The translations under genes and the position numbers were made by a program. This document shows positions 1 to 64,000 of a DNA stretch of 64,000 nt, piece by piece (within the stretch, counting starts at the first letter, position 1; each line of letters starts with the position of its first letter). Origin of the DNA: a virus. The DNA lies in IMG/VR virus record IMGVR_UViG_3300035698_026482, positions 96,001 to 160,000 of that record; one strand, 5' to 3'. The notes beneath the pieces are model-generated. The model saw nothing but the letters and a program-made list of their open reading frames with translations. It had not been told where the DNA came from and did no database searches.

Positions 1-228
1 ATGCGCAATGTCCGCCAAGCTGTTAAACCACCATCCCAGAAGATCAACAATCTCCGGACTAATGTTTTGTGTTTTCGTATGAAAAATGTCCCCTCCGATA
101 TAGATGACATCCGGTTGTAATTCTGTTGCCTTCTTGAAGAAGGCTTCAAAAACGCTTTTAAACTCCCCGTGTCGTGTCAATCCACGAAAGTGAACATCTG
201 CGATATGTGCAATTTTAAATGCGGACAC
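1..228 (-). CDS. Metallophosphoesterase, SbcD/Mre11/gp47-like recombination nuclease (runs off the window edge)
   Basis: Not in the ORF track. Manual translation from GTG at 228 gives MSAFKIAHIADVHFRG...DVIYIGGDIFHTK, with the DxH and GD motifs of calcineurin-like phosphoesterases. The frame is open to position 1. Confidence 0.8.
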   Translation of the reverse strand, partial: MSAFKIAHIADVHFRGLTRHGEFKSVFEAFFKKATELQPDVIYIGGDIFHTKTQNISPEIVDLLGWWFNSLADIAH

Positions 229-260
229 TAAATAATTGTATAACTGTTACGTAAGTTTGT

Positions 261-1271
261 TCAAATTGTGATTGCAAATGAGCCGCTATTTGCTGACACG
301 TTTAAGTCAGCTATACGATCCATTAATGCCGATGCGGGTGTCCATCTTTTTGCCGCAGCGATGCATTGCATAATTTCTTCACGTGGCATTTCGCCCAAGT
401 CCTTATGCTCACCTAGATCCATTACTTTAACACTAATATCGTAGCTATACAAAAGTTTGGCTATCTTCTTTGTCTTCTGTTTTTCCTCGGCATCTAATGC
501 TAAAATAACAGGTGTGCCATTTTCAACAATGCGTCGAAATACGAGAAATCCAGAATCCATTGAGTTGCCCAACAGACATGCTGCGTTAGTCGGACAGTTC
601 AATGCATCAAATGCGCCTTCTGTCAAAACAAGTTCTTTGTTCCAGTCGATATCGAGCTCGTTAAAAACAACTGCATGTTTCTTCGTCGGCGCATTTCTGT
701 ATCTAGGAAATGTCCATTTTGAAATAGCGCGTGACATGAAAAAATTCAGTTGTCCTGCAGCGTCAAATGATGGAATTATTACTCTGTTGACATACAATTC
801 ATCATTCGAAAATCCAAGCTTGAACCGCCAAATATCATCATCAGTAAAACCTCTTTCTCTAACGTATCTAATAATTGCGCGATATTCAGGTATCATCGTG
901 TCTAAATTTTGCGCCATTAATCGAAATCCGGGTGGCAACGTGACAACCTCCGACTCTATCTGCTCCTCTTCGGATAATCTTGGGCGCTTTGATGGGAACG
1001 CCTTGGCGACTTCATCAAAGTAATTTCCTCTAAATCGCTTAATCAACCATGAAACATTGCCGCCCTTAGTACCACATACCCAACAATGATAGCGACCATC
1101 AGTTAGATGCACAGCAAGCTTAAGTTTATTTGATTGTTGTGCCGTCGAGCATTTCGGATCAGGACAATGACATGCTACATTAACACGATCTGCAGATTGA
1201 TGCAACTTTCCAAGTGCACGGCGAAGTGAATCAACCTTTGCTTGTCTACCATGCATCACATATAATGTCAC
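261..1271 (-). CDS. dnaG: DNA primase, DnaG/T4 gp61 type
   Basis: N-terminal Zn-binding motif (CHCPDPKC...HCWVCG), RVIIPSFD catalytic core, TOPRIM motifs EGAFDAL and LALDAE. Confidence 0.88.
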   Translation of the reverse strand: MTLYVMHGRQAKVDSLRRALGKLHQSADRVNVACHCPDPKCSTAQQSNKLKLAVHLTDGRYHCWVCGTKGGNVSWLIKRFRGNYFDEVAKAFPSKRPRLSEEEQIESEVVTLPPGFRLMAQNLDTMIPEYRAIIRYVRERGFTDDDIWRFKLGFSNDELYVNRVIIPSFDAAGQLNFFMSRAISKWTFPRYRNAPTKKHAVVFNELDIDWNKELVLTEGAFDALNCPTNAACLLGNSMDSGFLVFRRIVENGTPVILALDAEEKQKTKKIAKLLYSYDISVKVMDLGEHKDLGEMPREEIMQCIAAAKRWTPASALMDRIADLNVSANSGSFAITI

Positions 1272-1301
1272 ACAGGGATCATCAAATGTATTTTAGTGCA
1301 G

Positions 1302-1892
1302 CTAGATCGTGTAATTCTTACAGTCCTTGAATCCAGCAATTGCAATAACGTAGGCATCCATCATATCAAAGCAGCAATCCTGCATGCGCCCGAACGGGTT
1401 CGCCTTCGATGGTCTTGTTATTGGCCACACGAGTGGGTGTAAATCAGGATGCTTTAGCATCATTTGATCGTATACCTGTTGTTTTACGAAACGTGTATCC
1501 TTTTTTTCTTTTTTATCTACAGCTTTACGAATCTTAATTCCACATACGCCACGCGCACCGGACGAGCTGATATAAAGTGGGTCGATTCCAAATGCATCAC
1601 GGGCCGTATATGAAGCAATCCCGTTAACCTTTGCTAACAAAGATAATGTGTGTGCAGATGAAAATCCTTTTCTAAAGCGCTGCAACGACTCTTCAACGTA
1701 AAGACCTGTGAAGTTACCGGTCGTTGCAAGCCTCTTCAATTCATTTCTGATTGCGTCAGTCGTTTCCCAAAGTGATTTTTTCTTACGCGTATCGATGTAT
1801 CCAAGGTTGACCAACGTGCCTGTATCTGCATTCAAAATGGCGAACCCAGTGATAGCAGTTGAAACGTCAAGACCTATAATCAGGTCAGTCAT
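1302..1892 (-). CDS. ruvC: RuvC-like Holliday junction resolvase
   Basis: IIGLDVSTAITGFAIL, LYVEE and DMMDAYVIA acidic motifs of the RNase H/RuvC fold; adjacent to primase. Confidence 0.78.
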   Translation of the reverse strand: MTDLIIGLDVSTAITGFAILNADTGTLVNLGYIDTRKKKSLWETTDAIRNELKRLATTGNFTGLYVEESLQRFRKGFSSAHTLSLLAKVNGIASYTARDAFGIDPLYISSSGARGVCGIKIRKAVDKKEKKDTRFVKQQVYDQMMLKHPDLHPLVWPITRPSKANPFGRMQDCCFDMMDAYVIAIAGFKDCKNYTI

Positions 1893-2112
1893 CGAAATTG
1901 TGCTCTAATATTATCTTAGGCCACTCGTCAGCTGTGTCTTGTAGAACAATACGTATATGTTCACTTGCATTGCATTGCTTCATCGCCATTTTGAAATAAC
2001 GGCGGGCTTCTGTTAACTTGTCTGTTGATTTGCCTACAGTCGTAATCGAAATGGTCTCGCCAGACTTTGTACGATCTTGATAGTAAACAATGTATTTGTG
2101 TTTCATACGCAC
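1885..2112 (-). CDS. Hypothetical protein
   Basis: 75-aa ORF filling the gap in the co-oriented gene run and overlapping the next start. Confidence 0.55.
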   Translation of the reverse strand: MRMKHKYIVYYQDRTKSGETISITTVGKSTDKLTEARRYFKMAMKQCNASEHIRIVLQDTADEWPKIILEHNFDD

Positions 2113-2142
2113 ACATTACATAAAATGATGCATCGCATAAAA

Positions 2143-4560
2143 TCAAAAATCGATGCCCGGGCGAAAGCTAATCTTATCACCACTTCTTTTCATAACCGGC
2201 TGCGCTAGTGTGCATTTTGCAACAACATTTAAATTCTCGTCATGGAGATTAATACCTGTAATGTATACAAAGTCTCTATCAAATTCATTTGCATCTAGGC
2301 TTGCGGAAGCTGGCACAAATGCAGGGTTTGACGATGAATTTATCATGCCAGCTGGCGCCTGGACACGTACCTTAAATGTATGAATATTGCGGACACCTTC
2401 AAATTCTAGTTCATGGGCCTCTTTGCCGAAGAATGGCAAGTTCGGACTCTTGACAACTACAAGCCCTTCATCGTATAAGATGTTACCAACAGATGTCCAC
2501 TCTGGATGTGCTGTTAACGCATCTGCGCGGTAAAGCGATCCGAATCCGTTATCCTTAAGCTTAATAGATACTCTTCCGCCCGATCCTGTAACTGCTGGGT
2601 CAGTAATTTCGAACGTGCCAGGATTAAATCTATTACCGTAAAAAATATTGCTAGCGTCAAAGATCGCAATCTCGTTAGATGAATTGTCACGTGTACGTTG
2701 GTAAACCGCTAAAACTTCGCCTGGGTCAACGCCAAGATTATCGGGCGTGGCGCCAACAACATCACCGAATAATGTCCCAGATTCGTTTGTAATCGTTGAA
2801 TACCAAGAGTTGTCTGGGATCAGTTCTGTTAAGCTAATTAGCGTTGGATCATATATTCCCAGGTCATTCGTGTACTTGTAATTCAAGCTTGAGGATGCTG
2901 GAACAAAATCAATTGTGCCTGTTGCAATCAAGCGATAATCAGGTATGAATTGTCCGTCATCACATGGGAGAATTGTCAAATTTCGCTTTCGAACAGATGC
3001 AGTCGAATACAGAAAATCATTCATTGCTTTCGTATCCGAATTCTCCGTTATTTGTGATGCTGTCAATGCCCACGCCCGAGGATAATTCGCATTTGCGAAA
3101 TCTCTTGTAAAATTTTCAAGATTCAAATAATGACCACCGACGCCAAATGATAGCGCAACATTAAATGGATCGTCTGTACGTCCATTAATTGCGAAGAATG
3201 GTGTTTGTAGAATACCACCGATGCTGTCAACTTCGGTTCGAAACGGTGACTCAGGTGTAAAGAATGGGGGCAGGTAAAAGGCTAAATCATCGAGGTCATC
3301 GACGACAGAGGTAAGTGACGCAGAATATATTTCGTGAGTTGAAAGACTTTTTTTCCAGATTTTCAACTCATGAACTTCCGCGTTTAACGGGTGCGAAAAT
3401 TCGAATTGATCTGTTTGCGGTGCATCACCTGCAATTGTTGTCAACTCGGGCAGACCTTCTCTCAATGATGGGTCTGATGTGAAGAATATGCTTGAGCTAA
3501 GCGTGTTTCCTGTGTAGTAATTTCCGACGAATAACACGTCTGGACTATTTGTCAATCCTGTAAGTAGGGATGCCGAGGGAATAACAAAATTGCCCACGTT
3601 TTCGCCGTCAACAATAAATGAGCCTGATCCGTCATTAACGGCATTTGTACCCCATTTAACTGATACATGATGCCAATGGTTTTTTGATAGCACGTTATCA
3701 TCAGACAAAAAGATGCCGCTTGCGCTATCAACAATTTGCGAAGGTTCAGTCGCTGTGCCTTCTAAAACCTGCAAGGCCAATCTAAATTGATCAACGAATC
3801 CATTTTTATCTTTGTGCGTGCCTGATAGGATTGACACTGCATACACATCAGGCAGATGAAAAAGCGTGCCTGGTCGCCATGGATCGCCTGCATTCGGTGT
3901 TGTATATCGTGGGTTTATGCGAAAGTCGAACGTGAATGGTCCCGGTGGCAAATATACATTACCAGATACACTGCCAGAGGCTGCGAGACCTGCCCCGGCG
4001 TTCTGATTCGCATACATTAATACTGTATCGGTAGGCACAGGTTCAGTACCGTCTTCATTCGATCCAGTAAAGAAATTTATCGTGTGATAATTGCTATATG
4101 CCCATTGCATTGACGGGTAAACATCGCGATAGTATGGATACAGTATTTCGCGAATTATTCGCTTTCGACCAAAATCTTTATTAAAGAAAAATGGGGTTTC
4201 GAAACGGACGATCTCAAGCGTTTGTTGTTTTCGGGCAGATCGATCTAACGAGTTTGCCCTTGTTAACAAATTTTGTAATGCGCCAAAATTGTTACCTGCA
4301 GTTACAGCGATTCTTTTCGCATCTGCATATAATCCGTCGATGTCACGACCACCTTCATTTGTGGCAGTATCAAGAAACGGTGATAGCGGGCGCGGATCTT
4401 TTTCTATAGTTGATGCCCTTGCGAATAGGGCAACATTGCCGGTAACAGCGCTATAGGTTCCAGAAACAGCATCATACCCATTCGCGGTATATTCGCGGCT
4501 AGGATTCGTTTGAACTGTAAAATGTTCAAAATGTTCCGGAAGTATTCTAATGATGGTCAT
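2143..4560 (-). CDS. Virion structural protein with LamG/concanavalin-A-like domain and tail-collar-like C-terminus
   Basis: LamG hallmarks (FTFDFRINP, NHWHHVSVKW, HELKIWKKSLS). C-terminal YITGINLHDENLNVVAKCTLAQP resembles tail-collar/baseplate motifs. Confidence 0.6.
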   Translation of the reverse strand: MTIIRILPEHFEHFTVQTNPSREYTANGYDAVSGTYSAVTGNVALFARASTIEKDPRPLSPFLDTATNEGGRDIDGLYADAKRIAVTAGNNFGALQNLLTRANSLDRSARKQQTLEIVRFETPFFFNKDFGRKRIIREILYPYYRDVYPSMQWAYSNYHTINFFTGSNEDGTEPVPTDTVLMYANQNAGAGLAASGSVSGNVYLPPGPFTFDFRINPRYTTPNAGDPWRPGTLFHLPDVYAVSILSGTHKDKNGFVDQFRLALQVLEGTATEPSQIVDSASGIFLSDDNVLSKNHWHHVSVKWGTNAVNDGSGSFIVDGENVGNFVIPSASLLTGLTNSPDVLFVGNYYTGNTLSSSIFFTSDPSLREGLPELTTIAGDAPQTDQFEFSHPLNAEVHELKIWKKSLSTHEIYSASLTSVVDDLDDLAFYLPPFFTPESPFRTEVDSIGGILQTPFFAINGRTDDPFNVALSFGVGGHYLNLENFTRDFANANYPRAWALTASQITENSDTKAMNDFLYSTASVRKRNLTILPCDDGQFIPDYRLIATGTIDFVPASSSLNYKYTNDLGIYDPTLISLTELIPDNSWYSTITNESGTLFGDVVGATPDNLGVDPGEVLAVYQRTRDNSSNEIAIFDASNIFYGNRFNPGTFEITDPAVTGSGGRVSIKLKDNGFGSLYRADALTAHPEWTSVGNILYDEGLVVVKSPNLPFFGKEAHELEFEGVRNIHTFKVRVQAPAGMINSSSNPAFVPASASLDANEFDRDFVYITGINLHDENLNVVAKCTLAQPVMKRSGDKISFRPGIDF

Positions 4561-4569
4561 GTTTCACTG

Positions 4570-4715
4570 TCGCGATCACATTTCACACGAGCCCTCGTGA
4601 GGGTCTCTAATTTTTGCCATTGGAATATCCATCCTCTAGGTTAGAGACCCCCATGATTGCCCCTATGAAATGTGAGACTAGGGTGTGGGGCTTCATAGGA
4701 TATGTGGCTCGTTAG
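4570..4715 (-). ncRNA. Candidate structured RNA (three-way junction plus pseudoknot), family unknown
   Basis: Four perfect complementary pairs in ~140 nt of intergenic DNA: 4706-4712/4587-4593 (7 bp), 4692-4699/4662-4669 (8 bp), 4641-4650/4601-4610 (10 bp), 4666-4675/4576-4585 (10 bp). Confidence 0.5.
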
Positions 4716-4722
4716 ACGTGTA

Positions 4723-4729
4723 TAACTAT
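4723..4729 (-). promoter_or_regulatory. ATAGTTA motif, putative phage promoter
   Basis: Same heptamer class as at 9752, 33429 and 61495; lies directly 5' of the structured region. Confidence 0.4.
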
Positions 4730-4748
4730 TCCCGCGATTGAATTGCGA

Positions 4749-6449
4749 TCATACATCAATCGTATACACCGTGTTAGTATCGCCCCAAACTCGGCAAACA
4801 CGTGCCTGTTGGGCAACGGTTGCTTGTGACATATCTTTTTTTGCCTTGATATGAAAACGATCAAGCCTTGTAACAAAGTCTGTCCACCAGAATCGAGGCT
4901 GCGTTTCATGTATTAGCTTATATCCTGAAGACGGATACCCGTCACCTGAGGAGATCCTCATATCGGCATATGTGATTAATCCTATTCTTTCATTTTCGCG
5001 AGCTATTTTTAGTGCATGCTTCGTTAGCTTAGACAGGCCACCAATAACTGCACAATCACGCTTAATCGCAAACCTAGCAACTTCGTAACGTTTTTCATAT
5101 ATCTTTTTTTGTGGGGAACGTAGCGATATCGCACAAACAAGTTCATCATCATATACTAGTCCATACGCAGATTTAGCACGAATGTCTCCTGCAATATGAT
5201 TCTCGTCGAAGAAAGAGCGACGCTGTTCTCTTGTTAGTTTCACCAATTCACACTTTCTAGCAAAGATTTTTCTATCAGCATCGCCAAGTCGATATCTTAT
5301 CATCGAGGTAATAAGATCTTTTTTGTCGCGCCACTCGTCTTCAAAAATTGTAATGACACGATATCCAAGCTTTTCAGCTAGCTTACGTTTTAGCTGTGTT
5401 CGCCTACTGTCTGCTTCAACAGCTTCACTATGCCAGTATAATCCATGATATTCGATTGCTAATTTGTTATTGGGAAATACAATGTCAAGTTCATATGGGC
5501 GAATTAGCTGCCAATTAGATACTTCAGGTTTATATCCAAGTGCTAAGAACGTATTGGCGATATCTTGTTGTCCAATAGAAACAGACTGCTGTCTATCACA
5601 TAACATGCATCGCGGCGCTAATAACACGCTGCTAAGAACCCTTGCATCACTCTTACCACATTGTGCGCAGGCTACGTTAACAGGCATCATTATTCCTGTA
5701 TATGTCTCAAGCGTAACTGTCGGGGTTATGGCAATTGTTTCGTTCTCGGCAACGATTGCTAATCTTTTTGATAGCTCTTCATATGAAAGTCGATTACTGT
5801 CGCTTATTTTTTTCGCAGTAAGTCTAAGTTGAGCTTGACCTTCTTTCGTTTTATAGAACTTTGATTGCTCTTGTCCACGAGTCTTATGAAAATCTATACC
5901 GTCAGGGGAAGAAGCCCATTTTGCAACGCTAATAGCAACCTGCTGCTTTTTTAATTTGCCAACATCCGAGTCCCAAAATTGCTTAAGAGTAAGACTTCGA
6001 CGCTTATTAATTGCGCGGCCGTATTCAGTTTTGTATAGCTCCTTACACGCCTTTGAACGCTTTGCTATTAGCGTTTGACCTTCAGCTGTCTTATAAAATT
6101 GACGCATAGCGAAAGAGCGCTTTTTGGCGGCCAGCTTTACAGCGTTAGAGCCACTCAGCGCGCTTGATAGATTAAGACGATGATTAGCAGTTAAAGGCTT
6201 CCCTTTACGTCGTTTCGAAATACTTTCCCGCATGTCAGTAGTGTAATGGCCACTGACCAATGACATGAATTTGATGCCATTATGAAATCTTGTATACTGT
6301 CCACATCCACACAAGCACATTGGGCGTATGCCGCTGTGCACATGCTTAACAACATAATCTTCATAGGAAATGTCTAGGTGACATTTACGTAGATGATGCT
6401 TAAGGGCACAACGTGATTTCGTTAATAACCCGCATTCCAAACATTTCAT
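4749..6449 (-). mobile_element. Free-standing homing-endonuclease-like gene (C2H2 Zn finger, CxCGC/NUMOD3-like region, 20-aa repeats, Zn ribbon, Vsr/DUF559-like nuclease, Hef-like C-terminal domain)
   Basis: CLECG...HHLRKCH; CLCGCGQ; CAQC...CMLC; YELDIVFPNNKLAIEYHGLYWHS nuclease motif; C-terminal EVARFA...ITYADMRISSGDGY region typical of phage Hef-like endonucleases. Interrupts a structural operon. Confidence 0.7.
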
Positions 6450-6485
6450 ATAAAGAAAATAGACTTAACACACGTATGTGTTTAA

Positions 6486-6515
6486 CACCACTTACACATT
6501 AATGTGTAAGTGGTG
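6486..6515. repeat. Perfect 30-bp palindrome
   Basis: CACCACTTACACATT|AATGTGTAAGTGGTG is its own reverse complement. A smaller hairpin (6467-6482, AACACA-CGTA-TGTGTT) is adjacent. Confidence 0.95.
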
Positions 6516-6531
6516 GATATCATTAACAAAA

Positions 6532-7752
6532 TTAGTAGTCCATTCGCACGGTATATGTCACGTCGCGTTCGTCATTTTTTTCAATTGGGCGCGAAAACTT
6601 GGCCACTGCCAACAGGTTGTCATTCCCATCATAGAAGCCGAGAGTTGTAATCATAGTAAACGACTTTTGGGTCTCTTCTTGACCCTCGTCAATTACAACA
6701 ATACGATCGTCAGCATCAACATACGTCGGATTCGATGAATAATTGAATTCATCAGCGCCTAGTCGTGCAAAAATCAGTGTTGAATTGATATTCGTGATGT
6801 TTTCATAGACGACTGCCGATAATGTGCCTGATCCGAATCGCGTCGAGGCCACATGATCAATAATATCATCAATTGACGCTGACACAACAAAATCCGGAAT
6901 GAATGAAGCCGAAACAATCATTTCACCTGGACCAGCATCAGTATTTGTTGATGTGGTGCCTGCCTTCATGGCGTCGATTACGCCTGTCATTACTTGATCT
7001 GCCTTTGTGACCTTCGCCATATCAAGCACAACAATACCTGCATCGTTAAACAAAAGACCAACTGTACGTGTGGTGTCAGATGCATCTACAATGTCTGATA
7101 CCTGTCCACCAAATGTAACTTCCTTGTTGGTTGATGCGCCAATATCGGTGTAGATTGAAAATCCAGAGGGATCCGAATCAACTATTTGTAGGTTGGAACC
7201 TGTAGTGTTTACAGTATCCTTATGTGAAAGTGATCCTGTTTGATAGAATCCCAGCACGAATGTCTCGCGCTTCATTTGATCGCGATGAAACAAGCGCTTG
7301 AAGTCTAGAAATAGTGCTGCATCAATAGTATCACTGGCGGTGCTTGACCCAAATGGAGCAACAAATGCGGAGTCGGCGCTGCCTAGCAATTTCTGTGCAT
7401 GCTGCTGATACATGAAGATCTTTTCACGCATCATCATTGTACTGGATGGAAAAAGAAATTTCCCGTTTGCATCTTCTCCAGATTTAAAGCCCTCAACGAT
7501 AGATGATGTATGATACAGGCCCATCGTTATATCAAGCACTGGATTGGCCGTTTGGGCCGTAAACGCTTGATCATGAACGGTGTGAAACAATGAGCTTGTT
7601 ACGCCGGGTCCTATACCTCCCGTGACCCACACTTGATATTGCTCGCGGGTTGCGGATCCAGAAATATCTTCTTGAATCACGTCAACGATCTGGTCTAAAA
7701 ATGACCGTCGTGTTTTAAAATCGTTCGACGAGAGCTCTTTCCAGGTTGACAC
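6532..7752 (-). CDS. Tail/baseplate structural protein with tail-collar-like C-terminus
   Basis: FNYSSNPTY...ITTLGFYDGNDNLLAVAKFSRPIEK...VRMDY C-terminus, paralogous to the end of 2143-4560. Confidence 0.55.
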   Translation of the reverse strand: MSTWKELSSNDFKTRRSFLDQIVDVIQEDISGSATREQYQVWVTGGIGPGVTSSLFHTVHDQAFTAQTANPVLDITMGLYHTSSIVEGFKSGEDANGKFLFPSSTMMMREKIFMYQQHAQKLLGSADSAFVAPFGSSTASDTIDAALFLDFKRLFHRDQMKRETFVLGFYQTGSLSHKDTVNTTGSNLQIVDSDPSGFSIYTDIGASTNKEVTFGGQVSDIVDASDTTRTVGLLFNDAGIVVLDMAKVTKADQVMTGVIDAMKAGTTSTNTDAGPGEMIVSASFIPDFVVSASIDDIIDHVASTRFGSGTLSAVVYENITNINSTLIFARLGADEFNYSSNPTYVDADDRIVVIDEGQEETQKSFTMITTLGFYDGNDNLLAVAKFSRPIEKNDERDVTYTVRMDY

Positions 7753-8676
7753 TTATGCTATCCCCTCTACAACATCAACAATTTGTTGATCAGTCATTGA
7801 ATTAAGTTTTTTATCAGTTAAACGTAACATTTTTTTTCCGTTATGAGCGCACCATTCAATTTGTTGAGCGTCAAGTAATTGTTTGGCGTTTATCGCATAT
7901 GCCTGTGTGCCGGGCTTTGCATTGACTGAGCCGCCTTCGCCGTGCCAATATACACCATCGACCTGAATGTATAACTCGTGATGCTTTATATACATGTCAA
8001 TATCCCATCCGTTCAAGCGTACATGAGTTTCTACATAGCTATCGCCGTACGCCGACCTAAGCACCTGTACAACACGGCGCTCTACCCATGATTCATTAAA
8101 TGTACCATTTTTGCGTTTTGTAGCATGAGACTTTTTTCTAATCGTAGTGCTCTGCATTGGACTATAGACACCATGGCGATGTTGCATAGTCCGATGATAC
8201 TTCTCAGAAACAACAGGATTATCATGAATCGGCGCTGGTGATCCATATTTCTCGATGCGAGTCTCAATCATCTTATCTTTTGTTGCCTTAAGCTTGGTCG
8301 GATGACATCCGTACTTATTATCAAATACCTTCTTAATCTTCTTTTGAACAGTAGTTGATGCAATTGCATGTTCGTGACCATAGCGTTCAAGGTTTGTGGC
8401 TTTCGTTTTTGTGCGAACAGCTGCATTTTGATGCGGATAATCAACGCCATAACGCTCACGACAAGTTATAACGCATTTGACGTGTTTTGCGGCGCCCGTT
8501 TTTTGGGCAACATTTGAACATTTCCGCGAACAAAAATGCAAGTCTTGTGACACAAAATGCACAGAATACTTCTTCATAAACGATTCGCTGCATGAATCGC
8601 ATGTCATTACCGACGTTTTTTTCGGTCTGGACATTCCCCAGCGCTCGCTGGGGCTTATTAGAGTTTTAGTGTACAT
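7753..8676 (-). mobile_element. Free-standing homing-endonuclease-like gene (Zn finger, E[RK]YG repeats, Vsr/DUF559-like nuclease)
   Basis: CDSC...FCSRKC, six ~23-aa E[RK]YG-type repeats, WDIDMY...YIQVDGVYWHG nuclease motif. True start may be internal MSRPKK. Confidence 0.7.
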
Positions 8677-8689
8677 ATCAATTTATCTT

Positions 8690-9403
8690 TTAGCCCGTCT
8701 TCGAAATCTGAACTTCAAATTCTTTTACAGCGCCCGATTGCGCACCGGAAACCTTGACAAACGTCTTTATAAGGTTCTTGTTTGCTTTTTGGCCAAAAAT
8801 TGTAAATTGAGCATCTGTAATCGCCCTGACCTGTAGCGTGAATGTTAACTGTGATCCACCGAGTGTTGTTTCACCTGCGTCACGACTAAGAAGGAACGTT
8901 GCCCTACGCTGGAAATCAATGTCGTCGGCGACTTGGCCTGCAACTTCAAGAAACTGACTATCAAGAGTAATGATAAAGATCTGATCACGTAACTCAGGAT
9001 CAATTTCATCTTCGTCTTGAATTGTCTGTGCAAGTTGTAGACGACGTGCCGTATTGGTCACACGACTCATGGAGACAACAGCGGCAGTTGAATCTAGACC
9101 TTCACCTGTTAGTTGTACACGAGGCAGGCGTATTAGGTTTGGATTTGAAACACTAATAGCACGATACTTGAGCGCAAGGTTGCCATTCGTTTGGGCCTCG
9201 AAGATAGGCGTATTCTTCTCAATCTTCTCCTTGCCAAGCGTCCGCCCGAATTGTCTAATGATGTTATAATTGACCTCATCGTCAGCGGCTGCAAATTTGA
9301 CAATGTCAAAGCTGCCATCGTTACGGGCAAGGAATTGTCTGCCCGTGTCCGTCAGGACGCAGTCGAGGATGATATTATTGGTGGAATGCTGTAGAAAACC
9401 CAT
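8690..9403 (-). CDS. Tail/baseplate structural protein
   Basis: DCVLTDTGRQFLARNDGSFDIVKFAAADDEVNY N-terminus resembles the start of tail-collar-type domains; paralog of 18473-19396. Confidence 0.5.
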   Translation of the reverse strand: MGFLQHSTNNIILDCVLTDTGRQFLARNDGSFDIVKFAAADDEVNYNIIRQFGRTLGKEKIEKNTPIFEAQTNGNLALKYRAISVSNPNLIRLPRVQLTGEGLDSTAAVVSMSRVTNTARRLQLAQTIQDEDEIDPELRDQIFIITLDSQFLEVAGQVADDIDFQRRATFLLSRDAGETTLGGSQLTFTLQVRAITDAQFTIFGQKANKNLIKTFVKVSGAQSGAVKEFEVQISKTG

Positions 9404-9496
9404 GATGTGATATCTTTATATCTTGGTAGCTTGCTTGTTGATCGTCAACGACGTGTGGTATGTGGTTCATGATTGGGTAGATTGACTATGATTGAA

Positions 9497-9742
9497 CTAG
9501 TCGCCGACGTTAGAAGGACCTATCCATTCAATCCATTCCCAGGCCTTGAGTTTAACTTCTTCATCCGTTGTATCCCAATCCGTTCCTATATGTGCTACGC
9601 TACCGTCGGTGTATAAAAGACCAATTTCAGGCTGTTCGCTTGGGCGATAACGAATCCACCAATAGCCAGATTTCCTTGATTCGCTTCGATTCTCGAGCTC
9701 CTCGCGAATAATCTTGCGTAGTTTTTTTATTACGGATGACAT
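9497..9742 (-). CDS. Small hypothetical protein with LRKIIREEL N-terminal motif
   Basis: 81-aa ORF preceded by ATATTTA 9 nt upstream of its ATG. Confidence 0.6.
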   Translation of the reverse strand: MSSVIKKLRKIIREELENRSESRKSGYWWIRYRPSEQPEIGLLYTDGSVAHIGTDWDTTDEEVKLKAWEWIEWIGPSNVGD

Positions 9743-9751
9743 CTTGTTCGA

Positions 9752-9758
9752 TAAATAT
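9752..9758 (-). promoter_or_regulatory. ATATTTA motif, putative phage promoter
   Basis: 9 nt upstream of ATG 9742. Confidence 0.45.
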
Positions 9759-11668
9759 CAACCCCCACCGGAACCCTTCTTTTTAGTCTTCGTTGTGGGA
9801 ACTGACTTTCCTTCTGCAGGCGGCGCCTTTCGTCTGTCCTTCAGGACTATATCAAGGACGGCAGGTTGCTGTAAATCGGTATTCATGAGTTGTAGACGAT
9901 ATGATCCGCCAGTCTTATCTGTTGACAATAGATTAAGCTTACGTTGTCGACGATCGAATATTTCCAGAAATTCTGGGTCAAAATATACTGCCATTTGCGA
10001 GTGACGTGAATCTTTTATCACATCGACGATTACGTCGTCTTGTGTAACAAACATATTTGGGTATGGTTTTGGTGCGCCTGCTGACGAAACAATCCGACGA
10101 ATGATACTGTTTTTAGCAGAGTCAAATGATGCCTCAATTTGCGTTGAATAATTTGAAACAAGTCCATGTGCATCAACACAACTAACAGCGTAGATAAATT
10201 TCGATGTCCGATTAAAATCTAAGTCAATATACATCGTTTTTGCAGATTTATGCGTTTCAATCAGTGATGGTGCTGGTGTTTCACCTGATTCAATACGCAC
10301 TAAGCTATTATTGAAATCATATTCACGTAGCAATTGAAACGGCTCGTATATTGAGCTTCTTCGGAATACTTGGAACTTCTTAATATCACGTTGTCTATTG
10401 ACTGGGAATGCCCATGTAATACGGGCTGCTTTTGCCTTACGATCCCAGCCAACCTGGAAGTCAGCTGGTGGTGGTGGGGGTACGTTTTCCACACAATCGA
10501 TAACGATTCGCTGACCAGGCTTTGACGAAATAAGCATTGTTGCAGCAACTAATTCATCTTGTCCTTCGACTGTCGCAACAAATTCAACTTCGGCGACGGC
10601 ACGAATTGTATACGAATATCTTTTTCCATAAGCGATATCAGTATCAAACGCACGACTTGTAAGTGGATTTTCAATAATAATCGGATCACGTGTGATCATA
10701 CGACCATCCTCTATAATCTCAGATTTATCAATGATATATCCTGCAATTTTTTTACGAGTATTGAATGACGATACGTTAACACTTCGTGTTTTTACTGGAT
10801 CACCGAATGTTTCATATTCCGCAGTATCGATTGACCCTGCATCAAATTCAGAAACAGCGGATGCTTGTTGAGCTTCCGCGTCTGAAAGTATTGGAGCAAC
10901 TTCATCTATAAAAAGACTGAAGGGGTCTGCACCAATTGATTTAAGAGTTGTACCGATAAATTTGGAGTTGATTTGTACATCCAATCCGACGTCCTTTACT
11001 CGTTCAAATCGCCGTTCAATTTTTTCAGCTTGCATTCCTTCATCAATAAATCTAGCATTTAACTGCTTTAGATTATTCAATGATTCAATAACAAATTTGG
11101 CATCATCTTCACCTTGCCCCACTGATAACAATTTTGCGGCGTCGAATAAGCTAATATTGGGCTTCCCTAATACTCGATTGATCTTTCGTTCGGTCGCTCG
11201 AAACGCATGTTTTAGCTGACGATTATGATTGCTAACCTGGCGAGCCATTGCACCCGATGCGATTAAGAACAGTTTTTCATCAAGCCCATCGTCTTGAAAT
11301 CTTACGCCCGTAAACGAAGTGTTCGTAAGCTCATTTTCGATTTTAATTTTATCAAAGTTTTGCTCAATCGAAGTATCAATCTGGTCGGCAGGGTCGAACT
11401 CGGGCGCCCTGAACATGTTATTATGAAAACCTCCCGCGTTGAGTTTCACAGTAACATAATCAAACTGAATAAACCGAGGGGCTGCTCGTTCAAGTTTTCT
11501 AACAATATCCGTATCTGTCTGATCGAGTTCTTCGCCTACGTCATTGACGCTTTCATCTGGCGAAAAAAAGTTGTAAACAAATTTGCCGCGAAATCCGGGA
11601 ACTTCTGGTACATCTGCAAATGTAACCGGTGACGACGGAAATGATTTATCTAATGAAGCGCGGCCCAT
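9758..11668 (-). CDS. Putative virion protein with FN3/Ig-like domains
   Basis: KRYSYTIRAV and VPPPPPADFQVGWD...ITWAFP...KFIYAVSCVD patterns typical of FN3 folds; translationally coupled in the structural operon. Confidence 0.5.
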   Translation of the reverse strand: MGRASLDKSFPSSPVTFADVPEVPGFRGKFVYNFFSPDESVNDVGEELDQTDTDIVRKLERAAPRFIQFDYVTVKLNAGGFHNNMFRAPEFDPADQIDTSIEQNFDKIKIENELTNTSFTGVRFQDDGLDEKLFLIASGAMARQVSNHNRQLKHAFRATERKINRVLGKPNISLFDAAKLLSVGQGEDDAKFVIESLNNLKQLNARFIDEGMQAEKIERRFERVKDVGLDVQINSKFIGTTLKSIGADPFSLFIDEVAPILSDAEAQQASAVSEFDAGSIDTAEYETFGDPVKTRSVNVSSFNTRKKIAGYIIDKSEIIEDGRMITRDPIIIENPLTSRAFDTDIAYGKRYSYTIRAVAEVEFVATVEGQDELVAATMLISSKPGQRIVIDCVENVPPPPPADFQVGWDRKAKAARITWAFPVNRQRDIKKFQVFRRSSIYEPFQLLREYDFNNSLVRIESGETPAPSLIETHKSAKTMYIDLDFNRTSKFIYAVSCVDAHGLVSNYSTQIEASFDSAKNSIIRRIVSSAGAPKPYPNMFVTQDDVIVDVIKDSRHSQMAVYFDPEFLEIFDRRQRKLNLLSTDKTGGSYRLQLMNTDLQQPAVLDIVLKDRRKAPPAEGKSVPTTKTKKKGSGGG

Positions 11669-14600
11669 TATTTGTTACCTAGCTGAGTAATTTTTGGTGC
11701 AAATTTTAAGCGTGGTCGAACAGATGATTGTCCCGGTCGAGCGGATCTTTGATTCGTAACTGCACGAGGATTTGCACGACGAGCCCGAGACAATTTAATT
11801 GCGCGATCACGGGATGACGCGGGCGGTTCGTATCTTGATATGACGGTAAAATATTGTTCAATTGTTACATCACGCTCGACAGGAGGGCGTCTGACCAGTG
11901 TCTTAGTTTCGCCCGTTGTGGCGTTTCTGGTTTCAATAATACGGTCTTCAGCCCGGAGACGTCTTAGCGCATATCGACCCGATGCAGTTTCATTTGTTTT
12001 CTCGACGTCGATTTCGAATGAAAACGGGTCGACGACAACATTAAAAATTCGTTCAAAAAGCTTTGGTGACGTAATTGCGCGACGCTGGCGCTCGCCACCC
12101 GTCATAATGCTTCTCGAGCTTGCTAGCTTCGCTAAGTCAGTAAGATCATTTGTGACCAACACATTGCCACCGTCAATGTCTGATTTATCAATAATGAGCT
12201 GTTGCTCAAGAATTCCGGGCGTAAATTCACCGTCTTCGATGTTTTGTAATAGCTCATCAAATTCTAAAAAGCGCTCCCGCAGATCGGCAAGCGTAAGATC
12301 ATGAGAGCCTTTTTCTACAAGACGCTCGGCAATGCGCGAAAAAATTGCGCCTGAGTTTGGGTCATCTTGCGACGATATTGCATCAGGCTCGAGCAGGAAT
12401 GAACTTTCTCTAACATCCATGCCTGTGAGCATCCTCAAATATACACCCAACAAATAACTTGAAGTATGATTCTCCGTCATGCTTTCACGATCAGTTTTTG
12501 ACATAAAAGAATAACGGTCGTCTTTTAGTACATCAGCCCCTAATTGACCCCGAATATCACGCAAACTAAATGACGAAAGATCAATAAACTTTGTTAGCTT
12601 AGATATTGTCGATTGATAATTTAGCGGACGCGTTGCCCCTCTGCGCTTTGTATCACGAAACGAGAATGACGATACAAAACGTGACATTTCAAAAACGAAT
12701 TTCTGGGGCTTGAATGTGATATCTTCCTCAATCACGTCCTTTTTATATACGTCAATGGATATCATATCAAGCTCACGATCATTAAGACTGTCCTGGAAGT
12801 CAAGTTCATCAAAGCGATCAGAATCCTCCAACCTGTCTGTAAAACCAGACGGCACACCAATTGTTAGAATTTTTGAAACCTTACCATCAGATCCTCTAAA
12901 GCGAGGGTCGCTGAGCATGCTCCACAACGCATTTTGAACTGGGCGGGAAACATGTGAATCGTCGGCGAACGGTGAACTTACTGTTTTGTCGCCACTTTCC
13001 TTATCCAGCTGCGGATCGAATACAACTTTATCGTTCTTAAAGCGGGCTGGCGAAAATTTTGCGTTGGCGGCAGTAATATCATATAATTGTATCAATGACA
13101 ATGCAGCCTGTTGTTTTGATAGTAACAGACGACGTGCTTCTTTTTCTCGCTTGTCCGATAAAATTCGCAATGCCTCAGGCAACAATTTTGCTTTCTTAAT
13201 GCCGGTATTTTTTTTAACCCTCTTTGACGGCAAGCGCTTACGCGTACGTGCCTGTCCACGGCTGCGCGTTGATTTTTCTGGTCTTACTTTAAACGCGTTA
13301 AATATTGATTTAGGCTGTTTATCTTCAACGCCTAACGTTTGTGCTGCGCTATCAACTGCTTCGTCCAAATCAACAACAAGCGCTCTTAACGTAGCTGTCA
13401 TCGATTCAATAACGTGTCGATCTTCTTGCAAGCTTTTTTTGATGCCGCCGATCTCTGTTTTCAGTTCCTCCAAAATACCGTCGTTAGCGCTATTTCCTGA
13501 TGAGAGTGCGCCTAGTGAACTCCCTATTTGTTTATTTGCATTTTGTGGCTTCAAAAACTTTATTGCCTTAAATGACTTAAACTTTGTGCCTAGAAGGGGA
13601 TTTTTTGTATTAACGGCCTCTATGAATGTTTTCGCCAATGAACGATCAAGCTGAATTTTAACTTGATTGTTGGACGATAGGCTACCAAATGACGAGAAGC
13701 CGTACGATCCAAGCGTAGACGCGAACAACTCAAATCCCATGAGTAATCTTGTGCTTGAACTAATCGAAAGATATCGTGATCTACCTGTTCTATCAGGTCG
13801 AAGATGGCCTTGCGTTTTATTACCTGCAAGGTCCTCTGTTTCATCTATGAACCTGGCTATAATAAGCATGATATCTCGAAAATCTTCGCTAAAATCTTCG
13901 CTTGTAGTGGGTCTATTAAAGTTTATAGAAGTTTTTCTTGCTGCAATCGACGGGCGGCCGAGCGGAGATTTTGCTTGTTTGGCGCTATTCGACGCCATTA
14001 TTGATAAAGAAGATACACGCGTTTGTCCTGCAAGGACAATATTGCCAATCTTTCCTCTACGTGATAATAGCTCAAACGTCCTATCAACGATCAAGCGTTG
14101 TACATGTTTGTAAGCTGCACCAAGTACACGCGTTGTGCGTATCGGTAGTGGTCCAATATTTTCTGCTTCTGTAAAATTAAATTCGTTTGCCTGCGGAGAT
14201 GTTTCTAGAAATACATCCAGTGTTGCGTTATTTAACGCAGGTAAATCGTTATAGATCGCAACTTCATTATTGATTATCTCATCAACAATTTCAATGGTCT
14301 CAGCGTCTTCTGATCCTAGTTTGTCATTCCAAACTACAGACATGAACATCAATTGGAACAATAAGCGTCTCAATCTGCGATCTGTTTGTGCAAGCTCAAA
14401 CACGCCGATTATAAATGCGTAATTACGCATTTTGCCGTCTGTCTTATCAAGACGTTCCAAAATCAAGTTCGTTGATTTTAGCATTCGATTAAAAACAACA
14501 TCGGCACGAACCGCTGCAACTTGCGACCCCCACGCCTTTTTAGATGCGGGTGAAGAGGTTCTTGCCGCTATATCAAGTATGTCAAGCGCAGGCAATAACT

Positions 14601-15912
14601 TTGCCTTAAAATTACGATTGTAATCAATAAGCTTAGAAATATCGAATGAATCTTCACGGCCTACTAGGCCATCGAAAAAATAATCGCTTCCTGGCGCAAA
14701 CCTTCGACCACGCGAATCAATGATATAACGCTTTTCGAAGGGTAGTATTATATCAGTGCCTGTTGACGTTGAATCTTCGATTCTAAAGACGTTCAGAATA
14801 CTATTATCTTGATCAGGCTCATCCAAAATTGATTCGCCGGGTGTGCCAACAAGCTCTGCGATCGGATCGCCTGCATCTACATCAATATTCAATCGACGCA
14901 GTTTGCCCTGTACATCTCGTTTCGATAGCGCGCCAGAAATGCTTAAAAGACGAGCAGTTGTAACTGACAAGAGCTTTACTCGATCTTCACGATTTGACGG
15001 CAATGCACGCATGAATCTAGAAAACGTCTTACGATCGAAAGCATTAAGCGTTTTATTTTCACGAGAGAAATCTGCGATATCAAAAGTAAATTTGCCGTCA
15101 GTTAGTGTTGGTGTTCTATCGTATTTAAGCGAATCTAAATCATCAACCCTGTCGGCATCGACTAATCCAAAAAGACCCGGCGTGTAGCGACGTGTGGCAT
15201 TCGTTAGATCGAACACCATTTGGCCTAAAATTTTCGTATTTGAAAAATGCTTATAACCATCAGATGAAAAACCTAGATGTTCAACGAACAGTTCTTGTAT
15301 ATCAAGGACATGAGAAGTTCGGAACCCGAGTAGCCTGTCAGCTTTCATTCGTAATTGTTTACGATTACCGTAAACGTTAAATTGACGAAGAACCTTATCT
15401 AGGGCACGGTATGTATCAACCATGAATTGAGTATCAACGTTTGCCTGTTCGAGATGATCAAGATATTCGCGTTCTAACGTTCCCAATAATCCAGCAAGCT
15501 CTTCGTCGGCGTGTAGCTGCTTAATAAACGCGTTGATATTGTTTAAACGCAAATTGCGTGTGCACATCTGTAAGTCAAGCATTTCGCCGGAAGGGGCCAA
15601 TATCCCACCGCGCTCGCCGCTATACGCGGGTGAAAAACGTGTAGCTGCAATTATTTCGGGCCTAAAAACGCTAATGCCTTTTTCTGCAAGAATTTTCGCC
15701 CTGCGCATACGAAGTGCTGATAGCTTTAGTTTGTCACCGAAGCGAATTAGTTTACTTGCATTAAAACGCGGCTTTGAAAGACTTAACGGCTTGGCCTTTA
15801 AAATCAACGGGTCAGCCGCTTGGCTAGTAGAAGGCTTCTTTGGTTGAACCGTTAAGCCACCAACGTTTATTGTGCCCTGTTTAAGTTTTAATCCTGTAGG
15901 CATTAGATGCAA
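11668..15912 (-). CDS. Large hypothetical protein (1414 aa), probably virion-associated
   Basis: Long ORF in the structural operon with basic termini and a basic internal patch; no domain recognised. Confidence 0.6.
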   Translation of the reverse strand: MHLMPTGLKLKQGTINVGGLTVQPKKPSTSQAADPLILKAKPLSLSKPRFNASKLIRFGDKLKLSALRMRRAKILAEKGISVFRPEIIAATRFSPAYSGERGGILAPSGEMLDLQMCTRNLRLNNINAFIKQLHADEELAGLLGTLEREYLDHLEQANVDTQFMVDTYRALDKVLRQFNVYGNRKQLRMKADRLLGFRTSHVLDIQELFVEHLGFSSDGYKHFSNTKILGQMVFDLTNATRRYTPGLFGLVDADRVDDLDSLKYDRTPTLTDGKFTFDIADFSRENKTLNAFDRKTFSRFMRALPSNREDRVKLLSVTTARLLSISGALSKRDVQGKLRRLNIDVDAGDPIAELVGTPGESILDEPDQDNSILNVFRIEDSTSTGTDIILPFEKRYIIDSRGRRFAPGSDYFFDGLVGREDSFDISKLIDYNRNFKAKLLPALDILDIAARTSSPASKKAWGSQVAAVRADVVFNRMLKSTNLILERLDKTDGKMRNYAFIIGVFELAQTDRRLRRLLFQLMFMSVVWNDKLGSEDAETIEIVDEIINNEVAIYNDLPALNNATLDVFLETSPQANEFNFTEAENIGPLPIRTTRVLGAAYKHVQRLIVDRTFELLSRRGKIGNIVLAGQTRVSSLSIMASNSAKQAKSPLGRPSIAARKTSINFNRPTTSEDFSEDFRDIMLIIARFIDETEDLAGNKTQGHLRPDRTGRSRYLSISSSTRLLMGFELFASTLGSYGFSSFGSLSSNNQVKIQLDRSLAKTFIEAVNTKNPLLGTKFKSFKAIKFLKPQNANKQIGSSLGALSSGNSANDGILEELKTEIGGIKKSLQEDRHVIESMTATLRALVVDLDEAVDSAAQTLGVEDKQPKSIFNAFKVRPEKSTRSRGQARTRKRLPSKRVKKNTGIKKAKLLPEALRILSDKREKEARRLLLSKQQAALSLIQLYDITAANAKFSPARFKNDKVVFDPQLDKESGDKTVSSPFADDSHVSRPVQNALWSMLSDPRFRGSDGKVSKILTIGVPSGFTDRLEDSDRFDELDFQDSLNDRELDMISIDVYKKDVIEEDITFKPQKFVFEMSRFVSSFSFRDTKRRGATRPLNYQSTISKLTKFIDLSSFSLRDIRGQLGADVLKDDRYSFMSKTDRESMTENHTSSYLLGVYLRMLTGMDVRESSFLLEPDAISSQDDPNSGAIFSRIAERLVEKGSHDLTLADLRERFLEFDELLQNIEDGEFTPGILEQQLIIDKSDIDGGNVLVTNDLTDLAKLASSRSIMTGGERQRRAITSPKLFERIFNVVVDPFSFEIDVEKTNETASGRYALRRLRAEDRIIETRNATTGETKTLVRRPPVERDVTIEQYFTVISRYEPPASSRDRAIKLSRARRANPRAVTNQRSARPGQSSVRPRLKFAPKITQLGNK

Positions 15913-18470
15913 AACCGATCAGTGTCAGCCGAAGGACCTTTTTCAAAGGTCGTTAGCATAGCTGTAATTGTATATTGTGCTGTACCTACATCAATATCTT
16001 CAAGTTCATGAATAAATTCGAATGTTGACGTATCAGACAACGCATGTACTTGACCAATAATTTGTTCTGTTCCTAAATGGTCGAGCGTAATCATGAAATA
16101 ATCAATCCTAGATGTATCACCGATTATATCCCATGTAACGATATTTGTGAATTTATCGGCGCGTTGAACACGTGTTCTAACGATATCTGTATCCTCCGAG
16201 GGAATTGTTATTTCGATGGTCTTGGTATTTCCGATAGCGCCATACATAAATTCTTGGCGGCCATGGTTGCTTTTTCGCGATGAAGTTGTTGTCAATGTGC
16301 CCGTCCTAAGTGTAAGCGGGTGCAAAAATTTTGCGGGCTTAAATGAATACTGTTGCGTCGTTAAATTTGATGGATGGGCACTTGTGCCAGTTAGGCGCGA
16401 CGGCGATTTTGCAACCTTCAGATTACTTTTGAACATTGTCTCAGCTGATCTTAATAACGTAGAAATCATATACCGATATGTTACGCCAGGTTGCAGCGGT
16501 TTAACGGCGTGGGTTTTGCCGACATCTATATCTGAGAATACGCGATTCGACACTACGCCGAAATTCTCTAACTCGCCTGTAGCTGTATTGAACCTCATTA
16601 CGCTGTGAGCAACAAGCTTTGATAGTTGTTCACGATCTTCAAATAATTCCTGCGCAAATAGGCCTGCGATACCTTGGCGGGTGAGTGTTTTCTTTACTTG
16701 ATCTAAATTTGTTTCATCTAGTTCTGATTTAATTGAAAACTTCACATTGAACCCCGCTTGCACCGCCCTGTTACCAATCTTGGTTGATTTACCGGAGTTT
16801 GCGATTTTTTGTATGACAGGATCAGTTGTTGATATATCTACACCGTCTTGATCAACATTCGGGTGTTCATAAAGAAAGTATGCAGATGAAAGCTCCTCTG
16901 ATCCGCATTCGAAATAAAGCAAACAACGATATTCATAGATGTTGTTTGGTTTTACACCGTTGTCCAAAAACTCGATATCGTCATCACTATTCAAAAGAAT
17001 AACGGGCCTTGGTTGACCCACGAATGAAAAACTAGATTCATGTGTTGTTCGATTACGTCTTTGAAGCGCTAACGATACAGGGCCTCTGGCGATGTTTGTG
17101 AGACGTATTCTAGATGAGTCACCCTCAGTGATAACATCGATTGCTGCATGCACGATGCTTTTTCTTCGCCTATTGATTCCAAGGCCCGTGCCGGGTACGA
17201 TGATATTAGTGAATTCAGCACCAACTTCAGCGTTTGGGCCGACGGCAATAAATCTGTAAATTATCGTGCTACTATTGTTGACCCTATCAACAATCTTTAT
17301 TGACCCGTCCGATTTAGATATGCTAAATTCGCCGCTAAATGCATATGCCATAGACAATGCATCGTTTACATTTGTTACGCGTGTGATTGTCTTTCGATAC
17401 ATCTTAATTGATGACGCGTTTGCATCGAGTTGCGTTAGCTCAATTACGTTCCTACCTGGTAATTGCACAGGCGCAATTTGAACAAGTGGGGCCTCACGAG
17501 GCGTATTGAAAATAGTTAACAGGTTTCTATGCGGTACTGTCTTTGTGATAGTTGCAATTACGCTATTGTTTTCGCCAATTAGTTTCATTTCAACGACAAA
17601 CTTATCGACGTCTTTTAATTCGTCTTGATTAATAAGCATCTGTTGTGTAACCTCAACGAAGCGTTGCGTCGTCTCTTCGATAACAGGTATTTCAACGTCA
17701 GCTAAAACATTGGCATCAGATTCCGGATTCGTAGGTTTTCCAGTCAATGAAGCCATTGATGAAAGAAGCTTTGCACCTAGCGCAACGGATCTAGGCGTCG
17801 ACGTCGTTATTTTTGCTTTAGGTGAAGTTCCTGCAAAAGCATGCTGTGTTGAAACAATATGCGTGTTAATTCCAAGAGTCGCAGACGGATCTATTTTTTT
17901 ATTTAGGATTAGTGTTAATGCAGCTGCCTGAATATTACCTACACTTTGATCTACTGGCTGTACGCTAGAAGCAATCTTCATTATTGGCGCTGATCTATTT
18001 TGCGAATTCAGCGTCGAAACAAGTCGTGAAACAATCGATTTTTGACGAGGTAGCAATAGTTCTGCCGCCGCCTCAGATTCACTACTCTTTACTAGACGGG
18101 CAAGCGATGTTGCAATTTTTGATTTGACGCCCGTTGAACTCATCTGGAATGCAGATTGCAGATTCGATAATTTTGAATCCTTCTTTATCGCTGCACCCGA
18201 AAGTAATCCTGCAATTGCGTACGCAGGTTTCACAGCCTGCTCATTTTCGTTGGTCGTAAAAATACTTGTTGGTTTTGATTTTGGAATTCTGCGAATCAAA
18301 ACTTGAACTGTTGATAAATCGTGTTTAATAGCCTTAAGTTGGTCAACCGTAAACGAAAATTCATATGAAAATGTGCCTCGTTCACGCGATACTCGGGAGA
18401 TTCTTGCAAAGTCAGAATTGACGATAACAATGTCATCATCCTTCTTCTTAGTTGGTGCTGTAATACGCAT
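15903..18470 (-). CDS. Putative virion protein with Ig/FN3-like segments
   Basis: 855-aa ORF with repeated beta-sandwich motifs (IYRFIAVG, IYEYRCLL, TYRYMIS). Confidence 0.5.
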   Translation of the reverse strand: MRITAPTKKKDDDIVIVNSDFARISRVSRERGTFSYEFSFTVDQLKAIKHDLSTVQVLIRRIPKSKPTSIFTTNENEQAVKPAYAIAGLLSGAAIKKDSKLSNLQSAFQMSSTGVKSKIATSLARLVKSSESEAAAELLLPRQKSIVSRLVSTLNSQNRSAPIMKIASSVQPVDQSVGNIQAAALTLILNKKIDPSATLGINTHIVSTQHAFAGTSPKAKITTSTPRSVALGAKLLSSMASLTGKPTNPESDANVLADVEIPVIEETTQRFVEVTQQMLINQDELKDVDKFVVEMKLIGENNSVIATITKTVPHRNLLTIFNTPREAPLVQIAPVQLPGRNVIELTQLDANASSIKMYRKTITRVTNVNDALSMAYAFSGEFSISKSDGSIKIVDRVNNSSTIIYRFIAVGPNAEVGAEFTNIIVPGTGLGINRRRKSIVHAAIDVITEGDSSRIRLTNIARGPVSLALQRRNRTTHESSFSFVGQPRPVILLNSDDDIEFLDNGVKPNNIYEYRCLLYFECGSEELSSAYFLYEHPNVDQDGVDISTTDPVIQKIANSGKSTKIGNRAVQAGFNVKFSIKSELDETNLDQVKKTLTRQGIAGLFAQELFEDREQLSKLVAHSVMRFNTATGELENFGVVSNRVFSDIDVGKTHAVKPLQPGVTYRYMISTLLRSAETMFKSNLKVAKSPSRLTGTSAHPSNLTTQQYSFKPAKFLHPLTLRTGTLTTTSSRKSNHGRQEFMYGAIGNTKTIEITIPSEDTDIVRTRVQRADKFTNIVTWDIIGDTSRIDYFMITLDHLGTEQIIGQVHALSDTSTFEFIHELEDIDVGTAQYTITAMLTTFEKGPSADTDRFCI

Positions 18471-18472
18471 GA

Positions 18473-19396
18473 TTATGAGAAAATAATTGTAAAAATGTTA
18501 ACAAACGTATCTGATCCGCGAGAATCTTGAAAAATTCTGCCAACGAAAAATACGTGTTGATTGTCACCATCATCACCGACAAAATCGCCAAAATCAATCA
18601 CGTCAAGCTTAATGACACGATGAACTCGAACATCAAAAATTTGACCGAATATATTGCTATCTGTCGATGTTTCGCTAAAATTGACGACAGTTTTTTGTGT
18701 ATCCTCCAAGTCACCCATAAGCTCTTTAAGCGAGAACGTGTCGCCTTGATCAAGCCTCGGATAATCTGCTAGAGGTGTGCCTATTGGATTTTCTAACGTG
18801 GGTGAATTTATCGGAGGCAAGTATTTAAAGTTGGGCGAATGCGAAAGTCTTTTATCTTGAAACAAGCTTTCGATGGCCTCTAACGATGCATTATCTGTGC
18901 CTTGTTGATCTACTAGCAGCGCGTTAGTGATATCAAAATTAATGCTCTGGCGACTGAGATTAAATTCATTTGAATCGAGTAATGGTTCTGTCGTTGATAT
19001 TGCGTATAGTTGCTTGAATGCGTCAAATGATGAGCTTAAAGCACCTTGGGCAAGTATTTTTCGTTCATCTACAGGCGGAAAATTAAGGTAATTACTACCA
19101 GATGGCACAAGAATATGACCAGATTTCATAGAGAAATTGCCACCCGGTGATTGAACCAAGTTGCCTACATTATCGGCTTCAAAAGTAATCTGATCCTGCG
19201 GTCTACTAAATGCCTCTATGTGTGGACGCTCGGATGCATCTGTTGATCCACTTACTGGATCATATTCATAAAATGCATCCTGGTCTGTAAATGTAGCAAA
19301 TTTAATACGCATTTTGCCACGCGCCATTTGACGACGACCCTCGTTTGTAACGATCGTGTCAAAAATACGCTTTTTGCTATCTAGTAATCCGGCCAT
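18473..19396 (-). CDS. Tail/baseplate structural protein
   Basis: DTIVTNEGRRQMARGKMRIKFATFTDQDAFY, paralogous to the N-terminus of 8690-9403. Confidence 0.5.
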   Translation of the reverse strand: MAGLLDSKKRIFDTIVTNEGRRQMARGKMRIKFATFTDQDAFYEYDPVSGSTDASERPHIEAFSRPQDQITFEADNVGNLVQSPGGNFSMKSGHILVPSGSNYLNFPPVDERKILAQGALSSSFDAFKQLYAISTTEPLLDSNEFNLSRQSINFDITNALLVDQQGTDNASLEAIESLFQDKRLSHSPNFKYLPPINSPTLENPIGTPLADYPRLDQGDTFSLKELMGDLEDTQKTVVNFSETSTDSNIFGQIFDVRVHRVIKLDVIDFGDFVGDDGDNQHVFFVGRIFQDSRGSDTFVNIFTIIFS

Positions 19397-19446
19397 ATGC
19401 TATTAGAAATTATGGTGCTGCTATTAATGAAGGTGGTAAAGGTCTA

Positions 19447-20652
19447 TTATGTGAACTTAATAGAATTGATGCTAATGTTAACTGAATGCATATTTTCGCC
19501 GTCAAGCGGATCAAGAGGTAGCCAGGTTGATACAGAGCCGCTTGCCTGGGCATATTCAAGTGCCATCCAATCGCCTACACCTGTTACTTCAAAGATGCCG
19601 CTGAGATTGGCGCGATGTTGGCCGATCATATTAATGTAATCTGATTGCTGGAGTATTGTTGTGCCAAGTGATGATGTTAACCTAAAGCCTAGATAGTTGT
19701 CGATGCCAAGCGCATTGAACAATGCATCGATCTTATAGTATCCAGAGCTAACAAACGTGAATTGATTATTGACACGAGTGATGCCATCAACTATCACATC
19801 CTCAATGTTCGCCACGTTTGTTACATCATGCCATGTTGTTGATGACCATTGTAATGATCCAGAAGCAAATCCGTGATATACAGCTGCGTCAAATACTGAT
19901 ATGGACGAGCCGGTGACGGCGTGAATGGTGACAGCTCCATTACTTGCACTAGTAATGCGTACATTATCACCCGGCAACCATGCAGGTGAACCGTCAATGA
20001 GACGATGAAGAGATCCGGAAAAGCCCAATGACGCACTAACAAATCCACCAAATCCTGCGCTACCACCGACCGTAATAGAGCCTGTCTGGCTAACGCCTCC
20101 AACGCCTTCATCAACCCAGAGACCGGCCCCACCGCCGGTGCCTGATCCTGTTATCGCGTGAAATGTTACAGCACCGTTGCTTGCGCTTGTAATACGAATA
20201 TTGTCACCGGCAACAAAGGCAGACGAACCGTCGATTAACGTAGTATGTGATCCGGAAAACCCGAATTCAGCGATAAATGAGCCTGATGATAACGTGTCGC
20301 CACCAAATGCGGCGATACCAGAAATGCCTCTACCGCCAATCGATCCTGATACGTAAAAAGACGCATCGGGTAAGACGTCTTCGATTTTATTTGCTTGTCC
20401 TATAACGAGTGAACTCGTCGTGTATAGTGAGCTGCCAGATACGACCCAATCGGAATCAGCAACCGCTTCAATTGTCGCCGCCCATGTCGAACCGGCCGGG
20501 GTCGACGTCAAACAAACGTAAAGCCCGCCACCAGATAAAAGACAATGCTCGCCTACTTCAAGTTTATCGTCAAACGTAATAGCATCACGTTGCGCAGCGT
20601 TAGCTGCGCGCCATAGGCCCATGCCCTTAAATACGCCTTCTGGATATGCCAT
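19447..20652 (-). CDS. Tail-fibre-like protein with a duplicated 40-aa module
   Basis: Gly/Ser-rich. GFSGS..LIDGS....GDN.RITSASNGAVT.HA.TGS occurs at aa 131-170 and 210-249. Confidence 0.55.
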   Translation of the reverse strand: MAYPEGVFKGMGLWRAANAAQRDAITFDDKLEVGEHCLLSGGGLYVCLTSTPAGSTWAATIEAVADSDWVVSGSSLYTTSSLVIGQANKIEDVLPDASFYVSGSIGGRGISGIAAFGGDTLSSGSFIAEFGFSGSHTTLIDGSSAFVAGDNIRITSASNGAVTFHAITGSGTGGGAGLWVDEGVGGVSQTGSITVGGSAGFGGFVSASLGFSGSLHRLIDGSPAWLPGDNVRITSASNGAVTIHAVTGSSISVFDAAVYHGFASGSLQWSSTTWHDVTNVANIEDVIVDGITRVNNQFTFVSSGYYKIDALFNALGIDNYLGFRLTSSLGTTILQQSDYINMIGQHRANLSGIFEVTGVGDWMALEYAQASGSVSTWLPLDPLDGENMHSVNISINSIKFT

Positions 20653-20655
20653 GGG

Positions 20656-22302
20656 TTAAGTGTTCCCCGCAGAGCTAGCAATTGCATCGCTGCATGCAGA
20701 CCATGACGCGACCCAAAGCATATTATGGTTTGCGCTACCTGTGCAGTCAAGTGCAATTTCAGATCCAGTAATTACAAGATTCGTGCTCCAAGAGGTCGCC
20801 GTCGGTAGAGGTATTTCGGCTGTATATGATGATGAAATAATTGGTTTACTTAGATAATCGTATGTATAATCCGCATTCGCATCATCGGCATGCAAAAACA
20901 TCGCAAAATCTCTATTCCATCCACTTAGGCGCATCCTACGCGTATAAATAGCTTCAACCTGTCTTTGCTTAAGTGATCCTGTACTTCGCGCGAATGCAAC
21001 ACCCTGGATTTTAATATCGATCCATGCAAGCGCCCCATGATTCGGAAATACAGATCTTAATGTCGCCAGCCGCGTACCAGCTGCAATAAAGCTGCCCGTA
21101 CCGGTTGTTTCTTGAAAGATCGCTTCTGTAAATGATCCCGTTACTCTACATTGAGGAAATTCCCACCACTCTTGCGTGTTGCTAGCATTACCTCCATCGC
21201 TGGCAAGAACGCCAAATCCATTTGACGTTGTACCACCGGCGGCGACAAAATTTGTACGCTTAATATGAAAGCTTGGATAAGCCAAAAATGCGTATGTGTT
21301 AGCGGCGTTTGTTACTCCGCCTTCAATGCTTGCAATATTGCTTCCTGCCACACCGGGATTTAACCACAAATGACCTACATTTCCCGTATGAGCTTGTGTT
21401 TCTAGACCAGGCTGGACAGACGTGTCACCCCAGGGACCATGAATGCTATCGCCCAGTTCGGGCGGAGTATTGCGAACATGCAATGACGATGATGCTGTCC
21501 ACGCTGGCGCGCCACTTGAATATTCAACGTCGAATAACGTTACAACAGGTGTATCAATCGTTGCGGGTGCGGTCGAGCCATCGCCCGCAAACGGCGTTTC
21601 AATCTTTAGATTTGAAACATATGTTCGTGCCATACCAAAGTCGCCTTGAAACGTAGTCCCGACAAGATTTGTTGGCATGCCGGTCGACGACCGTCCCGAT
21701 AAACCAGCTTGAATAAATACGTTTCCACCGTACCCATCTGGTGTAGACGCTGAGGTGTGTATTCTACCACCCGTAATCAATGCGTTGCCTGCTGTTGAGC
21801 CCCCCTCGGTTGAACCGCCGCCTAGCCGTGCATCACCGCCGTCACCAGTTAGTGTACCAGACCCGCCTAAAAATGATGCAGCAGCTGCGTTTGCCGAAGT
21901 TGCAGTTGATCCGCCTATTATTGTTACAGGATGCGCAGCGTTAAGATCACCTGTTTCAACGCCAAGACCTCTAATAATACTACCGCCATTAAGTGTAGGA
22001 TGGTAGCCCTCTGAGTGTTCATCTGCCGCCAACACTGCTGCCCAATCCTGTGTGGTGGCGCCAATAATCGAACCACAAACGATAAGATTACCTGAAATAA
22101 CAGATGTCGAGTCACCACATAGTGAAAACAGTGGACCTGTCACCGTTAATACTGCGTCACATGGACTAATACCTACACGAAAGTGAGTAGGCGTTATAAC
22201 TTGCCTAATCTTGCCCGTATTTTTATCAGTTTGAACCAGAAATTTCTGGCCCAAAACGTCCTTCATTCGGGTTACTGATCTTGTTGCATTAGCTAATGGC
22301 AT
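20656..22302 (-). CDS. Tail-fibre-like Gly-rich protein
   Basis: GGSGTLTGDGGDARLGGGS...GYGGNVFIQAG low-complexity fibre-type segments. Confidence 0.5.
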   Translation of the reverse strand: MPLANATRSVTRMKDVLGQKFLVQTDKNTGKIRQVITPTHFRVGISPCDAVLTVTGPLFSLCGDSTSVISGNLIVCGSIIGATTQDWAAVLAADEHSEGYHPTLNGGSIIRGLGVETGDLNAAHPVTIIGGSTATSANAAAASFLGGSGTLTGDGGDARLGGGSTEGGSTAGNALITGGRIHTSASTPDGYGGNVFIQAGLSGRSSTGMPTNLVGTTFQGDFGMARTYVSNLKIETPFAGDGSTAPATIDTPVVTLFDVEYSSGAPAWTASSSLHVRNTPPELGDSIHGPWGDTSVQPGLETQAHTGNVGHLWLNPGVAGSNIASIEGGVTNAANTYAFLAYPSFHIKRTNFVAAGGTTSNGFGVLASDGGNASNTQEWWEFPQCRVTGSFTEAIFQETTGTGSFIAAGTRLATLRSVFPNHGALAWIDIKIQGVAFARSTGSLKQRQVEAIYTRRMRLSGWNRDFAMFLHADDANADYTYDYLSKPIISSSYTAEIPLPTATSWSTNLVITGSEIALDCTGSANHNMLWVASWSACSDAIASSAGNT

Positions 22303-22314
22303 ATAGTTTCACCA

Positions 22315-25236
22315 TTATGGACTGGCTAATGGAAGATTAAAATTACCAGGTGAAATTACATCAGGTATATCGACCTGAACTAGATCAACGCTTGGCTCTA
22401 TACCTCTGTTACGAGCATGACCATCAAAATACGGTAATGATGAAGTAGCAAATGCGCTTAAATTTGAACTATCTGTGTCTGCAGCATCTGGTAACGTAAA
22501 TCGTACTCTTACGGCTCCCTGACCTATGCCATTTCCTGCATAGCGAGTAAACTGTCTTTGTTCGAGCATGTCGCGAAATTGTCCAAAGTGATCACGACGA
22601 AATACCATCGACGAGTTTTGTGGCAATCCATTTTTTATTCCGTATTTCCATCCTTGGATTTCTACGTTCGGAGCCTTAATATAGCTATTCGTGCCGTCTG
22701 ATCCGGGAATTCCACCAAGCAATCTCATTTGCGGCGAGCCGTCAGCAATACCGGAATTAACAAGATTGTAATTCCTTCCCTTACCGAATCCATAAAATGC
22801 CTTAATGGCTATTTCTTGGCCGATGTAATTACCAGCGCTATTATTAAATAGCACAAATCCCGGACCAGGTGTATCTGTGAAATGCTTTGAAACAGTAAAT
22901 TTCTGACTAATAATGCTCACGTCAGTTGTTACGCCGGGGGCAAATGTTGTATTAACATACACAGTAGCGCTGGTATCAGACCCTGGATTACGTTGTCGAA
23001 TGATATCTGCATATTTTGATTCAAACGGAAATGATCTGTACCATTTTGTATTTGTTTCAATATCGCCCGGACCATTAGCTGGGCCAAGATGAATATAATT
23101 CCAGTCGTTATTATTCTGATTCCAAACTTCACCGCCATCGATGACAGTGATTTTTCCTGCCGGCGGTAATAGCGTATCGTAATATCTTTCGTTTGACGTT
23201 ATAAGGCGAACATTTCTAGAAAGTGAGCCTGTTGACGCTACGCCTATGGGCCGTGTTGTAACTGTGCTGGCGGCGACGCCTCGTGTATTAACAATCGTGC
23301 CATTTACAACGCCGAGTGTTCCCGTGATGATGTCATCAACATAGCTTCCCGAAAATACAACTGGAGCTTCAACGTCAAACTGGTCAAGCCCAATGCTATC
23401 GAAACTCAGCGTCTCATGGACACTCAGTGACGTAAGGGGCTGATTACCGCCATAATGAAATTCCTTTCGCGCCTTGATAAGCGATCCATACATCGTTAAT
23501 TCAATGTTACCAGCGCCGATTGCAAAATCATGCGACCCAGACAATTGTCCTAGAATTAGGTCTGATGCGCTGTGTAATAATTGTACGCTGCCTGTTGCAT
23601 GTTGATCGCGTACAGGCCTATACTTGCTCACGCTAAGTATAATTTTGTCGCCGGGCAAAAGCAAATAAGGTGATGCGCTGCTTTTTTCTATTGCAAAAAT
23701 ATCAAGCGATGGATCCGATGTACCTTCATATAGCGGATCAGGCGATGAAGCATAAGAAGGCGCAACATATTCCTTTCCCATGTAACTTCGACCCGAAGGT
23801 CGAAGATCCATCGCTCTACCAAATGGATTGATACCATAAACTAACGATGTATTAAATGTTGCCTGTTCATATGCGTTTGTCGGAACCTCTGTGTCGCCAG
23901 CAATTCCAGTATAACGATGTGATGAAATAACGCCGTTTGAGACAGCGGCATGAGCATGAAATTCTACTGTACCTGTGAATTGAGAATTTTCATCAGGCGT
24001 TATGACGACAGACGGAGTTCCAAATGACAGAAATCCTGCAGGTGTTGTATGGGCAGCGCCCGGGTCAGGTGCGTCTGTAGTTTGTACAATACCGACGTCC
24101 TCAAGATGTGTCATTGTATTCAGTGTAATAATATTATCGCCGCTTGGAATGATTACACCACTCAGAATTAGTTCCCGACGGTTATTCGCGTCTTGTCGTT
24201 GTAATGCAAAAGTAACAGCAGGGCCGCCTACATCTGCTATTGCGCCCGTGATGTCTGTTGAGACACCAACTGATTCACCGTATGTATAAGCTAAAAATTG
24301 CGTTTGTGTGTAATCCTGAAACCATGTCGGGCCAGCCTGGATCGGTAATTTAACATGCACCTTTTCCAACAAAAATGGATGCTGTATTTGGTTTAGCGTG
24401 ACTTGTTGATTATTCGTCGCCGCTAGCCTTTCGTTCAACAGGGCCGAGTCAGGACCTATAGTTGAAAGCAACGTATTCATAACACCATTTTCAACATCAA
24501 TAGCCGAAGTGTCGCCGAAATTTGTTCCCCCCAATTTATTGGTACCTGAAATAATGTTATTTCCGAACGGTCCAAATAAACGTGCATCAGTGCCGCCAAA
24601 GTTCACAATCGAGACATCACTATGCCACGATCCAAGGGCGCCAACATTAAGTGGTTTTCCAAGATCGCCAGGGTTAGTAACAGCATCACTATTACCAGCT
24701 CCCGCTAATTCAAATGTAGCATCAACTTCATTATAATATATCATTGATGCTGTCGTTGACAACATCGTATACGCAGACGCAACTGGTAGTGTTAACCTTA
24801 ACGTTGTTTTGGATGCCAGTCGGGATTCAAACCCGGGACCAACCAATAGAGGATCAGTTCCCGTTAAATAAAAATCAGTAAAACGACCCTGTTCAGGTAA
24901 TTGTGACTCAACAAATGCGCCTAATGCTTGGACGACTGTTGATTGTGTAATTAGCGAATCACTAACGCCTGCAGTTACACTGCCTGATACGTTTATAAAC
25001 TTCCCAGTTGGGTTCAGTGCTGAGTCATAATGTACCGAATCGCTTGACAAACGCTGTGGAAATGCTACGTTGCTCGCGGTCGTATAGACAATTGTTCGTC
25101 TATCATCGAATGGATCATTTTGCACTCCATTACGCGTTCTATCTCCCGTTCTTTTAATTGTGGGAAATGTGCCTGCCTTATTATCACGCATGCGCTGTAA
25201 CAAACGTGGCGGAACGCCTCTAAATGGTGTGCTCAT
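22315..25236 (-). CDS. Putative tail/baseplate structural protein
   Basis: 973-aa Thr/Ser/Gly-rich beta-type protein within the structural operon. Confidence 0.5.
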   Translation of the reverse strand: MSTPFRGVPPRLLQRMRDNKAGTFPTIKRTGDRTRNGVQNDPFDDRRTIVYTTASNVAFPQRLSSDSVHYDSALNPTGKFINVSGSVTAGVSDSLITQSTVVQALGAFVESQLPEQGRFTDFYLTGTDPLLVGPGFESRLASKTTLRLTLPVASAYTMLSTTASMIYYNEVDATFELAGAGNSDAVTNPGDLGKPLNVGALGSWHSDVSIVNFGGTDARLFGPFGNNIISGTNKLGGTNFGDTSAIDVENGVMNTLLSTIGPDSALLNERLAATNNQQVTLNQIQHPFLLEKVHVKLPIQAGPTWFQDYTQTQFLAYTYGESVGVSTDITGAIADVGGPAVTFALQRQDANNRRELILSGVIIPSGDNIITLNTMTHLEDVGIVQTTDAPDPGAAHTTPAGFLSFGTPSVVITPDENSQFTGTVEFHAHAAVSNGVISSHRYTGIAGDTEVPTNAYEQATFNTSLVYGINPFGRAMDLRPSGRSYMGKEYVAPSYASSPDPLYEGTSDPSLDIFAIEKSSASPYLLLPGDKIILSVSKYRPVRDQHATGSVQLLHSASDLILGQLSGSHDFAIGAGNIELTMYGSLIKARKEFHYGGNQPLTSLSVHETLSFDSIGLDQFDVEAPVVFSGSYVDDIITGTLGVVNGTIVNTRGVAASTVTTRPIGVASTGSLSRNVRLITSNERYYDTLLPPAGKITVIDGGEVWNQNNNDWNYIHLGPANGPGDIETNTKWYRSFPFESKYADIIRQRNPGSDTSATVYVNTTFAPGVTTDVSIISQKFTVSKHFTDTPGPGFVLFNNSAGNYIGQEIAIKAFYGFGKGRNYNLVNSGIADGSPQMRLLGGIPGSDGTNSYIKAPNVEIQGWKYGIKNGLPQNSSMVFRRDHFGQFRDMLEQRQFTRYAGNGIGQGAVRVRFTLPDAADTDSSNLSAFATSSLPYFDGHARNRGIEPSVDLVQVDIPDVISPGNFNLPLASP

Positions 25237-25239
25237 AAA

Positions 25240-26115
25240 TTAGTCCCCGATAGCCTTATAGCGCGTCAGACCACCAAATGCAATTGAATTGGTGCCACAT
25301 GGCGAATCATGATAAACGCTACCGGCGGTTGTTGATGTATTTCTAGATAATGCTTCAGAGACGGTTGATCCCGACAACTGCATTAACGCTGTCATAAAAT
25401 GTTCGCGCCCAGAACCTGACATAATTGTGCTCTTCGCAAGTGATGGTGTAACACCCCTAGTTTCGTCAAATGGTACTATCAACGTTTTTATTTCAGGACG
25501 TGGCACTGTTGCTTCAGGAAGATCTGATCCCGTTGTATTAATAATAATCCTAGGAAACGATGCTGCCAAGGTACCCACGTCGATAAACGGGCTCAATACA
25601 GATGGAGCATCGAAAGTTTTTTCCTGCAATACATTGTCACCCGCACGGTGACGATTGATATTACCTCCAGTAAATTGGCCACGAAATTGCTTTGTTACGA
25701 TATCCCGACCTGGATATAACACATTATTTCTAATTTCAAATGTTTCAATTGCTCCGTCAAACGACTCAATTAATCCATCATCGTCGCCAGCGCCTACGAA
25801 TGCATCTGTAACAGAAATACCACCACTCGCGAAGTGATCAATTACAGCTTCAATGTTAAATTGACTCTTATTATCAGCAAACGGATCACCATCGGAATAC
25901 ATTCCTGGCACACCAAATACTTGTCTTATAAGATGATGATTAAGGTTGCCTGCCCAAATCTTGGGTTGTGTACCACAATAACGGTGCTTGTTGGACCTCA
26001 GGGAAACACCCTGACGTACACAATCAATCAGCGAAGTATCAATACCACCAGACGCGGGTACATCGTCGGTTCTATTATTCGATTTTTCAACGTATGGTGG
26101 ATGTACGGCAGCCAT
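25240..26115 (-). CDS. Hypothetical structural protein
   Basis: 291-aa ORF coupled (TAATG overlap) to the upstream gene. Confidence 0.5.
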   Translation of the reverse strand: MAAVHPPYVEKSNNRTDDVPASGGIDTSLIDCVRQGVSLRSNKHRYCGTQPKIWAGNLNHHLIRQVFGVPGMYSDGDPFADNKSQFNIEAVIDHFASGGISVTDAFVGAGDDDGLIESFDGAIETFEIRNNVLYPGRDIVTKQFRGQFTGGNINRHRAGDNVLQEKTFDAPSVLSPFIDVGTLAASFPRIIINTTGSDLPEATVPRPEIKTLIVPFDETRGVTPSLAKSTIMSGSGREHFMTALMQLSGSTVSEALSRNTSTTAGSVYHDSPCGTNSIAFGGLTRYKAIGD

Positions 26116-29100
26116 TAATACCTTTTTATCTGTCCTGTGATTAATCGAAGAAGTAAGGTGCCCTTGAGACCATGTCGATTGTTAATTCCAATATACACGT
26201 CTTCGTACTGATATTGGAATTTGGGGCGCTCAAGCATATGTGATTCTACCACGAAACTCGTTCCAAGGAAACGTGTTTTCCTTGGAATTAACTGCTCAAT
26301 AAACATTCCAACAGATGCATCAAACCACTTAAAGAACTCAAAGAACGCCTTAAGATTAACTTTATCAGTTAGGCGATTGAAATAGATATCACGTAGCTCT
26401 TGCAGACTTGGATAATCTTCTGCAAAAATCAGTTCAGGATCACCAATTGCATTATCTAGAGAATCAAGTGTTGCAAAAATATTGATCATATCCTCATTTA
26501 ACGAATCAACAATCGAAATATCAATCGCAAATCGTGGATCATCTTCAGGAATTTCGCTAGGAGGTGATTCAAAAATGGGCGAAACCTGACCTCCATAACG
26601 TTGAACATTTTCAAAACTTTGAAAGCTCCTAATTCTTACTTTATTATTTGTAACAGCTTCGTCAAACTTTGGTGAAATAATGCTGTAGCGAAACGTTTCA
26701 GGTAGAATGATGGCTGTTGATGCTTGAAAGCCGGAACCTGTCAGATGCAACCCATTTTGCGAGAAATCAAAAATCGAAAGCTCGCCGGCGCCGTTAGATT
26801 GCGTAACTATTTGATCAGTTGATGCATCAATTCGTATGCGTTCAAATGATCCAGATTCAGTTGTTATGAAATTGAAGTTTTTTAGTGGATTCTCGACGCC
26901 AAGCGAACGATAATTCTGTGCATGTTCTCTAGTTTCATTAAGTGTTAAGCCCTTCGACCAAAAACGTAAATGCCCTAAACGACCGTTAAACGCAACAACT
27001 GTTTCATCTGTTCCAGTAAGAAATTCAGAAGAAGTATCAAAAGTTTGCAATCCGTATCCAAGCGTGGGACCTTGTGCATTATACGTTGCTGTTATATGTT
27101 GCAGCGTATTCATATCTTGGTTACTTGACGCATTCTCAAGAAACAATGATGATGTCACATGTTCTTCGTAGATTGTACCATTTGATTGACGAATTGCCCT
27201 AATAAAATACGATGATGAAAAATTCGATTCAAGTTCTGCAGCTGGTTCATCGTTTCTATTTCTGCCAAAAGATACATGCCATTGTTCGCCATCGTATACG
27301 TTGACGCCAGTTAATTGTAATTGTAGCTTGTTTGCATCATTACCGAAACCCGGCTTACCGTATAGCGTTAACGACGCAGAATTAGGCATCGATGATGAAA
27401 GGGCAAGAAGGTTGAACGTCAGTCCATATGCCGTCAATGCCGATCCAGTGACGGTCATGCGCGCTAGGCTTTGTGTCGTTGCATTAGCGCTAGTAATGGG
27501 AAATCTATAAATCCCCTCAACAGTCCAGGAACCTGATGTGAAGCAACCATCATCAGGTGATGATGAAACGAGCGGCCAGCCTGGCTCGACTCTTGTACCT
27601 GATAACGGTGGAGAAACTAGCGAGAAGGTATCTTCTGATCCCGAAGTTTCTAATAACGTTGATACGTTTGTTTTATTTTCACGAGAGGCTCCTAACTTAC
27701 CTACCTTTGGGCCCCCGAATTCTCTAATTCTAAAATTCTGATCAGGCTCAATGCCAAGCGTTCTAATAAACGACTTAACGCTATGAATTGTACCTTTCGA
27801 CCGAACAATTTCAGTTAAATTCGCCAAAATTCGACGCCAAATTTCGTTTTGTACTTGCTGTAAAGAAAGTTCGCCGACACTGGCGGTGCGATCTAGATTA
27901 TCTGCATTGATAAATTGTTCAAATGTAGCATTTGAAAACATACCTGGAAGCTCAAATCCATAGTATGACGCAACAAACGGTAGCAATTGATCTGGCGCAA
28001 CGTCGAAGTCTTCGTAATCGACAAAGATTGATTTACCGAAGGCGTCAAGAAATAATTTGACCTCATCGAAGTGTTTTGCAATTGTGTACAAGAACGCAGA
28101 TAGTAGTTGTGCAGTACCGAGCTCACCCTCGCCAGGGATACCATCACCGCCGTATTCATCGCCGATGTTCCCGTCTTCGGTTTCTAGTGCCTCATATGCC
28201 TGGCCTTCCAGGAAGTAATGTTTTGGAACTAGCTTCGTGATTAAATTTGGATTTTCATCATCGTATGTGCTAGCAGTTAAAAGCAGTGATGAGTTTAGAT
28301 CGGCGACAGCACCATATGACGGGAAAAGAACCGGGCTATTTGACAGCCTCTCATGAGTCATAGGATTGACCAGGGAGCCTGTCTCGCGTAGGGCTATGGA
28401 ATATCCACCCTCATTAATATAAGAGTGGAGGGACTGTCCTGAGCTGTCTAGGACGATCCTATTGGTGCTATCACCTGACGTCGAAGCGAGGGACCCAGAA
28501 GGTTCGTTGAATTTGTAATATAGGCGTAAATTGTCTTGCGCGAAAATCGATTTTTTAGCATACGCAACCTGATCAGTCAATGTTCTAATATCATGGAAAA
28601 TTCTTAGTTCATCTAACGATCCAGACAATGTCGCGGCAGGTACAAAGCTTCCCGTTGTTGTATCGGTGATTGAACCAGAGCCAATATACATCGATGATAG
28701 GGTGAAATCTATGGTCCCCATGTTTATGCTAGTCGAGCTTGTTGCGATCAATTGCTCATTGGCATAAAGATATAACTTGTTTTCTCCGGGTTCGCGATCA
28801 TATGCAGCGACGAGGTGTGTGAACGCGCCCTTATCAATAGCACCTGTTACTGATATTAGCGCTGACGCGCTAGCAAATGCTAGCATTACATTCGCCTTAT
28901 TCGTTGATCCAGTCGCAACCAGTCCTAGTGTGAACCCGTTGTTCGAACCTGACAACTTTTGTAAGATGACTTGGTTGTCATTTATCCCTGTTGGCACATG
29001 CAATTGCATTTCAAATGCCATCGAACCAAGCCCTGGATCTAATGCAGAACGTCCCGTCTGCGTTTTAGATAATGCTGGAAATGTAACGCCTGCGTGATCT

Positions 29101-29543
29101 ATTACTTCAATATATGATCCGCACGACGCTCCCGTCGAACCGGAAAAATTTAGATAACCAATATTCTTTGGGAACTCATCATAAACCCATTTTTCAAATC
29201 CTGTCAGTCCATCGAAAAAAGCTTCCAGTTCTTTTCTTGATCCGTCAAATGGAAATTTGTTGATAATAGCCTCAAACGCCACATTGACAGCAACTTCAGC
29301 GGAGTTAAAGAAAACATGATTTTGAAACTGTGACCAATCAACGCGTAATTGCTGTGTTGATTTCATACCCGTGCCGGGTGGGTCATATCTAAACGACGTA
29401 GAGCTAAGCAGATTGGTGTCTTCAAAATCACTTAAACTATACTTTTGTATTGAGGCACCCTTTTCTAATGCCGCCCTAGTAAAGGCAGGTACAAAAACAC
29501 CTGGTCTATCAAACTTAAGTACGTTGTCGCTATTGTCGCCCAT
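26115..29543 (-). CDS. Baseplate-wedge-like protein with two LamG domains
   Basis: Two LamG-like units (FTHLVAAYD...LDELRIFH; WHVSFGR...LGHLRFWSK) and IVRSKGTIHSVKSFIRTLG, a motif typical of baseplate wedge/P2 gpI-like proteins. Confidence 0.6.
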   Translation of the reverse strand: MGDNSDNVLKFDRPGVFVPAFTRAALEKGASIQKYSLSDFEDTNLLSSTSFRYDPPGTGMKSTQQLRVDWSQFQNHVFFNSAEVAVNVAFEAIINKFPFDGSRKELEAFFDGLTGFEKWVYDEFPKNIGYLNFSGSTGASCGSYIEVIDHAGVTFPALSKTQTGRSALDPGLGSMAFEMQLHVPTGINDNQVILQKLSGSNNGFTLGLVATGSTNKANVMLAFASASALISVTGAIDKGAFTHLVAAYDREPGENKLYLYANEQLIATSSTSINMGTIDFTLSSMYIGSGSITDTTTGSFVPAATLSGSLDELRIFHDIRTLTDQVAYAKKSIFAQDNLRLYYKFNEPSGSLASTSGDSTNRIVLDSSGQSLHSYINEGGYSIALRETGSLVNPMTHERLSNSPVLFPSYGAVADLNSSLLLTASTYDDENPNLITKLVPKHYFLEGQAYEALETEDGNIGDEYGGDGIPGEGELGTAQLLSAFLYTIAKHFDEVKLFLDAFGKSIFVDYEDFDVAPDQLLPFVASYYGFELPGMFSNATFEQFINADNLDRTASVGELSLQQVQNEIWRRILANLTEIVRSKGTIHSVKSFIRTLGIEPDQNFRIREFGGPKVGKLGASRENKTNVSTLLETSGSEDTFSLVSPPLSGTRVEPGWPLVSSSPDDGCFTSGSWTVEGIYRFPITSANATTQSLARMTVTGSALTAYGLTFNLLALSSSMPNSASLTLYGKPGFGNDANKLQLQLTGVNVYDGEQWHVSFGRNRNDEPAAELESNFSSSYFIRAIRQSNGTIYEEHVTSSLFLENASSNQDMNTLQHITATYNAQGPTLGYGLQTFDTSSEFLTGTDETVVAFNGRLGHLRFWSKGLTLNETREHAQNYRSLGVENPLKNFNFITTESGSFERIRIDASTDQIVTQSNGAGELSIFDFSQNGLHLTGSGFQASTAIILPETFRYSIISPKFDEAVTNNKVRIRSFQSFENVQRYGGQVSPIFESPPSEIPEDDPRFAIDISIVDSLNEDMINIFATLDSLDNAIGDPELIFAEDYPSLQELRDIYFNRLTDKVNLKAFFEFFKWFDASVGMFIEQLIPRKTRFLGTSFVVESHMLERPKFQYQYEDVYIGINNRHGLKGTLLLRLITGQIKRY

Positions 29544-29552
29544 TAAATTCCG

Positions 29553-31097
29553 TTATGGCATCACTCTAAATGATGGAAGGTTTTGATCAATCACAATATC
29601 TTCACCGTGTTCGCGGATTAAAAATTCAAAGCCGTACACTCGGCCGATCGATAGATCACTTGGGAAGAAATCAAAGAACATACCTCTTGAATCAGTTGAA
29701 AGGCGTGTCGAATTTGTTGTTGTGTCCCAAGGGATAACTACCTCGCCAGAATAAACATCAATAACGCGCCAATACATTTGCTCGACCATTGTACCCGTCC
29801 GTCTAACTGGCAGCTTGGAGAAAAATAGTCCATCCTCAATGCTAGAATCAAAAACTGTTACTCTGATGCGTGGCTGCTCTGCGGAAGTATATGAAACCTG
29901 CATGTTACCTACGCCTACTGAATAGCTTCGTGCCCCCGCAATGTATGAATTGGCGTTCGACGTTAGTACACTTAAGCTTCCTGTTTTAAACGCGATGGTG
30001 CCGTCATTTGACCCCCAGACAGTTGTAAATGATGCGGATTGCGCTGCTTGAACCTCACGAATTAATGCTGAATCATATGATGATAGCGCAAAATTGGCAA
30101 CGTAGACTCCTGTTACAAAATTCCCGCCGTAGCTAAACTGATCAACACTGTATGATGAAGTAAAGGATGAGGAAGCAGGCGGGGCTATTGCGCCACTTAT
30201 AAGCTTTAGCGTCATTGCCGATGTACCAATAAGGGGTGATGCGGCGGCGCCTGATACAAAATTCGCAGGTTGCCCACGAACTGAATTGAAGATGAACAGC
30301 GATCCTGATGTATCAAACACGAAATTCGAATGATTGTCGTGGTATGACTCGTCGTAACGTACGATCAATTTTGGCGCAAGGCGAGGATTCGACACGTGTC
30401 GAGAGGCAAACCTCTTGACAAAAAGCGAACTAGATGTGTTTTCAACAGTATTTGTGAAAGAAATGCGATACCCCTCATCAGGAATAATTCCTGCAAGTGT
30501 CGCAGATACAATGTTGGTTACGTCAACTTCTAGATCCTCTTCGCCTGTCGCAAAATTCTGCGTCTTAAGCAAACTAACGACGCCTCCGCCATCAAGAAGA
30601 TTGCCTGTATCGATAATATCAATATTGCTGGCGCCTAAAGTGCCAGATGCATTGGCGCCAGGCAGATTCCAGACAATTTGTCCATTAGAGACTGAAGAGG
30701 TTATCCAGTTACATGCATCTAGATCGGAATATATTCCCACATCACGACCTACGCCTTCGTCAAAGCTCATCGACAGTGGGTATATCGCTGTCGTAAAATT
30801 CGATGGAACAGGTTGACCGCCGACTAAATCACGAAGGCGAATATGTGCCGTGAATGATGGATCGCTTATATCAAGAATTGAGCCTGTTAATGCCCTAAGC
30901 TGATTTAAATCAAAGTGAACTAAAATTCTTGAGTATTCAAATGGTTGGGTTTCACTAGAAATTTTGCTTTCATCCCACAGTTTAAATAAGTCAAGCGTAG
31001 CAGCATAACCTGTATTCGCATCTGTCGCACGATAGGAATTGTTGATAATCCTATTTGTCACATATGCATCTTTTGTGCATTTTAATAAACGATACAT
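29553..31097 (-). CDS. Putative virion protein with DNRLRE/CBM-like N-terminal domain
   Basis: KDAYVTNR...NTG...LDLFK...YSRILVHFDL pattern; directly downstream of the baseplate gene. Confidence 0.45.
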   Translation of the reverse strand: MYRLLKCTKDAYVTNRIINNSYRATDANTGYAATLDLFKLWDESKISSETQPFEYSRILVHFDLNQLRALTGSILDISDPSFTAHIRLRDLVGGQPVPSNFTTAIYPLSMSFDEGVGRDVGIYSDLDACNWITSSVSNGQIVWNLPGANASGTLGASNIDIIDTGNLLDGGGVVSLLKTQNFATGEEDLEVDVTNIVSATLAGIIPDEGYRISFTNTVENTSSSLFVKRFASRHVSNPRLAPKLIVRYDESYHDNHSNFVFDTSGSLFIFNSVRGQPANFVSGAAASPLIGTSAMTLKLISGAIAPPASSSFTSSYSVDQFSYGGNFVTGVYVANFALSSYDSALIREVQAAQSASFTTVWGSNDGTIAFKTGSLSVLTSNANSYIAGARSYSVGVGNMQVSYTSAEQPRIRVTVFDSSIEDGLFFSKLPVRRTGTMVEQMYWRVIDVYSGEVVIPWDTTTNSTRLSTDSRGMFFDFFPSDLSIGRVYGFEFLIREHGEDIVIDQNLPSFRVMP

Positions 31098-32941
31098 TAG
31101 ACTGCACTTCCGATTATGTCGATGTTTGGAAAGCGTACTTCAAAAATTCCGCCAGGGGCAGGAAAAATATGGTCTTTCAGTGTATTACTTTGGACGTCAT
31201 ACTGAACACCGCTATAAACATTTCCGTTTACTGTACCGGTTAGATTTCTAATCTTTAGTCCAGTTACAGAAATTACACCCGCATTATTGTAAACAAGGTT
31301 GCGAACGTCTGATAGCGAAATTGGCTGATCAATTTGTCTTTCACGAATATCCAAAAATTTTCTTATGCGTTGATTTATCGTTTGAATGACAAGCGGCCTA
31401 TTTGCCGTCGGTGAAACGGCGACTTGATATTCTACACGAATATTGATAACAGGTGAATCAAGCACATCGACAGCATCAGAGATCATACGAAATGGATTTA
31501 AGTACTGTCGTAGATTTAACTTGAGACTGTCTGGTGCATGCGTCAAGCGACCCTGCGCATCCCGGCTAATAACATGTAGCTGTGTTGCAAGTGGGTTGTT
31601 TGGGTTTGATCTTACGCCGGCTCTAAATACACGACCGAAACTAGATGGCAGGGTGTATACACGTGCTAATAAGTCAGGTGCTGTAACGATTCTTGATTGT
31701 GCGTTTCTAAACGCGGGTATTCTTGACCGAAGCTCATTGATGGTTGGGGCAGAGTCACCACCAAGTGCGCCCTTGTTGTTAGTAGTACCGATTGATGATC
31801 TTACACGGGCTGCCTCCGCGGCAGTTGGTCCACTTGGGAACCGCATCCTGAGATCTGTGGGGGTTCTTAACGTGCCGGCAGGTGCATTATGTGAAAGTCC
31901 GCCACCGTATCTATAATATATTGATAATGTCGTGTTGACAGGCGCCACACCTAGCGTTTGCGTTCGTAGTAGGCTTGATGGATCAAGCGAAAACCTAGGA
32001 AACGTACGTTTACCAAATAAGGGTAACGCTAACTCACTTGGATCGGGAATATTATCGGTGTCGTACGAATTCGCTTCGCCTGCGCCGAATCGCAATGACG
32101 TTATTCGACCGTCTAATGTTGTCTCTGTTGTAAAGCGAAATGGCGCAGCTATCAACTCAAGATTATCTGGTACTTCGTCTCGGTCTGAGGCCAAATTGGT
32201 GACCCGTCGAAATACTGTGTCCTGTGTTAATGATGTGACTTCATAATAACTGTTGCCTTCAGCGTCTTTGCACGAAATAATCCCAGTCACGTTTTCATTG
32301 CCTAGAGTAATCGTCCTAAACGCCTTAAACGTTGACGGTATTGTGACTGTCTCGGTAGCTCTAAATCCTGATACGGCTGGTCCCTCAAGCGATATAATAA
32401 AGCGTGTAGGAATACCGTCAGCGGATGCAGATGAGACAACGATTTTTGCGTTTAATTCACCGATCGCATTGCGCTTAGTGAAATCAACGTCTTCAGTTAA
32501 TTCAAAACGTACACCATTGTTGGCTTCAATAATCGTGCCGGCCAAAACTATAGGCAACTGCGCAGCTTTTGGTTCATATATCGACCCATTTCGCTGTGCA
32601 TCCACTTCAAATGCGAATAAAATGTCAACAGCTGCCGGTGAGGCGCCTGTAATTTCGACGCCAGCAGCTTTAAGATGGCGCTCAATATTCGCTGTTTCAA
32701 CTGCAGAGTCTGCATCAAGTTCACCGAATTGGTGATCGAGATAATACGACATGTTATCGCCGACATATGATGCAATCTCGATGAACATGCCGCCCAGACC
32801 AGTTTCTGACAAGTCATTGATACGCTCTGGCGAGAAAAATGTGTGAGCATACTGCGTTAACGCAATTCTAAACCCCTCAAAATCCTTCACTAAAAAGCGA
32901 CGAGGCCTGTTATAGCGTATTTGGTTTTTTGTATCTGCCAT
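31097..32941 (-). CDS. Baseplate wedge subunit (T4 gp6 / baseplate J-like)
   Basis: KDFEGFRIAL...FIEIASYVGDNMSYYLDHQFGE...LRFGAG...YRYGGGLSHN...ALGGDSAPTINELR...RIVTAPD, the canonical gp6/J layout. Confidence 0.8.
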   Translation of the reverse strand: MADTKNQIRYNRPRRFLVKDFEGFRIALTQYAHTFFSPERINDLSETGLGGMFIEIASYVGDNMSYYLDHQFGELDADSAVETANIERHLKAAGVEITGASPAAVDILFAFEVDAQRNGSIYEPKAAQLPIVLAGTIIEANNGVRFELTEDVDFTKRNAIGELNAKIVVSSASADGIPTRFIISLEGPAVSGFRATETVTIPSTFKAFRTITLGNENVTGIISCKDAEGNSYYEVTSLTQDTVFRRVTNLASDRDEVPDNLELIAAPFRFTTETTLDGRITSLRFGAGEANSYDTDNIPDPSELALPLFGKRTFPRFSLDPSSLLRTQTLGVAPVNTTLSIYYRYGGGLSHNAPAGTLRTPTDLRMRFPSGPTAAEAARVRSSIGTTNNKGALGGDSAPTINELRSRIPAFRNAQSRIVTAPDLLARVYTLPSSFGRVFRAGVRSNPNNPLATQLHVISRDAQGRLTHAPDSLKLNLRQYLNPFRMISDAVDVLDSPVINIRVEYQVAVSPTANRPLVIQTINQRIRKFLDIRERQIDQPISLSDVRNLVYNNAGVISVTGLKIRNLTGTVNGNVYSGVQYDVQSNTLKDHIFPAPGGIFEVRFPNIDIIGSAV

Positions 32942-33418
32942 TTAGCCTCCTAAGAAGAAATTCAATTCCAGAGATTGACCAATAATATTTCGTGATGGAA
33001 CATTATATTTGATCAAAATGTTGACGCGACCTACGCTGTCTTCATCATGTTGAATAATTTTAGATTCGAAACTGTCCAAGATGATAAAAGGCATATACTT
33101 GTCGGTAGTTCTTTTTACACGAAGCATCGCCTCAGAATCAAAATCGTCAGGCGAGGCACGCTCAAGCGCCAGACGTTGTAGATCGGCGCCAATATCAACC
33201 TGTATTACACGGTCACCCCTATTTGTCAGCAAAAGATTTCTAAAATTATCTTTGATCTGGTCGGTGATATTTTTATGCATTTTAAAAATGCCGTCAGCGT
33301 CGTTCCCTGCGCGTAGCGGAGTCATAATACCAATTGGTACAACAACAGCATCATTTTTGATCCGTTGATTATGCGTTTCGGTTTTTTCGCCGACACTTTT
33401 GAATGAAATAGAAGCCAT
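32942..33418 (-). CDS. Baseplate wedge subunit, gp25/GPW-like
   Basis: QIKDNFRNLLLTNRGDRV...IGADL, the gp25-family motif; adjacent to the gp6-like gene. Confidence 0.8.
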   Translation of the reverse strand: MASISFKSVGEKTETHNQRIKNDAVVVPIGIMTPLRAGNDADGIFKMHKNITDQIKDNFRNLLLTNRGDRVIQVDIGADLQRLALERASPDDFDSEAMLRVKRTTDKYMPFIILDSFESKIIQHDEDSVGRVNILIKYNVPSRNIIGQSLELNFFLGG

Positions 33419-33428
33419 TGGACAACGC

Positions 33429-33435
33429 TAAATAT
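33429..33435 (-). promoter_or_regulatory. ATATTTA motif, putative phage promoter
   Basis: 10 nt upstream of ATG 33418. Confidence 0.45.
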
Positions 33436-33454
33436 CTTGCCTTTGCAAGCCTGA

Positions 33455-34417
33455 TCAAACTAGTCCAATAGTTGTGGCAACTAACTTCACTAGCAACCCT
33501 TGTCCGAAAATCATGCCGACCAATAGGACGATAAGCATCAAGACAAGTTTTTCAACATAGACAAGAAATCCTGCCAAAAATGTTAACACATTTTTTAATT
33601 CGATGCCCAAACAAGCACCGATAACCTCGAGCGCGATCATGGCAACAAATAAGATGATACCTGCAGGACCCTTGTCTAACGCGCCGATGAAGCCACCAAT
33701 ATCTAGCAACAATTTTGCAATTATGATAGGCACGGACTTAATAACGGCGCAAAGCAAAAAACCCAAAATGGGAAGTGGCAGTGTAATATTAAATGATAAT
33801 GGAGGTATAGCCGGCGAAAACAGAAATGACGGCATTGACGGCAAATCAAACGGCAAATCAATACCTGATATCGCAGGTAATCCTATGGCAGGTAACGTTG
33901 GTGGTGGTAAAAATGGAATAGACGGAATAGGAATGTTCGGCGGTAATAATCCTGCGGGAAAATTTGCAGTAAATTCAAGCAAAAATTCTGGCGAAATATC
34001 GAATAAATCAGGAAGGCTTGCAGGTAGTAATGGAAGCTTAATTAAGAAATCAGGAATACCAATTCCTGCACGTAGCTTCAAGTTTGGAAAAGCAATTGTT
34101 GGGTCGCCAAAAGGTGCCAGTTGACCTCCACCACAGTTAACGTCCATCGCAACTGCAGTTTTTTCAAACATCGTATCAATGAAAATCTGGTGCCATACAG
34201 GAAATGTTTGGGCATGTTTCTCAATTGGCTTAATGTTGAAGCTTTGCGCCAGAAACGCATTGCCAGGTACTACTACGGGCTCAGGTAAGCCGCCGAATAA
34301 AAAATCGGCTGTACCATTTGCAAGCAATACATTTGTTAAATCAACAAACGATTGTCGGGCGTCATTACTGACGAGGCCGCCTTGCAGCAAGCCTACGTGG
34401 GTCATGACGCCGGACAT
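33455..34417 (-). CDS. Proline-rich protein with hydrophobic multi-helix C-terminus
   Basis: ~100-aa Pro-rich linker followed by ~100 aa of nearly uncharged helices. Confidence 0.65.
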   Translation of the reverse strand: MSGVMTHVGLLQGGLVSNDARQSFVDLTNVLLANGTADFLFGGLPEPVVVPGNAFLAQSFNIKPIEKHAQTFPVWHQIFIDTMFEKTAVAMDVNCGGGQLAPFGDPTIAFPNLKLRAGIGIPDFLIKLPLLPASLPDLFDISPEFLLEFTANFPAGLLPPNIPIPSIPFLPPPTLPAIGLPAISGIDLPFDLPSMPSFLFSPAIPPLSFNITLPLPILGFLLCAVIKSVPIIIAKLLLDIGGFIGALDKGPAGIILFVAMIALEVIGACLGIELKNVLTFLAGFLVYVEKLVLMLIVLLVGMIFGQGLLVKLVATTIGLV

Positions 34418-35755
34418 TTATTTACCCTTCAACAACACCTTGGATGAAAAACTACCGTGCGGATCGCCAGCGGGCGTACCTGTGACACCACCCATTGTGC
34501 TGAGAATCGGTTGGCCTTGTACTTGACCTGCTGCGCCAGCGCCTGTATTACATAATGCGGCCAGGTTTGCAGACTTACCTCCAAGGTAGACAAGGCCCTG
34601 TGCTCCCGGTATTAAAATGATATCACCGTTTGCCTTCAACACGATTGCCGCACCACTGCCATCGCCATTGTCTGCTTGAATTTTTATGTCGTCCCTACCA
34701 ATCAAGCGCAATTGATCGGTCTTTATTGCTATAGCGGCCTTGTCACCATCTGATTTTTCGCCGCCGTCGGAGATGTCAATGTCGAAATTTTCATCAACAC
34801 TTGTTTTCATTGCAACATAGATACGTGATGCATCATTCTCGAAATCAGGATTGCCCTCGCCGACGACGTCGTCTGTTTTTCTAAGACCTGGTGTCTTATC
34901 AACCTCATCCTTATCTCTAGTGTTTGTAATTTTGTTGGGAGCTGTTAACTCGTCTAGACCACGACCTGCTACAATATCAATTGCACCACGGCCAACATCT
35001 GCTTCATCTTCACTTGTGACAGAAGAAACACGATCTGTGCCTAGCGAGATTAATGTATTGTTTGACCCCTGTAATAATTGATCGCCTGGCCGCTTATCAT
35101 ATCTGGGTACTGCCTCCATTGGCGCCTGTTTTGCAGCAAGCGAATCTTCATATATCTTATCGTACGCGTCCTCAGAATCACCAATCGTTAAACTATCATC
35201 ACTTGGTGCACCATTAGGAAATCCAGGCTTATCATCGGGCGCGGGTCCTGCTAATTTTTCGACTGCATCTTGTTCATTGCTTGTAAGCGCATGCTTACGA
35301 TCGTCATGTGTATAATTGACGTCATCAACTGTAATCGGGGCTGGAGCCCTGCATAACCAAAATGGCGTATCTGCGCCACCAGCTGAAGGATCCTCAAATA
35401 ATGTTAAGACTGTCTCGCCCGGTTTAACAGGGAGGCTAATGTATGGATCCAACAGTGGATAATAAATCCTGGCCAATCCCGTTCGCGAGCCGTCTCCAGT
35501 GATTTGCTGAGCCATTATACAGTTCCTCTTTATATGGGGAACCATCTGCGTATTTTCAACCTTGTCAGAGATTTTCTGACGGACTTCTGAGGTTAATAAC
35601 GTGAGATCATAAAATACGTCGAGCACGACGGCTCGACGAATAAATGGCATTGGTGATGAAGATAATGCATTAATGTCATCCTGTTGCTCAACAGGTAATT
35701 GCGTTCCTGCAGATGCGGCTCTATGACCTGCCCTACCTGAGCCTCTACCTGTCAT
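34418..35755 (-). CDS. Baseplate hub/central spike, gp5-like
   Basis: OB-fold-like N-terminus (SLPVKPGETVLTLF...FWLCR), PGDQLLQGSNNTLISLG and beta-helix-like C-terminal repeats; position next to gp25/gp6 homologues. Confidence 0.65.
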   Translation of the reverse strand: MTGRGSGRAGHRAASAGTQLPVEQQDDINALSSSPMPFIRRAVVLDVFYDLTLLTSEVRQKISDKVENTQMVPHIKRNCIMAQQITGDGSRTGLARIYYPLLDPYISLPVKPGETVLTLFEDPSAGGADTPFWLCRAPAPITVDDVNYTHDDRKHALTSNEQDAVEKLAGPAPDDKPGFPNGAPSDDSLTIGDSEDAYDKIYEDSLAAKQAPMEAVPRYDKRPGDQLLQGSNNTLISLGTDRVSSVTSEDEADVGRGAIDIVAGRGLDELTAPNKITNTRDKDEVDKTPGLRKTDDVVGEGNPDFENDASRIYVAMKTSVDENFDIDISDGGEKSDGDKAAIAIKTDQLRLIGRDDIKIQADNGDGSGAAIVLKANGDIILIPGAQGLVYLGGKSANLAALCNTGAGAAGQVQGQPILSTMGGVTGTPAGDPHGSFSSKVLLKGK

Positions 35756-36123
35756 TCTTCATTATCCATAAAATGATCAAGAAGATCATCAGGGTTAATA
35801 GCGCCTTCTGACTTTTTATACGCCATAATCTGTTCAGTCAATTTAAGAAGTTGATCATTGCTTTTGGCCATTTTTTCAAGATACTTTGTTACAAGCGGAC
35901 CATAAAGCATATGACCCTGCGGATTGCCCTTCATTTCGCGAAAGATATCCGTATAAAGAATCGATACACGCTCGCGATCTTCAACTGCATTCGTATAAAT
36001 TTCTATCCATAATGACTTCGTACGATCGTCAATATCCGTCGCAACCAACAATAGCTCATCGAAATCCGGGAGCTTTTCTTTTTGGTCTTGAATTGCATCT
36101 TGTACTAATTGTTTTTTTGACAT
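35752..36123 (-). CDS. Hypothetical helical protein
   Basis: 123-aa ORF overlapping the next start (ATGA). Confidence 0.6.
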   Translation of the reverse strand: MSKKQLVQDAIQDQKEKLPDFDELLLVATDIDDRTKSLWIEIYTNAVEDRERVSILYTDIFREMKGNPQGHMLYGPLVTKYLEKMAKSNDQLLKLTEQIMAYKKSEGAINPDDLLDHFMDNEE

Positions 36124-36150
36124 TGCGTCTCATGCAGTACGTAGGCGATT

Positions 36151-36957
36151 CTAGAAAATACCAAACTCGTCGCCCATTTTAAGAGAATTATAATGACGCT
36201 TTATCACTGATATCGCCATTGTGAGTTGCTTAGCTGATAGTCCACTCATCTCCCTGATATACGTGAATACCGCCCGCTTGTTTAACATCGGCAAATCTTC
36301 CCGCTTTTCGAATAACGTAACAATTGAATCAATACAACGAATTTCATTTTCGTTTGTTAGTAGACTACGAATTTCATTAAGCATCAACATTAGCTGTCCG
36401 AGCTTTTCTAGCCCAATTACTTCATCATCCTGTGATGGAACAGTCAGATCTAGATGGGCAGCGACACCATACTTTTTTTCGATTTTATCATATTCCTGTC
36501 TGCCAAAATGATCGACTGCATCTAGACTGACCATACGCTGTGAGTTAATGACCCTCTTTCTGGAGCGAACGATAAGCCATCTTTTCGCAACGACATTGAA
36601 ATATGAAAAAGCCTTAGTGCCTCTAGATCCATCGAATTTATGCAACGATTCGTAAAGGAATACAATGCAATCACTTTTTAGTTCTTCATGCGTGGTGTAT
36701 AACCCCTTAAATTTGTAGATGCAAATTAGATTCTCAACTAATTGATCGAATGCTGGATAGATGTTTTTAACGTATAGCTGTTCACGCTCTGCAGAATCGT
36801 CTGAGCTTTGAAATAGTTCAATATTTCGTTGCGTTTCGGCATCAAAGTAATATCGTTTTACGTTCGCGCTACGTTTTACGCGACGCTTACGTTTAGCTCG
36901 CTTTTTAATAACTGGTTTTACTTTAACGGGTATCGTTTTTTCAGAGCTCTTAGCCAT
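36151..36957 (-). CDS. Phage RNA-polymerase sigma-like factor
   Basis: Region-2-like ELKSDCIVFLYESLHKFDGSRGTKAFSYFNVVAKRW; HTH-like C-terminal YIREMSGLSAKQL. Confidence 0.65.
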   Translation of the reverse strand: MAKSSEKTIPVKVKPVIKKRAKRKRRVKRSANVKRYYFDAETQRNIELFQSSDDSAEREQLYVKNIYPAFDQLVENLICIYKFKGLYTTHEELKSDCIVFLYESLHKFDGSRGTKAFSYFNVVAKRWLIVRSRKRVINSQRMVSLDAVDHFGRQEYDKIEKKYGVAAHLDLTVPSQDDEVIGLEKLGQLMLMLNEIRSLLTNENEIRCIDSIVTLFEKREDLPMLNKRAVFTYIREMSGLSAKQLTMAISVIKRHYNSLKMGDEFGIF

Positions 36958-37534
36958 TCGTCTTTCCTAGTTCTCGGCGACGTTGTTGGTGGCGCGCAAT
37001 TGCTGCGGCGGCCTTTGCAGCGTTAGGACTGCGACTAGGCATGTGATGGTCCTGCATATCCCTTGTCTGTGATTGTTGTTCTCGTTGCGGCGTCATTATT
37101 TCAATTTCGCCATTGCGAGCTTTTCTCATGAGTTCAGCCTTTGTTTCCTTATCTAATTCCGCAGTTGATTTAGGATTATGCGGATCTACATCTGAAACAT
37201 TCTTGATTTCCCTAATATTCGCACGATCTTCGTTTTCTTCAACTTCAATTTCTTCAAAGATTTCAATAACCTCAACGACAGCGCGACGTGCATCCTGGAC
37301 TGCCTTAACTACCATTCTTACCTCAGGACTATCAAAAAAGACGGGCTTATTTGCAATCATTGCTATCTGATCGTGACAAGCGTCGAGGGCGCGTAATGAC
37401 ATGTCAACTCTATCTTCCAGCTCCACTTCAAAATCCATTCGCTGCGTAATCAATCTAGTGATCACGTGAGCAGCAAACCATGTCACGCCTATAAGCGCTA
37501 GTCCTAATAAGCATGTCGTGATAATCCATCCCAT
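36950..37534 (-). CDS. Membrane-anchored coiled-coil protein
   Basis: N-terminal hydrophobic helix (WIITTCLLGLALIGVTWFAAHV) followed by a charged helical region. Confidence 0.55.
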   Translation of the reverse strand: MGWIITTCLLGLALIGVTWFAAHVITRLITQRMDFEVELEDRVDMSLRALDACHDQIAMIANKPVFFDSPEVRMVVKAVQDARRAVVEVIEIFEEIEVEENEDRANIREIKNVSDVDPHNPKSTAELDKETKAELMRKARNGEIEIMTPQREQQSQTRDMQDHHMPSRSPNAAKAAAAIARHQQRRRELGKTNG

Positions 37535-37537
37535 AAC

Positions 37538-38770
37538 TTATCCTCTTAACATCGGCGAAAGAAGTGAATCGTACATTTTACCAATAGCTGCGTAACAATA
37601 CTTTTTTCTAATAGTGTCACCAAGTTCTTGTGCCCATTGCTTAGGAATATCAGGAGATTTTCTGAATTTTTTCAAAGCCTGTTTGACGTTTGAATCAACA
37701 GGATTTGCCCAACGTGTACCTTCCATCCAAATACATCTATCAGACTCTTCTTGCGGGCGCCTATCAACGCGTTGTTGCGGAATTGGGTCCAGCGTGTACC
37801 CAATTTTTATGAATTTTCCTTCGTTCATAAAATCAAGATGTCCCGACCAGTCGGTGGCGATTACAGGTAAGTCAGATGCTGCCGCCTCAAGGATTGGTAA
37901 TCCATATCCTTCACCGCGAGTAAGCGTGACGTATGCCTTAATAGACGGTTCACGATATAATGCCGCAATTTCCTCATCTTCCATTTCACCATGAAGAAAA
38001 TATACCTTAGGAAATTGTCCCTTTCTGACTTGACTTAATACACTTACTAGCTTGGCGTTCGTGTCTCTCCGATCAATTAACGTTCCGCGTCCAGAATTTG
38101 TTTTTATGATGATGCCAACGTCTTCATCATTTTGATGAGTTTCACATAGGTGCTTAAGCGTATTGTAAATGTTCTTACGATCAGTAAGTGAATCGTTTGC
38201 AGTAAGCTGACCAACCATAAGATAGTTGAATGAGGTGTCTAGACCAAAATCAACATCTTTTTGCTTTTCAGTAATGGCATCAATGAATGATTCAGGAATA
38301 ACATGAATAGGAGTTGTCAATTCACCCGAATTTTTTAAAGTTTTTGCCGTGTGATTCGACGGCACAATAACCAAATCCATCTTATTGCAATGATCAATCC
38401 ATAGCGGGTTACAACGATCGGTTTCAACCGCGGCGGTCATTCCTACATTTACGTTAGCAAGCTCGGGTTGCCATTCATTGGGTAGCACAAGTTGGATAGA
38501 CACATCACACTTTTGAAATTTGCCGTCCGGACCTGTGGGCATTCTTGCATATTTCATAATTTCGCCAGCGAGCCCATCGTACATCGTCGGAACAAGGGCA
38601 AATGGAGTATTACCCCATCTAACCAGACTAATATATAAATCGATCTCTTGTTGCTCAGCAAGACCGATAAGATATTTTGCGACCTGACGTGAATGAACAC
38701 CGTATCCAGAACTTGTTAGCGCTGGTGCTTTGAAAATAACTCTTTTTTTCATAGTGCCTTTATTTCCCAC
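37538..38770 (-). CDS. Glycosyltransferase, GT-B/GT4-like
   Basis: SSGYG N-terminal loop; TRGEGYGLPILEAAASDLPVIATDWSG donor-binding motif. Confidence 0.88.
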   Translation of the reverse strand: MGNKGTMKKRVIFKAPALTSSGYGVHSRQVAKYLIGLAEQQEIDLYISLVRWGNTPFALVPTMYDGLAGEIMKYARMPTGPDGKFQKCDVSIQLVLPNEWQPELANVNVGMTAAVETDRCNPLWIDHCNKMDLVIVPSNHTAKTLKNSGELTTPIHVIPESFIDAITEKQKDVDFGLDTSFNYLMVGQLTANDSLTDRKNIYNTLKHLCETHQNDEDVGIIIKTNSGRGTLIDRRDTNAKLVSVLSQVRKGQFPKVYFLHGEMEDEEIAALYREPSIKAYVTLTRGEGYGLPILEAAASDLPVIATDWSGHLDFMNEGKFIKIGYTLDPIPQQRVDRRPQEESDRCIWMEGTRWANPVDSNVKQALKKFRKSPDIPKQWAQELGDTIRKKYCYAAIGKMYDSLLSPMLRG

Positions 38771-40017
38771 TGTTTGAATGACGTCTTACGATTACTTTTC
38801 CAATTTTTGATTGTTTCGTGCATCGTTTTATCCCAGGCGTCTACTGTATCTTGAATGACAAATTCTGATAGCACGTATTGCCTTGCCTTTTCACCAATTT
38901 CGCTGCGTTTTTCATGGCCCATGTCATACATTTTCATAAATGCATCAGCAACGGTATCTGGCGAAACATGATCTTCATAGATATATGGAACAGGTTGACC
39001 ACCTACAAGATCCCTAACTTCAGGATCTAACGCAATACCATTTTGCGATCCGTCTCTATGATCGATGACCTGGCGGGTCAACCCACCTGTTTTCTGGGCG
39101 ATAATAGGCAAACCGCACTGCATAGCCTCAAGGGTTGATAGGCCAAAGCCTTCATGACAGCTTATGTTAACACAACAATCTGAAATGTTATAAAGGATTG
39201 CCATTTCATCAAAGTTGATGCGCCCAGTTGAGTATACAACATTGTCTCTCACTCCAAAGTGATCTGCTATCACCGGTAAATTTTGACCCTCTTGATCACC
39301 GGGATTAGTGTGTAGCAACAGCGTAGCATCGCGCTTTCCTGTTTTCGCTTCTAGCGCATCTACAAACTTGCTCCAAGCCAGCAATACATTGCCAGGCATC
39401 TTCCTACGCGCATTCCTATTGACCCAAATACAAGTAAAGTGATCTAAGCGTTCCTTGCCTAGGATGCGCTCCTTATGCGTAAGTGATTCAGCGACAGGTA
39501 ATTTTCTAAAGATACTCTTGGGTAATGCGTGCGGTATAAAATTTGTTTTATCAGGAAAGTGTTCACTAACGAGTTCATATGTCAAATGTGAATGACAGTT
39601 AATGAGGTCAGTTGACTCATATAACACCTCGTTAAACTTTGGGTACGGATCGTTGTCCCAAACATGCCAATAAACAATTGGACAAATCTGGTGAATTTCT
39701 TCTTCCATTTGCCAAACCCAGGTGAAAAAGCGGGGATCTGTGAATAGAAAAATCGCATCGGGCTTTTCTTTCAGTAACATCTCACGCAATAGATCTGGGG
39801 TACCAAATCCGTCAACTGGTTTAACGATGAAGTCTGCGTTGACTGTTTGTAGGCTGTAGTCAACATGTCTAATTGCACCGCCAAGTACGCGAAACGTCCA
39901 ACGATTTTTCTTAATAAGCCCTTCAATTAAGTGTTTCGCCTGACATCCCACGCCACTAGTATTTAGCGGATTGTCCGCGAGCATTAGTATTTTGTATTTC
40001 TTCATAATTTTACCCAA
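38749..40017 (-). CDS. Glycosyltransferase, GT-B/GT4-like
   Basis: NRNARRK; SCHEGFGLSTLEAMQCGLPII motif. Confidence 0.88.
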   Translation of the reverse strand: MGKIMKKYKILMLADNPLNTSGVGCQAKHLIEGLIKKNRWTFRVLGGAIRHVDYSLQTVNADFIVKPVDGFGTPDLLREMLLKEKPDAIFLFTDPRFFTWVWQMEEEIHQICPIVYWHVWDNDPYPKFNEVLYESTDLINCHSHLTYELVSEHFPDKTNFIPHALPKSIFRKLPVAESLTHKERILGKERLDHFTCIWVNRNARRKMPGNVLLAWSKFVDALEAKTGKRDATLLLHTNPGDQEGQNLPVIADHFGVRDNVVYSTGRINFDEMAILYNISDCCVNISCHEGFGLSTLEAMQCGLPIIAQKTGGLTRQVIDHRDGSQNGIALDPEVRDLVGGQPVPYIYEDHVSPDTVADAFMKMYDMGHEKRSEIGEKARQYVLSEFVIQDTVDAWDKTMHETIKNWKSNRKTSFKQWEIKAL

Positions 40018-40020
40018 AGC

Positions 40021-40054
40021 AAAAAAAATGCCGTAGGGGAAAGCCCCTACGACA
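40021..40054 (-). terminator. Rho-independent terminator
   Basis: Minus-strand 11-bp stem UGUCGUAGGGG/CCCCUACGGCA (one G-U pair) with a 4-nt loop, followed immediately by U8. Confidence 0.8.
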
Positions 40055-40100
40055 AAAATACATTCTAGAACAGCGTGAGTAAAGGTTTATCTTACGTCAT

Positions 40101-40922
40101 TCATGAGCCAGGACAATGCGAGGTTGCCTTGAAGTCACAGTACTGACATGAAAGCCTGTTTTTCGGCGAGTGCTCTGCTTTTACTGCGCGCAGCATCTTA
40201 TCAATAGAGGAATTAACTTTCTCTTCCATCTTCGGGCCAACTGATACTTGAATTAATTGGCACTTTGAACCAGGCTTTGCAGTTCTTTTTAGCAATACAA
40301 ATCCGGCCTTCAAATCTTTCATGTCAATATCAAATTTGCGAGACCAAAATATTTTATACGCTGCAGCTTGGGCATTCGTCTTGAACTCACGCATTTTTTG
40401 TGCACGCCAGCCCCATCCTGTCGTTTTCCAGTCTAGAATACTAATAACCTGCTTACCTCTTTTGGTTTTATGCTTGATAGTCGCGTCAACAAAACCTTTC
40501 CACATATTGCCAGGATGACCTAGATGATCAAGTGATTCGTAAAGCAATGCCTCGGCACCGACCGGTTCCCAATCTAGAAACGTTGTATCCATCCACGCCG
40601 GTAATTCCTCAAGAATTTCCTTTGCCTGCATTATCCACGTATCTTTGTCGGAATATTGATTTTTATCCCAGGTTTCGGCAATCATCGTCAAGATTTTCTC
40701 GATAGGCATTTCACCTGTGTTGAGAAAATCCTCACATCCTTGGTGAACATGATTTCCGAAAAACGTATGCTCATTTCCATCGAACGGATTAAGTTTTTGG
40801 ACGTATGAAAGATGATGCTTCCACGGACAATCAAGCCATGTCGCAAGCTCAGAAAAGGAAATATGCGGCTTGCCAGTTGGAAGTAAAGACAAGTGAACCT
40901 TGTCATCTTTCATATCGCTCAT
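40101..40922 (-). CDS. PD-(D/E)XK nuclease, Cas4/AddB-like with a predicted Fe-S cysteine staple
   Basis: ISFSELATWLDCP...KGFVD...ILDWKT...CQYCDFKATSHC (C...CxxC-x6-C). Confidence 0.8.
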   Translation of the reverse strand: MSDMKDDKVHLSLLPTGKPHISFSELATWLDCPWKHHLSYVQKLNPFDGNEHTFFGNHVHQGCEDFLNTGEMPIEKILTMIAETWDKNQYSDKDTWIMQAKEILEELPAWMDTTFLDWEPVGAEALLYESLDHLGHPGNMWKGFVDATIKHKTKRGKQVISILDWKTTGWGWRAQKMREFKTNAQAAAYKIFWSRKFDIDMKDLKAGFVLLKRTAKPGSKCQLIQVSVGPKMEEKVNSSIDKMLRAVKAEHSPKNRLSCQYCDFKATSHCPGS

Positions 40923-40955
40923 GAGTATATTCTACTATGTTGATAATCAGTTTGA

Positions 40956-41768
40956 TTAAGTTACTGGGCTAGCAAAACAGCGTTCAGATTGCCCAATTAT
41001 ATTTTCATAAGCCGTATGACGTACAGACCATCCAGCTTCCTTAAGCATTAAATTTAAATCGCCGCTATGAAAACCGAAAAGATGACCTGCCTGTAATGAT
41101 GGGGCATCATTTTCAATTGGGACTTCAATATGAAGATAAGAGAGTGGTGATACTACTTCACGCAATTTGCATAGCGCGCCATACGGATCAGAAATGTGCT
41201 CAAAAACATGATAGGCAACAATGATTGATGCGTCATGTATATCAGGAAATTTTTCATCATGCATTAGATCAATCATTCCTGTGTTAAATCCCAAGGCACG
41301 CCCAAGGGCGACATTTGAGGGCACAACGTCATATCCGATCGCGTTCTTTACAAGCCCTGACGCTTCATAATGTTGCAATAGCTTCGGAAACCTAAATCCA
41401 ATCTCCACAAAATTTTCGCTAGACGAAAAAATCGGCAGCTCATCATCGCGTCTCAATATTTCATCAAACTTCAGCAGCTCATCATAGCGTATTTTATCAA
41501 ATCTCTCAAGCGGCTGCATTAATTTGGTTTGGGCATCGCTAATTTGTGACTCTACCGGGGCCCCAGTGAATGTATTGCCTCGTGACGCTTGCAGCATAAC
41601 TCTAAATTTATCAGTTGGCGCTTCATAATATACTCTTTCACCAACCGGGGCGTAATGCATAAAATGTTTTTGATATGCGCTTGCATCTCGATACTCTGAC
41701 CAAGATGTTAAGTTAACTTCAGGAATTAATTTCGCAAGATCTTGTTTAAAGTTGTCGTTTTCTGACAT
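40956..41768 (-). CDS. Class I SAM-dependent methyltransferase-like protein
   Basis: VEIG...GYDV...YHVFEHISDP...LHIEVP Rossmann methyltransferase pattern; glycine loop is degenerate. Confidence 0.6.
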   Translation of the reverse strand: MSENDNFKQDLAKLIPEVNLTSWSEYRDASAYQKHFMHYAPVGERVYYEAPTDKFRVMLQASRGNTFTGAPVESQISDAQTKLMQPLERFDKIRYDELLKFDEILRRDDELPIFSSSENFVEIGFRFPKLLQHYEASGLVKNAIGYDVVPSNVALGRALGFNTGMIDLMHDEKFPDIHDASIIVAYHVFEHISDPYGALCKLREVVSPLSYLHIEVPIENDAPSLQAGHLFGFHSGDLNLMLKEAGWSVRHTAYENIIGQSERCFASPVT

Positions 41769-41783
41769 GTTGATTTTCCTAAT

Positions 41784-42077
41784 TCACGCAAAAAAGCGTG
41801 TATCGCTGATCGCTTTATCGTCTACGAAAATGTCATAAAAAGGTTTTCCCATCATTAACTCATGATGTTTAACGTCCCAATCATTCATTTGTTTTGCAGT
41901 TAATTCAGACCAGTCGATACCTGTTGTTTTGCCCCTTGAGGTATAAAGCTTGATAATGTGACCGTCATCATATAGCTTATTTACGACGACGATGCGTTCT
42001 ACATACGGTAGTGCGTCGTCATATTTGCCATCCGTATTATTACAAAGAGTGCCGTCGATATCGAACATATAAACCAT
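41784..42077 (-). CDS. Short HAD-family phosphatase (capsule-biosynthesis phosphatase type)
   Basis: YMFDIDGTLC, YTSRG, MGKP..DIFVDDKA: HAD motifs I-IV. Confidence 0.85.
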   Translation of the reverse strand: MVYMFDIDGTLCNNTDGKYDDALPYVERIVVVNKLYDDGHIIKLYTSRGKTTGIDWSELTAKQMNDWDVKHHELMMGKPFYDIFVDDKAISDTRFFA

Positions 42078-42430
42078 TAATCGCCCTTGATAAGCCTAAT
42101 GCTATCTTCGTCAAAGTGTTCTGTTGAAAATTCAAACAGCTCAGAGTCTTCATGCGCAATCATTTGATGGACAGTTTCCGGTGGGAGCTCGTACATGTCG
42201 CCTGGATTAAGCTCAATTGATTGAATGTTTGTCGACGTCTCAGTGAGCTCGTCGAGTGGGATTACTCGTAGCGTCATTTTGCCTGACTGTAGATAAAAGG
42301 TTTCATGTTTTACCCTGTGATAGTGAAAGCTGCACCTCTTGTCCTTATTGAAGTAAAGAAGCTTTCCACAATACATTTTATCATTGTGGATCCACAGTTC
42401 GTGACCCCACCCTTTTTGTACAAACTTCAT
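42077..42430 (-). CDS. Cupin sugar isomerase (mannose-6-phosphate/lyxose isomerase-like)
   Basis: KGWGHE...SFHYHRVKHETFY...HQM cupin metal-binding motif. Confidence 0.75.
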   Translation of the reverse strand: MKFVQKGWGHELWIHNDKMYCGKLLYFNKDKRCSFHYHRVKHETFYLQSGKMTLRVIPLDELTETSTNIQSIELNPGDMYELPPETVHQMIAHEDSELFEFSTEHFDEDSIRLIKGD

Positions 42431-42431
42431 C

Positions 42432-43307
42432 TTATTTCACACTTCTTAGCTTATCGATAATCGGCAATTCGCTATCGTAAACACGCTTAACACCATCGCC
42501 AAGCATACGCTCTGCGATTTCAACATGCTCAACAATTTTTCTAATTCCATCAGGTTCAATAGAGGCAGCCTGATCAGATCCGTACATTGTACGATCCAGT
42601 GTGATATGAAATTCAATAACTTCGGCGCCTAATCCAACAACAATGGGTGCCCACACGAGTCCACTATAATGATTTGAAAAACCAATACTCGGCATGTTTG
42701 TAGGAAACGATTTCTGTACCAGTGTACGAAGATGAGCCAGGCCAGTTAGATTCATCTCTTCAGGCAATGTGGGATAAGTGCTGGTACAATGCATTACGCA
42801 TCCAACCTGACCTCCTACGGATTTAATATGCTCTAGCGCATCAGTGATTTGAGCTGGGGTACTCATACCTGTCGATAAAATCATAGGCTTACCAGTCTTG
42901 GCGAGCTTTGTCAAAAACGACTTATCTGTAAGCATTGCGCTGGCAACCTTATGCACAGGTGTATTGAATTGCTCAATAAAATCGATACTTCGCTCATCCC
43001 AACATGATACAAACCATTCGATGTTTTTTGATTTGCAATAGGCGTCAATTGCAAGAAACTCATCTGTACCGAACTCTAATCCATACTTTTGTTCACGATT
43101 AGTTGTTCCCCAAGGGCTTTCTCTAGGACGATCCAGCTCTTCTTTTGTATAAACTGATTCAATATCTCGCTTTTGAAATTTGACTGCGTTGCAGCCTGCG
43201 TCAGCAGCAGCGTCGATCAGTTTTTTAGCAATATTGAAATCGCCTGAAGCGTTGATGCCAATCTCCGCAATAATGTAAGTGTTTCGCATACGCTTAAGTG
43301 ATGTCAT
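42432..43307 (-). CDS. neuB: Nonulosonic-acid synthase, NeuB/SpsE family, short form lacking the C-terminal SAF domain
   Basis: YIIAEIGIN, AVKFQKR, KVASA, ILSTGMS, MHCTSTYP, SNH, HITLDR..YGSDQAASIEP; protein ends ~30 aa after this motif. Confidence 0.9.
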   Translation of the reverse strand: MTSLKRMRNTYIIAEIGINASGDFNIAKKLIDAAADAGCNAVKFQKRDIESVYTKEELDRPRESPWGTTNREQKYGLEFGTDEFLAIDAYCKSKNIEWFVSCWDERSIDFIEQFNTPVHKVASAMLTDKSFLTKLAKTGKPMILSTGMSTPAQITDALEHIKSVGGQVGCVMHCTSTYPTLPEEMNLTGLAHLRTLVQKSFPTNMPSIGFSNHYSGLVWAPIVVGLGAEVIEFHITLDRTMYGSDQAASIEPDGIRKIVEHVEIAERMLGDGVKRVYDSELPIIDKLRSVK

Positions 43308-43333
43308 TTTGAATTCTCTTTTTGATGAGCGTG

Positions 43334-43522
43334 CTAAATTTTGCGACTAACAAACCAAATTTGGGGGCAGCGCTCAATGATGCTCGGTATCTCATTATAC
43401 GGCGCAGATGCATACTTGGATGGAAATTGTGTTGTAAATCCCAGGTTTCCATTATTGTGCCGCCAAGGTAGAGATGCTCCATCCCAGTCATATCTGTATA
43501 AATCGCCTTGTTGATGTAGCAT
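43334..43522 (-). CDS. Small hypothetical protein
   Basis: ATG at 43522 overlaps the SDR stop (TGATG), suggesting translational coupling. Confidence 0.4.
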   Translation of the reverse strand: MLHQQGDLYRYDWDGASLPWRHNNGNLGFTTQFPSKYASAPYNEIPSIIERCPQIWFVSRKI

Positions 43523-44289
43523 CACCATGACGTCCAGCCGGCATCGACAGCTATATCCTGACCTGTGATATAAGACCCCAAACTTGTTGCCAATAGCATA
43601 ATTACACCTTTTATCTCTTCGGGTTGGCCGACACGACCTAGCATCGTTCGATTATTCAACTCTTTCTCAAACCAACCTTTTCCGTCAAGTGACCCAGGTC
43701 GAGAAAACGGTCCAGGACTAATTGAATTACAGCGTATGTTTTTATGTCCCAAATGCGCGGCAAGCCACTTTGACGCCTGTATCAAAGCGGCCTTGCTTGC
43801 GCCATATTCAAGCGCGTTGCCACCAGAACCCTTATACATTTTTGGATCTGGTGACACTTTTCCATACATCGACGCTACATTAATAATGCTGCCGCCGATC
43901 GACATATGCTGCGCTGCGATCTCCTTCGTCAGGTATAATTGGCCGACGACGTTGTTACTGAATGATGTATCTATATCATCCCATGATGCTTTCATGAAAT
44001 CATGCTGTTTTGGCCAGGCGCACATATTGTTGATTAAAACGTCAACATGCCCAAGGTGTAATACTAGCTCATCAATGGATTCGTGATCAGTAATGTCGGC
44101 CTCGATTGTTGAAATATGACCAGCCATTTCTGTACCAGCGAATAATTCAGATTGTCCACGAGAAACAACAGTAACGCTAGCACCGAGTTCGACGAGCGCA
44201 TCCGTCATAGCATGTCCAAGCCACCCCTGTCCGCCCGTAACAACAGCGTGTTTACCATCCAGATTCATCATTTCAGAAATTGATTTCAT
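43522..44289 (-). CDS. Short-chain dehydrogenase/reductase
   Basis: VTGGQGWLG, LINN, YGASK catalytic motif, NSISPGP, DAGWT. Confidence 0.9.
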   Translation of the reverse strand: MKSISEMMNLDGKHAVVTGGQGWLGHAMTDALVELGASVTVVSRGQSELFAGTEMAGHISTIEADITDHESIDELVLHLGHVDVLINNMCAWPKQHDFMKASWDDIDTSFSNNVVGQLYLTKEIAAQHMSIGGSIINVASMYGKVSPDPKMYKGSGGNALEYGASKAALIQASKWLAAHLGHKNIRCNSISPGPFSRPGSLDGKGWFEKELNNRTMLGRVGQPEEIKGVIMLLATSLGSYITGQDIAVDAGWTSW

Positions 44290-45103
44290 TGAGAATGCCT
44301 TCTACTATTCTTTTGTTTTGTTTAAAAACGTTAATGTCAGTTACGCCGCGTATGCGAGCAGTTTGAAAGGTCACACGATCAACACCAGACGTTTTTATCA
44401 CACGGGATATTACCCCAAGGTCTAAATCTCCCGTGCCAAGAGGGACGCTTGTGCCGCCTCTGAGAGCATCCTTTATATGCACATTGGTAACGCGTTCACC
44501 ATACTCAGATATATGCGCATCGATATCATGACCAAGTCTGGTCAAGTTTCCTGTATCTAAAGTAGCTGATGCTTTACAGAATTTATCCATATTATTGAGG
44601 GTTTCTGCAACCTCTTTTGGCCGTAAATCTGTTTCGATAGAAAATTCTACGTTAGCATGATCAGTGTACTTAAGAATCGTTTCCAACCCGTTTAATACTT
44701 CATCTCGCTTAAAGGGAAGTCGAATCGATGCTTCCTCCAAGAATGGAAGTATGATACGGTTAATGCCAAGAAATTGACACTTGCGTATAAGCTCTTCAAT
44801 AATATTTCTATGATCTTCAATGTGAAAGCCGCCTTGATGTCCTAGAAAAGTATCCATGCACACACCAGATATTTCAACATTAAATTGTTGACGTAGGTAC
44901 GCAACATCATGAAGCCCAAATTTCATAAGTGGGTTACAATCGCCATACATCAGATCACTTTTATTCGTAAGAATCCATTCAATATGGGTACATTGAACTT
45001 GTGATGCTAAATCAAATTCATTAAGATAATCCTTTTCAGGAAAACGCTGAATGAATTCACCAACCTGCGGGACTAGACGTCCCTGTACTATTCCATAGTT
45101 CAT
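44273..45103 (-). CDS. Sugar-phosphate isomerase/epimerase (xylose-isomerase-like TIM barrel)
   Basis: GIVQGRL, SIETD, LDTGN, NVHIKD and VPLGTGDLD motifs. Confidence 0.8.
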   Translation of the reverse strand: MNYGIVQGRLVPQVGEFIQRFPEKDYLNEFDLASQVQCTHIEWILTNKSDLMYGDCNPLMKFGLHDVAYLRQQFNVEISGVCMDTFLGHQGGFHIEDHRNIIEELIRKCQFLGINRIILPFLEEASIRLPFKRDEVLNGLETILKYTDHANVEFSIETDLRPKEVAETLNNMDKFCKASATLDTGNLTRLGHDIDAHISEYGERVTNVHIKDALRGGTSVPLGTGDLDLGVISRVIKTSGVDRVTFQTARIRGVTDINVFKQNKRIVEGILNEINF

Positions 45104-45702
45104 CGCTTTCGAGCAATCGCAGTCGCATATCCCAAGCGACCGGCTTGTCCGGGGTGGGGTTTTGCAATAATGTCAACTTGGCCAAATCCACGAGCTTGTA
45201 ATAGCTCAACAAATTCGCCTAGTTGAAATTCGCATAAGTGTTGTTTTGTAATTGGGCTTGGTCCCGTAGTCTTGCAATATGGCGTTGTTACGATGAACAA
45301 TCCGTTGTACTTCAAATGTGTGCGCATATTTTCGAGATATGGGTAAATGCCGTCATCGGATAATGGCATATGCTCAATCGTCTCAACGCTTACAATTTTG
45401 TCCTTGAGGTCTCCTCCCCACTTCTTTGATAAATCCTGTTGACGAAAAAGGATTCTATCATTTGCGTAATTTGCATTTGCATATTCTAATGCGTCTAATG
45501 ACATGTCCAATCCTACAACTGATTTGCAGTGTTCAACTAAAATATTTGATCCATATCCAACGCCACATGCCGCGTCAAGAATATCATCGCCTGGCTCAAG
45601 ATATTTTGAGGCAGTGACATATCGCATTACATGGCGTAAATGTGTTGGAGTGATAAACTCGGTGCCAGTTTCTGTCTCATGTGATTTCATTGAAGCGTCC
45701 AT
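45100..45702 (-). CDS. Class I SAM-dependent methyltransferase
   Basis: HVMRY...ILDAACGVGYG...VGLD...SVETIEH. Confidence 0.88.
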   Translation of the reverse strand: MDASMKSHETETGTEFITPTHLRHVMRYVTASKYLEPGDDILDAACGVGYGSNILVEHCKSVVGLDMSLDALEYANANYANDRILFRQQDLSKKWGGDLKDKIVSVETIEHMPLSDDGIYPYLENMRTHLKYNGLFIVTTPYCKTTGPSPITKQHLCEFQLGEFVELLQARGFGQVDIIAKPHPGQAGRLGYATAIARKR

Positions 45703-46433
45703 CCTCCGTCGACGACAATGTTGGCGCCAACCATATACCTGTTACGTTCATTAAGAAGCATCTCCAGGGGTGGCATAAGATCTTCCGTATTACACATACG
45801 CCCGGCTGGCGCGTGATTACTATAGATTTTATGAAATGCCTCTGACTGATCGGCCTTAACACCACCGGGGGAAATGCAGTTAACACGCATATCGGGATCA
45901 AGGTGGATCAGGTGTGTTGCCAAAATACGAGACATATGAATAACAGCGGCCTTGGACGTTGAATAGCCACAATTTTTGTGGTTACCATCATACATGTCAG
46001 TGCGGGCGGTTACGATGCCTGTGGATGCGCCGAAGTTGATAATGTTGCCGCCTTGACCTAAGCGTGATCTGGCGTATTCCTTGCAAACCATGAACATTGC
46101 GGACACATTTACATCCATACACGATTTAAAGTCTTCATAGGACTGATCCAAAATGCTACCACGCTTTTCTCCTGACTTAACATGATCATTCCATGCAAAG
46201 CAGTTGATGATAGCTTCAAAGTCATTGTCTGCAAATATTTTTTTGACCGTCGATTCATCAGTCAAATCATGTCCACGAGACAAATCAAAACGACTAATAG
46301 CGAAGTAGGGACAATCCCAAGAATATCCATCTAGCTCCAGGCCATTGAAGTGTCTATAAATTGCCTTACCGATAAGGCCTTCGCTGCCTAGCAGTGCTAT
46401 TTTACGTTCATTACTCAATGGTTTCTCTTCCAA
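45687..46433 (-). CDS. Short-chain dehydrogenase/reductase
   Basis: LLGSEGLIG, IINCFA, YSTSKAA, NCISPGG, VVDGGW. Confidence 0.85.
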   Translation of the reverse strand: MEEKPLSNERKIALLGSEGLIGKAIYRHFNGLELDGYSWDCPYFAISRFDLSRGHDLTDESTVKKIFADNDFEAIINCFAWNDHVKSGEKRGSILDQSYEDFKSCMDVNVSAMFMVCKEYARSRLGQGGNIINFGASTGIVTARTDMYDGNHKNCGYSTSKAAVIHMSRILATHLIHLDPDMRVNCISPGGVKADQSEAFHKIYSNHAPAGRMCNTEDLMPPLEMLLNERNRYMVGANIVVDGGWTLQ

Positions 46434-47440
46434 TCTCTGATCTGGCTAATGAAGTCGAACTCTTCAAATCGATCACAGTATTCACGAGTAATATGCGTAT
46501 TCCATCGCTTAACAATTTCGCCAGTTGTCCAGCCGAGACCTTGTTTATTTAGTTTGCCTGATCCGAATTCTTGGCCGTTTAGCTTATTACATGGCAAAAG
46601 ATTATTGAACGTGCCAGTAAACATAGCCTCATCCATTTCAAGAATATCGTATGGATCTAAGTTCTTTTCGATAACCTCAATCTCGTCCCACCCTTCAATA
46701 TCTTCGTTTGCAGGACAAAGCTCATCGATGATGAACTGCATGCTGCATCCGCGAAGCATGTTGCGACGTGCGGGCACGATGAGATTAAAATCCTTCACCA
46801 TGAGGCAATCGGCGCCAGCGCTTCCACATACGAATCCCTGATCATCAAGCATCAATGGAATAGCCTTGGGGCCATGTGACTTCATCTCGAGATTGGCCAG
46901 CATGTAGTGCATACGGCTTCTATTCTTGACCTTTGCTTCAAGATACTGAGATGGGATTTGGCGTTGCGTGGTAATGCGTGCGTCTGCTGGTTCATCGTAG
47001 AAATGGGCCAATGTCTTGGTGGTCTTACTAAGTGGCCAAATGTTGATAATCCATGTGGGCTGATTCCAATTGTCGCCGTCCTCAAGCTCGAACACCTCTT
47101 TATAGATGCCAAGAGGTCCACGTGACACGTTAATCATAAAGCGGTATTCTTCCCATGATGGTAACGGATTACGCTTGATGGCTTCATCACATAAACCCCT
47201 GACTTCTTGTTTAGTCTTAGTGATTGGAATTTGCATGTACTTCATGCTTGTCCACAATCGATCGATGTGCTCGTCAAGAAGGAAGTGCTTATGATTGAAC
47301 GTGCGATGCATCTCGAATACAGCGTCGCCAAACATCACGTGACTATCATAAATGTGGATGCTTGCCTGCGCCTCGGGCAACCATTTTCCATTTTTATATG
47401 TGTATCGATCGCTCATTGCTTTTCCTGACCTCTTTTCCAT
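46415..47440 (-). CDS. PLP fold-type IV enzyme (branched-chain/D-amino-acid aminotransferase or ADC-lyase family)
   Basis: MFGDAVFE, HIDRL, KVKNRSR (PLP lysine), EAMFTGT motifs. Confidence 0.8.
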   Translation of the reverse strand: MEKRSGKAMSDRYTYKNGKWLPEAQASIHIYDSHVMFGDAVFEMHRTFNHKHFLLDEHIDRLWTSMKYMQIPITKTKQEVRGLCDEAIKRNPLPSWEEYRFMINVSRGPLGIYKEVFELEDGDNWNQPTWIINIWPLSKTTKTLAHFYDEPADARITTQRQIPSQYLEAKVKNRSRMHYMLANLEMKSHGPKAIPLMLDDQGFVCGSAGADCLMVKDFNLIVPARRNMLRGCSMQFIIDELCPANEDIEGWDEIEVIEKNLDPYDILEMDEAMFTGTFNNLLPCNKLNGQEFGSGKLNKQGLGWTTGEIVKRWNTHITREYCDRFEEFDFISQIRDWKRNH

Positions 47441-48132
47441 TCCTCATTACGAAAGTCATTGATTTTTCTTAGGCCTGGCGCGCGTTCAAAAAAATTTACT
47501 ACATCGTCGCGGGCACAATCAAATTTTAAATTCTTCGCTACCGTTCTTAGTAGCCAATAATCCTCTTCATAATCTAATGTTAATCTTAGCAGATGTTCAG
47601 ATGCACGTAGACGGGGGGCAATAAATTGCGACGTAATAATTGACGAATCAAAAAAATGCCATATCATTTCTGTGTTCGAAGATTGTTTCGTTTTGCATGA
47701 TTTATCAATTGCAGAGCGGCGTAGCGCCCACCCATGTGAACCAAGATATGCGTTCATATCAGGCTTGACTACCTCGACGTCGCGTAAGGAGAAATATGCA
47801 AGCTTGCTTAACTCGTTATCGAAAAATGGATCATCACAATCAACAGTGACAAATTTATCGATATTAAATTCGTTACATGTGTCGCGCCATCGTAATAATT
47901 TGTCTTCCACGTGTCCTGCATGACACATAATGTCATGCTTTTTTGCTATTTGTCTAATTGCGGCATCAGCGTCAAGATGCGTTGTTGAAATAACTGGCGT
48001 CATTCCAAATGTTTTTACCCGATTAATGACGTGTTCTAGAACAGTTTTCTCATAAAATGAAAGTAAGCACTTATTCGGTAATCTGCTTGAGCCAGTTCTA
48101 ACTGTAATCATTGCATAAATTTGTTCAGACAA
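47413..48132 (-). CDS. Cytidylyltransferase, NeuA/KdsB/SpsF-like (CMP-ulosonate synthetase)
   Basis: ITVRTGSSRLPNK, VDCDDP, RLTLDYEEDY. Confidence 0.82.
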   Translation of the reverse strand: MSEQIYAMITVRTGSSRLPNKCLLSFYEKTVLEHVINRVKTFGMTPVISTTHLDADAAIRQIAKKHDIMCHAGHVEDKLLRWRDTCNEFNIDKFVTVDCDDPFFDNELSKLAYFSLRDVEVVKPDMNAYLGSHGWALRRSAIDKSCKTKQSSNTEMIWHFFDSSIITSQFIAPRLRASEHLLRLTLDYEEDYWLLRTVAKNLKFDCARDDVVNFFERAPGLRKINDFRNEEWKRGQEKQ

Positions 48133-49105
48133 ATAAGCTCCTTACAAAATCATCAATCTCTGATGAACGTTGTTGCAGGTCTGTGATGGTTGCGTTGTCA
48201 ACAGCGTCTGCGATATTGCTCGGCGTTGGTTCTGACAAGTGCACATAATTCATTGTATCAGGATGCTTGAAGCAGGTGAAACGCCTATCGTTGTATAGCA
48301 CGTCAGCGTTGACATAGTATAATCCCATCGGAACTATATCTGTATATGCCGAGGAGCCAAATCCGACTGTTGCAACGGCCGATAATGGAATTGCTATGGG
48401 TTCAGCTGGATACCACGACTCGTCGTAAATTGTTCTGCAGTTTTTGTGTGTGACGCTTTGCCATTTTCTGCGCTGTTTAACAATAACGCTATACCCTCTA
48501 TTGATTAGCTCATCAATCGTATTATTCGCCAGGGTCGTGTGACCTTGATCTGGATATAGAACAAATACAACAGGATTTTTTTCAGTATTAGTTAACTCAG
48601 AACCAAAATTAAGCGACTCAGAAAGGGACCAAAAGGGGACAGGTACAGGCGGCACATAAACTTGTCCATATTCCCTACAAGTTTTCGCCAATGGTTCATT
48701 ACAGATATATCCATCAAAGTTTGTATTTTTTAACTTAGGTCCCAAGCCGGCGGCGCTGTCAAAACCATGTGCAATGGCGTAATGCTTCGCTCGCCAGACA
48801 TCGACATTTGAAGTTTCTACAGAAAATAATGCGTCGAATGCATTTGATAATATTATCGCTTTGTTAGAAGCAACTGATCTAATGTAGGGGCGAAGCGCAA
48901 GTATCTCATCATAACGCGTCCTATTTTTCGAAACAGCGTTATACTTTGTGCAGTTTTCATTGTGGAAAAAATGTATATCAGCATCGGGATACACGCGTTT
49001 AATAACATCTACTACAGGTATAAGGTACCGAAGGTGTGTCATTCCTGCGATGTCAAACGCAACGGCGCCCAGAGACAAAGCAGTGCTTGTATTTTGTATT
49101 TCCAT
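48125..49105 (-). CDS. Hypothetical protein, possible GT-B-fold ulosonate transferase
   Basis: Alternating beta/alpha two-domain pattern; cotranscribed immediately upstream of the CMP-synthetase. Function by context only. Confidence 0.35.
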   Translation of the reverse strand: MEIQNTSTALSLGAVAFDIAGMTHLRYLIPVVDVIKRVYPDADIHFFHNENCTKYNAVSKNRTRYDEILALRPYIRSVASNKAIILSNAFDALFSVETSNVDVWRAKHYAIAHGFDSAAGLGPKLKNTNFDGYICNEPLAKTCREYGQVYVPPVPVPFWSLSESLNFGSELTNTEKNPVVFVLYPDQGHTTLANNTIDELINRGYSVIVKQRRKWQSVTHKNCRTIYDESWYPAEPIAIPLSAVATVGFGSSAYTDIVPMGLYYVNADVLYNDRRFTCFKHPDTMNYVHLSEPTPSNIADAVDNATITDLQQRSSEIDDFVRSLFV

Positions 49106-49688
49106 ATGACACCAGGTCGTATCTGTTTTCTAACGTGCTAATAACATCATCAAATTTCTTGTTGGGACAAAGGCCGTTATGCACTTCCATTACAAACGAT
49201 TCTATATTATCGAATGCTGGAGCGTCGATTAATTCATACTCGGCGCCTTCGATATTGATCTTTGCAAAATCAACGTCCTTAAGAATATCATCAAACGGAA
49301 AAACGTCGACGATTATCGCGGACGGGTCGCCATAGCGACCATTGCGATCGGAAAACATGTTCGTTGATTGATTATCGTCATTAGATAGCGTAATCATTTG
49401 GCATTTACCTGATACGGTGCCTAATATGCCCGGAACATGTTGAATTGTACGTTCAGGATATGCTTGAATTATCTTTTCAATTTCTGGAAAACATGCCGTA
49501 TGTGGCTCAACAAAAATATAATGTGCATCTGGGAAGTTTTTTCCAAATGCGCCATATCCCTCGCCGAGCCTTGCGCCAAGGTCAACTATTTTCTTTGGCA
49601 CACGCTTATCTACGTTGTCCTCAATGGAGGACATGCATAATTCATAAATTTTACAATTAGTTAGTGAGCTGTGACCGAGATATGCCAT
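49053..49688 (-). CDS. FkbM-family methyltransferase
   Basis: IVDLGA..G, FVEP, FAKINIEGAE, MEVH. Confidence 0.78.
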   Translation of the reverse strand: MAYLGHSSLTNCKIYELCMSSIEDNVDKRVPKKIVDLGARLGEGYGAFGKNFPDAHYIFVEPHTACFPEIEKIIQAYPERTIQHVPGILGTVSGKCQMITLSNDDNQSTNMFSDRNGRYGDPSAIIVDVFPFDDILKDVDFAKINIEGAEYELIDAPAFDNIESFVMEVHNGLCPNKKFDDVISTLENRYDLVSYGNTKYKHCFVSGRRCV

Positions 49689-49691
49689 GTG

Positions 49692-50339
49692 CTAATTCTT
49701 CACATAAGTTGTTGAGATGTATAACTGAGGCGCTTCTGGCCATAAGAATAGCAATGATACGGCAGTTGGCTTCAATTGTTGTGGGGTTAGTATTTGTGGC
49801 ACTTCTGCGCCGATAATACTCGTCAATGTCTGCTCATCGTCGTAGCCGAATTTCGAAATATGCTCGCGAAATTGTACGCTTTCTGGCGCAAATTCGAATG
49901 ATGGATCCCAAAACGTAGACCATAACTTGGACGTGTGTGAACCATACTCAACAACCTCGTGATGTCCATGACGTTGCCACCCAACCTTGTACGGCTCTTG
50001 CCGCCAATGGTCGCCTAGACCCCAATCGACAAAAACAGTTCCGCCCGGCCTAACCAATTCTAAACATTGGGCTATAAACCGGGCGGGATTTTCAGCAAAA
50101 TATGGACATCTTGTGCAAACAACTAAATCCGCAAGCCCCCTTGGGATCTGCCAATTGTCATCATTTATTTGCCAATTATCTAGTGATAAATCATAATATT
50201 GTTTATTCGACGCCTTAAAAAGTGATGCAAACGCATCCGGGCCCGACAAACCTAAAAATATCACATTTTGCGCATCAGTCAAATGGGTAGTCAGCTGGCG
50301 ATGATACCAGGGTATCACATGCGCATTTGATTTACCCAT
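49692..50339 (-). CDS. Methyltransferase-like protein
   Basis: VIFLG...YYDL...ADLVVC...LVRPGGTVFVD Rossmann methyltransferase pattern. Confidence 0.5.
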   Translation of the reverse strand: MGKSNAHVIPWYHRQLTTHLTDAQNVIFLGLSGPDAFASLFKASNKQYYDLSLDNWQINDDNWQIPRGLADLVVCTRCPYFAENPARFIAQCLELVRPGGTVFVDWGLGDHWRQEPYKVGWQRHGHHEVVEYGSHTSKLWSTFWDPSFEFAPESVQFREHISKFGYDDEQTLTSIIGAEVPQILTPQQLKPTAVSLLFLWPEAPQLYISTTYVKN

Positions 50340-50356
50340 TTGACTAGCACTTTTGA

Positions 50357-50563
50357 TTATTCGTTAATTTCGTAAAGACCGACGTTGTCTTTATCAAAAA
50401 CCAAAAAAACCTTTTCGATATTGTTGGCCGCAGCAAGATGTTTTTGCAACCATTCGCCTGGAAGAAATCCAGACTTTGCAATGTCGGTGCCGTGGGCAAA
50501 AAGTTTAATACATCGCCCATTTGCATAGGCTTCGTTTGCGGTTTCTTTATCTAGCATAGCCAT
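50357..50563 (-). CDS. Small hypothetical protein
   Basis: 68-aa ORF filling the gap between co-oriented genes. Confidence 0.5.
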   Translation of the reverse strand: MAMLDKETANEAYANGRCIKLFAHGTDIAKSGFLPGEWLQKHLAAANNIEKVFLVFDKDNVGLYEINE

Positions 50564-50567
50564 GATA

Positions 50568-51461
50568 TTATTTCTTTCGTTTGACGCCCGAAACTCTTTC
50601 CCAATCCCGACCCGGGCGAACCTCGAGATTTTTATTCCAAGCAGCTTCCATAACTGATGGTGTTACACCATTTGTTTTTGCAAGCTGAATAAATGCGCTT
50701 AAATCTTTTGGCAAACACATGCCGCCAAATCCATTCATCATAGCGCCTTCTGGCGATGGCGATGGTCCTGGCACACGCCAGTGTTCCCATCCCATCCTGT
50801 CATCAAGTGTTGCAATTTCGATCATATCACTATACTCAACGTTTAGTGCTTGACAAATTTGATACATTTCATTTGCGAATGAAACTTTCGTAGCGAAAAA
50901 GCAATTTTTGACATACTTTACAATTTCGGCTTCTTGGGCAGTACATTTGACAATTTTTGCGCCAGGAAGCAAGCGGGAAAAAAGTTCCCCTACTCGATCC
51001 TTTGCACTATCAGATTTGCCGCCGAGAACAACATGACTTTGTGTAATAAAGTCTTGATACGCCGATCTTGCATTTAAAAATTCTGGATTAAAGACGACCT
51101 CAATGTTCGCGTTTGCCGCGTCGAGCTTCTCGGTCGTTCCAGGTAAAATGGTTGATTTTACGACAATCGCAGGTTTGTCAGCATAGCGTTGTGATGATGC
51201 AAATTGATTGATCTCATCTAAAACGCTTTCGACAATGCTTGTGTCGCACGTATCATCCTCATTCATGGGCGTTGGCACACAAACGAAAATGACGTTACAG
51301 TTTTTTGATATCCACTCTAATGATTGTGTTGTACGATCAACATTAAATTTATCGTACGTTTCTACCTCGAGTCCCGGAACGAGCTTTCTAAATGCACGAC
51401 TAACGGAGCTTCCTACGAAGCCCTGTCCAATAACACCAATGCGCCAGACGTCCACATCCAT
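50568..51461 (-). CDS. ugd: UDP-glucose/GDP-mannose dehydrogenase family protein (short, no C-terminal domain)
   Basis: IGQGFVG, VCVPTP, VVKST, FNPEF, KYVKN, GFGGMCLPKD (catalytic Cys). Confidence 0.85.
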   Translation of the reverse strand: MDVDVWRIGVIGQGFVGSSVSRAFRKLVPGLEVETYDKFNVDRTTQSLEWISKNCNVIFVCVPTPMNEDDTCDTSIVESVLDEINQFASSQRYADKPAIVVKSTILPGTTEKLDAANANIEVVFNPEFLNARSAYQDFITQSHVVLGGKSDSAKDRVGELFSRLLPGAKIVKCTAQEAEIVKYVKNCFFATKVSFANEMYQICQALNVEYSDMIEIATLDDRMGWEHWRVPGPSPSPEGAMMNGFGGMCLPKDLSAFIQLAKTNGVTPSVMEAAWNKNLEVRPGRDWERVSGVKRKK

Positions 51462-51464
51462 ATC

Positions 51465-52235
51465 TTATACTAATTTCTTGACGTCGTGCACTGTAGAGCT
51501 ACTTTTTTTTAAAAGATCGCCTATGAATGCAAACTCAACTGGATTGTTAGTAAGCCACAAAATAATCTCATCTGCAGCCTTAGGCGACAAATAACCGCCA
51601 TCCCACGTACATGCGTGATATAACGCCTCAATATGTTCGTCTGGGCCAGCATCATTAAGATGTGTGTTTGGGGGCCACACGTTTGCATAAACAACATTGT
51701 TTACTGTTCGGTCTGCGCCCTCGTAACATGCGGTGTGATGTGGCATAGTTGAAAGAGCAAGAACGTCGAATGCTTGCGTCACGGGCGGATGCAGTATGGC
51801 GTCAGAGGTCATATACATTGCAGGAGGTCTAAGGATTGGTTTAAAAATGTCCTGTAATCCCGCATCTACAACGTCTTGGCACATATCTGAGTATAACGCG
51901 AGTAACTGAGGACCGTCGAGATGTCTTAATTCATCATTGTTTGAAAGCCCCGCAACACCATGATGGCGCCCATGAAATCCCACTTCAAAATTTGAAGCTG
52001 GTAATGTCTTAAGACGCCGACAAAATTCTGGATGTTCCTTGAGATACAGGGGCCTTTTATTGCGCGTATCTATTTTTCCGCCGGGCATCGTGCGCCAGTA
52101 CGCCGTTGGTACGAATAGCGTAAATTTCGCCTGCGGAAAGCTGTCGATAATCTTAAAGCATTGATCAACAACGGCTATTGATGAAAGTGGATGCGGCGAT
52201 ACGTCGTCGATCGAAATATTGATTTTTCTAGACAC
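51465..52235 (-). CDS. Polysaccharide deacetylase-like protein (NodB/DUF2334 type)
   Basis: ISIDDV, VGFHGRHH, LRPP motifs. Confidence 0.7.
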   Translation of the reverse strand: MSRKINISIDDVSPHPLSSIAVVDQCFKIIDSFPQAKFTLFVPTAYWRTMPGGKIDTRNKRPLYLKEHPEFCRRLKTLPASNFEVGFHGRHHGVAGLSNNDELRHLDGPQLLALYSDMCQDVVDAGLQDIFKPILRPPAMYMTSDAILHPPVTQAFDVLALSTMPHHTACYEGADRTVNNVVYANVWPPNTHLNDAGPDEHIEALYHACTWDGGYLSPKAADEIILWLTNNPVEFAFIGDLLKKSSSTVHDVKKLV

Positions 52236-53194
52236 TATGTCGACAACAATCTTTCAAAAAAACGAATATAAGGTGCCATTCCTTGTGCACCGAAAAGCGA
52301 AATTACTCTATCGAAATTTGATCCCGTATCTGCATTCCTAATCGCAGCTCTAAGACCCGCTAGCGGTTCGTCTTTCTCTTCGATTTTATAGATTGCGCCA
52401 CCCTTATCATAAACGCCAAGTATACCTTGCGCATATCCAACGGGCGTAGAAATTATAGGTGTCTGATTTGCTGCGCATTCGAAGATTGCTTGTGGACCGC
52501 CTTCGTGTCTGGATCCGACAACGTATAAATCTAACGTGTTATATAGCTCATTAATTGTTTCAAAATCTGGGCGCTCGAAATATTTGTATGAAATACCCGC
52601 AGCATCCAGGCGCTTAATAACATACTGGCGACGCCATCCAGCTAACACAACTAGCAGACGTTTTTTCTTTTTTGCTAATTCTTCTACAACATCGCAGAAT
52701 ACATCTGGACCCTTTGCAAGCTTAGGCGTGATTAAATCGTGTCCCTCTGTGTCTCGTTGGAAACTACCGACCAAATACCCATTGTCTGGAAGTTCATGCT
52801 TTTTTCGACAATCAGATTTTGGTAGTGGTGACCAAAGGCGTTGGTTTACCCAAAACGGTTGAATAAACACAGGCTTTTTTGTAATTTCAGATACAGCAGC
52901 ACCAGTTTGTCCACATGGCACATGATACCAATCTACGAACTGATCTCTTGCAATAAATTCGCGTTGTGCATCTGGACCAAATTTATCTGGATCAATATGA
53001 TGAACTGTGCAAACAACCTTTTTTTCCAGCAGGAGCTGCTGGGGCAAATGGTTCCAGCACCAGCCCGCAGCTAGCCAAATGATATCAGCTTCGCGCGGAT
53101 CAGGTGTTGAAATTTCGCGATTAGCCTCGTACCATTCTTTAACGAATCGGTCGACGACCCAATCTTCATTTGGGCGTAATACAAAAATCTTCAT
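52235..53194 (-). CDS. Glycosyltransferase, GT4-like
   Basis: GSRHEGGPQAIFECAANQTPIISTPVG. Confidence 0.85.
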   Translation of the reverse strand: MKIFVLRPNEDWVVDRFVKEWYEANREISTPDPREADIIWLAAGWCWNHLPQQLLLEKKVVCTVHHIDPDKFGPDAQREFIARDQFVDWYHVPCGQTGAAVSEITKKPVFIQPFWVNQRLWSPLPKSDCRKKHELPDNGYLVGSFQRDTEGHDLITPKLAKGPDVFCDVVEELAKKKKRLLVVLAGWRRQYVIKRLDAAGISYKYFERPDFETINELYNTLDLYVVGSRHEGGPQAIFECAANQTPIISTPVGYAQGILGVYDKGGAIYKIEEKDEPLAGLRAAIRNADTGSNFDRVISLFGAQGMAPYIRFFERLLST

Positions 53195-54147
53195 GATAAA
53201 TCCTTTATATGAGCAAGAAACGCCAGATATCTTTCTGTTACATTTCTAATATCGATATTGGATTCTATGCCATTTCGACGAGCTCGTTTAAAATTCAAGG
53301 TCGGAGGCTTATAAAGTTCAATTGGCTCTGGGGTCCATTCATCTTCTTCAATAACAATAGCTTCTGGACCTGCAATTGAAGGAGAGCCGGAACACGATGC
53401 ACAGACAATTTTACATCCTGCAGCTCTCGCATCCACGATAACGTTTGGACAATTATCATGATACGCAAGGTGGACGAACGTTGATGCGCGCTTATAACAG
53501 GCGATTAATGTTGACCAGTTCAGCTCACCGACGTAGATTACACGTTCATGATCAGAATATGGTCCACTGGCTGCACCGGCAACAATCATAACATCATTAT
53601 CGTTGGCGAACTGTAAAAAATAGCGAATATTTGAAGTAAGACGCTTGTGTGGGCGCCATGAGCTTGCACACATCCATACATCATCAAATGGGTCGAGGAT
53701 CGGATCTTCTAATTTAGGAATGCTGGCGACTGCATCTAGATTAACGCCGTTACCAATGATTGTAACTTGGGTTTCGGGTTTTGCATCAAAGAATGATTCA
53801 ACCAGTTTTTTACTGAATGGTGATTGAAATATCACGCCTTTCGCATTATCGTACGTTTCTTTAATGCGTTGATTCTGGAGCCACCAATCGCCATATTGTG
53901 AGTCACTATTATAGTAAATGCCATCAAGACGTTGAACCATCGGCACACTTTCAATTCTCACCATCGCCTCAATGAATGTTAGCTGTATATCAGGAGGCGC
54001 AAAGTTTACCTTATTACCCCCCCTTGACAACTCAATCGTATTCATGACATCGTGTTGATCACGAATTAATTGCTCAGTGAGTTGTCTACCAAAACTATTT
54101 GGGCCGCTTGTTGAACCCAAATTTACGTTATCAAGTAATAGTCTCAT
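53191..54147 (-). CDS. Glycosyltransferase, GT4-like
   Basis: SGP..F, HKRL, AYHDNCPNVIVDARAAGCKIV. Confidence 0.8.
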   Translation of the reverse strand: MRLLLDNVNLGSTSGPNSFGRQLTEQLIRDQHDVMNTIELSRGGNKVNFAPPDIQLTFIEAMVRIESVPMVQRLDGIYYNSDSQYGDWWLQNQRIKETYDNAKGVIFQSPFSKKLVESFFDAKPETQVTIIGNGVNLDAVASIPKLEDPILDPFDDVWMCASSWRPHKRLTSNIRYFLQFANDNDVMIVAGAASGPYSDHERVIYVGELNWSTLIACYKRASTFVHLAYHDNCPNVIVDARAAGCKIVCASCSGSPSIAGPEAIVIEEDEWTPEPIELYKPPTLNFKRARRNGIESNIDIRNVTERYLAFLAHIKDLS

Positions 54148-55091
54148 TTGATAATAAGCTCCGCGTATTTTGAAGCAACATCTTCAACTCGATTATCATA
54201 CATCAACGCTGCCTGTTTAAACACGTCATACTCGGTAACAACTCTTTTAATACATGACGTTGCGGATGTCACATCCCATCCTTCGAAATTAATTCCGTAT
54301 GACGAACAGTATTCCGCTATGCTGCCGCCTGTATTAGAGTAAACGACAGGTAAGCCTGAGGCTAGTGCTTCCAGCACATGATTTGCACCTGCCTCTTCCA
54401 TTGATGCAGTGAGATAAATATCGTGCTTTGGTAACTCCCTAGCAAGATCGACCGCCGACATCGGTTTAATGTGGTTTTTAAACGTTATGCCTGTCGGTGT
54501 TCGTCCAATATACGTGAACTCAAATTCTTCAAGATCATCGAGTTCTTTGTATAGCTCAAAGCCTTTTTTGGGATTATCAGACCAATGGTGTGTAACCACT
54601 TTAATCTTTCTATTGCTTCTCAGATCCTGCTCACTTTTGCGGTGATCATAAAAAACGGACATTGGACCATTCGGAATAATATCGAACTCCTTATTTGCAA
54701 GCTGCATCGCGATATCGCTGTGTTGCGCATGAATAGCTGTTGTGCAAAGATATGCTAGTGCCCAATGACTCGGGAAAATAAGACGATCTGATCTAGGAAG
54801 TTGATCCCATAACATCTCTGTAAGCTTTTGTTTGCCGTGTGAACCAACATCGCCAACGCGGTTGATTAAACGACACCCGCTGTTCATATCTCGATATTTG
54901 ATAATATCTTCACCGGATTCGCCCCAGGGTGCGGGGCGTGGATCAAAGCAAACAAGTACGTCAATGCCAGGTTCAAGACGGTGCACGACATTGTGGTCAG
55001 CAGATACAAGCTGATCGATAAGGGCGTTAACCAACTTGACGCCGCCGCCCCATGGACCAGCCTTAGATTCACGATTTAGGTAGATTTTCAC
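54144..55091 (-). CDS. Glycosyltransferase, GT4-like
   Basis: WGGG, KKG, SMEEAGANHVLEALASGLPVVYSNTGG. Confidence 0.85.
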   Translation of the reverse strand: MKIYLNRESKAGPWGGGVKLVNALIDQLVSADHNVVHRLEPGIDVLVCFDPRPAPWGESGEDIIKYRDMNSGCRLINRVGDVGSHGKQKLTEMLWDQLPRSDRLIFPSHWALAYLCTTAIHAQHSDIAMQLANKEFDIIPNGPMSVFYDHRKSEQDLRSNRKIKVVTHHWSDNPKKGFELYKELDDLEEFEFTYIGRTPTGITFKNHIKPMSAVDLARELPKHDIYLTASMEEAGANHVLEALASGLPVVYSNTGGSIAEYCSSYGINFEGWDVTSATSCIKRVVTEYDVFKQAALMYDNRVEDVASKYAELIIK

Positions 55092-55306
55092 TCAGGAATC
55101 CTTCTGCTACTAAATGCGTGGGCATCTATCGTCCAGTATCTAAACGCGCCTGAAGATGATTTTGGATGCAAATCATTTAGCAAACAATCTTTTCCAACAA
55201 TCATGACCCTTGGGATATATTGGATAGCTCCGCCTCGCGTTGCTGTCGTGAACATCGATATTTCACCAAGTATCTGATCCCTATTTTGAATTTTAATATT
55301 GGTCAT
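55088..55306 (-). CDS. Small hypothetical protein
   Basis: In-frame ATG at 55306 avoids overlap with the upstream GT2 gene; stop overlaps the next start (GTGA). Confidence 0.45.
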   Translation of the reverse strand: MTNIKIQNRDQILGEISMFTTATRGGAIQYIPRVMIVGKDCLLNDLHPKSSSGAFRYWTIDAHAFSSRRIPE

Positions 55307-55322
55307 GAAAGTATATACGCAT

Positions 55323-56048
55323 TCATGATTGTGCAACGAACCCTCTTGCGCGAATGAATGCGACGTTATTAACTTGTTCAACTTCAGATCCAGCCCGTTG
55401 ATTTAACGGAATAGAAACACTATCCATCTTATAGAGGTAACATGGTTTGTTTATGAAACCGCGTTGACGACCAACGTGTAGTAAAGGCAGCATTAAGGCC
55501 TGATCATAAGCACGATGGAACCATTCGCCATTGACATCTTTAAAATTTTCATCAGATACTTCCTTCAGTAATGATGCCCTAAACGTGCGAAAATGAGATG
55601 AGCACCACGGAAATTCATATGGATCAACTTTTTGAGGCATTGGCCTTGAAACGTTCATATCTTCTTTAATATCCCATTGATGTGCCGTCCATAATACGTC
55701 AACCTCTGGATTCTCTTCATAGCCAGCCAGAACCCATCTCACGACCTCACTGGTGGTCAGCTGGTCGTCCCCATCTACTGTACCAATGATGACATCATCA
55801 CGATCTTGAAACTCTCTGGCGACCTCTATGATGTTCCTGAGCGCCCAGCGCCTTTCTGTCTGGAAACGAACCTCACGCAAACCATCCGGACGCAGAACCA
55901 CGTCCTGATCTACTCGTTTTTCTGGATCAGAACAATCATCAACGATAATATGACGCCAATGTGCGTCATCCTGAAGATCTACTGAAGCGCATAGATCCTT
56001 CATATTTTCGTTGGCATTGCGTGAAGGTGTAATGATTACTAATTCCAT
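55323..56048 (-). CDS. Glycosyltransferase, GT2 (GT-A)
   Basis: IITPSRN, IVDDCS, VDGDD (DxD), YDQALM. Confidence 0.85.
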   Translation of the reverse strand: MELVIITPSRNANENMKDLCASVDLQDDAHWRHIIVDDCSDPEKRVDQDVVLRPDGLREVRFQTERRWALRNIIEVAREFQDRDDVIIGTVDGDDQLTTSEVVRWVLAGYEENPEVDVLWTAHQWDIKEDMNVSRPMPQKVDPYEFPWCSSHFRTFRASLLKEVSDENFKDVNGEWFHRAYDQALMLPLLHVGRQRGFINKPCYLYKMDSVSIPLNQRAGSEVEQVNNVAFIRARGFVAQS

Positions 56049-56054
56049 AACGAC

Positions 56055-56849
56055 CTACCAATCATAAGTGTACTCGGGACCAGGATCTGCAAAATCAGGA
56101 TGACGTAACATAACCTGTCCATATTCCCGAGCTTCTTGCGCACGGTCATCATGAAAAACAAGACGATCCATAATAACTAACTCTTTTTCAAAGCCTTGGA
56201 TTTCATCCACCATTCTCGCAACATCTATATTCTTATCCTTTTTAACGTCTGGTAAATGATAATCATCAAATACAACAAATTGTGTAAAACGATCCTTGAC
56301 TAGTTCCCAATCGTTTAAAACACCCTGGTAAGTGTGATCACCGTCGATGTACACCAGATCAAAATCACCCTCTAGTGTAGGAATAACATCTACAGACCTT
56401 CCTTGATGCATCTTGATTTTAGATAGCCATTCACCAGGAAAAATAGATGACATTCTTTTGATTTGTTCCTGGTCAAACTGCACGTCGACGGTTGTGATTT
56501 CTCCATCAATGTCTAGTTCATGCATTGTTTTTGCCGCAACAGTTGACCAATACCCGCGCCCAAAACCAATTTCAAGAATTCGCTTAGGCCTATAACGCTT
56601 GATCATTGCAGTAGCAAGCATTCCCCGCTCGTAGTTCGGACGAAAATAGCATCCAATTGATTTATACATCGAATTATCGCGTGTACGAGCCTTTTTTGCA
56701 GTATGCTCGCCAATCGCATCATAATCACCAAGAACTAAATCTTCGATAGGGCAGTTTAGATCAATTAATTTTGACTTAATGTCAACTGTTTTGATTTGTT
56801 TATTCGTCATCGGTATCATCCTCAACAATGTCAAATGAGTTTCTTTCAA
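56055..56849 (-). CDS. Class I SAM-dependent methyltransferase (Methyltransf_24-like)
   Basis: ILEIGFGRG, FDLVYIDGDHTY, VVFDDY. Likely start is ATG 56810. Confidence 0.82.
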   Translation of the reverse strand: MKETHLTLLRMIPMTNKQIKTVDIKSKLIDLNCPIEDLVLGDYDAIGEHTAKKARTRDNSMYKSIGCYFRPNYERGMLATAMIKRYRPKRILEIGFGRGYWSTVAAKTMHELDIDGEITTVDVQFDQEQIKRMSSIFPGEWLSKIKMHQGRSVDVIPTLEGDFDLVYIDGDHTYQGVLNDWELVKDRFTQFVVFDDYHLPDVKKDKNIDVARMVDEIQGFEKELVIMDRLVFHDDRAQEAREYGQVMLRHPDFADPGPEYTYDW

Positions 56850-58788
56850 TCCATTCCACCATTAGCGTGGGATGCGATTGTTTACACGCAATGTGCGGAG
56901 TTTTTGCTTCAAATTGAACCTTTTTATGAAAGATCCATCCCCCCATTTCGTCCTCGAGCCGTGCGGCCATCGCTTCGATATCATCGTCGCTTACATCAGT
57001 CCATGCTTTATCAAAAAACATATTATTCTCCGGGGTATCGGCTTGTTCAACATTATACATGCTTTCCCAAAAACGGCCCCAGTAATTCTGATAGCTTTTT
57101 ATCTTGCGTCCAATATTGAACCACGAATAATGGTGAACGCCAGGAAGATTACTCGCAACTTCATTGAACCATCCTTCATAATCTGCTAATGCCGATTCAT
57201 CTTCTTCTTGGATAGCGCGTTGTCTTACATTTTCAACTTCTTGCGTATAAAAATTCATGTATTTAACGCGGCTGTAATCATGCAACCAAATCGGATCGCA
57301 GCTGTCTGTGCCTTGTGCTGCAAAGAGTTTGCCATCTTCATCATATTTGCGCAATTCACGAGGCACACCATGTGTTAGACCAGGCTTATTTCTGCTGAGT
57401 CGCCATTTCCAATTGTGCACGTCACAGCGGACCTTACCGGCCGACCCCCAATATTCAATAACTGGCAAGCAAAGCAAATCAACATTTTTAGGAAAGTGCT
57501 TAATCAGACGAGCAATCTTTTCATAATCCTCTTCATGAACGATTTCATCTGAATCTTGTTGCCAGCAAAAGGCTTGTGTACATAATGATCTTGCAAGTGC
57601 TTTCTGGCGGCCGTCAAAATTTATTGCCCAACGCTTTTCATTACGATCGCGTCGACATTGATAAATTTTGAGATTATCATGTGCAGATGCAAGTTGCTGC
57701 AACTCTTCCCATGTTCCATCATCAGAGCCTGCATCAACAACCACAACTTCCTCACAAAATCCTGCAAGGCTCATAATTGATTCAACGAATGGATAATCGT
57801 TTGTTAAACAATTGTACGTCGTCGTATATCCCGATAACGTAACATTATCTTCACCCATGTCGGAATAAATGCCGTTCCAAAATCTATCTCTAGCCATATA
57901 GAGATACGATTCTAGTGTTAACATATCGCGCGTTTCAAACCATTCTTCCTTAGCATGTTGAACATTATCGTTCAGCGCAAGATCACATCCAAGTAACTTG
58001 GCTTCAATTGTCATTCTAGGACAGGTATCACCGCCTTGAGGCAGATATACGAATCCTTCTGCTTGCGCCATTTTTTCTAAAACTTCTGAATAAGGTACTT
58101 GCCACAGAGTCTCGAATGTTTTACCATTCGCGGCACACCAAGCCTCGGCGGCCTCGGTCCCTTTAACCCATGAAGTAGAACCTAATACAAGCCATCCCTG
58201 ACGTTGCTGGTCTTTATACTTTTCACGTAAGATCTTTACCGCCGCTAGCGTTGCTTCATCAAAAACCGAAGATAATACAGTCGATGCTTTTTGTTGAAGA
58301 AACGGAAATAACGATGTGTAATGTGCCTGTTGACTTTCTGACATCCACCACAATGATTTCGCGCCAGCAAAGAAGGCTGATACCCACTTTCCATGGTTTT
58401 CTTGGTGACAATCACAAGGCTTGCCTTCAATTGATGCATGTTTTTCAGGCGAGCGATAACGACAATATTTGTAATCGTATTCTAAAATAGAATAGCTGAG
58501 ATTTGCAGAAATAGCAGGGATCAATTGCATATCCAGACTGGCAAAATTGCCAAATATCCAGAATTTCTCGTGACCTTGCTCTAGAAGCTTCATCGTTACA
58601 TCCTTTGAATGAAGCTTAAAGATCTTGAATGGGCTTGACCCAATTAATGCCTCAGTTGTCAATTCAGCACCTCCATACGGATAATCTTCAACAAACATGT
58701 CAGCTACGAAGATTACATCTGCATCCTGAGGAATGCTAATCGGTGCCTTAAATCCGAAAGGCGAAGGTGTTGCTAGGTTATATTGCAT
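56800..58788 (-). CDS. Two-domain glycosyltransferase fusion (GT-B-like N-terminus plus GT2 C-terminus)
   Basis: GGAE...DTCPRMTIEAKLLG in the N-half; SGYTTTYN...VVDAGSDDGT...QQDSDE in the C-half. Confidence 0.75.
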   Translation of the reverse strand: MQYNLATPSPFGFKAPISIPQDADVIFVADMFVEDYPYGGAELTTEALIGSSPFKIFKLHSKDVTMKLLEQGHEKFWIFGNFASLDMQLIPAISANLSYSILEYDYKYCRYRSPEKHASIEGKPCDCHQENHGKWVSAFFAGAKSLWWMSESQQAHYTSLFPFLQQKASTVLSSVFDEATLAAVKILREKYKDQQRQGWLVLGSTSWVKGTEAAEAWCAANGKTFETLWQVPYSEVLEKMAQAEGFVYLPQGGDTCPRMTIEAKLLGCDLALNDNVQHAKEEWFETRDMLTLESYLYMARDRFWNGIYSDMGEDNVTLSGYTTTYNCLTNDYPFVESIMSLAGFCEEVVVVDAGSDDGTWEELQQLASAHDNLKIYQCRRDRNEKRWAINFDGRQKALARSLCTQAFCWQQDSDEIVHEEDYEKIARLIKHFPKNVDLLCLPVIEYWGSAGKVRCDVHNWKWRLSRNKPGLTHGVPRELRKYDEDGKLFAAQGTDSCDPIWLHDYSRVKYMNFYTQEVENVRQRAIQEEDESALADYEGWFNEVASNLPGVHHYSWFNIGRKIKSYQNYWGRFWESMYNVEQADTPENNMFFDKAWTDVSDDDIEAMAARLEDEMGGWIFHKKVQFEAKTPHIACKQSHPTLMVEWIERNSFDIVEDDTDDE

Positions 58789-58976
58789 ATGTCCCCAACA
58801 GCATCATACAGTAAGTTTCCCTCAGGGTACACTGTAAAATTAAGTCTGGCGTCTTACCATGATAAAAATAATTCTATACATTTATTCTGGAACGTATACT
58901 ATTAGAAAGGGGGCTTGGCGGAAGAGGGGGCCAACCAGGGCGAGACAGGGTGCTAAAAAGGTCTTCCAAACCGGGC

Positions 58977-59086
58977 GGGAAGCTAGGCGAAGAGCACTGC
59001 GGGGCAGGGAGAAGATGGGAAGCTAGGCGAAGAGCACTGCGGGGCAGGGAGAAGATGGGAAGCTAGGCGAAGAGCACTGCGGGGCA
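58977..59086. repeat. 40-bp tandem direct repeat, 2.75 identical copies
   Basis: GGGAAGCTAGGCGAAGAGCACTGCGGGGCAGGGAGAAGAT at 58977 and 59017; first 30 nt again at 59057. Confidence 0.95.
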
Positions 59087-59102
59087 AGACGGAGCTAAGC
59101 AA

Positions 59103-59135
59103 ATGAGGACGCCGATATTTCACCAGCGTCCGCAT
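59103..59135 (-). terminator. GC-rich hairpin downstream of phoH, possible terminator or processing stem
   Basis: GGACGCUGGU-GAAAU-AUCGGCGUCC 10-bp stem, extendable by 3 bp; only a weak U tail follows. Confidence 0.4.
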
Positions 59136-59157
59136 GAGGTTCGGGTCCTAAGCCATA

Positions 59158-60531
59158 TTAAAGAATTTTGGCTGCAAGCGTCGCCAATTCACTACGTTCA
59201 CCCTTCATAAGGGTGATGTGGCCGGCGATTGACTCATCTTTAAATTTCTCGACGGCGTATGTTAACCCATTGGATAGTGGATCAACAAGATTATTATCAA
59301 CCTGTTCAATATCACCCGTCAAAATAATCTTAGCGCCTTCGCCGGCACGAGTGATGATTGTTTTTAATTCATGAACTGAAAGATTTTGTGCCTCATCGAT
59401 GATGATGAATGCATTTGCCAACGACCGTCCACGAATATATGTGATTGCTTCAACCTCGATGAGGCCCTTTTCAATCCACATATCAAAAATATTCTTGTCT
59501 TTGTTTTGGTTGCCAAGTAAGAATTCAATATTATCATAAATCGGTTGAACCCAAGGATCCATCTTTTCCTGTTTGGTTCCTGGCAGGTATCCGATATCGC
59601 GTCCGACGGGCTGGATTGGTCTCGTTATGATTAGCTTTCTATAAGTTTTTGATTCAAAAATCATGTCCAAGGCAGCTGCCACAGCCAATAGAGTTTTGCC
59701 TGTGCCAGCTGCACCAACTAGCGACACCAATTTTACTCGATCATCGGTCAGCAACTTAAGCGCCAAACGCTGCTCAAGATTCCTAGGCGCAACACCCCAA
59801 GCCTTTTTGTGCGTATCATTAACGCGCCAAAGCATATTACTGTCTTCTGGATCTAGACGATATGCGCATTCCCCATCAATAAGAAATTCGTTGGGTTTAG
59901 ATTCTAGAACTAAATCATAATCGCGAATATCAACTGAGCGTTCCTCAAGAAGATCATCCTTCACATTTTTTGGAAGCTCGATCTCCTTAACACCTGTATA
60001 AACATCTGACGTATCGGCAGCCACCCTAAAACGAAGGTAATCCTCACACTCCATACCGATAACATTGCACTTTATGCGCATGTTAATGTCCTTTGTGACA
60101 ATTCTGACGTCTAGATCTTCTTTATCCCTCAGACCAACACCAACGGCGATAATCATGTTATCAGGATGACGATCATTTAGTTCATCTGGCAACACACCAA
60201 CGAACTCCTCAGTAGACATTACTCGTACTGTACCCCCGCCGGGTAACTTAACGCCTAGCTTAAGTGATCCCTGGATTCGTAATTCATCTAGACTGCGACA
60301 TATCTGCCTAGCATTGGCCCCGACAGCATCAAAGCGATCTTTCTTGGTATCAATTTCTTCAAGCACAATCATCGGAATGACGATATCATTATCGCCAAAC
60401 GCAAATAACGCTTGCGCGTCTTGAAGAAAGACGTTCGTATCAATAACAAACGTTTTATTGTTGGCAACTGAACCGCTCTTTGCAGTCCGCTTATTTTTTT
60501 CTGATTGGGTTTTCACCATTCCGTTGAACAA
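59158..60531 (-). CDS. phoH: PIN-domain PhoH-family ATPase (PhoH2/YlaK type)
   Basis: PIN motif FVIDTNVF...VLEEID...DNMII...TKDINMRIK; Walker A GAAGTGKT, RGRS, IIDEAQN, GDIEQVD. Confidence 0.92.
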   Translation of the reverse strand: MFNGMVKTQSEKNKRTAKSGSVANNKTFVIDTNVFLQDAQALFAFGDNDIVIPMIVLEEIDTKKDRFDAVGANARQICRSLDELRIQGSLKLGVKLPGGGTVRVMSTEEFVGVLPDELNDRHPDNMIIAVGVGLRDKEDLDVRIVTKDINMRIKCNVIGMECEDYLRFRVAADTSDVYTGVKEIELPKNVKDDLLEERSVDIRDYDLVLESKPNEFLIDGECAYRLDPEDSNMLWRVNDTHKKAWGVAPRNLEQRLALKLLTDDRVKLVSLVGAAGTGKTLLAVAAALDMIFESKTYRKLIITRPIQPVGRDIGYLPGTKQEKMDPWVQPIYDNIEFLLGNQNKDKNIFDMWIEKGLIEVEAITYIRGRSLANAFIIIDEAQNLSVHELKTIITRAGEGAKIILTGDIEQVDNNLVDPLSNGLTYAVEKFKDESIAGHITLMKGERSELATLAAKIL

Positions 60532-60557
60532 CCTTTGAATAGGATAGTACGATCATA

Positions 60558-60863
60558 ATGAGCATGTCAAACAGCCCACCCGATGTACCCATTGAACGCC
60601 TTAAACGAGGTAGCACTTGCTTTGCAGCACATGCAAAGCATGGAGTTGCCTGTCAAAAATCCAGCTGTCGCATGTGGGTTAATAGTGAGTGCCATCAAAA
60701 TTGTACTCTTCTAGCGGTCGCGAATCATCGTGGCAGTAGCATGACACTCCAGCAAATTGGAGATATACATGGTCTGACGAGGATGCGCGTTTGTCAAATT
60801 GAGAAACGTGCGATCACAAAAGTGAAAAGCGCTATTTCTGTTGATGACCAAAAAGCGAGTTAA
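60558..60863 (+). CDS. Cys-rich protein with stand-alone sigma-70 region-4 HTH
   Basis: C..H...CQKSSCRMW...C..NC followed by MTLQQIGDIHGLTRMRVCQIEKRAITKV, matching sigma-70 region 4.2. Confidence 0.75.
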   Translation: MSMSNSPPDVPIERLKRGSTCFAAHAKHGVACQKSSCRMWVNSECHQNCTLLAVANHRGSSMTLQQIGDIHGLTRMRVCQIEKRAITKVKSAISVDDQKAS

Positions 60864-61243
60864 GCCTTCTTTTTGCTGCCTTTTTTGATTTGCTTTTTGG
60901 CTTTAGGTTTTTCGCTAATAGCGTCTGCCTTTGGCTCAAGCATATCATTTTTATTCTCTGATTTAGGCGCGGTGTATAACTGTTCGACATCTAGATCATC
61001 TAATGTCTCGTCTTCGTCTACATCATCACCAAGATCATCATGTTCATCTAGATCAATATCTAATGACTCATCATCGTTGACTGCTGGGACTTCATCAACA
61101 ACTCCATCGACACGCCTGGCTCTAAGGCGTTGTCCTGCTGCATACAGTGCTGCATCATTCACAGTACCCTTATTTGGGTCCAACCCAAGGCGTTTAGCCT
61201 CTGCTACAATTATTGCTCGTCGATTTCTAGACATCTTGGTCAC
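60860..61243 (-). CDS. Hypothetical protein with acidic middle and Lys-rich tail
   Basis: 127-aa ORF; its stop shares a TTAA with the convergent plus-strand gene. Confidence 0.55.
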   Translation of the reverse strand: MTKMSRNRRAIIVAEAKRLGLDPNKGTVNDAALYAAGQRLRARRVDGVVDEVPAVNDDESLDIDLDEHDDLGDDVDEDETLDDLDVEQLYTAPKSENKNDMLEPKADAISEKPKAKKQIKKGSKKKA

Positions 61244-61484
61244 TTTTCCGTTCGCCGCCTCTTCGCTTATCTATCGCGACTGAGGACATTAGCAAATCAT
61301 GTGAGTACTTTTTCAAAAGTCGCAAGCCGCGACGTGATCTAAGGCCTGCAGAGGCGTTACCCTTGATAGCGTTCTTTCGAACGTCGATGTCCATGGTCTC
61401 GATTAACATGCGAATTTCTTCCCATCTATCAAGTAGCTCACGGCTCTCGGTGTTATCATGCGCATCGGTCATATTCAAATCCAT
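61227..61484 (-). CDS. Histone H1-like Hc1-family nucleoid protein (N-terminal domain)
   Basis: DVRKNAIKGNASAGLRSRRGLRLLKK resembles the KGNKAAxxRxR core of Hc1-family proteins. Confidence 0.55.
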   Translation of the reverse strand: MDLNMTDAHDNTESRELLDRWEEIRMLIETMDIDVRKNAIKGNASAGLRSRRGLRLLKKYSHDLLMSSVAIDKRRGGERKSDQDV

Positions 61485-61494
61485 CCTACAACAC

Positions 61495-61501
61495 TAACTA
61501 T
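61495..61501 (-). promoter_or_regulatory. ATAGTTA motif, putative phage promoter
   Basis: 10 nt upstream of ATG 61484. Confidence 0.45.
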
Positions 61502-61543
61502 ACAGTATCTGGCAATCAGATACCATGAAGAATGGCAGGAATT

Positions 61544-62293
61544 TTAAGAAGACTTCTTCGAGGACTTTTTTTGTGAAGAAGTCTTCTTTGCCTTCTTAGA
61601 CTTTGTTGTAGCAATTTCTTTTGCCTGTAATGCTTCTGGACGCTCATACAAAAGGCTATCTGCGATGCCCAACTCAATGCATTCTTGTGGTGTCAGATAT
61701 TGGTCACCGCGACGCTCATTGATTTCTCTTAGACGTTCAATAGAGGTTCCAGATTCAAATTCCATAGCGTCAAGCCATTGTTCTTCCTGACGTTCCATTT
61801 CCTTAAGCTCATGTTTAATTTCAAACACGTTTCCAGACATATTTCCCCACGCAGGATGAGTCATGACACGAGCATGAGGGGCTATTAGTCGTCTACCTTT
61901 TTCACCCGAAGCCAGAATCAGGACGCCTGCTGACATTACTTTTCCCATCGCAATAGTAATAATAGGACACGGTACGAATTTAATCGCATCGTATAGACTA
62001 AACATGGAATCAACAGATCCACCATACGTCTCGATTACCAGATAAATCGGTTGTATATGATTTCTTTTTGACATTGCAAACATTGCTGCAATAGCCTGCG
62101 AAACTGACATTTCTGAGACATCACCTGTGAAATAGATGATACGATCATCGTCTGATGAGACGGATGTTAACGACATTTCGTCATCTGAGTCTCGGTCGAA
62201 GGATGCTGTTGAGTCGCTTAAGGGTCTACCCATTTGATTCTCCTGTTTCGTCTTGCGCCTTTGCAAGGTCCGCAAAAACCTTCTCTTTACCAC
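61544..62293 (-). CDS. clpP: ClpP-like serine protease
   Basis: IETYGGSV, KVMSAG (Ser), VMTHP (His), GDQYLTPQECIELGIAD. Likely start is internal MGRPL. Confidence 0.88.
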   Translation of the reverse strand: MVKRRFLRTLQRRKTKQENQMGRPLSDSTASFDRDSDDEMSLTSVSSDDDRIIYFTGDVSEMSVSQAIAAMFAMSKRNHIQPIYLVIETYGGSVDSMFSLYDAIKFVPCPIITIAMGKVMSAGVLILASGEKGRRLIAPHARVMTHPAWGNMSGNVFEIKHELKEMERQEEQWLDAMEFESGTSIERLREINERRGDQYLTPQECIELGIADSLLYERPEALQAKEIATTKSKKAKKTSSQKKSSKKSS

Positions 62294-62522
62294 CTAATAG
62301 ATCGCCTACATCGGTGACAGTTAGTTCATCAATAACGTCGACTAGACGTTTCATATGCTCAAAGCTTTCAAGATTTTCGGCCATAAGCTTGATTATTTGG
62401 TACTTCTGACGGTCAGTAATACCGAAGTCAAGTATTTCCTTGACAATTAATCTGCATTGCTTTTTTTCACGAATAAGTTTTTCTTCGTCGGTTTCACCGT
62501 AAAGTCTAATTTCATCGGACAT
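62226..62522 (-). CDS. Hypothetical protein
   Basis: 98-aa helical ORF with GAGG 5-6 nt before the ATG. Confidence 0.6.
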   Translation of the reverse strand: MSDEIRLYGETDEEKLIREKKQCRLIVKEILDFGITDRQKYQIIKLMAENLESFEHMKRLVDVIDELTVTDVGDLLGGKEKVFADLAKAQDETGESNG

Positions 62523-62552
62523 ACTGACCTCTATGTTTATTGTACAAATGAT

Positions 62553-63149
62553 TTAATCGGATGTTTCGTATTGAACTGCCTCACTGTATGGTGAGATTCC
62601 AAAGCGTTCAGGGCCGGAAATAGAGAGGAATTTGCCCGTCTGGCGACCATCGATGAGTTCACGGGTAATGATAACGTGCTGGTTCCATTGTTGTTCATCG
62701 ATAATAAATTTCACATGTTCCCAGATCGGAAGTTCGCATTTATAGTCTTCAAGTAGACCAGCCAAGCGCTGAGGAAGGCTAATTGCAATATCCTCCTTAG
62801 TAATAACGCTGTGTGTGTCCTCGCTACCGTAAACAACCTCAGATTCACAAATGCCAATCACGTTATGAACAACTCCACAGAAATTGCATTGTGTATATTT
62901 TTGCTGAACAGAATCGTCTTCCAGTATAACAGAAAAAACAATGAATTTATGGAAAACGGGATTATCGCTTTTCAAATACTGTGGAAGTATACATGTGCAT
63001 TCAACAAGGTGTTGCACACCCATTTTGCCAGAATGTAGACCAGCCTGTGATGGGCCACCGTTTAGTGTCGATTCAGGCGCAACATCTTTTTCAACTTCGA
63101 TCTCTGCGACTTTTGCACTTATGCGATTCTTCTCTCTTGCCATGATCAA
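62553..63149 (-). CDS. Hypothetical protein with CxC and CxxC (possible Zn-binding) motifs
   Basis: HLVECTCIL...QCNFCGVVH. Likely start is ATG 63143. Confidence 0.6.
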   Translation of the reverse strand: MIMAREKNRISAKVAEIEVEKDVAPESTLNGGPSQAGLHSGKMGVQHLVECTCILPQYLKSDNPVFHKFIVFSVILEDDSVQQKYTQCNFCGVVHNVIGICESEVVYGSEDTHSVITKEDIAISLPQRLAGLLEDYKCELPIWEHVKFIIDEQQWNQHVIITRELIDGRQTGKFLSISGPERFGISPYSEAVQYETSD

Positions 63150-63154
63150 TATGT

Positions 63155-64000
63155 ATGCCTATGACGCGGCCTCAGAAAAGAGATTATCTCTACGAGCTTT
63201 ATGTGACACAACGTCTGGACAAAATCCATACACAACGAAAGTCGTTCGTCAAGAATGATAGAATCGCACGTATAGAAAGAATTAAAAAAGTTGTTATTCG
63301 CGAGGCAAATCAGCGAATCATACTTGAGAAACTTGATGTCAATGAGCTTCGAAAATTGCAAGGGTCAATCAAGAAAGTTGCAAATATTGTTTCGGGATTT
63401 GATCTGCCCGTAATTAAATCCGGGTTGCAACAGGCTGCGTTCAAGGCCGCCAAAATAATGAGCAATGATGGGGGTGGTGTCATCGCCAGGATTAAGCAAA
63501 TGATAAGCAGCGATAATGCAAAGCCTATTGCTGAAATCATGGCATTTGAAAAGACAATGACAACAGCCTTAAGTCAACTATCTGATATACTTGAAGTTGT
63601 AACTGCTGCTAATTCATCACTTAAGAAAAATGACCCGAACATGAAACTACTTGATGTTCTAGAACAAGAAGAAGCAGAAGCCGCCGAGGATATGATCATC
63701 AAGGCGCTTAAGGGTCCCCTTAAATTTTTTGGGTCGAACACAATACCTTTTATTGATGACCCTCTTGCGATCGCAAACGAACTATTAAGCTTGTCAATTA
63801 AGGATTTTTCTAATCTTTCAAAAAAAGCAAACGGCATCGAAATTGTAACCGATGATGAAACTGCAAAACAGATAGCAGATACGGTCCAAGATGACGCCGA
63901 TGTTCCTTCTGATGATTCTTCTGATGCCTCGAGTCAACGCCCAGCCCCGAAAGAAGAGGCTGGAATTGATGCAGCACGTAAAGAACTTGAGGATGCAGGA
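63155..64000 (+). CDS. Hypothetical helical protein, runs off the window edge
   Basis: Not in the ORF track (no stop in window). Frame open from ATG 63155/63161 to 64000: MTRPQKRDYLYELYV...IKKVVIREANQRIILEKLD... Confidence 0.7.
   Translation, partial: MPMTRPQKRDYLYELYVTQRLDKIHTQRKSFVKNDRIARIERIKKVVIREANQRIILEKLDVNELRKLQGSIKKVANIVSGFDLPVIKSGLQQAAFKAAKIMSNDGGGVIARIKQMISSDNAKPIAEIMAFEKTMTTALSQLSDILEVVTAANSSLKKNDPNMKLLDVLEQEEAEAAEDMIIKALKGPLKFFGSNTIPFIDDPLAIANELLSLSIKDFSNLSKKANGIEIVTDDETAKQIADTVQDDADVPSDDSSDASSQRPAPKEEAGIDAARKELEDAG

Follow-up and report, generated by a model that had tools for sequence, protein, structure and literature searches.

The spacer that separates a free-standing homing endonuclease gene from a LamG-like tail gene in this phage (188 nt, positions 4561-4748, minus strand) is dominated by a long imperfect hairpin that ranks first in predicted stability within its contig. 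The element is read here as a lineage-specific structured leader, probably one that owes its presence to insertion. The explanation we prefer, tentatively, is that the LamG gene has acquired a self-folding leader at a junction invaded by an endonuclease, that this leader has a cis-acting role in the stability or processing of the message, and that the displaced promoter still serves the gene.

The window, that is, the whole stretch of 64,000 nucleotides analysed here, spans bases 96001-160000 of a phage record in IMG/VR; this record is 182.8 kb long, by estimate about half of the complete genome. Around the spacer all genes lie on the minus strand, in the order 636-aa gene, 237-aa gene, 307-aa gene (DUF7487) and 406-aa gene, followed by an 82-nt spacer, the 566-aa homing endonuclease, the 188-nt spacer and the 805-aa LamG-like gene. 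The latter (2143-4560) is a structural gene with a weak Laminin_G_3 match. Its product is 55% identical to that of the related locus L094 from residue 1, with up to 61% identity in other relatives, and this conservation of the N-terminus from its first residue indicates that the start codon at 4560 is genuine. The endonuclease gene (4749-6449), directly upstream of the 188-nt spacer, matches PHROG 3339 (E 3.9e-64) and PHROG 559 (homing/HNH endonucleases), with weak Pfam matches to MTES_1575 and DUF559 (PD-(D/E)XK-type). Its start is preceded by a U-rich tract, without a Shine-Dalgarno sequence, and the 82-nt spacer on its 5' side (6450-6531) includes a perfect 30-bp palindrome (6486-6515) and a second small hairpin. 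The 307-aa gene (7753-8676) is also endonuclease-like and is inserted between the 237-aa and 406-aa genes; a homologue occupies the same position in L160 (1-498) and is absent from most relatives.

The 188-nt spacer is strongly structured, with an MFE of -63.0 kcal/mol and a z of -4.49; none of 200 shuffled sequences folds as well, which bears out the expectation of an earlier note on this DNA. It is the top-ranking spacer for structure among all intergenic gaps of at least 100 nt in the contig (183 kb, either strand). The dominant predicted structure is a hairpin of 100 nt and 37 bp (4576-4675, minus strand), with a 12-bp lower stem, small internal loops, a 13-bp upper stem and a 30-nt apical region; its arms are 80% complementary. 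Folded alone, the hairpin reaches -51.1 kcal/mol (z -8.4). It is first of 14,620 in stability among 110-nt windows covering both strands of the whole contig, and its GC-corrected z is -5.7 compared to -4.6 for the runner-up in the same set. The hairpin also dominates the ensemble, with pair probabilities of 0.87-1.0. The antisense sequence folds as well (-42.0 kcal/mol, z -6.8). The sense RNA is 9 kcal/mol more stable because it contains four G-U pairs versus one in the antisense, an asymmetry that is not statistically significant (binomial estimate about 0.19).

The 5' part of the putative leader (4676-4722) is mostly unpaired in the MFE structure and holds the 5' arms of alternative helices (4712-4706 and 4699-4692). 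In complementarity to the hairpin, the 41 nt preceding it surpass 98% of shuffles, and an inverted repeat of 16 nt (75%), which takes in the outer stem drawn in the earlier note, joins 4706-4721 and 4578-4593. Together with the sense-strand bias, this upstream complementarity gives a weak hint of a logic operating at the RNA level, neither observation being statistically strong. Between the base of the hairpin and the ATG lies an initiation region of 15 nt (4561-4575) with no clear Shine-Dalgarno sequence. The AUG that follows is unpaired with a probability of 0.5-0.76, and the AUG plus positions -3 to -1 are mostly unpaired (0.5-1.0). A closing stem (4742-4733/4574-4563) can form only in the read-through RNA; it appears in one MFE structure and is not robust to the choice of flanks. 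An ATG-initiated ORF of 29 codons lies inside the structured leader (4607-4696); its best tblastx match has an E of 0.9, and it is unsupported as a gene.

The position of the hairpin with respect to a short promoter-like motif is informative. The only copy of this motif near the LamG gene, AATAGTTA (4723-4730), follows the endonuclease stop by 19 nt and precedes the LamG ATG by 162 nt, and the hairpin occupies the interval between motif and ATG. Elsewhere the distance is far shorter. In 33 of the 158 loci in which the LamG start could be placed, (G)TATAGTTA occurs 4-16 nt upstream of it; this automatic count is a minimum, since inspection adds L259. The loci concerned (L177-L185, L094, L103, L104, L134 and L193-L266) include very divergent relatives as well as most of the closest ones (55-61% aa identity). 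Across 84 loci the heptamer occurs in intergenic DNA, which makes up 11% of the sequence, 18 times in the sense and 5 times in the antisense orientation. In the present genome, several genes have the motif starting 13-40 nt before their ATG. Judging from position, (G)TATAGTTA is probably a -10-like phage promoter, used clade-wide, that would give rise to leaderless mRNAs or mRNAs with very short leaders. As a by-product of this analysis, the motif thus stands as a position-specific and clade-wide signal before the tail gene, and points to leaderless or nearly leaderless late transcripts.

Every relative manages with a leader of at most 16 nt and, therefore, a long leader is dispensable for this gene in general. 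The stretch CGACAG-N6-ATG at the LamG start resembles the sequence directly following the motif in L197 and L177. Because of this resemblance, about 150 nt would appear to have been inserted between the motif and the initiation region, a tentative suggestion based on short matches.

The collection of about 170 loci encoding a LamG homologue places the spacer in a wider context. In most relatives the 406-aa gene adjoins the LamG gene directly, and the junction between them (4561-7752 in the window) is an insertion hot spot, as seen in L094, L100, L111, L115, L154, L160 and L186. Its contents vary and include homing endonuclease genes, small ORFs (92, 110 or 277 aa), divergent genes and non-coding spacers. 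The closest relatives (L177-L188 and L094; 55-61% aa identity) have non-coding junction spacers of 36-163 nt, mostly not strongly structured, and among them only L094 has an endonuclease at the junction. Alignment of their spacers to the 188-nt spacer with MAFFT was suggestive of homology but not significant against shuffles (z at most 2.1), and homology was dropped on this ground. The idea that 4561-6531 is a single insertion, drawn from L003-L005, was likewise abandoned, as the closest relatives include nuclease-free junctions with non-coding spacers of 130-165 nt.

In L094 the nuclease homologue lies at the same junction and is 48% identical over the C-terminal 58%. Downstream of it come two small genes and then, at a distance of 13 nt from the ATG, an intact copy of the motif; the hairpin is missing. 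The L094 junction spacers are unstructured and unrelated to the 188-nt spacer. The two small genes (L094:1687-2660) are paralogous, encode proteins of 158 and 160 aa with Cys-rich zinc-ribbon-like motifs, and share an N-terminal helix of the form K-(L/I)-R-x-(V/I)-I-R-E-E-L. E-box-like palindromic words (CACGTG, CATGTG, GTGACG) are strongly enriched in the spacers upstream of the motif in the closest relatives (L177:3460-3622, L178:4341-4500, L180:337-495, L182:4369-4500, L094:2661-2774 and L186:2870-3000) and are candidate operator sites for a regulator.

Other features of these loci deserve mention in their own right. At the same junction, L100 has an unrelated spacer of 196 nt (3766-3961) that is strongly structured (z -4.2) and holds a canonical terminator, a 13-bp stem with a U-run, after the homologue of the 406-aa gene. 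GIY-YIG/NUMOD3 endonuclease genes occur at other intergenic sites around the tail-gene block (L178/L179:1572-2408 and 6860-7684; L184:3343-3921), so different endonuclease families invade the same module. In addition, the tblastn matches to LamG in L098, L104, L124, L202, L265 and others span 2.9-3.6 kb, exceeding the gene length by 500-1100 nt, which suggests inserted domains, inteins or introns within the tail gene.

Searches for relatives of the RNA itself were uniformly negative. A permissive Rfam search of 3500-7000 returned no match in 4561-4748 even at E up to 10, in keeping with the earlier assessment that the RNA belongs to no known family, and no gathering-level match was found anywhere in the 64-kb window. 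No homologue of the element was detected by blastn in the phage database, nor by blastn, nhmmer and tblastx in about 170 related loci and the rest of the contig, and the sole other match in its own genome is a 21-nt chance match in a coding region, on the opposite strand. Pattern scans of IMG/VR retrieved no match to the lower stem and, for the upper stem, one unrelated perfect hairpin with dissimilar flanks (L093), about one being expected by chance. A covariance model of the leader and hairpin (R1; 170 positions, 37 bp), run over related loci totalling about 1.4 Mb (80 endonuclease-homologue and about 90 tail-gene-homologue loci), gave no credible match, and nothing in the closest relatives L177-L183; the 80 IMG/VR loci L189-L268 served in the motif-spacing count only. 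The best match to R1, at 17 bits and below threshold, fell on the antisense strand of L094, where the nuclease gene has its GC-rich 3' end, and was rejected. Neither the structure nor the sequence is retained before LamG in the relatives searched, as a conserved cis-regulatory leader of the clade would be. By these comparisons the hairpin element is an orphan, with no relatives in anything searched, and does not open a new RNA class.

What the analysis shows is how the segment folds, how rare such a fold is, where it sits with respect to motif and start codon, and that relatives lack it. A lineage-specific self-folding leader can be proposed as follows. Since the segment of about 150 nt has the promoter-like TATAGTTA-type motif on its 5' side and the LamG start codon on its 3' side, it would be transcribed as an unusually long 5' leader; we infer both that the motif is a promoter and that transcription starts there. 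The same sequence would also form the 3' untranslated tail of any read-through transcript of the endonuclease gene. The leader is predicted to collapse into a single 100-nt hairpin that stops 15 nt short of the AUG and leaves it accessible. The hairpin could then act in cis on the mRNA as a stabilising or processing element, for example as a site for a double-strand-specific RNase or as a barrier to decay from the 5' end, with possible consequences for translation. It would in this way set the 5' end and the half-life of the tail-gene message and uncouple that message from the endonuclease transcript. Because the extra sequence folds on itself, it may have been tolerated before an essential late gene.

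The proposal of the earlier note that the region is a leader of the tail gene agrees with this anatomy, in which the promoter-like motif precedes the element and the LamG start follows it, and the closest relatives do keep a non-coding spacer at the junction without a nuclease. What they retain is not the RNA, however, as a homologous structure is found in no relative. Further points count against the self-folding leader: both strands fold, the arms forming an inverted repeat in the DNA, with no homologue there is no covariation to support the hairpin pairs, and the short leaders of the relatives show that the gene can do with far less. Should the tail-gene message indeed be controlled or protected by the hairpin, the locus would show a phage repairing the expression of a gene after an endonuclease invades a promoter-proximal site, and would offer a clean natural case in which a self-folding insert parts a promoter from its gene. 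Being a single orphan sequence at present, it is of value mainly as a well-defined test object.

Much of the evidence also bears on explanations that give the RNA a different role, or none. The palindrome might matter solely at the level of DNA, as a binding site for a regulator or the endonuclease, or as a neutral scar, an inverted duplication that arose when breaks made by the endonuclease at a much-invaded junction were mended by fold-back repair. Several observations are consistent with this possibility, which we consider rather unlikely: both strands fold beyond their shuffles, the other flank of the endonuclease gene has its own perfect palindrome, CACAT/ATGTG words occur on both flanks and words of this kind (CAYGTG, GTGAC, ATGTG) are strongly enriched in the junction spacers of relatives, the junction is a hot spot for insertion, and an orphan sequence is what a young scar would leave. 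However, the incomplete complementarity of the arms, with mismatches that favour the sense RNA, is less easily accommodated, and the 188-nt spacer lacks CACGTG and GTGAC, the very motifs for which relatives show enrichment. Alternatively, the hairpin segment could belong to the mobile cassette of the endonuclease. It might confer self-immunity by splitting the nuclease target (the region from TATAGTTA to the ATG) and so blocking self-cleavage, comparable to MobA and gene 60 of T4 as a preprint summarises that system, or it might be a 3' retroregulation hairpin controlling the decay of the endonuclease mRNA. The segment adjoins the endonuclease gene and lies exactly between the motif and the CGACAG-ATG stretch, which are contiguous in L177 and L197; its ends form the 16-nt inverted repeat, and the same summary provides a precedent for an endonuclease with a protective structured insert (bioRxiv 10.1101/2022.08.31.505936). 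Nevertheless, L094 combines a homologous nuclease with an intact 13-nt distance from motif to ATG and no hairpin, no such companion accompanies the five paralogues or the 69 homologues, and the contig and IMG/VR pattern scans yielded no second copy of the segment, so that membership of the cassette seems improbable. A composite form, in which the endonuclease and a self-folding segment of 150 nt constitute one cassette, the segment destroying the nuclease's own target and the hairpin looping the insert out of the leader so that the essential tail gene is still expressed, appears more improbable still; if true, it would be the leader-region counterpart of the bypass insert of T4 mobA-gene 60.

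The two remaining explanations go back to the earlier note, which had depicted a pseudoknotted three-way junction with switch-like behaviour. A riboswitch or self-cleaving ribozyme of this architecture, controlling the tail gene, is very unlikely. All the named helices do exist: the outer stem (ACGAGCC from 4712 and GGCUCGU from 4593), hairpin S1 (CCUAUGAA from 4699 and UUCAUAGG from 4669), the 10-bp hairpin (GGGUCUCUAA from 4650 and UUAGAGACCC from 4610) and the tail helix (AUGUGA from 4581 and UCACAU from 4675). The flanks are equally as described, with ATAGTTA at 4729-4723 and the structure ending 15 nt upstream of the ATG at 4560. The junction is nevertheless not the favoured fold. In the full spacer it scores -57.0 kcal/mol, compared with -63.0 kcal/mol for the MFE; in a leader transcript starting just past ATAGTTA the two values are -49.3 and -56.9 kcal/mol, and the ensemble probabilities of its outer stem and S1 do not exceed 0.001. 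The 6-bp helix taken for a pseudoknot corresponds to the bottom six pairs of the long hairpin, and as an isolated duplex it contributes -4.8 kcal/mol before any pseudoknot penalty. Junction and pseudoknot together come within about 3 kcal/mol of the MFE with no penalty applied, and would be at best a minor or kinetic alternative. Competition between folds has weak support from the excess complementarity of the upstream 41 nt; helices of 7 and 8 bp are each estimated to be at about chance expectation in 188 nt. The failure to match Rfam and the lack of conservation in relatives also stand against a riboswitch or ribozyme. Hardly credible is the suggestion of an RNA owned by the nuclease, a guide or scaffold similar to the omega-RNA of TnpB, for which the sole argument is the position 3' of the nuclease gene. 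The PHROG and Pfam matches of the 566-aa protein include no TnpB or RuvC signal; it belongs to a homing-endonuclease family, and its relatives carry NUMOD3 and GIY-YIG modules. The contig contains five paralogues besides the gene at 4749-6449 (G000:C1 5625-7247, 7942-9576, 53268-54869, 55664-57442 and 73322-75109), and the six share a C-terminal region of about 350 aa (32-39% identity); six genes of one homing-endonuclease family in 183 kb is a heavy load. Four of the five paralogues end at most 9 nt before the next gene or overlap it, while the fifth has a 3' gap of 434 nt with unremarkable structure. For the 69 homologues elsewhere that have a downstream neighbour, the 3' gap has a median length of 33 nt; gaps with strong folding (z below -4) are found exclusively ahead of convergent genes, where terminators would be expected. 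The absence of a comparable RNA from the paralogues and homologues, and the unstructured, unrelated spacers of L094 at the same junction, therefore disfavour an RNA that belongs to the nuclease.

Several established classes of element can be set aside more simply. The hairpin is not an intrinsic (Rho-independent) terminator, as no U-run follows it on the sense strand and the canonical terminators elsewhere in this genome have U-tracts. A group I intron is rejected because more than 150 relatives have the two flanking genes as distinct, complete genes, no intron model matches and the LamG N-terminus is conserved. A pseudogene remnant of the neighbouring genes was also rejected. The 16-nt terminal inverted repeat recalls a MITE-like element, but there is no clear duplication and no second copy in the contig or, by two pattern scans, in IMG/VR; a direct repeat (4572-4585/4745-4758, 11 of 14 positions identical) is not distinguishable from chance as a target-site duplication. 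A translational-repression hairpin of the T4 type (I-TevI, segB, mobE) is rejected since the hairpin ends 15 nt before the AUG and does not sequester it; moreover, hairpins of that type enclose a late promoter, which lets late transcripts escape, whereas the promoter-like motif here is outside the hairpin, 47 nt upstream.

The element is most fittingly classed with the regulatory hairpins already known from phage intergenic regions, as a further one in an unusual place, with a real and extreme structure and a putative function. Its resemblance to the omega-RNAs of TnpB and IscB systems is confined to the position of a structured RNA 3' of a nuclease gene, whereas the nuclease here is a homing endonuclease without a RuvC fold and the RNA is absent from its five paralogues and 69 homologues. 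The RNase III sites of the T7 early mRNA and the sib retroregulation element of lambda are long intercistronic processing hairpins. They share with the present hairpin an imperfect and near-continuous helix of more than 20 bp, an intercistronic location and the lack of a U-tract. Hairpins of this kind are placed so as to separate the fates of two messages, as the one described here would be, its cleavage being hypothetical.

Closer parallels come from phage endonuclease cassettes. In the mobA-gene 60 region of T4, as that preprint outlines it, an endonuclease is accompanied by a structured insert of 50 nt that blocks self-nicking (bioRxiv 10.1101/2022.08.31.505936, citing Bonocora et al. 2011). 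On this outline, both cases involve a structured non-coding insert beside a free-standing endonuclease that interrupts a conserved stretch of a neighbouring gene region, and in both the folding of the insert would help the gene to tolerate it. In contrast to the T4 insert so described, the present one is located in a leader and not in a coding sequence, so that ribosomal bypass is not needed, L094 has a homologous nuclease without the insert, and targeting of the junction is hypothetical. T4-like endonuclease cassettes with regulatory hairpins or embedded promoters are also known, among them I-TevI, segB and mobE (PMC2988022). These phages place promoters for downstream genes at endonuclease insertions (PMC2988022), and the arrangement described here is similar, with an endonuclease between phage genes and a promoter-like motif for the downstream gene at the 3' edge of the cassette. 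Here, however, the hairpin precedes the downstream host gene and not the endonuclease gene, is far longer (100 nt) and shares neither sequence nor family with those cassettes. The nearest likeness in anatomy is seg43(25) of Aeromonas phage 25, where a very stable hairpin occurs just upstream of an unsequestered RBS (PMC2988022), as it does immediately upstream of the LamG start region, which is likewise not buried. In terms of function, the segG-gene 32 transcripts are processed, and processing stabilises the gene 32 mRNA downstream of segG (PMC2988022); by analogy, transcript processing at the present hairpin may protect the message of an essential downstream gene.

Follow-up and report, generated by a model that had tools for sequence, protein, structure and literature searches.

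A locus on the minus strand of the analysed DNA, from a large uncultured phage, is, with a probability of roughly 0.6, the core of an operon for making a 3-deoxy-2-ulosonic acid (sialic acid/KDN/Kdo type) that is tailored and activated with CMP. It covers positions 41784-48132 of the window, a stretch of 64,000 nt that corresponds to positions 96,001-160,000 of the IMG/VR record IMGVR_UViG_3300035698_026482. The record as a whole measures 182.8 kb, about half a genome (CheckV completeness ~53%). A sequence-only reading had recognised a NeuB-family synthase (42432-43307), a cupin (42077-42430), a HAD phosphatase (41784-42077) and a cytidylyltransferase (47413-48132), and these four genes, all on the minus strand, are real and correctly placed. 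That account of the island left out five further genes inside the same interval, namely two SDRs, a TIM barrel, a methyltransferase and a class IV aminotransferase, and the reading of the locus therefore changes. Chance can hardly account for this gene set, since the cassette recurs syntenically in IMG/VR phage contigs.

The genes are tightly packed, with overlaps of 1 to 28 nt throughout 49105 to 43522, a 1-nt spacing between NeuB and cupin and a 1-nt overlap between cupin and HAD. Apart from this spacing, the sole non-overlapping junction of the cassette is a 214-nt gap (43308..43521), in which inspection revealed no convincing signal. For comparison, 34 phage NeuB loci were considered, together with 80 bacterial loci that carry the closest relatives of this NeuB.

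The four core enzymes

The product of 42432..43307 (-), a protein of 291 aa, belongs to the PEP-dependent ulosonate synthases of the NeuB family (PF03102). Its NeuB domain covers the full profile (1-241) with 220.6 bits, a score that does not reach the equivalog cut-offs for NeuB and PseI, and the next gene begins 2 nt past its stop. As had been proposed, the synthase is devoid of a SAF domain, none being found anywhere in the 182.8-kb record, and in the PDB it is best matched by 6NCS, which is likewise SAF-less (E 7e-34 over ~270 residues). SAF-less NeuB proteins occur in environmental bacteria (PMC8208679); the phage protein resembles them, and the Leptospira-type short NeuB 6NCS, in having no antifreeze-like domain beside its NeuB domain, although the similarity to 6NCS is distant and EFH/SNH is a signature peculiar to the phage clade. 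This clade has no members from bacterial genomes and consists of viral and metagenomic sequences only.

The aligned residues E15, K43, Q45, K120, S123, S211, H213, E232, H234 and D245 are retained, as are the metal ligands and the aligned catalytic E25 and E234 (NmNeuB numbering); the E134 position of the same numbering holds a Met, and S, C, L or M throughout the clade. It had been feared that the INASG and EFH motifs mean an inactive synthase. EFH, however, is the mark of a clade with 76 or more sequences, and the change is a compensated one, E214/R233 having become Y214/F233. EFH/SNH is present in 68 of the 120 best matches, and the Ala20 of INASG (usually His20) in 13 of them and in three viral copies. 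From these alignments INASG is a rarer variant inside the EFH clade, and neither motif looks like decay; with the metal ligands and E25/E234 kept, the enzyme is predicted to be catalytic. R62, K286 and R288 are near-invariant in the SAF-less forms only, and these basic residues would suit an anionic substrate.

The metal-binding cupin (117 aa; 42077..42430 (-); Cupin_2, phrog_7851) has a His36/His38/Glu43/His88 metal site. Its AF2 model (pLDDT 94.7) is best matched in Foldseek by the D-lyxose/D-mannose isomerases 7NZO/7NZP/7NZQ, 2Y0O and 3KMH and by Thermococcus phosphomannose isomerases, and its profile retrieves 2Y0O from the PDB (E 7e-8). By fold and profile, it is most likely an aldose-ketose isomerase. 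The suggestion that it supplies a hexose phosphate agrees with these relatives, but a hexose is not implied, since GmhA-like isomerases stand in for the cupin in other loci: beside the mini-HAD, cupin and GmhA-like SIS genes are mutually exclusive (17 vs. 13 loci, none with both). Moreover, as the nearest solved cupin relatives use unphosphorylated sugars, the phosphatase could precede the condensation.

As for this phosphatase, it is a capless HAD protein of 97 aa (41784..42077 (-); phrog_1238) with all four HAD motifs (D6, D8, T46, K78, D82/D87), which are invariant across 14 phage homologues. The best Foldseek match of its AF2 model (pLDDT 88) is 9IQW, the AfhF protein of phage HY126, at 33% identity, and the profile search against the PDB gave the same structure (E 1.9e-21), whereas the folds of KdsC and KDN-9-P phosphatase match the phage protein only weakly (E 0.03-0.05). 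The mini-HAD is, by homology search, a clear homologue of HY126 AfhF, an enzyme that strips the terminal phosphate from arabinose-1,5-bisphosphate (PMC13326640). Hence, the HAD assignment stands, but not the view of a shorter subfamily of the KdsC/KDN-9-P phosphatases: the protein belongs to a separate AfhF/TIGR01689-like, or 'capsule biosynthesis phosphatase', family.

The nearby CMP-synthetase was likewise confirmed as a single-copy cytidylyltransferase gene in the 182.8-kb record (47413..48132 (-)). Its product is a member of the CMP-Kdo/CMP-NeuAc synthetase superfamily (SpsF/PseF-like; PF02348) with a CTP_transf_3 match of 38.3 bits (cut-off 22.6), confined to the N-terminal 110 residues. 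The best PDB match is 6OEW (E 5.7e-12), and the RxGSxRLPxK and DxP signatures align to KdsB and 6OEW. Overlapping this gene by 8 nt, 48125..49105 (-) codes for a 326-aa protein of predicted GT-B fold, for which Pfam, NCBIfam and PHROG returned no match. Its ESM Atlas structure reaches a TM of 0.72 to PF04464 clusters (feature score 0.95). On this model it resembles the CDP-glycerol glycerophosphotransferases (TagF type) and, as a lead only, may be a candidate transferase for the CMP-activated sugar.

Interleaved and flanking genes

Adjoining the cytidylyltransferase gene, 46415..47440 (-) encodes a fold-type IV aminotransferase homologue (BCAT/D-amino-acid/R-amine; PF01063, 108 bits). When aligned to BCAT structures, it keeps the catalytic Lys and carries a Gly at the position of the Glu ligand of the PLP ring nitrogen. 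Seven phage homologues keep EG(T/P)G..NFF where the present copy has GSAGADCL, and GISR has become GCSM; this divergent aminotransferase may be inactive or impaired. In related phage cassettes, NeuB and the class IV aminotransferase occur with a SPASM radical-SAM protein, the place of which is occupied by SDRs here.

The two SDRs lie at 45687..46433 (-) (adh_short_C2, 89.4 bits), with weak resemblance to the PRK09186 and PtmA models, and at 43522..44289 (-) (adh_short_C2, 141.7 bits), a sugar-acid dehydrogenase-like protein nearest to gluconate-5-dehydrogenase and KduD-like models, all under cut-offs. Between them are a SAM-dependent methyltransferase (45100..45702 (-); Methyltransf_31/25/11), for which a tblastn search of related cassettes found no viral locus and one weak bacterial match (21% identity), and a xylose-isomerase-like TIM barrel of the sugar/sugar-phosphate isomerase/epimerase/dehydratase superfamily (44273..45103 (-); PF01261, 47.6 bits). 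TIM-barrel relatives adjoin NeuB in 33/80 bacterial and 11/34 viral loci, the bacterial counterparts being nearest to L-ribulose-5-P 3-epimerase models, under the cut-off.

Directly downstream of the HAD gene, a methyltransferase-like protein (40956..41768 (-); Methyltransf_23, 27.0 bits, at the cut-off) is not conserved in related loci, and its membership of the pathway is uncertain. It is followed by a PD-(D/E)XK nuclease (40101-40922 (-)) and two GT4 glycosyltransferases (38749-40017 and 37538-38770 (-)), a triad (37538-40922) that accompanies the cassette elsewhere, being kept in 7 to 14 of the 34 viral loci. Upstream, the co-directional glycan island continues over 49053..58788 (-) with two methyltransferases, a truncated UDP-glucose-dehydrogenase-like protein, DUF2334, three GT4-like and two GT2 proteins and an O-methyltransferase; genes for membrane proteins are absent from this part.

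The absence of NeuC, a PseB/LegB-type dehydratase, a DegT-type aminotransferase and an acetyltransferase, first noted for the island, holds over the whole 182.8-kb record (~53% complete), in which no NeuC, dehydratase, DegT or GNAT gene was detectable; a hexapeptide-type match was sub-threshold only and located outside the window.

Distribution in phages and bacteria

A KdsC-family phosphatase (TIGR01670, 122.5 bits, over the cut-off) or a cytidylyltransferase::KdsC fusion lies beside the nearest bacterial NeuB relatives in 70/80 loci. Among the 34 phage loci, KdsC is never found and the mini-HAD is found in 16, which supports the replacement of KdsC by the mini-HAD in the phage versions, the two being complementary between bacteria and phages. 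These counts and the mannose/phosphomannose-isomerase-like cupin uphold the proposed logic of sugar phosphate plus PEP, dephosphorylation and CMP activation. A cytidylyltransferase is present in 21/34 phage loci. NeuB is again accompanied by the two SDRs, the TIM barrel and the aminotransferase in phages, and by the same set minus the aminotransferase in bacteria; the order AT4-TIM-SDR-NeuB-cupin-HAD is syntenic in two other phage loci (L085 and L086). Finally, 53 well-flanked mini-HAD loci comprise 15 with NeuB, 15 with an HldE-C-like nucleotidyltransferase and none with both.

Proposed pathway and alternatives

The data show to which families the proteins belong, that active-site residues are intact and that the genes are linked and co-occur; from this we infer substrates, step order, product and acceptor as follows. 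The cupin would turn a host ketose phosphate into a manno-configured aldose phosphate, which the SAF-less NeuB would join to PEP, and the AfhF-type mini-HAD would then take off the terminal phosphate. Re-tailoring of the sugar (oxidation, epimerisation or amination, and methylation) may follow, through the two SDRs, the TIM barrel, the methyltransferase and, provided that it still works, the aminotransferase. Activation with CTP would fall to the cytidylyltransferase, and the neighbouring TagF-like GT-B protein, with the island's many soluble glycosyltransferases, would transfer the activated sugar to an acceptor of cytoplasmic origin. The suggested role as a sialic-acid-like shield or mimic is speculative. 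Concerning the carbon skeleton, a C9 KDN-type from mannose-6-P is a tentative choice, a C10 from heptose-7-P is rather unlikely and a C8 more unlikely still, the rest of the probability being given to no particular skeleton.

The CMP-Kdo pathway proceeds through the KdsD isomerase, KdsA synthase, KdsC phosphatase and KdsB cytidylyltransferase. The phage is predicted to follow the same four steps (ketose-P isomerase, PEP condensation, terminal dephosphorylation, CMP activation), and its cytidylyltransferase aligns to the KdsB signatures, but three of the four steps are non-orthologous: cupin vs. SIS-CBS, NeuB family vs. KdsA/DAHP-synthase family and mini-HAD vs. KdsC. For Shewanella Kdo8N, KdnB oxidises Kdo and KdnA then transaminates it, and BtrN/BtrS are a radical-SAM dehydrogenase and aminotransferase pair. 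Both are precedents for converting a hydroxyl to an amine on a finished sugar by oxidation and transamination, although the enzyme families differ and the phage aminotransferase may be impaired. The phosphorylated KDN route is established chemistry, the CMP-KDN pathway of Bacteroides thetaiotaomicron and Prymnesium parvum comprising KDN-9-P synthase, KDN-9-P phosphatase and CMP-KDN synthetase (PMC6200933). The phage similarly combines a NeuB-family synthase, a HAD phosphatase and a CTP_transf_3-type cytidylyltransferase without NeuC, dehydratase or DegT steps, and the nearest bacterial relatives of its NeuB are linked to KdsC/KDN-9-P-phosphatase-family enzymes; it differs by its phosphatase family, its own cupin isomerase, five interleaved tailoring genes and a SAF-less synthase of a purely viral/metagenomic clade. 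In the UDP-arabinose route for DNA arabinosylation of phages HY126/RB69/DLP3, AfhE is the kinase/pyrophosphorylase and AfhF (PDB 9IQW) the phosphatase (PMC13326640). The mini-HAD has the AfhF fold and would also remove a terminal sugar phosphate, but from a ulosonate phosphate instead of a sugar bisphosphate on an NDP-sugar route, and its partners are a NeuB synthase and a CMP-transferase, with no kinase/pyrophosphorylase, SIS-type arabinose-5-P isomerase or cytosine hydroxylase.

The product had been taken for a plain non-acetamido KDN, in which case four enzymes would yield unmodified CMP-KDN from fructose-6-P/mannose-6-P and the remaining genes of the interval would be unrelated. The cupin's relatives, the agreement of the synthase, phosphatase and cytidylyltransferase set with the KDN logic (PMC6200933), the lack of an acetyltransferase in the record and the possibly inactive aminotransferase all fit, but this product is unlikely given the tailoring genes interleaved in overlapping frames from cytidylyltransferase to NeuB, their recurrence and synteny with NeuB, and the GmhA-like substitutes for the cupin. 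It is equally improbable that cupin and mini-HAD form a separate AfhF/GmhB-type NDP-sugar route (isomerase, kinase, bisphosphate phosphatase, nucleotidyltransferase), with NeuB acting on a host aldose without a phosphorylated intermediate. AfhF is indeed the closest characterised relative, and the cupin/mini-HAD pair occurs with an HldE-C-like nucleotidyltransferase and without NeuB in cyanophage S-CAM1 and 15/53 mini-HAD loci. Nevertheless, NTP_transferase is nowhere in the 182.8-kb record, the ORFs of the island gave no kinase or HldE-type nucleotidyltransferase match in Pfam, NCBIfam and PHROG, and the mutual exclusion of NeuB and HldE-C-like contexts, the translational coupling of NeuB, cupin and HAD and the KdsC/mini-HAD complementarity all oppose such a division.

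Sugar hypermodification of phage DNA, as in arabinosyl-5-hydroxycytosine phages, instead of a protein or envelope glycan, is far less probable. The AfhF-family phosphatase, the GT4-type transferases and nuclease conserved alongside the cassette, and the GT4-like structural matches of the DNA arabinosyltransferases (PMC13326640) point that way. Against it, the record contains neither a thymidylate-synthase-family hydroxylase/hydroxymethylase nor an NDP-sugar pyrophosphorylase, and the nuclease may be a mere neighbouring core gene. To our knowledge, CMP-ulosonates are not donors for DNA modification. Just as improbable is a non-functional remnant with decayed NeuB and aminotransferase, to which the His20 to Ala change, the missing PLP-N1 Glu and the GCSM motif could be ascribed: every frame is intact and tightly packed, the EFH/SNH and Ala20 variants are shared with other sequences, NeuB retains its metal ligands together with Glu15, Glu232 and the Lys and Asp residues of the alignment, and its closest homologue is 81% identical.

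The preferred reading thus remains a tailored, CMP-activated ulosonic acid. The cassette is common to many uncultured phages, and its isomerase and phosphatase are unlike those of the known bacterial pathways.

Gene order and the surrounding glycan island

The source record comprises 182,840 bases with an estimated completeness of ~53% (CheckV), and its bases 96001-160000, i.e. the window, also code for a baseplate wedge protein, PhoH and a homing endonuclease. A 566-aa HNH/homing endonuclease (4749-6449; phrog_3339, E 4e-64) is located among large structural-type genes. No sequenced phage is close: a megablast of 54000-64000 returned no match, and in a DNA-level search the cupin gene alone matched cyanomyoviruses, with 70-80% DNA identity.

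Gene order was established from the ORF listing combined with Pfam, NCBIfam and PHROG scans, and all genes discussed here are on the minus strand. From high to low coordinates, these are a 326-aa protein to which no family was assigned (48125-49105), a CTP_transf_3 cytidylyltransferase (PF02348; 47413-48132), a class IV aminotransferase (PF01063; 46415-47440), an SDR (45687-46433), a methyltransferase (45100-45702), a xylose-isomerase-like TIM barrel (44273-45103), a second SDR (43522-44289) and, after a gap of 214 nt, NeuB (PF03102; 42432-43307), a cupin (42077-42430), a 97-aa HAD protein, hereafter mini-HAD (41784-42077), and another methyltransferase (40956-41768). Each junction from 49105 to 43522 is an overlap of 4 to 28 nt, NeuB and the cupin gene are spaced by 1 nt, and the cupin gene shares 1 nt with the HAD gene. 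A promoter and terminator scan of the cassette gave no signal beyond shuffled expectation. The sequence-only reading had proposed a pathway of four enzymes, namely NeuB, cupin, HAD and cytidylyltransferase; all four genes are real, but five further genes lie between them, and one of these, the class IV aminotransferase, speaks against the premise that no aminotransferase was present.

This interval forms the middle of a ~21-kb co-directional glycan island, which holds, outside the interval, seven GT2/GT4-type glycosyltransferase genes and four more methyltransferase-like genes, and which also carries a truncated UDP-glucose-dehydrogenase-like gene and a DUF2334 gene. The truncated gene (50568-51461) encodes a 297-aa UDP-glucose/GDP-mannose-dehydrogenase-like protein whose NAD-binding domain lacks the first ~66 profile positions and which is devoid of a C-terminal UDP-binding domain; five related phage loci encode homologues of about the same length. 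At 37538-40922, a PD-(D/E)XK nuclease gene and, behind it, two GT4 glycosyltransferase genes make up a triad that is found again next to the cassette in 7-14 of the 34 phage loci with NeuB. Among the 27 proteins encoded at 36151-58788, no flippase, polymerase or priming transferase was found, nor any predicted transmembrane segment save one N-terminal hydrophobic stretch in a 194-aa protein (36950-37534). Concerning NeuB, one internal segment was just over the transmembrane threshold.

The putative synthase, isomerase and phosphatase

NeuB scores 220.6 bits on PF03102 (cut-off 22.1) and covers profile positions 1-241 of 241, i.e. a complete TIM-barrel domain, while remaining below the equivalog cut-offs for Neu5Ac synthase (TIGR03569; 216.9 vs. 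399.65) and pseudaminate synthase (TIGR03586; 178.7 vs. 340.25). A SAF domain was found neither in the protein nor anywhere in the record, and the closest solved structure, 6NCS, is itself SAF-less. Alignment to the active site of Neisseria meningitidis NeuB (NmNeuB) showed that H213, H234, E15, E232, K43, Q45, K120, S123, S211 and D245 are kept; in NmNeuB numbering, both metal His and E25, K53, Q55, K129, S132, S213, E234 and D247 are retained. H30, E134 and R235 of NmNeuB are replaced by Ala, Met and Phe, respectively; the INASG and EFH motifs singled out from the sequence as unusual are borne out as H30 to Ala and R235 to Phe. The E134 position is S, C, L or M throughout the SAF-less clade.

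A motif survey of relatives from metagenomes (120), bacteria (92) and viruses (39) indicated that EFH together with SNH is the mark of a subclade of considerable size, to which 68 of the 120 best matches belong, and Ala20 occurs in 13 of these matches and in three viral copies. Four positions consistently separate the EFH from the ERH form, among them a compensated pair, Glu214/Arg233 in one form and Tyr214/Phe233 in the other. Three basic residues, of which R62 lies in a clade-specific insertion and K286 and R288 lie in the short C-terminal tail, hardly vary among 221 SAF-less sequences and are mostly missing from SAF-bearing paralogues; they are candidate binders of an anionic substrate. In an unlabelled maximum-likelihood tree, the window NeuB falls inside an EFH clade (46 rows, all from metagenomes or viruses; support 99), the sister of which is a purely viral ERH clade; the two jointly (60 rows, support 96) include no bacterial-genome sequence. 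Environmental bacteria were already known to have SAF-less NeuB proteins, with no function assigned (PMC8208679). Two related phage loci (L086:11658-12428 and L088:15497-16312) also carry, between SDR genes and the cupin/HAD pair, a further NeuB paralogue that is strongly diverged (~25% identity) and sits on a very long branch. Its E-x-H metal motif reads L-F-Y and its S-x-H motif G-S-H, and it is probably non-catalytic or repurposed.

As for the cupin, its metal site (His36, His38, Glu43 and His88) is invariant. The best structure matches of the predicted model (pLDDT 94.7) are D-lyxose/D-mannose isomerases, among them structures with bound fructose or mannose, and small Thermococcus phosphomannose isomerases, and the profile search agrees (2Y0O, E 7e-8, then 7NZO, 7e-6, L-ribose isomerases and 7ZVM). 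PF07385 gives 25.9 vs. a cut-off of 20.8, across 42 residues only, and the extra ~60 residues of true D-lyxose isomerases are lacking. Beside the mini-HAD, a cupin is found in 17 loci and a GmhA-like SIS isomerase in 13, never together, and in two related phage loci (L083 and L084) the SIS gene stands at the place of the cupin in two others (L085 and L086). Both the structure and profile matches and this alternation support a role of the cupin as an isomerase, the product of which would be mannose-6-P, a manno-heptose-7-P or a free aldose.

The mini-HAD has a capless Rossmannoid core with HAD motifs I-IV (D6, D8, T46, K78, D82 and D87) invariant in 14 phage homologues. Its model (pLDDT 88) first matches the AfhF structure of phage HY126 (9IQW; 33% identity, Foldseek E 2e-6, TM 0.78), followed by 1XPJ, the T4 Pnk phosphatase domain, HisB-N and GmhB, and the family profile matches 9IQW with an E of 1.9e-21. 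KdsC and KDN-9-P phosphatase are weak matches (3E81, a KDN-9-P phosphatase, E 0.046), the NCBIfam scan gave no match to NF058599 or TIGR01670, and the TIGR01689 score of 18.7 vs. a cut-off of 162 makes the protein a relative of that family, not an equivalog. AfhF, a Mg-dependent phosphatase, takes the 5-phosphate off arabinose-1,5-bisphosphate as part of the UDP-arabinose pathway that serves DNA arabinosylation (PMC13326640).

Viral contigs are rich in this mini-HAD family, with at least 537 stretches. Of the 53 closest loci that had sufficient flanking sequence, a SAF-less NeuB is present in 15, an HldE-C-like nucleotidyltransferase, as in Synechococcus phage S-CAM1, in another 15, and both in none; the mini-HAD therefore serves two alternative routes, of which the window has the NeuB one. 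No NTP_transferase was found in the whole record and, since neither a kinase nor a nucleotidyltransferase was detected, the context argues for a substrate other than a sugar 1,n-bisphosphate. The enzyme may still be functionally equivalent to KDN-9-P phosphatase despite belonging to another family. In S-CAM1 itself (NC_020837.1, 176821-180248), the genes annotated as 'cysteine dioxygenase' and 'phosphoheptose isomerase' encode a cupin isomerase-like protein and an AfhF-type mini-HAD, next to the HldE-C-like nucleotidyltransferase, a 262-aa protein of no assigned function and a carbamoyltransferase. This locus looks like an isomerase-kinase-phosphatase-nucleotidyltransferase route of sugar activation, and the public names appear to be wrong.

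Genomic context and comparison with known pathways

The nearest bacterial relatives of NeuB (49-56% identity) were sampled in 80 loci from Chloroflexota, Planctomycetota, Acidobacteriota, Omnitrophota and others. A KdsC-type phosphatase lies at most 10 kb from NeuB in 70 of them, being the next gene in most maps; where scored, it reaches 122.5 bits on TIGR01670, above the cut-off, and 106 bits on the KDN-9-P phosphatase model, or else it is part of a cytidylyltransferase::KdsC fusion. All characterised KdsC-family members known to us act on 8- or 9-phospho-ulosonates and, given these neighbours, the SAF-less NeuB clade very probably condenses a sugar phosphate. Other common neighbours are TIM-barrel, GFO or SDR genes, a GmhA-like SIS and an acetolactate-synthase-like TPP enzyme. 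The SDR and SIS pairs were considered as PtmA/PtmF-like makers of amino-sugar phosphates, a reading kept as no more than an idea because generic SDR models fit the SDRs as well as the PtmA model does.

An uncharacterised cluster recurs in many bacterial phyla (e.g. L057:5613-19774 and L063:5864-20475); in it, CDP-hexose genes (a nucleotidyltransferase, a 4,6-dehydratase and an RfbH equivalog of 724 bits) precede the SAF-less NeuB and a KdsC-family phosphatase, the rest comprising the acetolactate-synthase-like TPP enzyme, a TIM barrel, a GFO oxidoreductase, an SDR, FkbM-type methyltransferases and a GT2. The TPP enzyme also stands behind NeuB in some phages, there as a split gene.

Within the 34 IMG/VR phage loci carrying this NeuB, the cytidylyltransferase is present in 21, the mini-HAD in 16, SDRs in 13-14, the cupin and the TIM barrel in 11 each and the class IV aminotransferase in nine; a KdsC-type HAD occurs in none. 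The aminotransferase, TIM-barrel, SDR, NeuB, cupin and HAD set of the window recurs in L085 and L086, with matching order in L085.

The known ulosonate routes can be weighed against these data. For Neu5Ac, legionaminic and pseudaminic acids, none of the canonical enzymes (NeuC, PseB/LegB, DegT and N-acetyltransferase) was found in the 182.8-kb, ~53%-complete record, so their absence, first remarked for the cassette, extends to the whole record; as to acetyltransferases, GNAT is lacking, and the single hexapeptide match is sub-threshold and outside the window. The cassette and the Bacteroides thetaiotaomicron CMP-KDN pathway would have in common a CTP_transf_3-family CMP-ulosonate synthetase, but the KdsC-family (type C0 HAD) KDN-9-P phosphatase of the latter is missing here. 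More generally, the logic is that of both the Kdo and KDN pathways, yet the phage isomerase, phosphatase and synthase fall outside the corresponding equivalogs. The comparative evidence supports the pathway logic of the sequence-only reading, but not plain KDN as its product. A recent preprint (SugarBase) reports CMP-ulosonic acids exceeding C9 in length; these C10 compounds, linked to Magnetospirillum, are diamino Pse/Leg-like sugars and hence a precedent, not a match. The literature on teichulosonic acid and Kdn yielded no enzyme link, and no paper was found on phage cassettes of this type. Modification of DNA was also considered: thymidylate-synthase-family enzymes were sought in the record, none was found, and this reading was rejected.

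Possible tailoring, transfer and product

The cytidylyltransferase is above the PF02348 cut-off with its signatures aligned. The aminotransferase (PF01063, 108 bits) keeps the catalytic Lys, but Gly replaces the Glu that binds the PLP ring nitrogen, GCSM stands for GISR and there are two insertions. The canonical residues are intact in seven phage homologues, the changes being confined to this phage, whose enzyme may therefore have lost some function. Where phage cassettes are minimal, this type of aminotransferase accompanies NeuB, the cytidylyltransferase and a SPASM radical-SAM protein, the place of which is taken here by the SDRs. This suggests that a hydroxyl would be converted into an amine by oxidation and transamination, for which Kdo8N and BtrN/BtrS are precedents. 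Concerning transfer, the Maf/DUF115 transferase common in similar phage cassettes is absent from the record. The 326-aa protein upstream of the cytidylyltransferase displays a TagF-like GT-B fold (ESM Atlas) and, as a lead only, is a candidate transferase for a cytidine-nucleotide-linked donor.

A more far-reaching and tentative reading, to which we would give a probability of about one in four, is that the product is an undescribed ulosonic acid, with a backbone other than KDN (e.g. a C10 one from heptose-7-phosphate) and/or aminated by SDR, TIM barrel and aminotransferase and methylated after condensation, and that it is put on the phage's own virion proteins in the cytoplasm. A C10 backbone would be allowed by the alternation of cupin and GmhA-like isomerase, and attachment to virion proteins would be the work of the soluble transferases of the island, which has no membrane protein and adjoins baseplate genes.

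The phage route would use non-orthologous parts, a cupin for the SIS isomerase and an AfhF-type mini-HAD for KdsC, with a SAF-less NeuB clade devoid of bacterial-genome members as a third distinctive part. The cassette is widespread: this NeuB occurs in 34 IMG/VR contigs, the mini-HAD in at least 537 viral stretches, and metagenomic homologues number in the thousands. A small set of expressible proteins could yield sugar chemistry not seen before as well as new tools for CMP-sugars. In many phyla, linked bacterial clusters combine NeuB-KdsC with the TPP enzyme, TIM barrel and oxidoreductases. Recognition of cells and viruses depends on sialic-acid-like sugars and, if phages make their own versions, coating of the virion or remodelling of the infected cell surface could alter receptor masking, superinfection exclusion or grazing.
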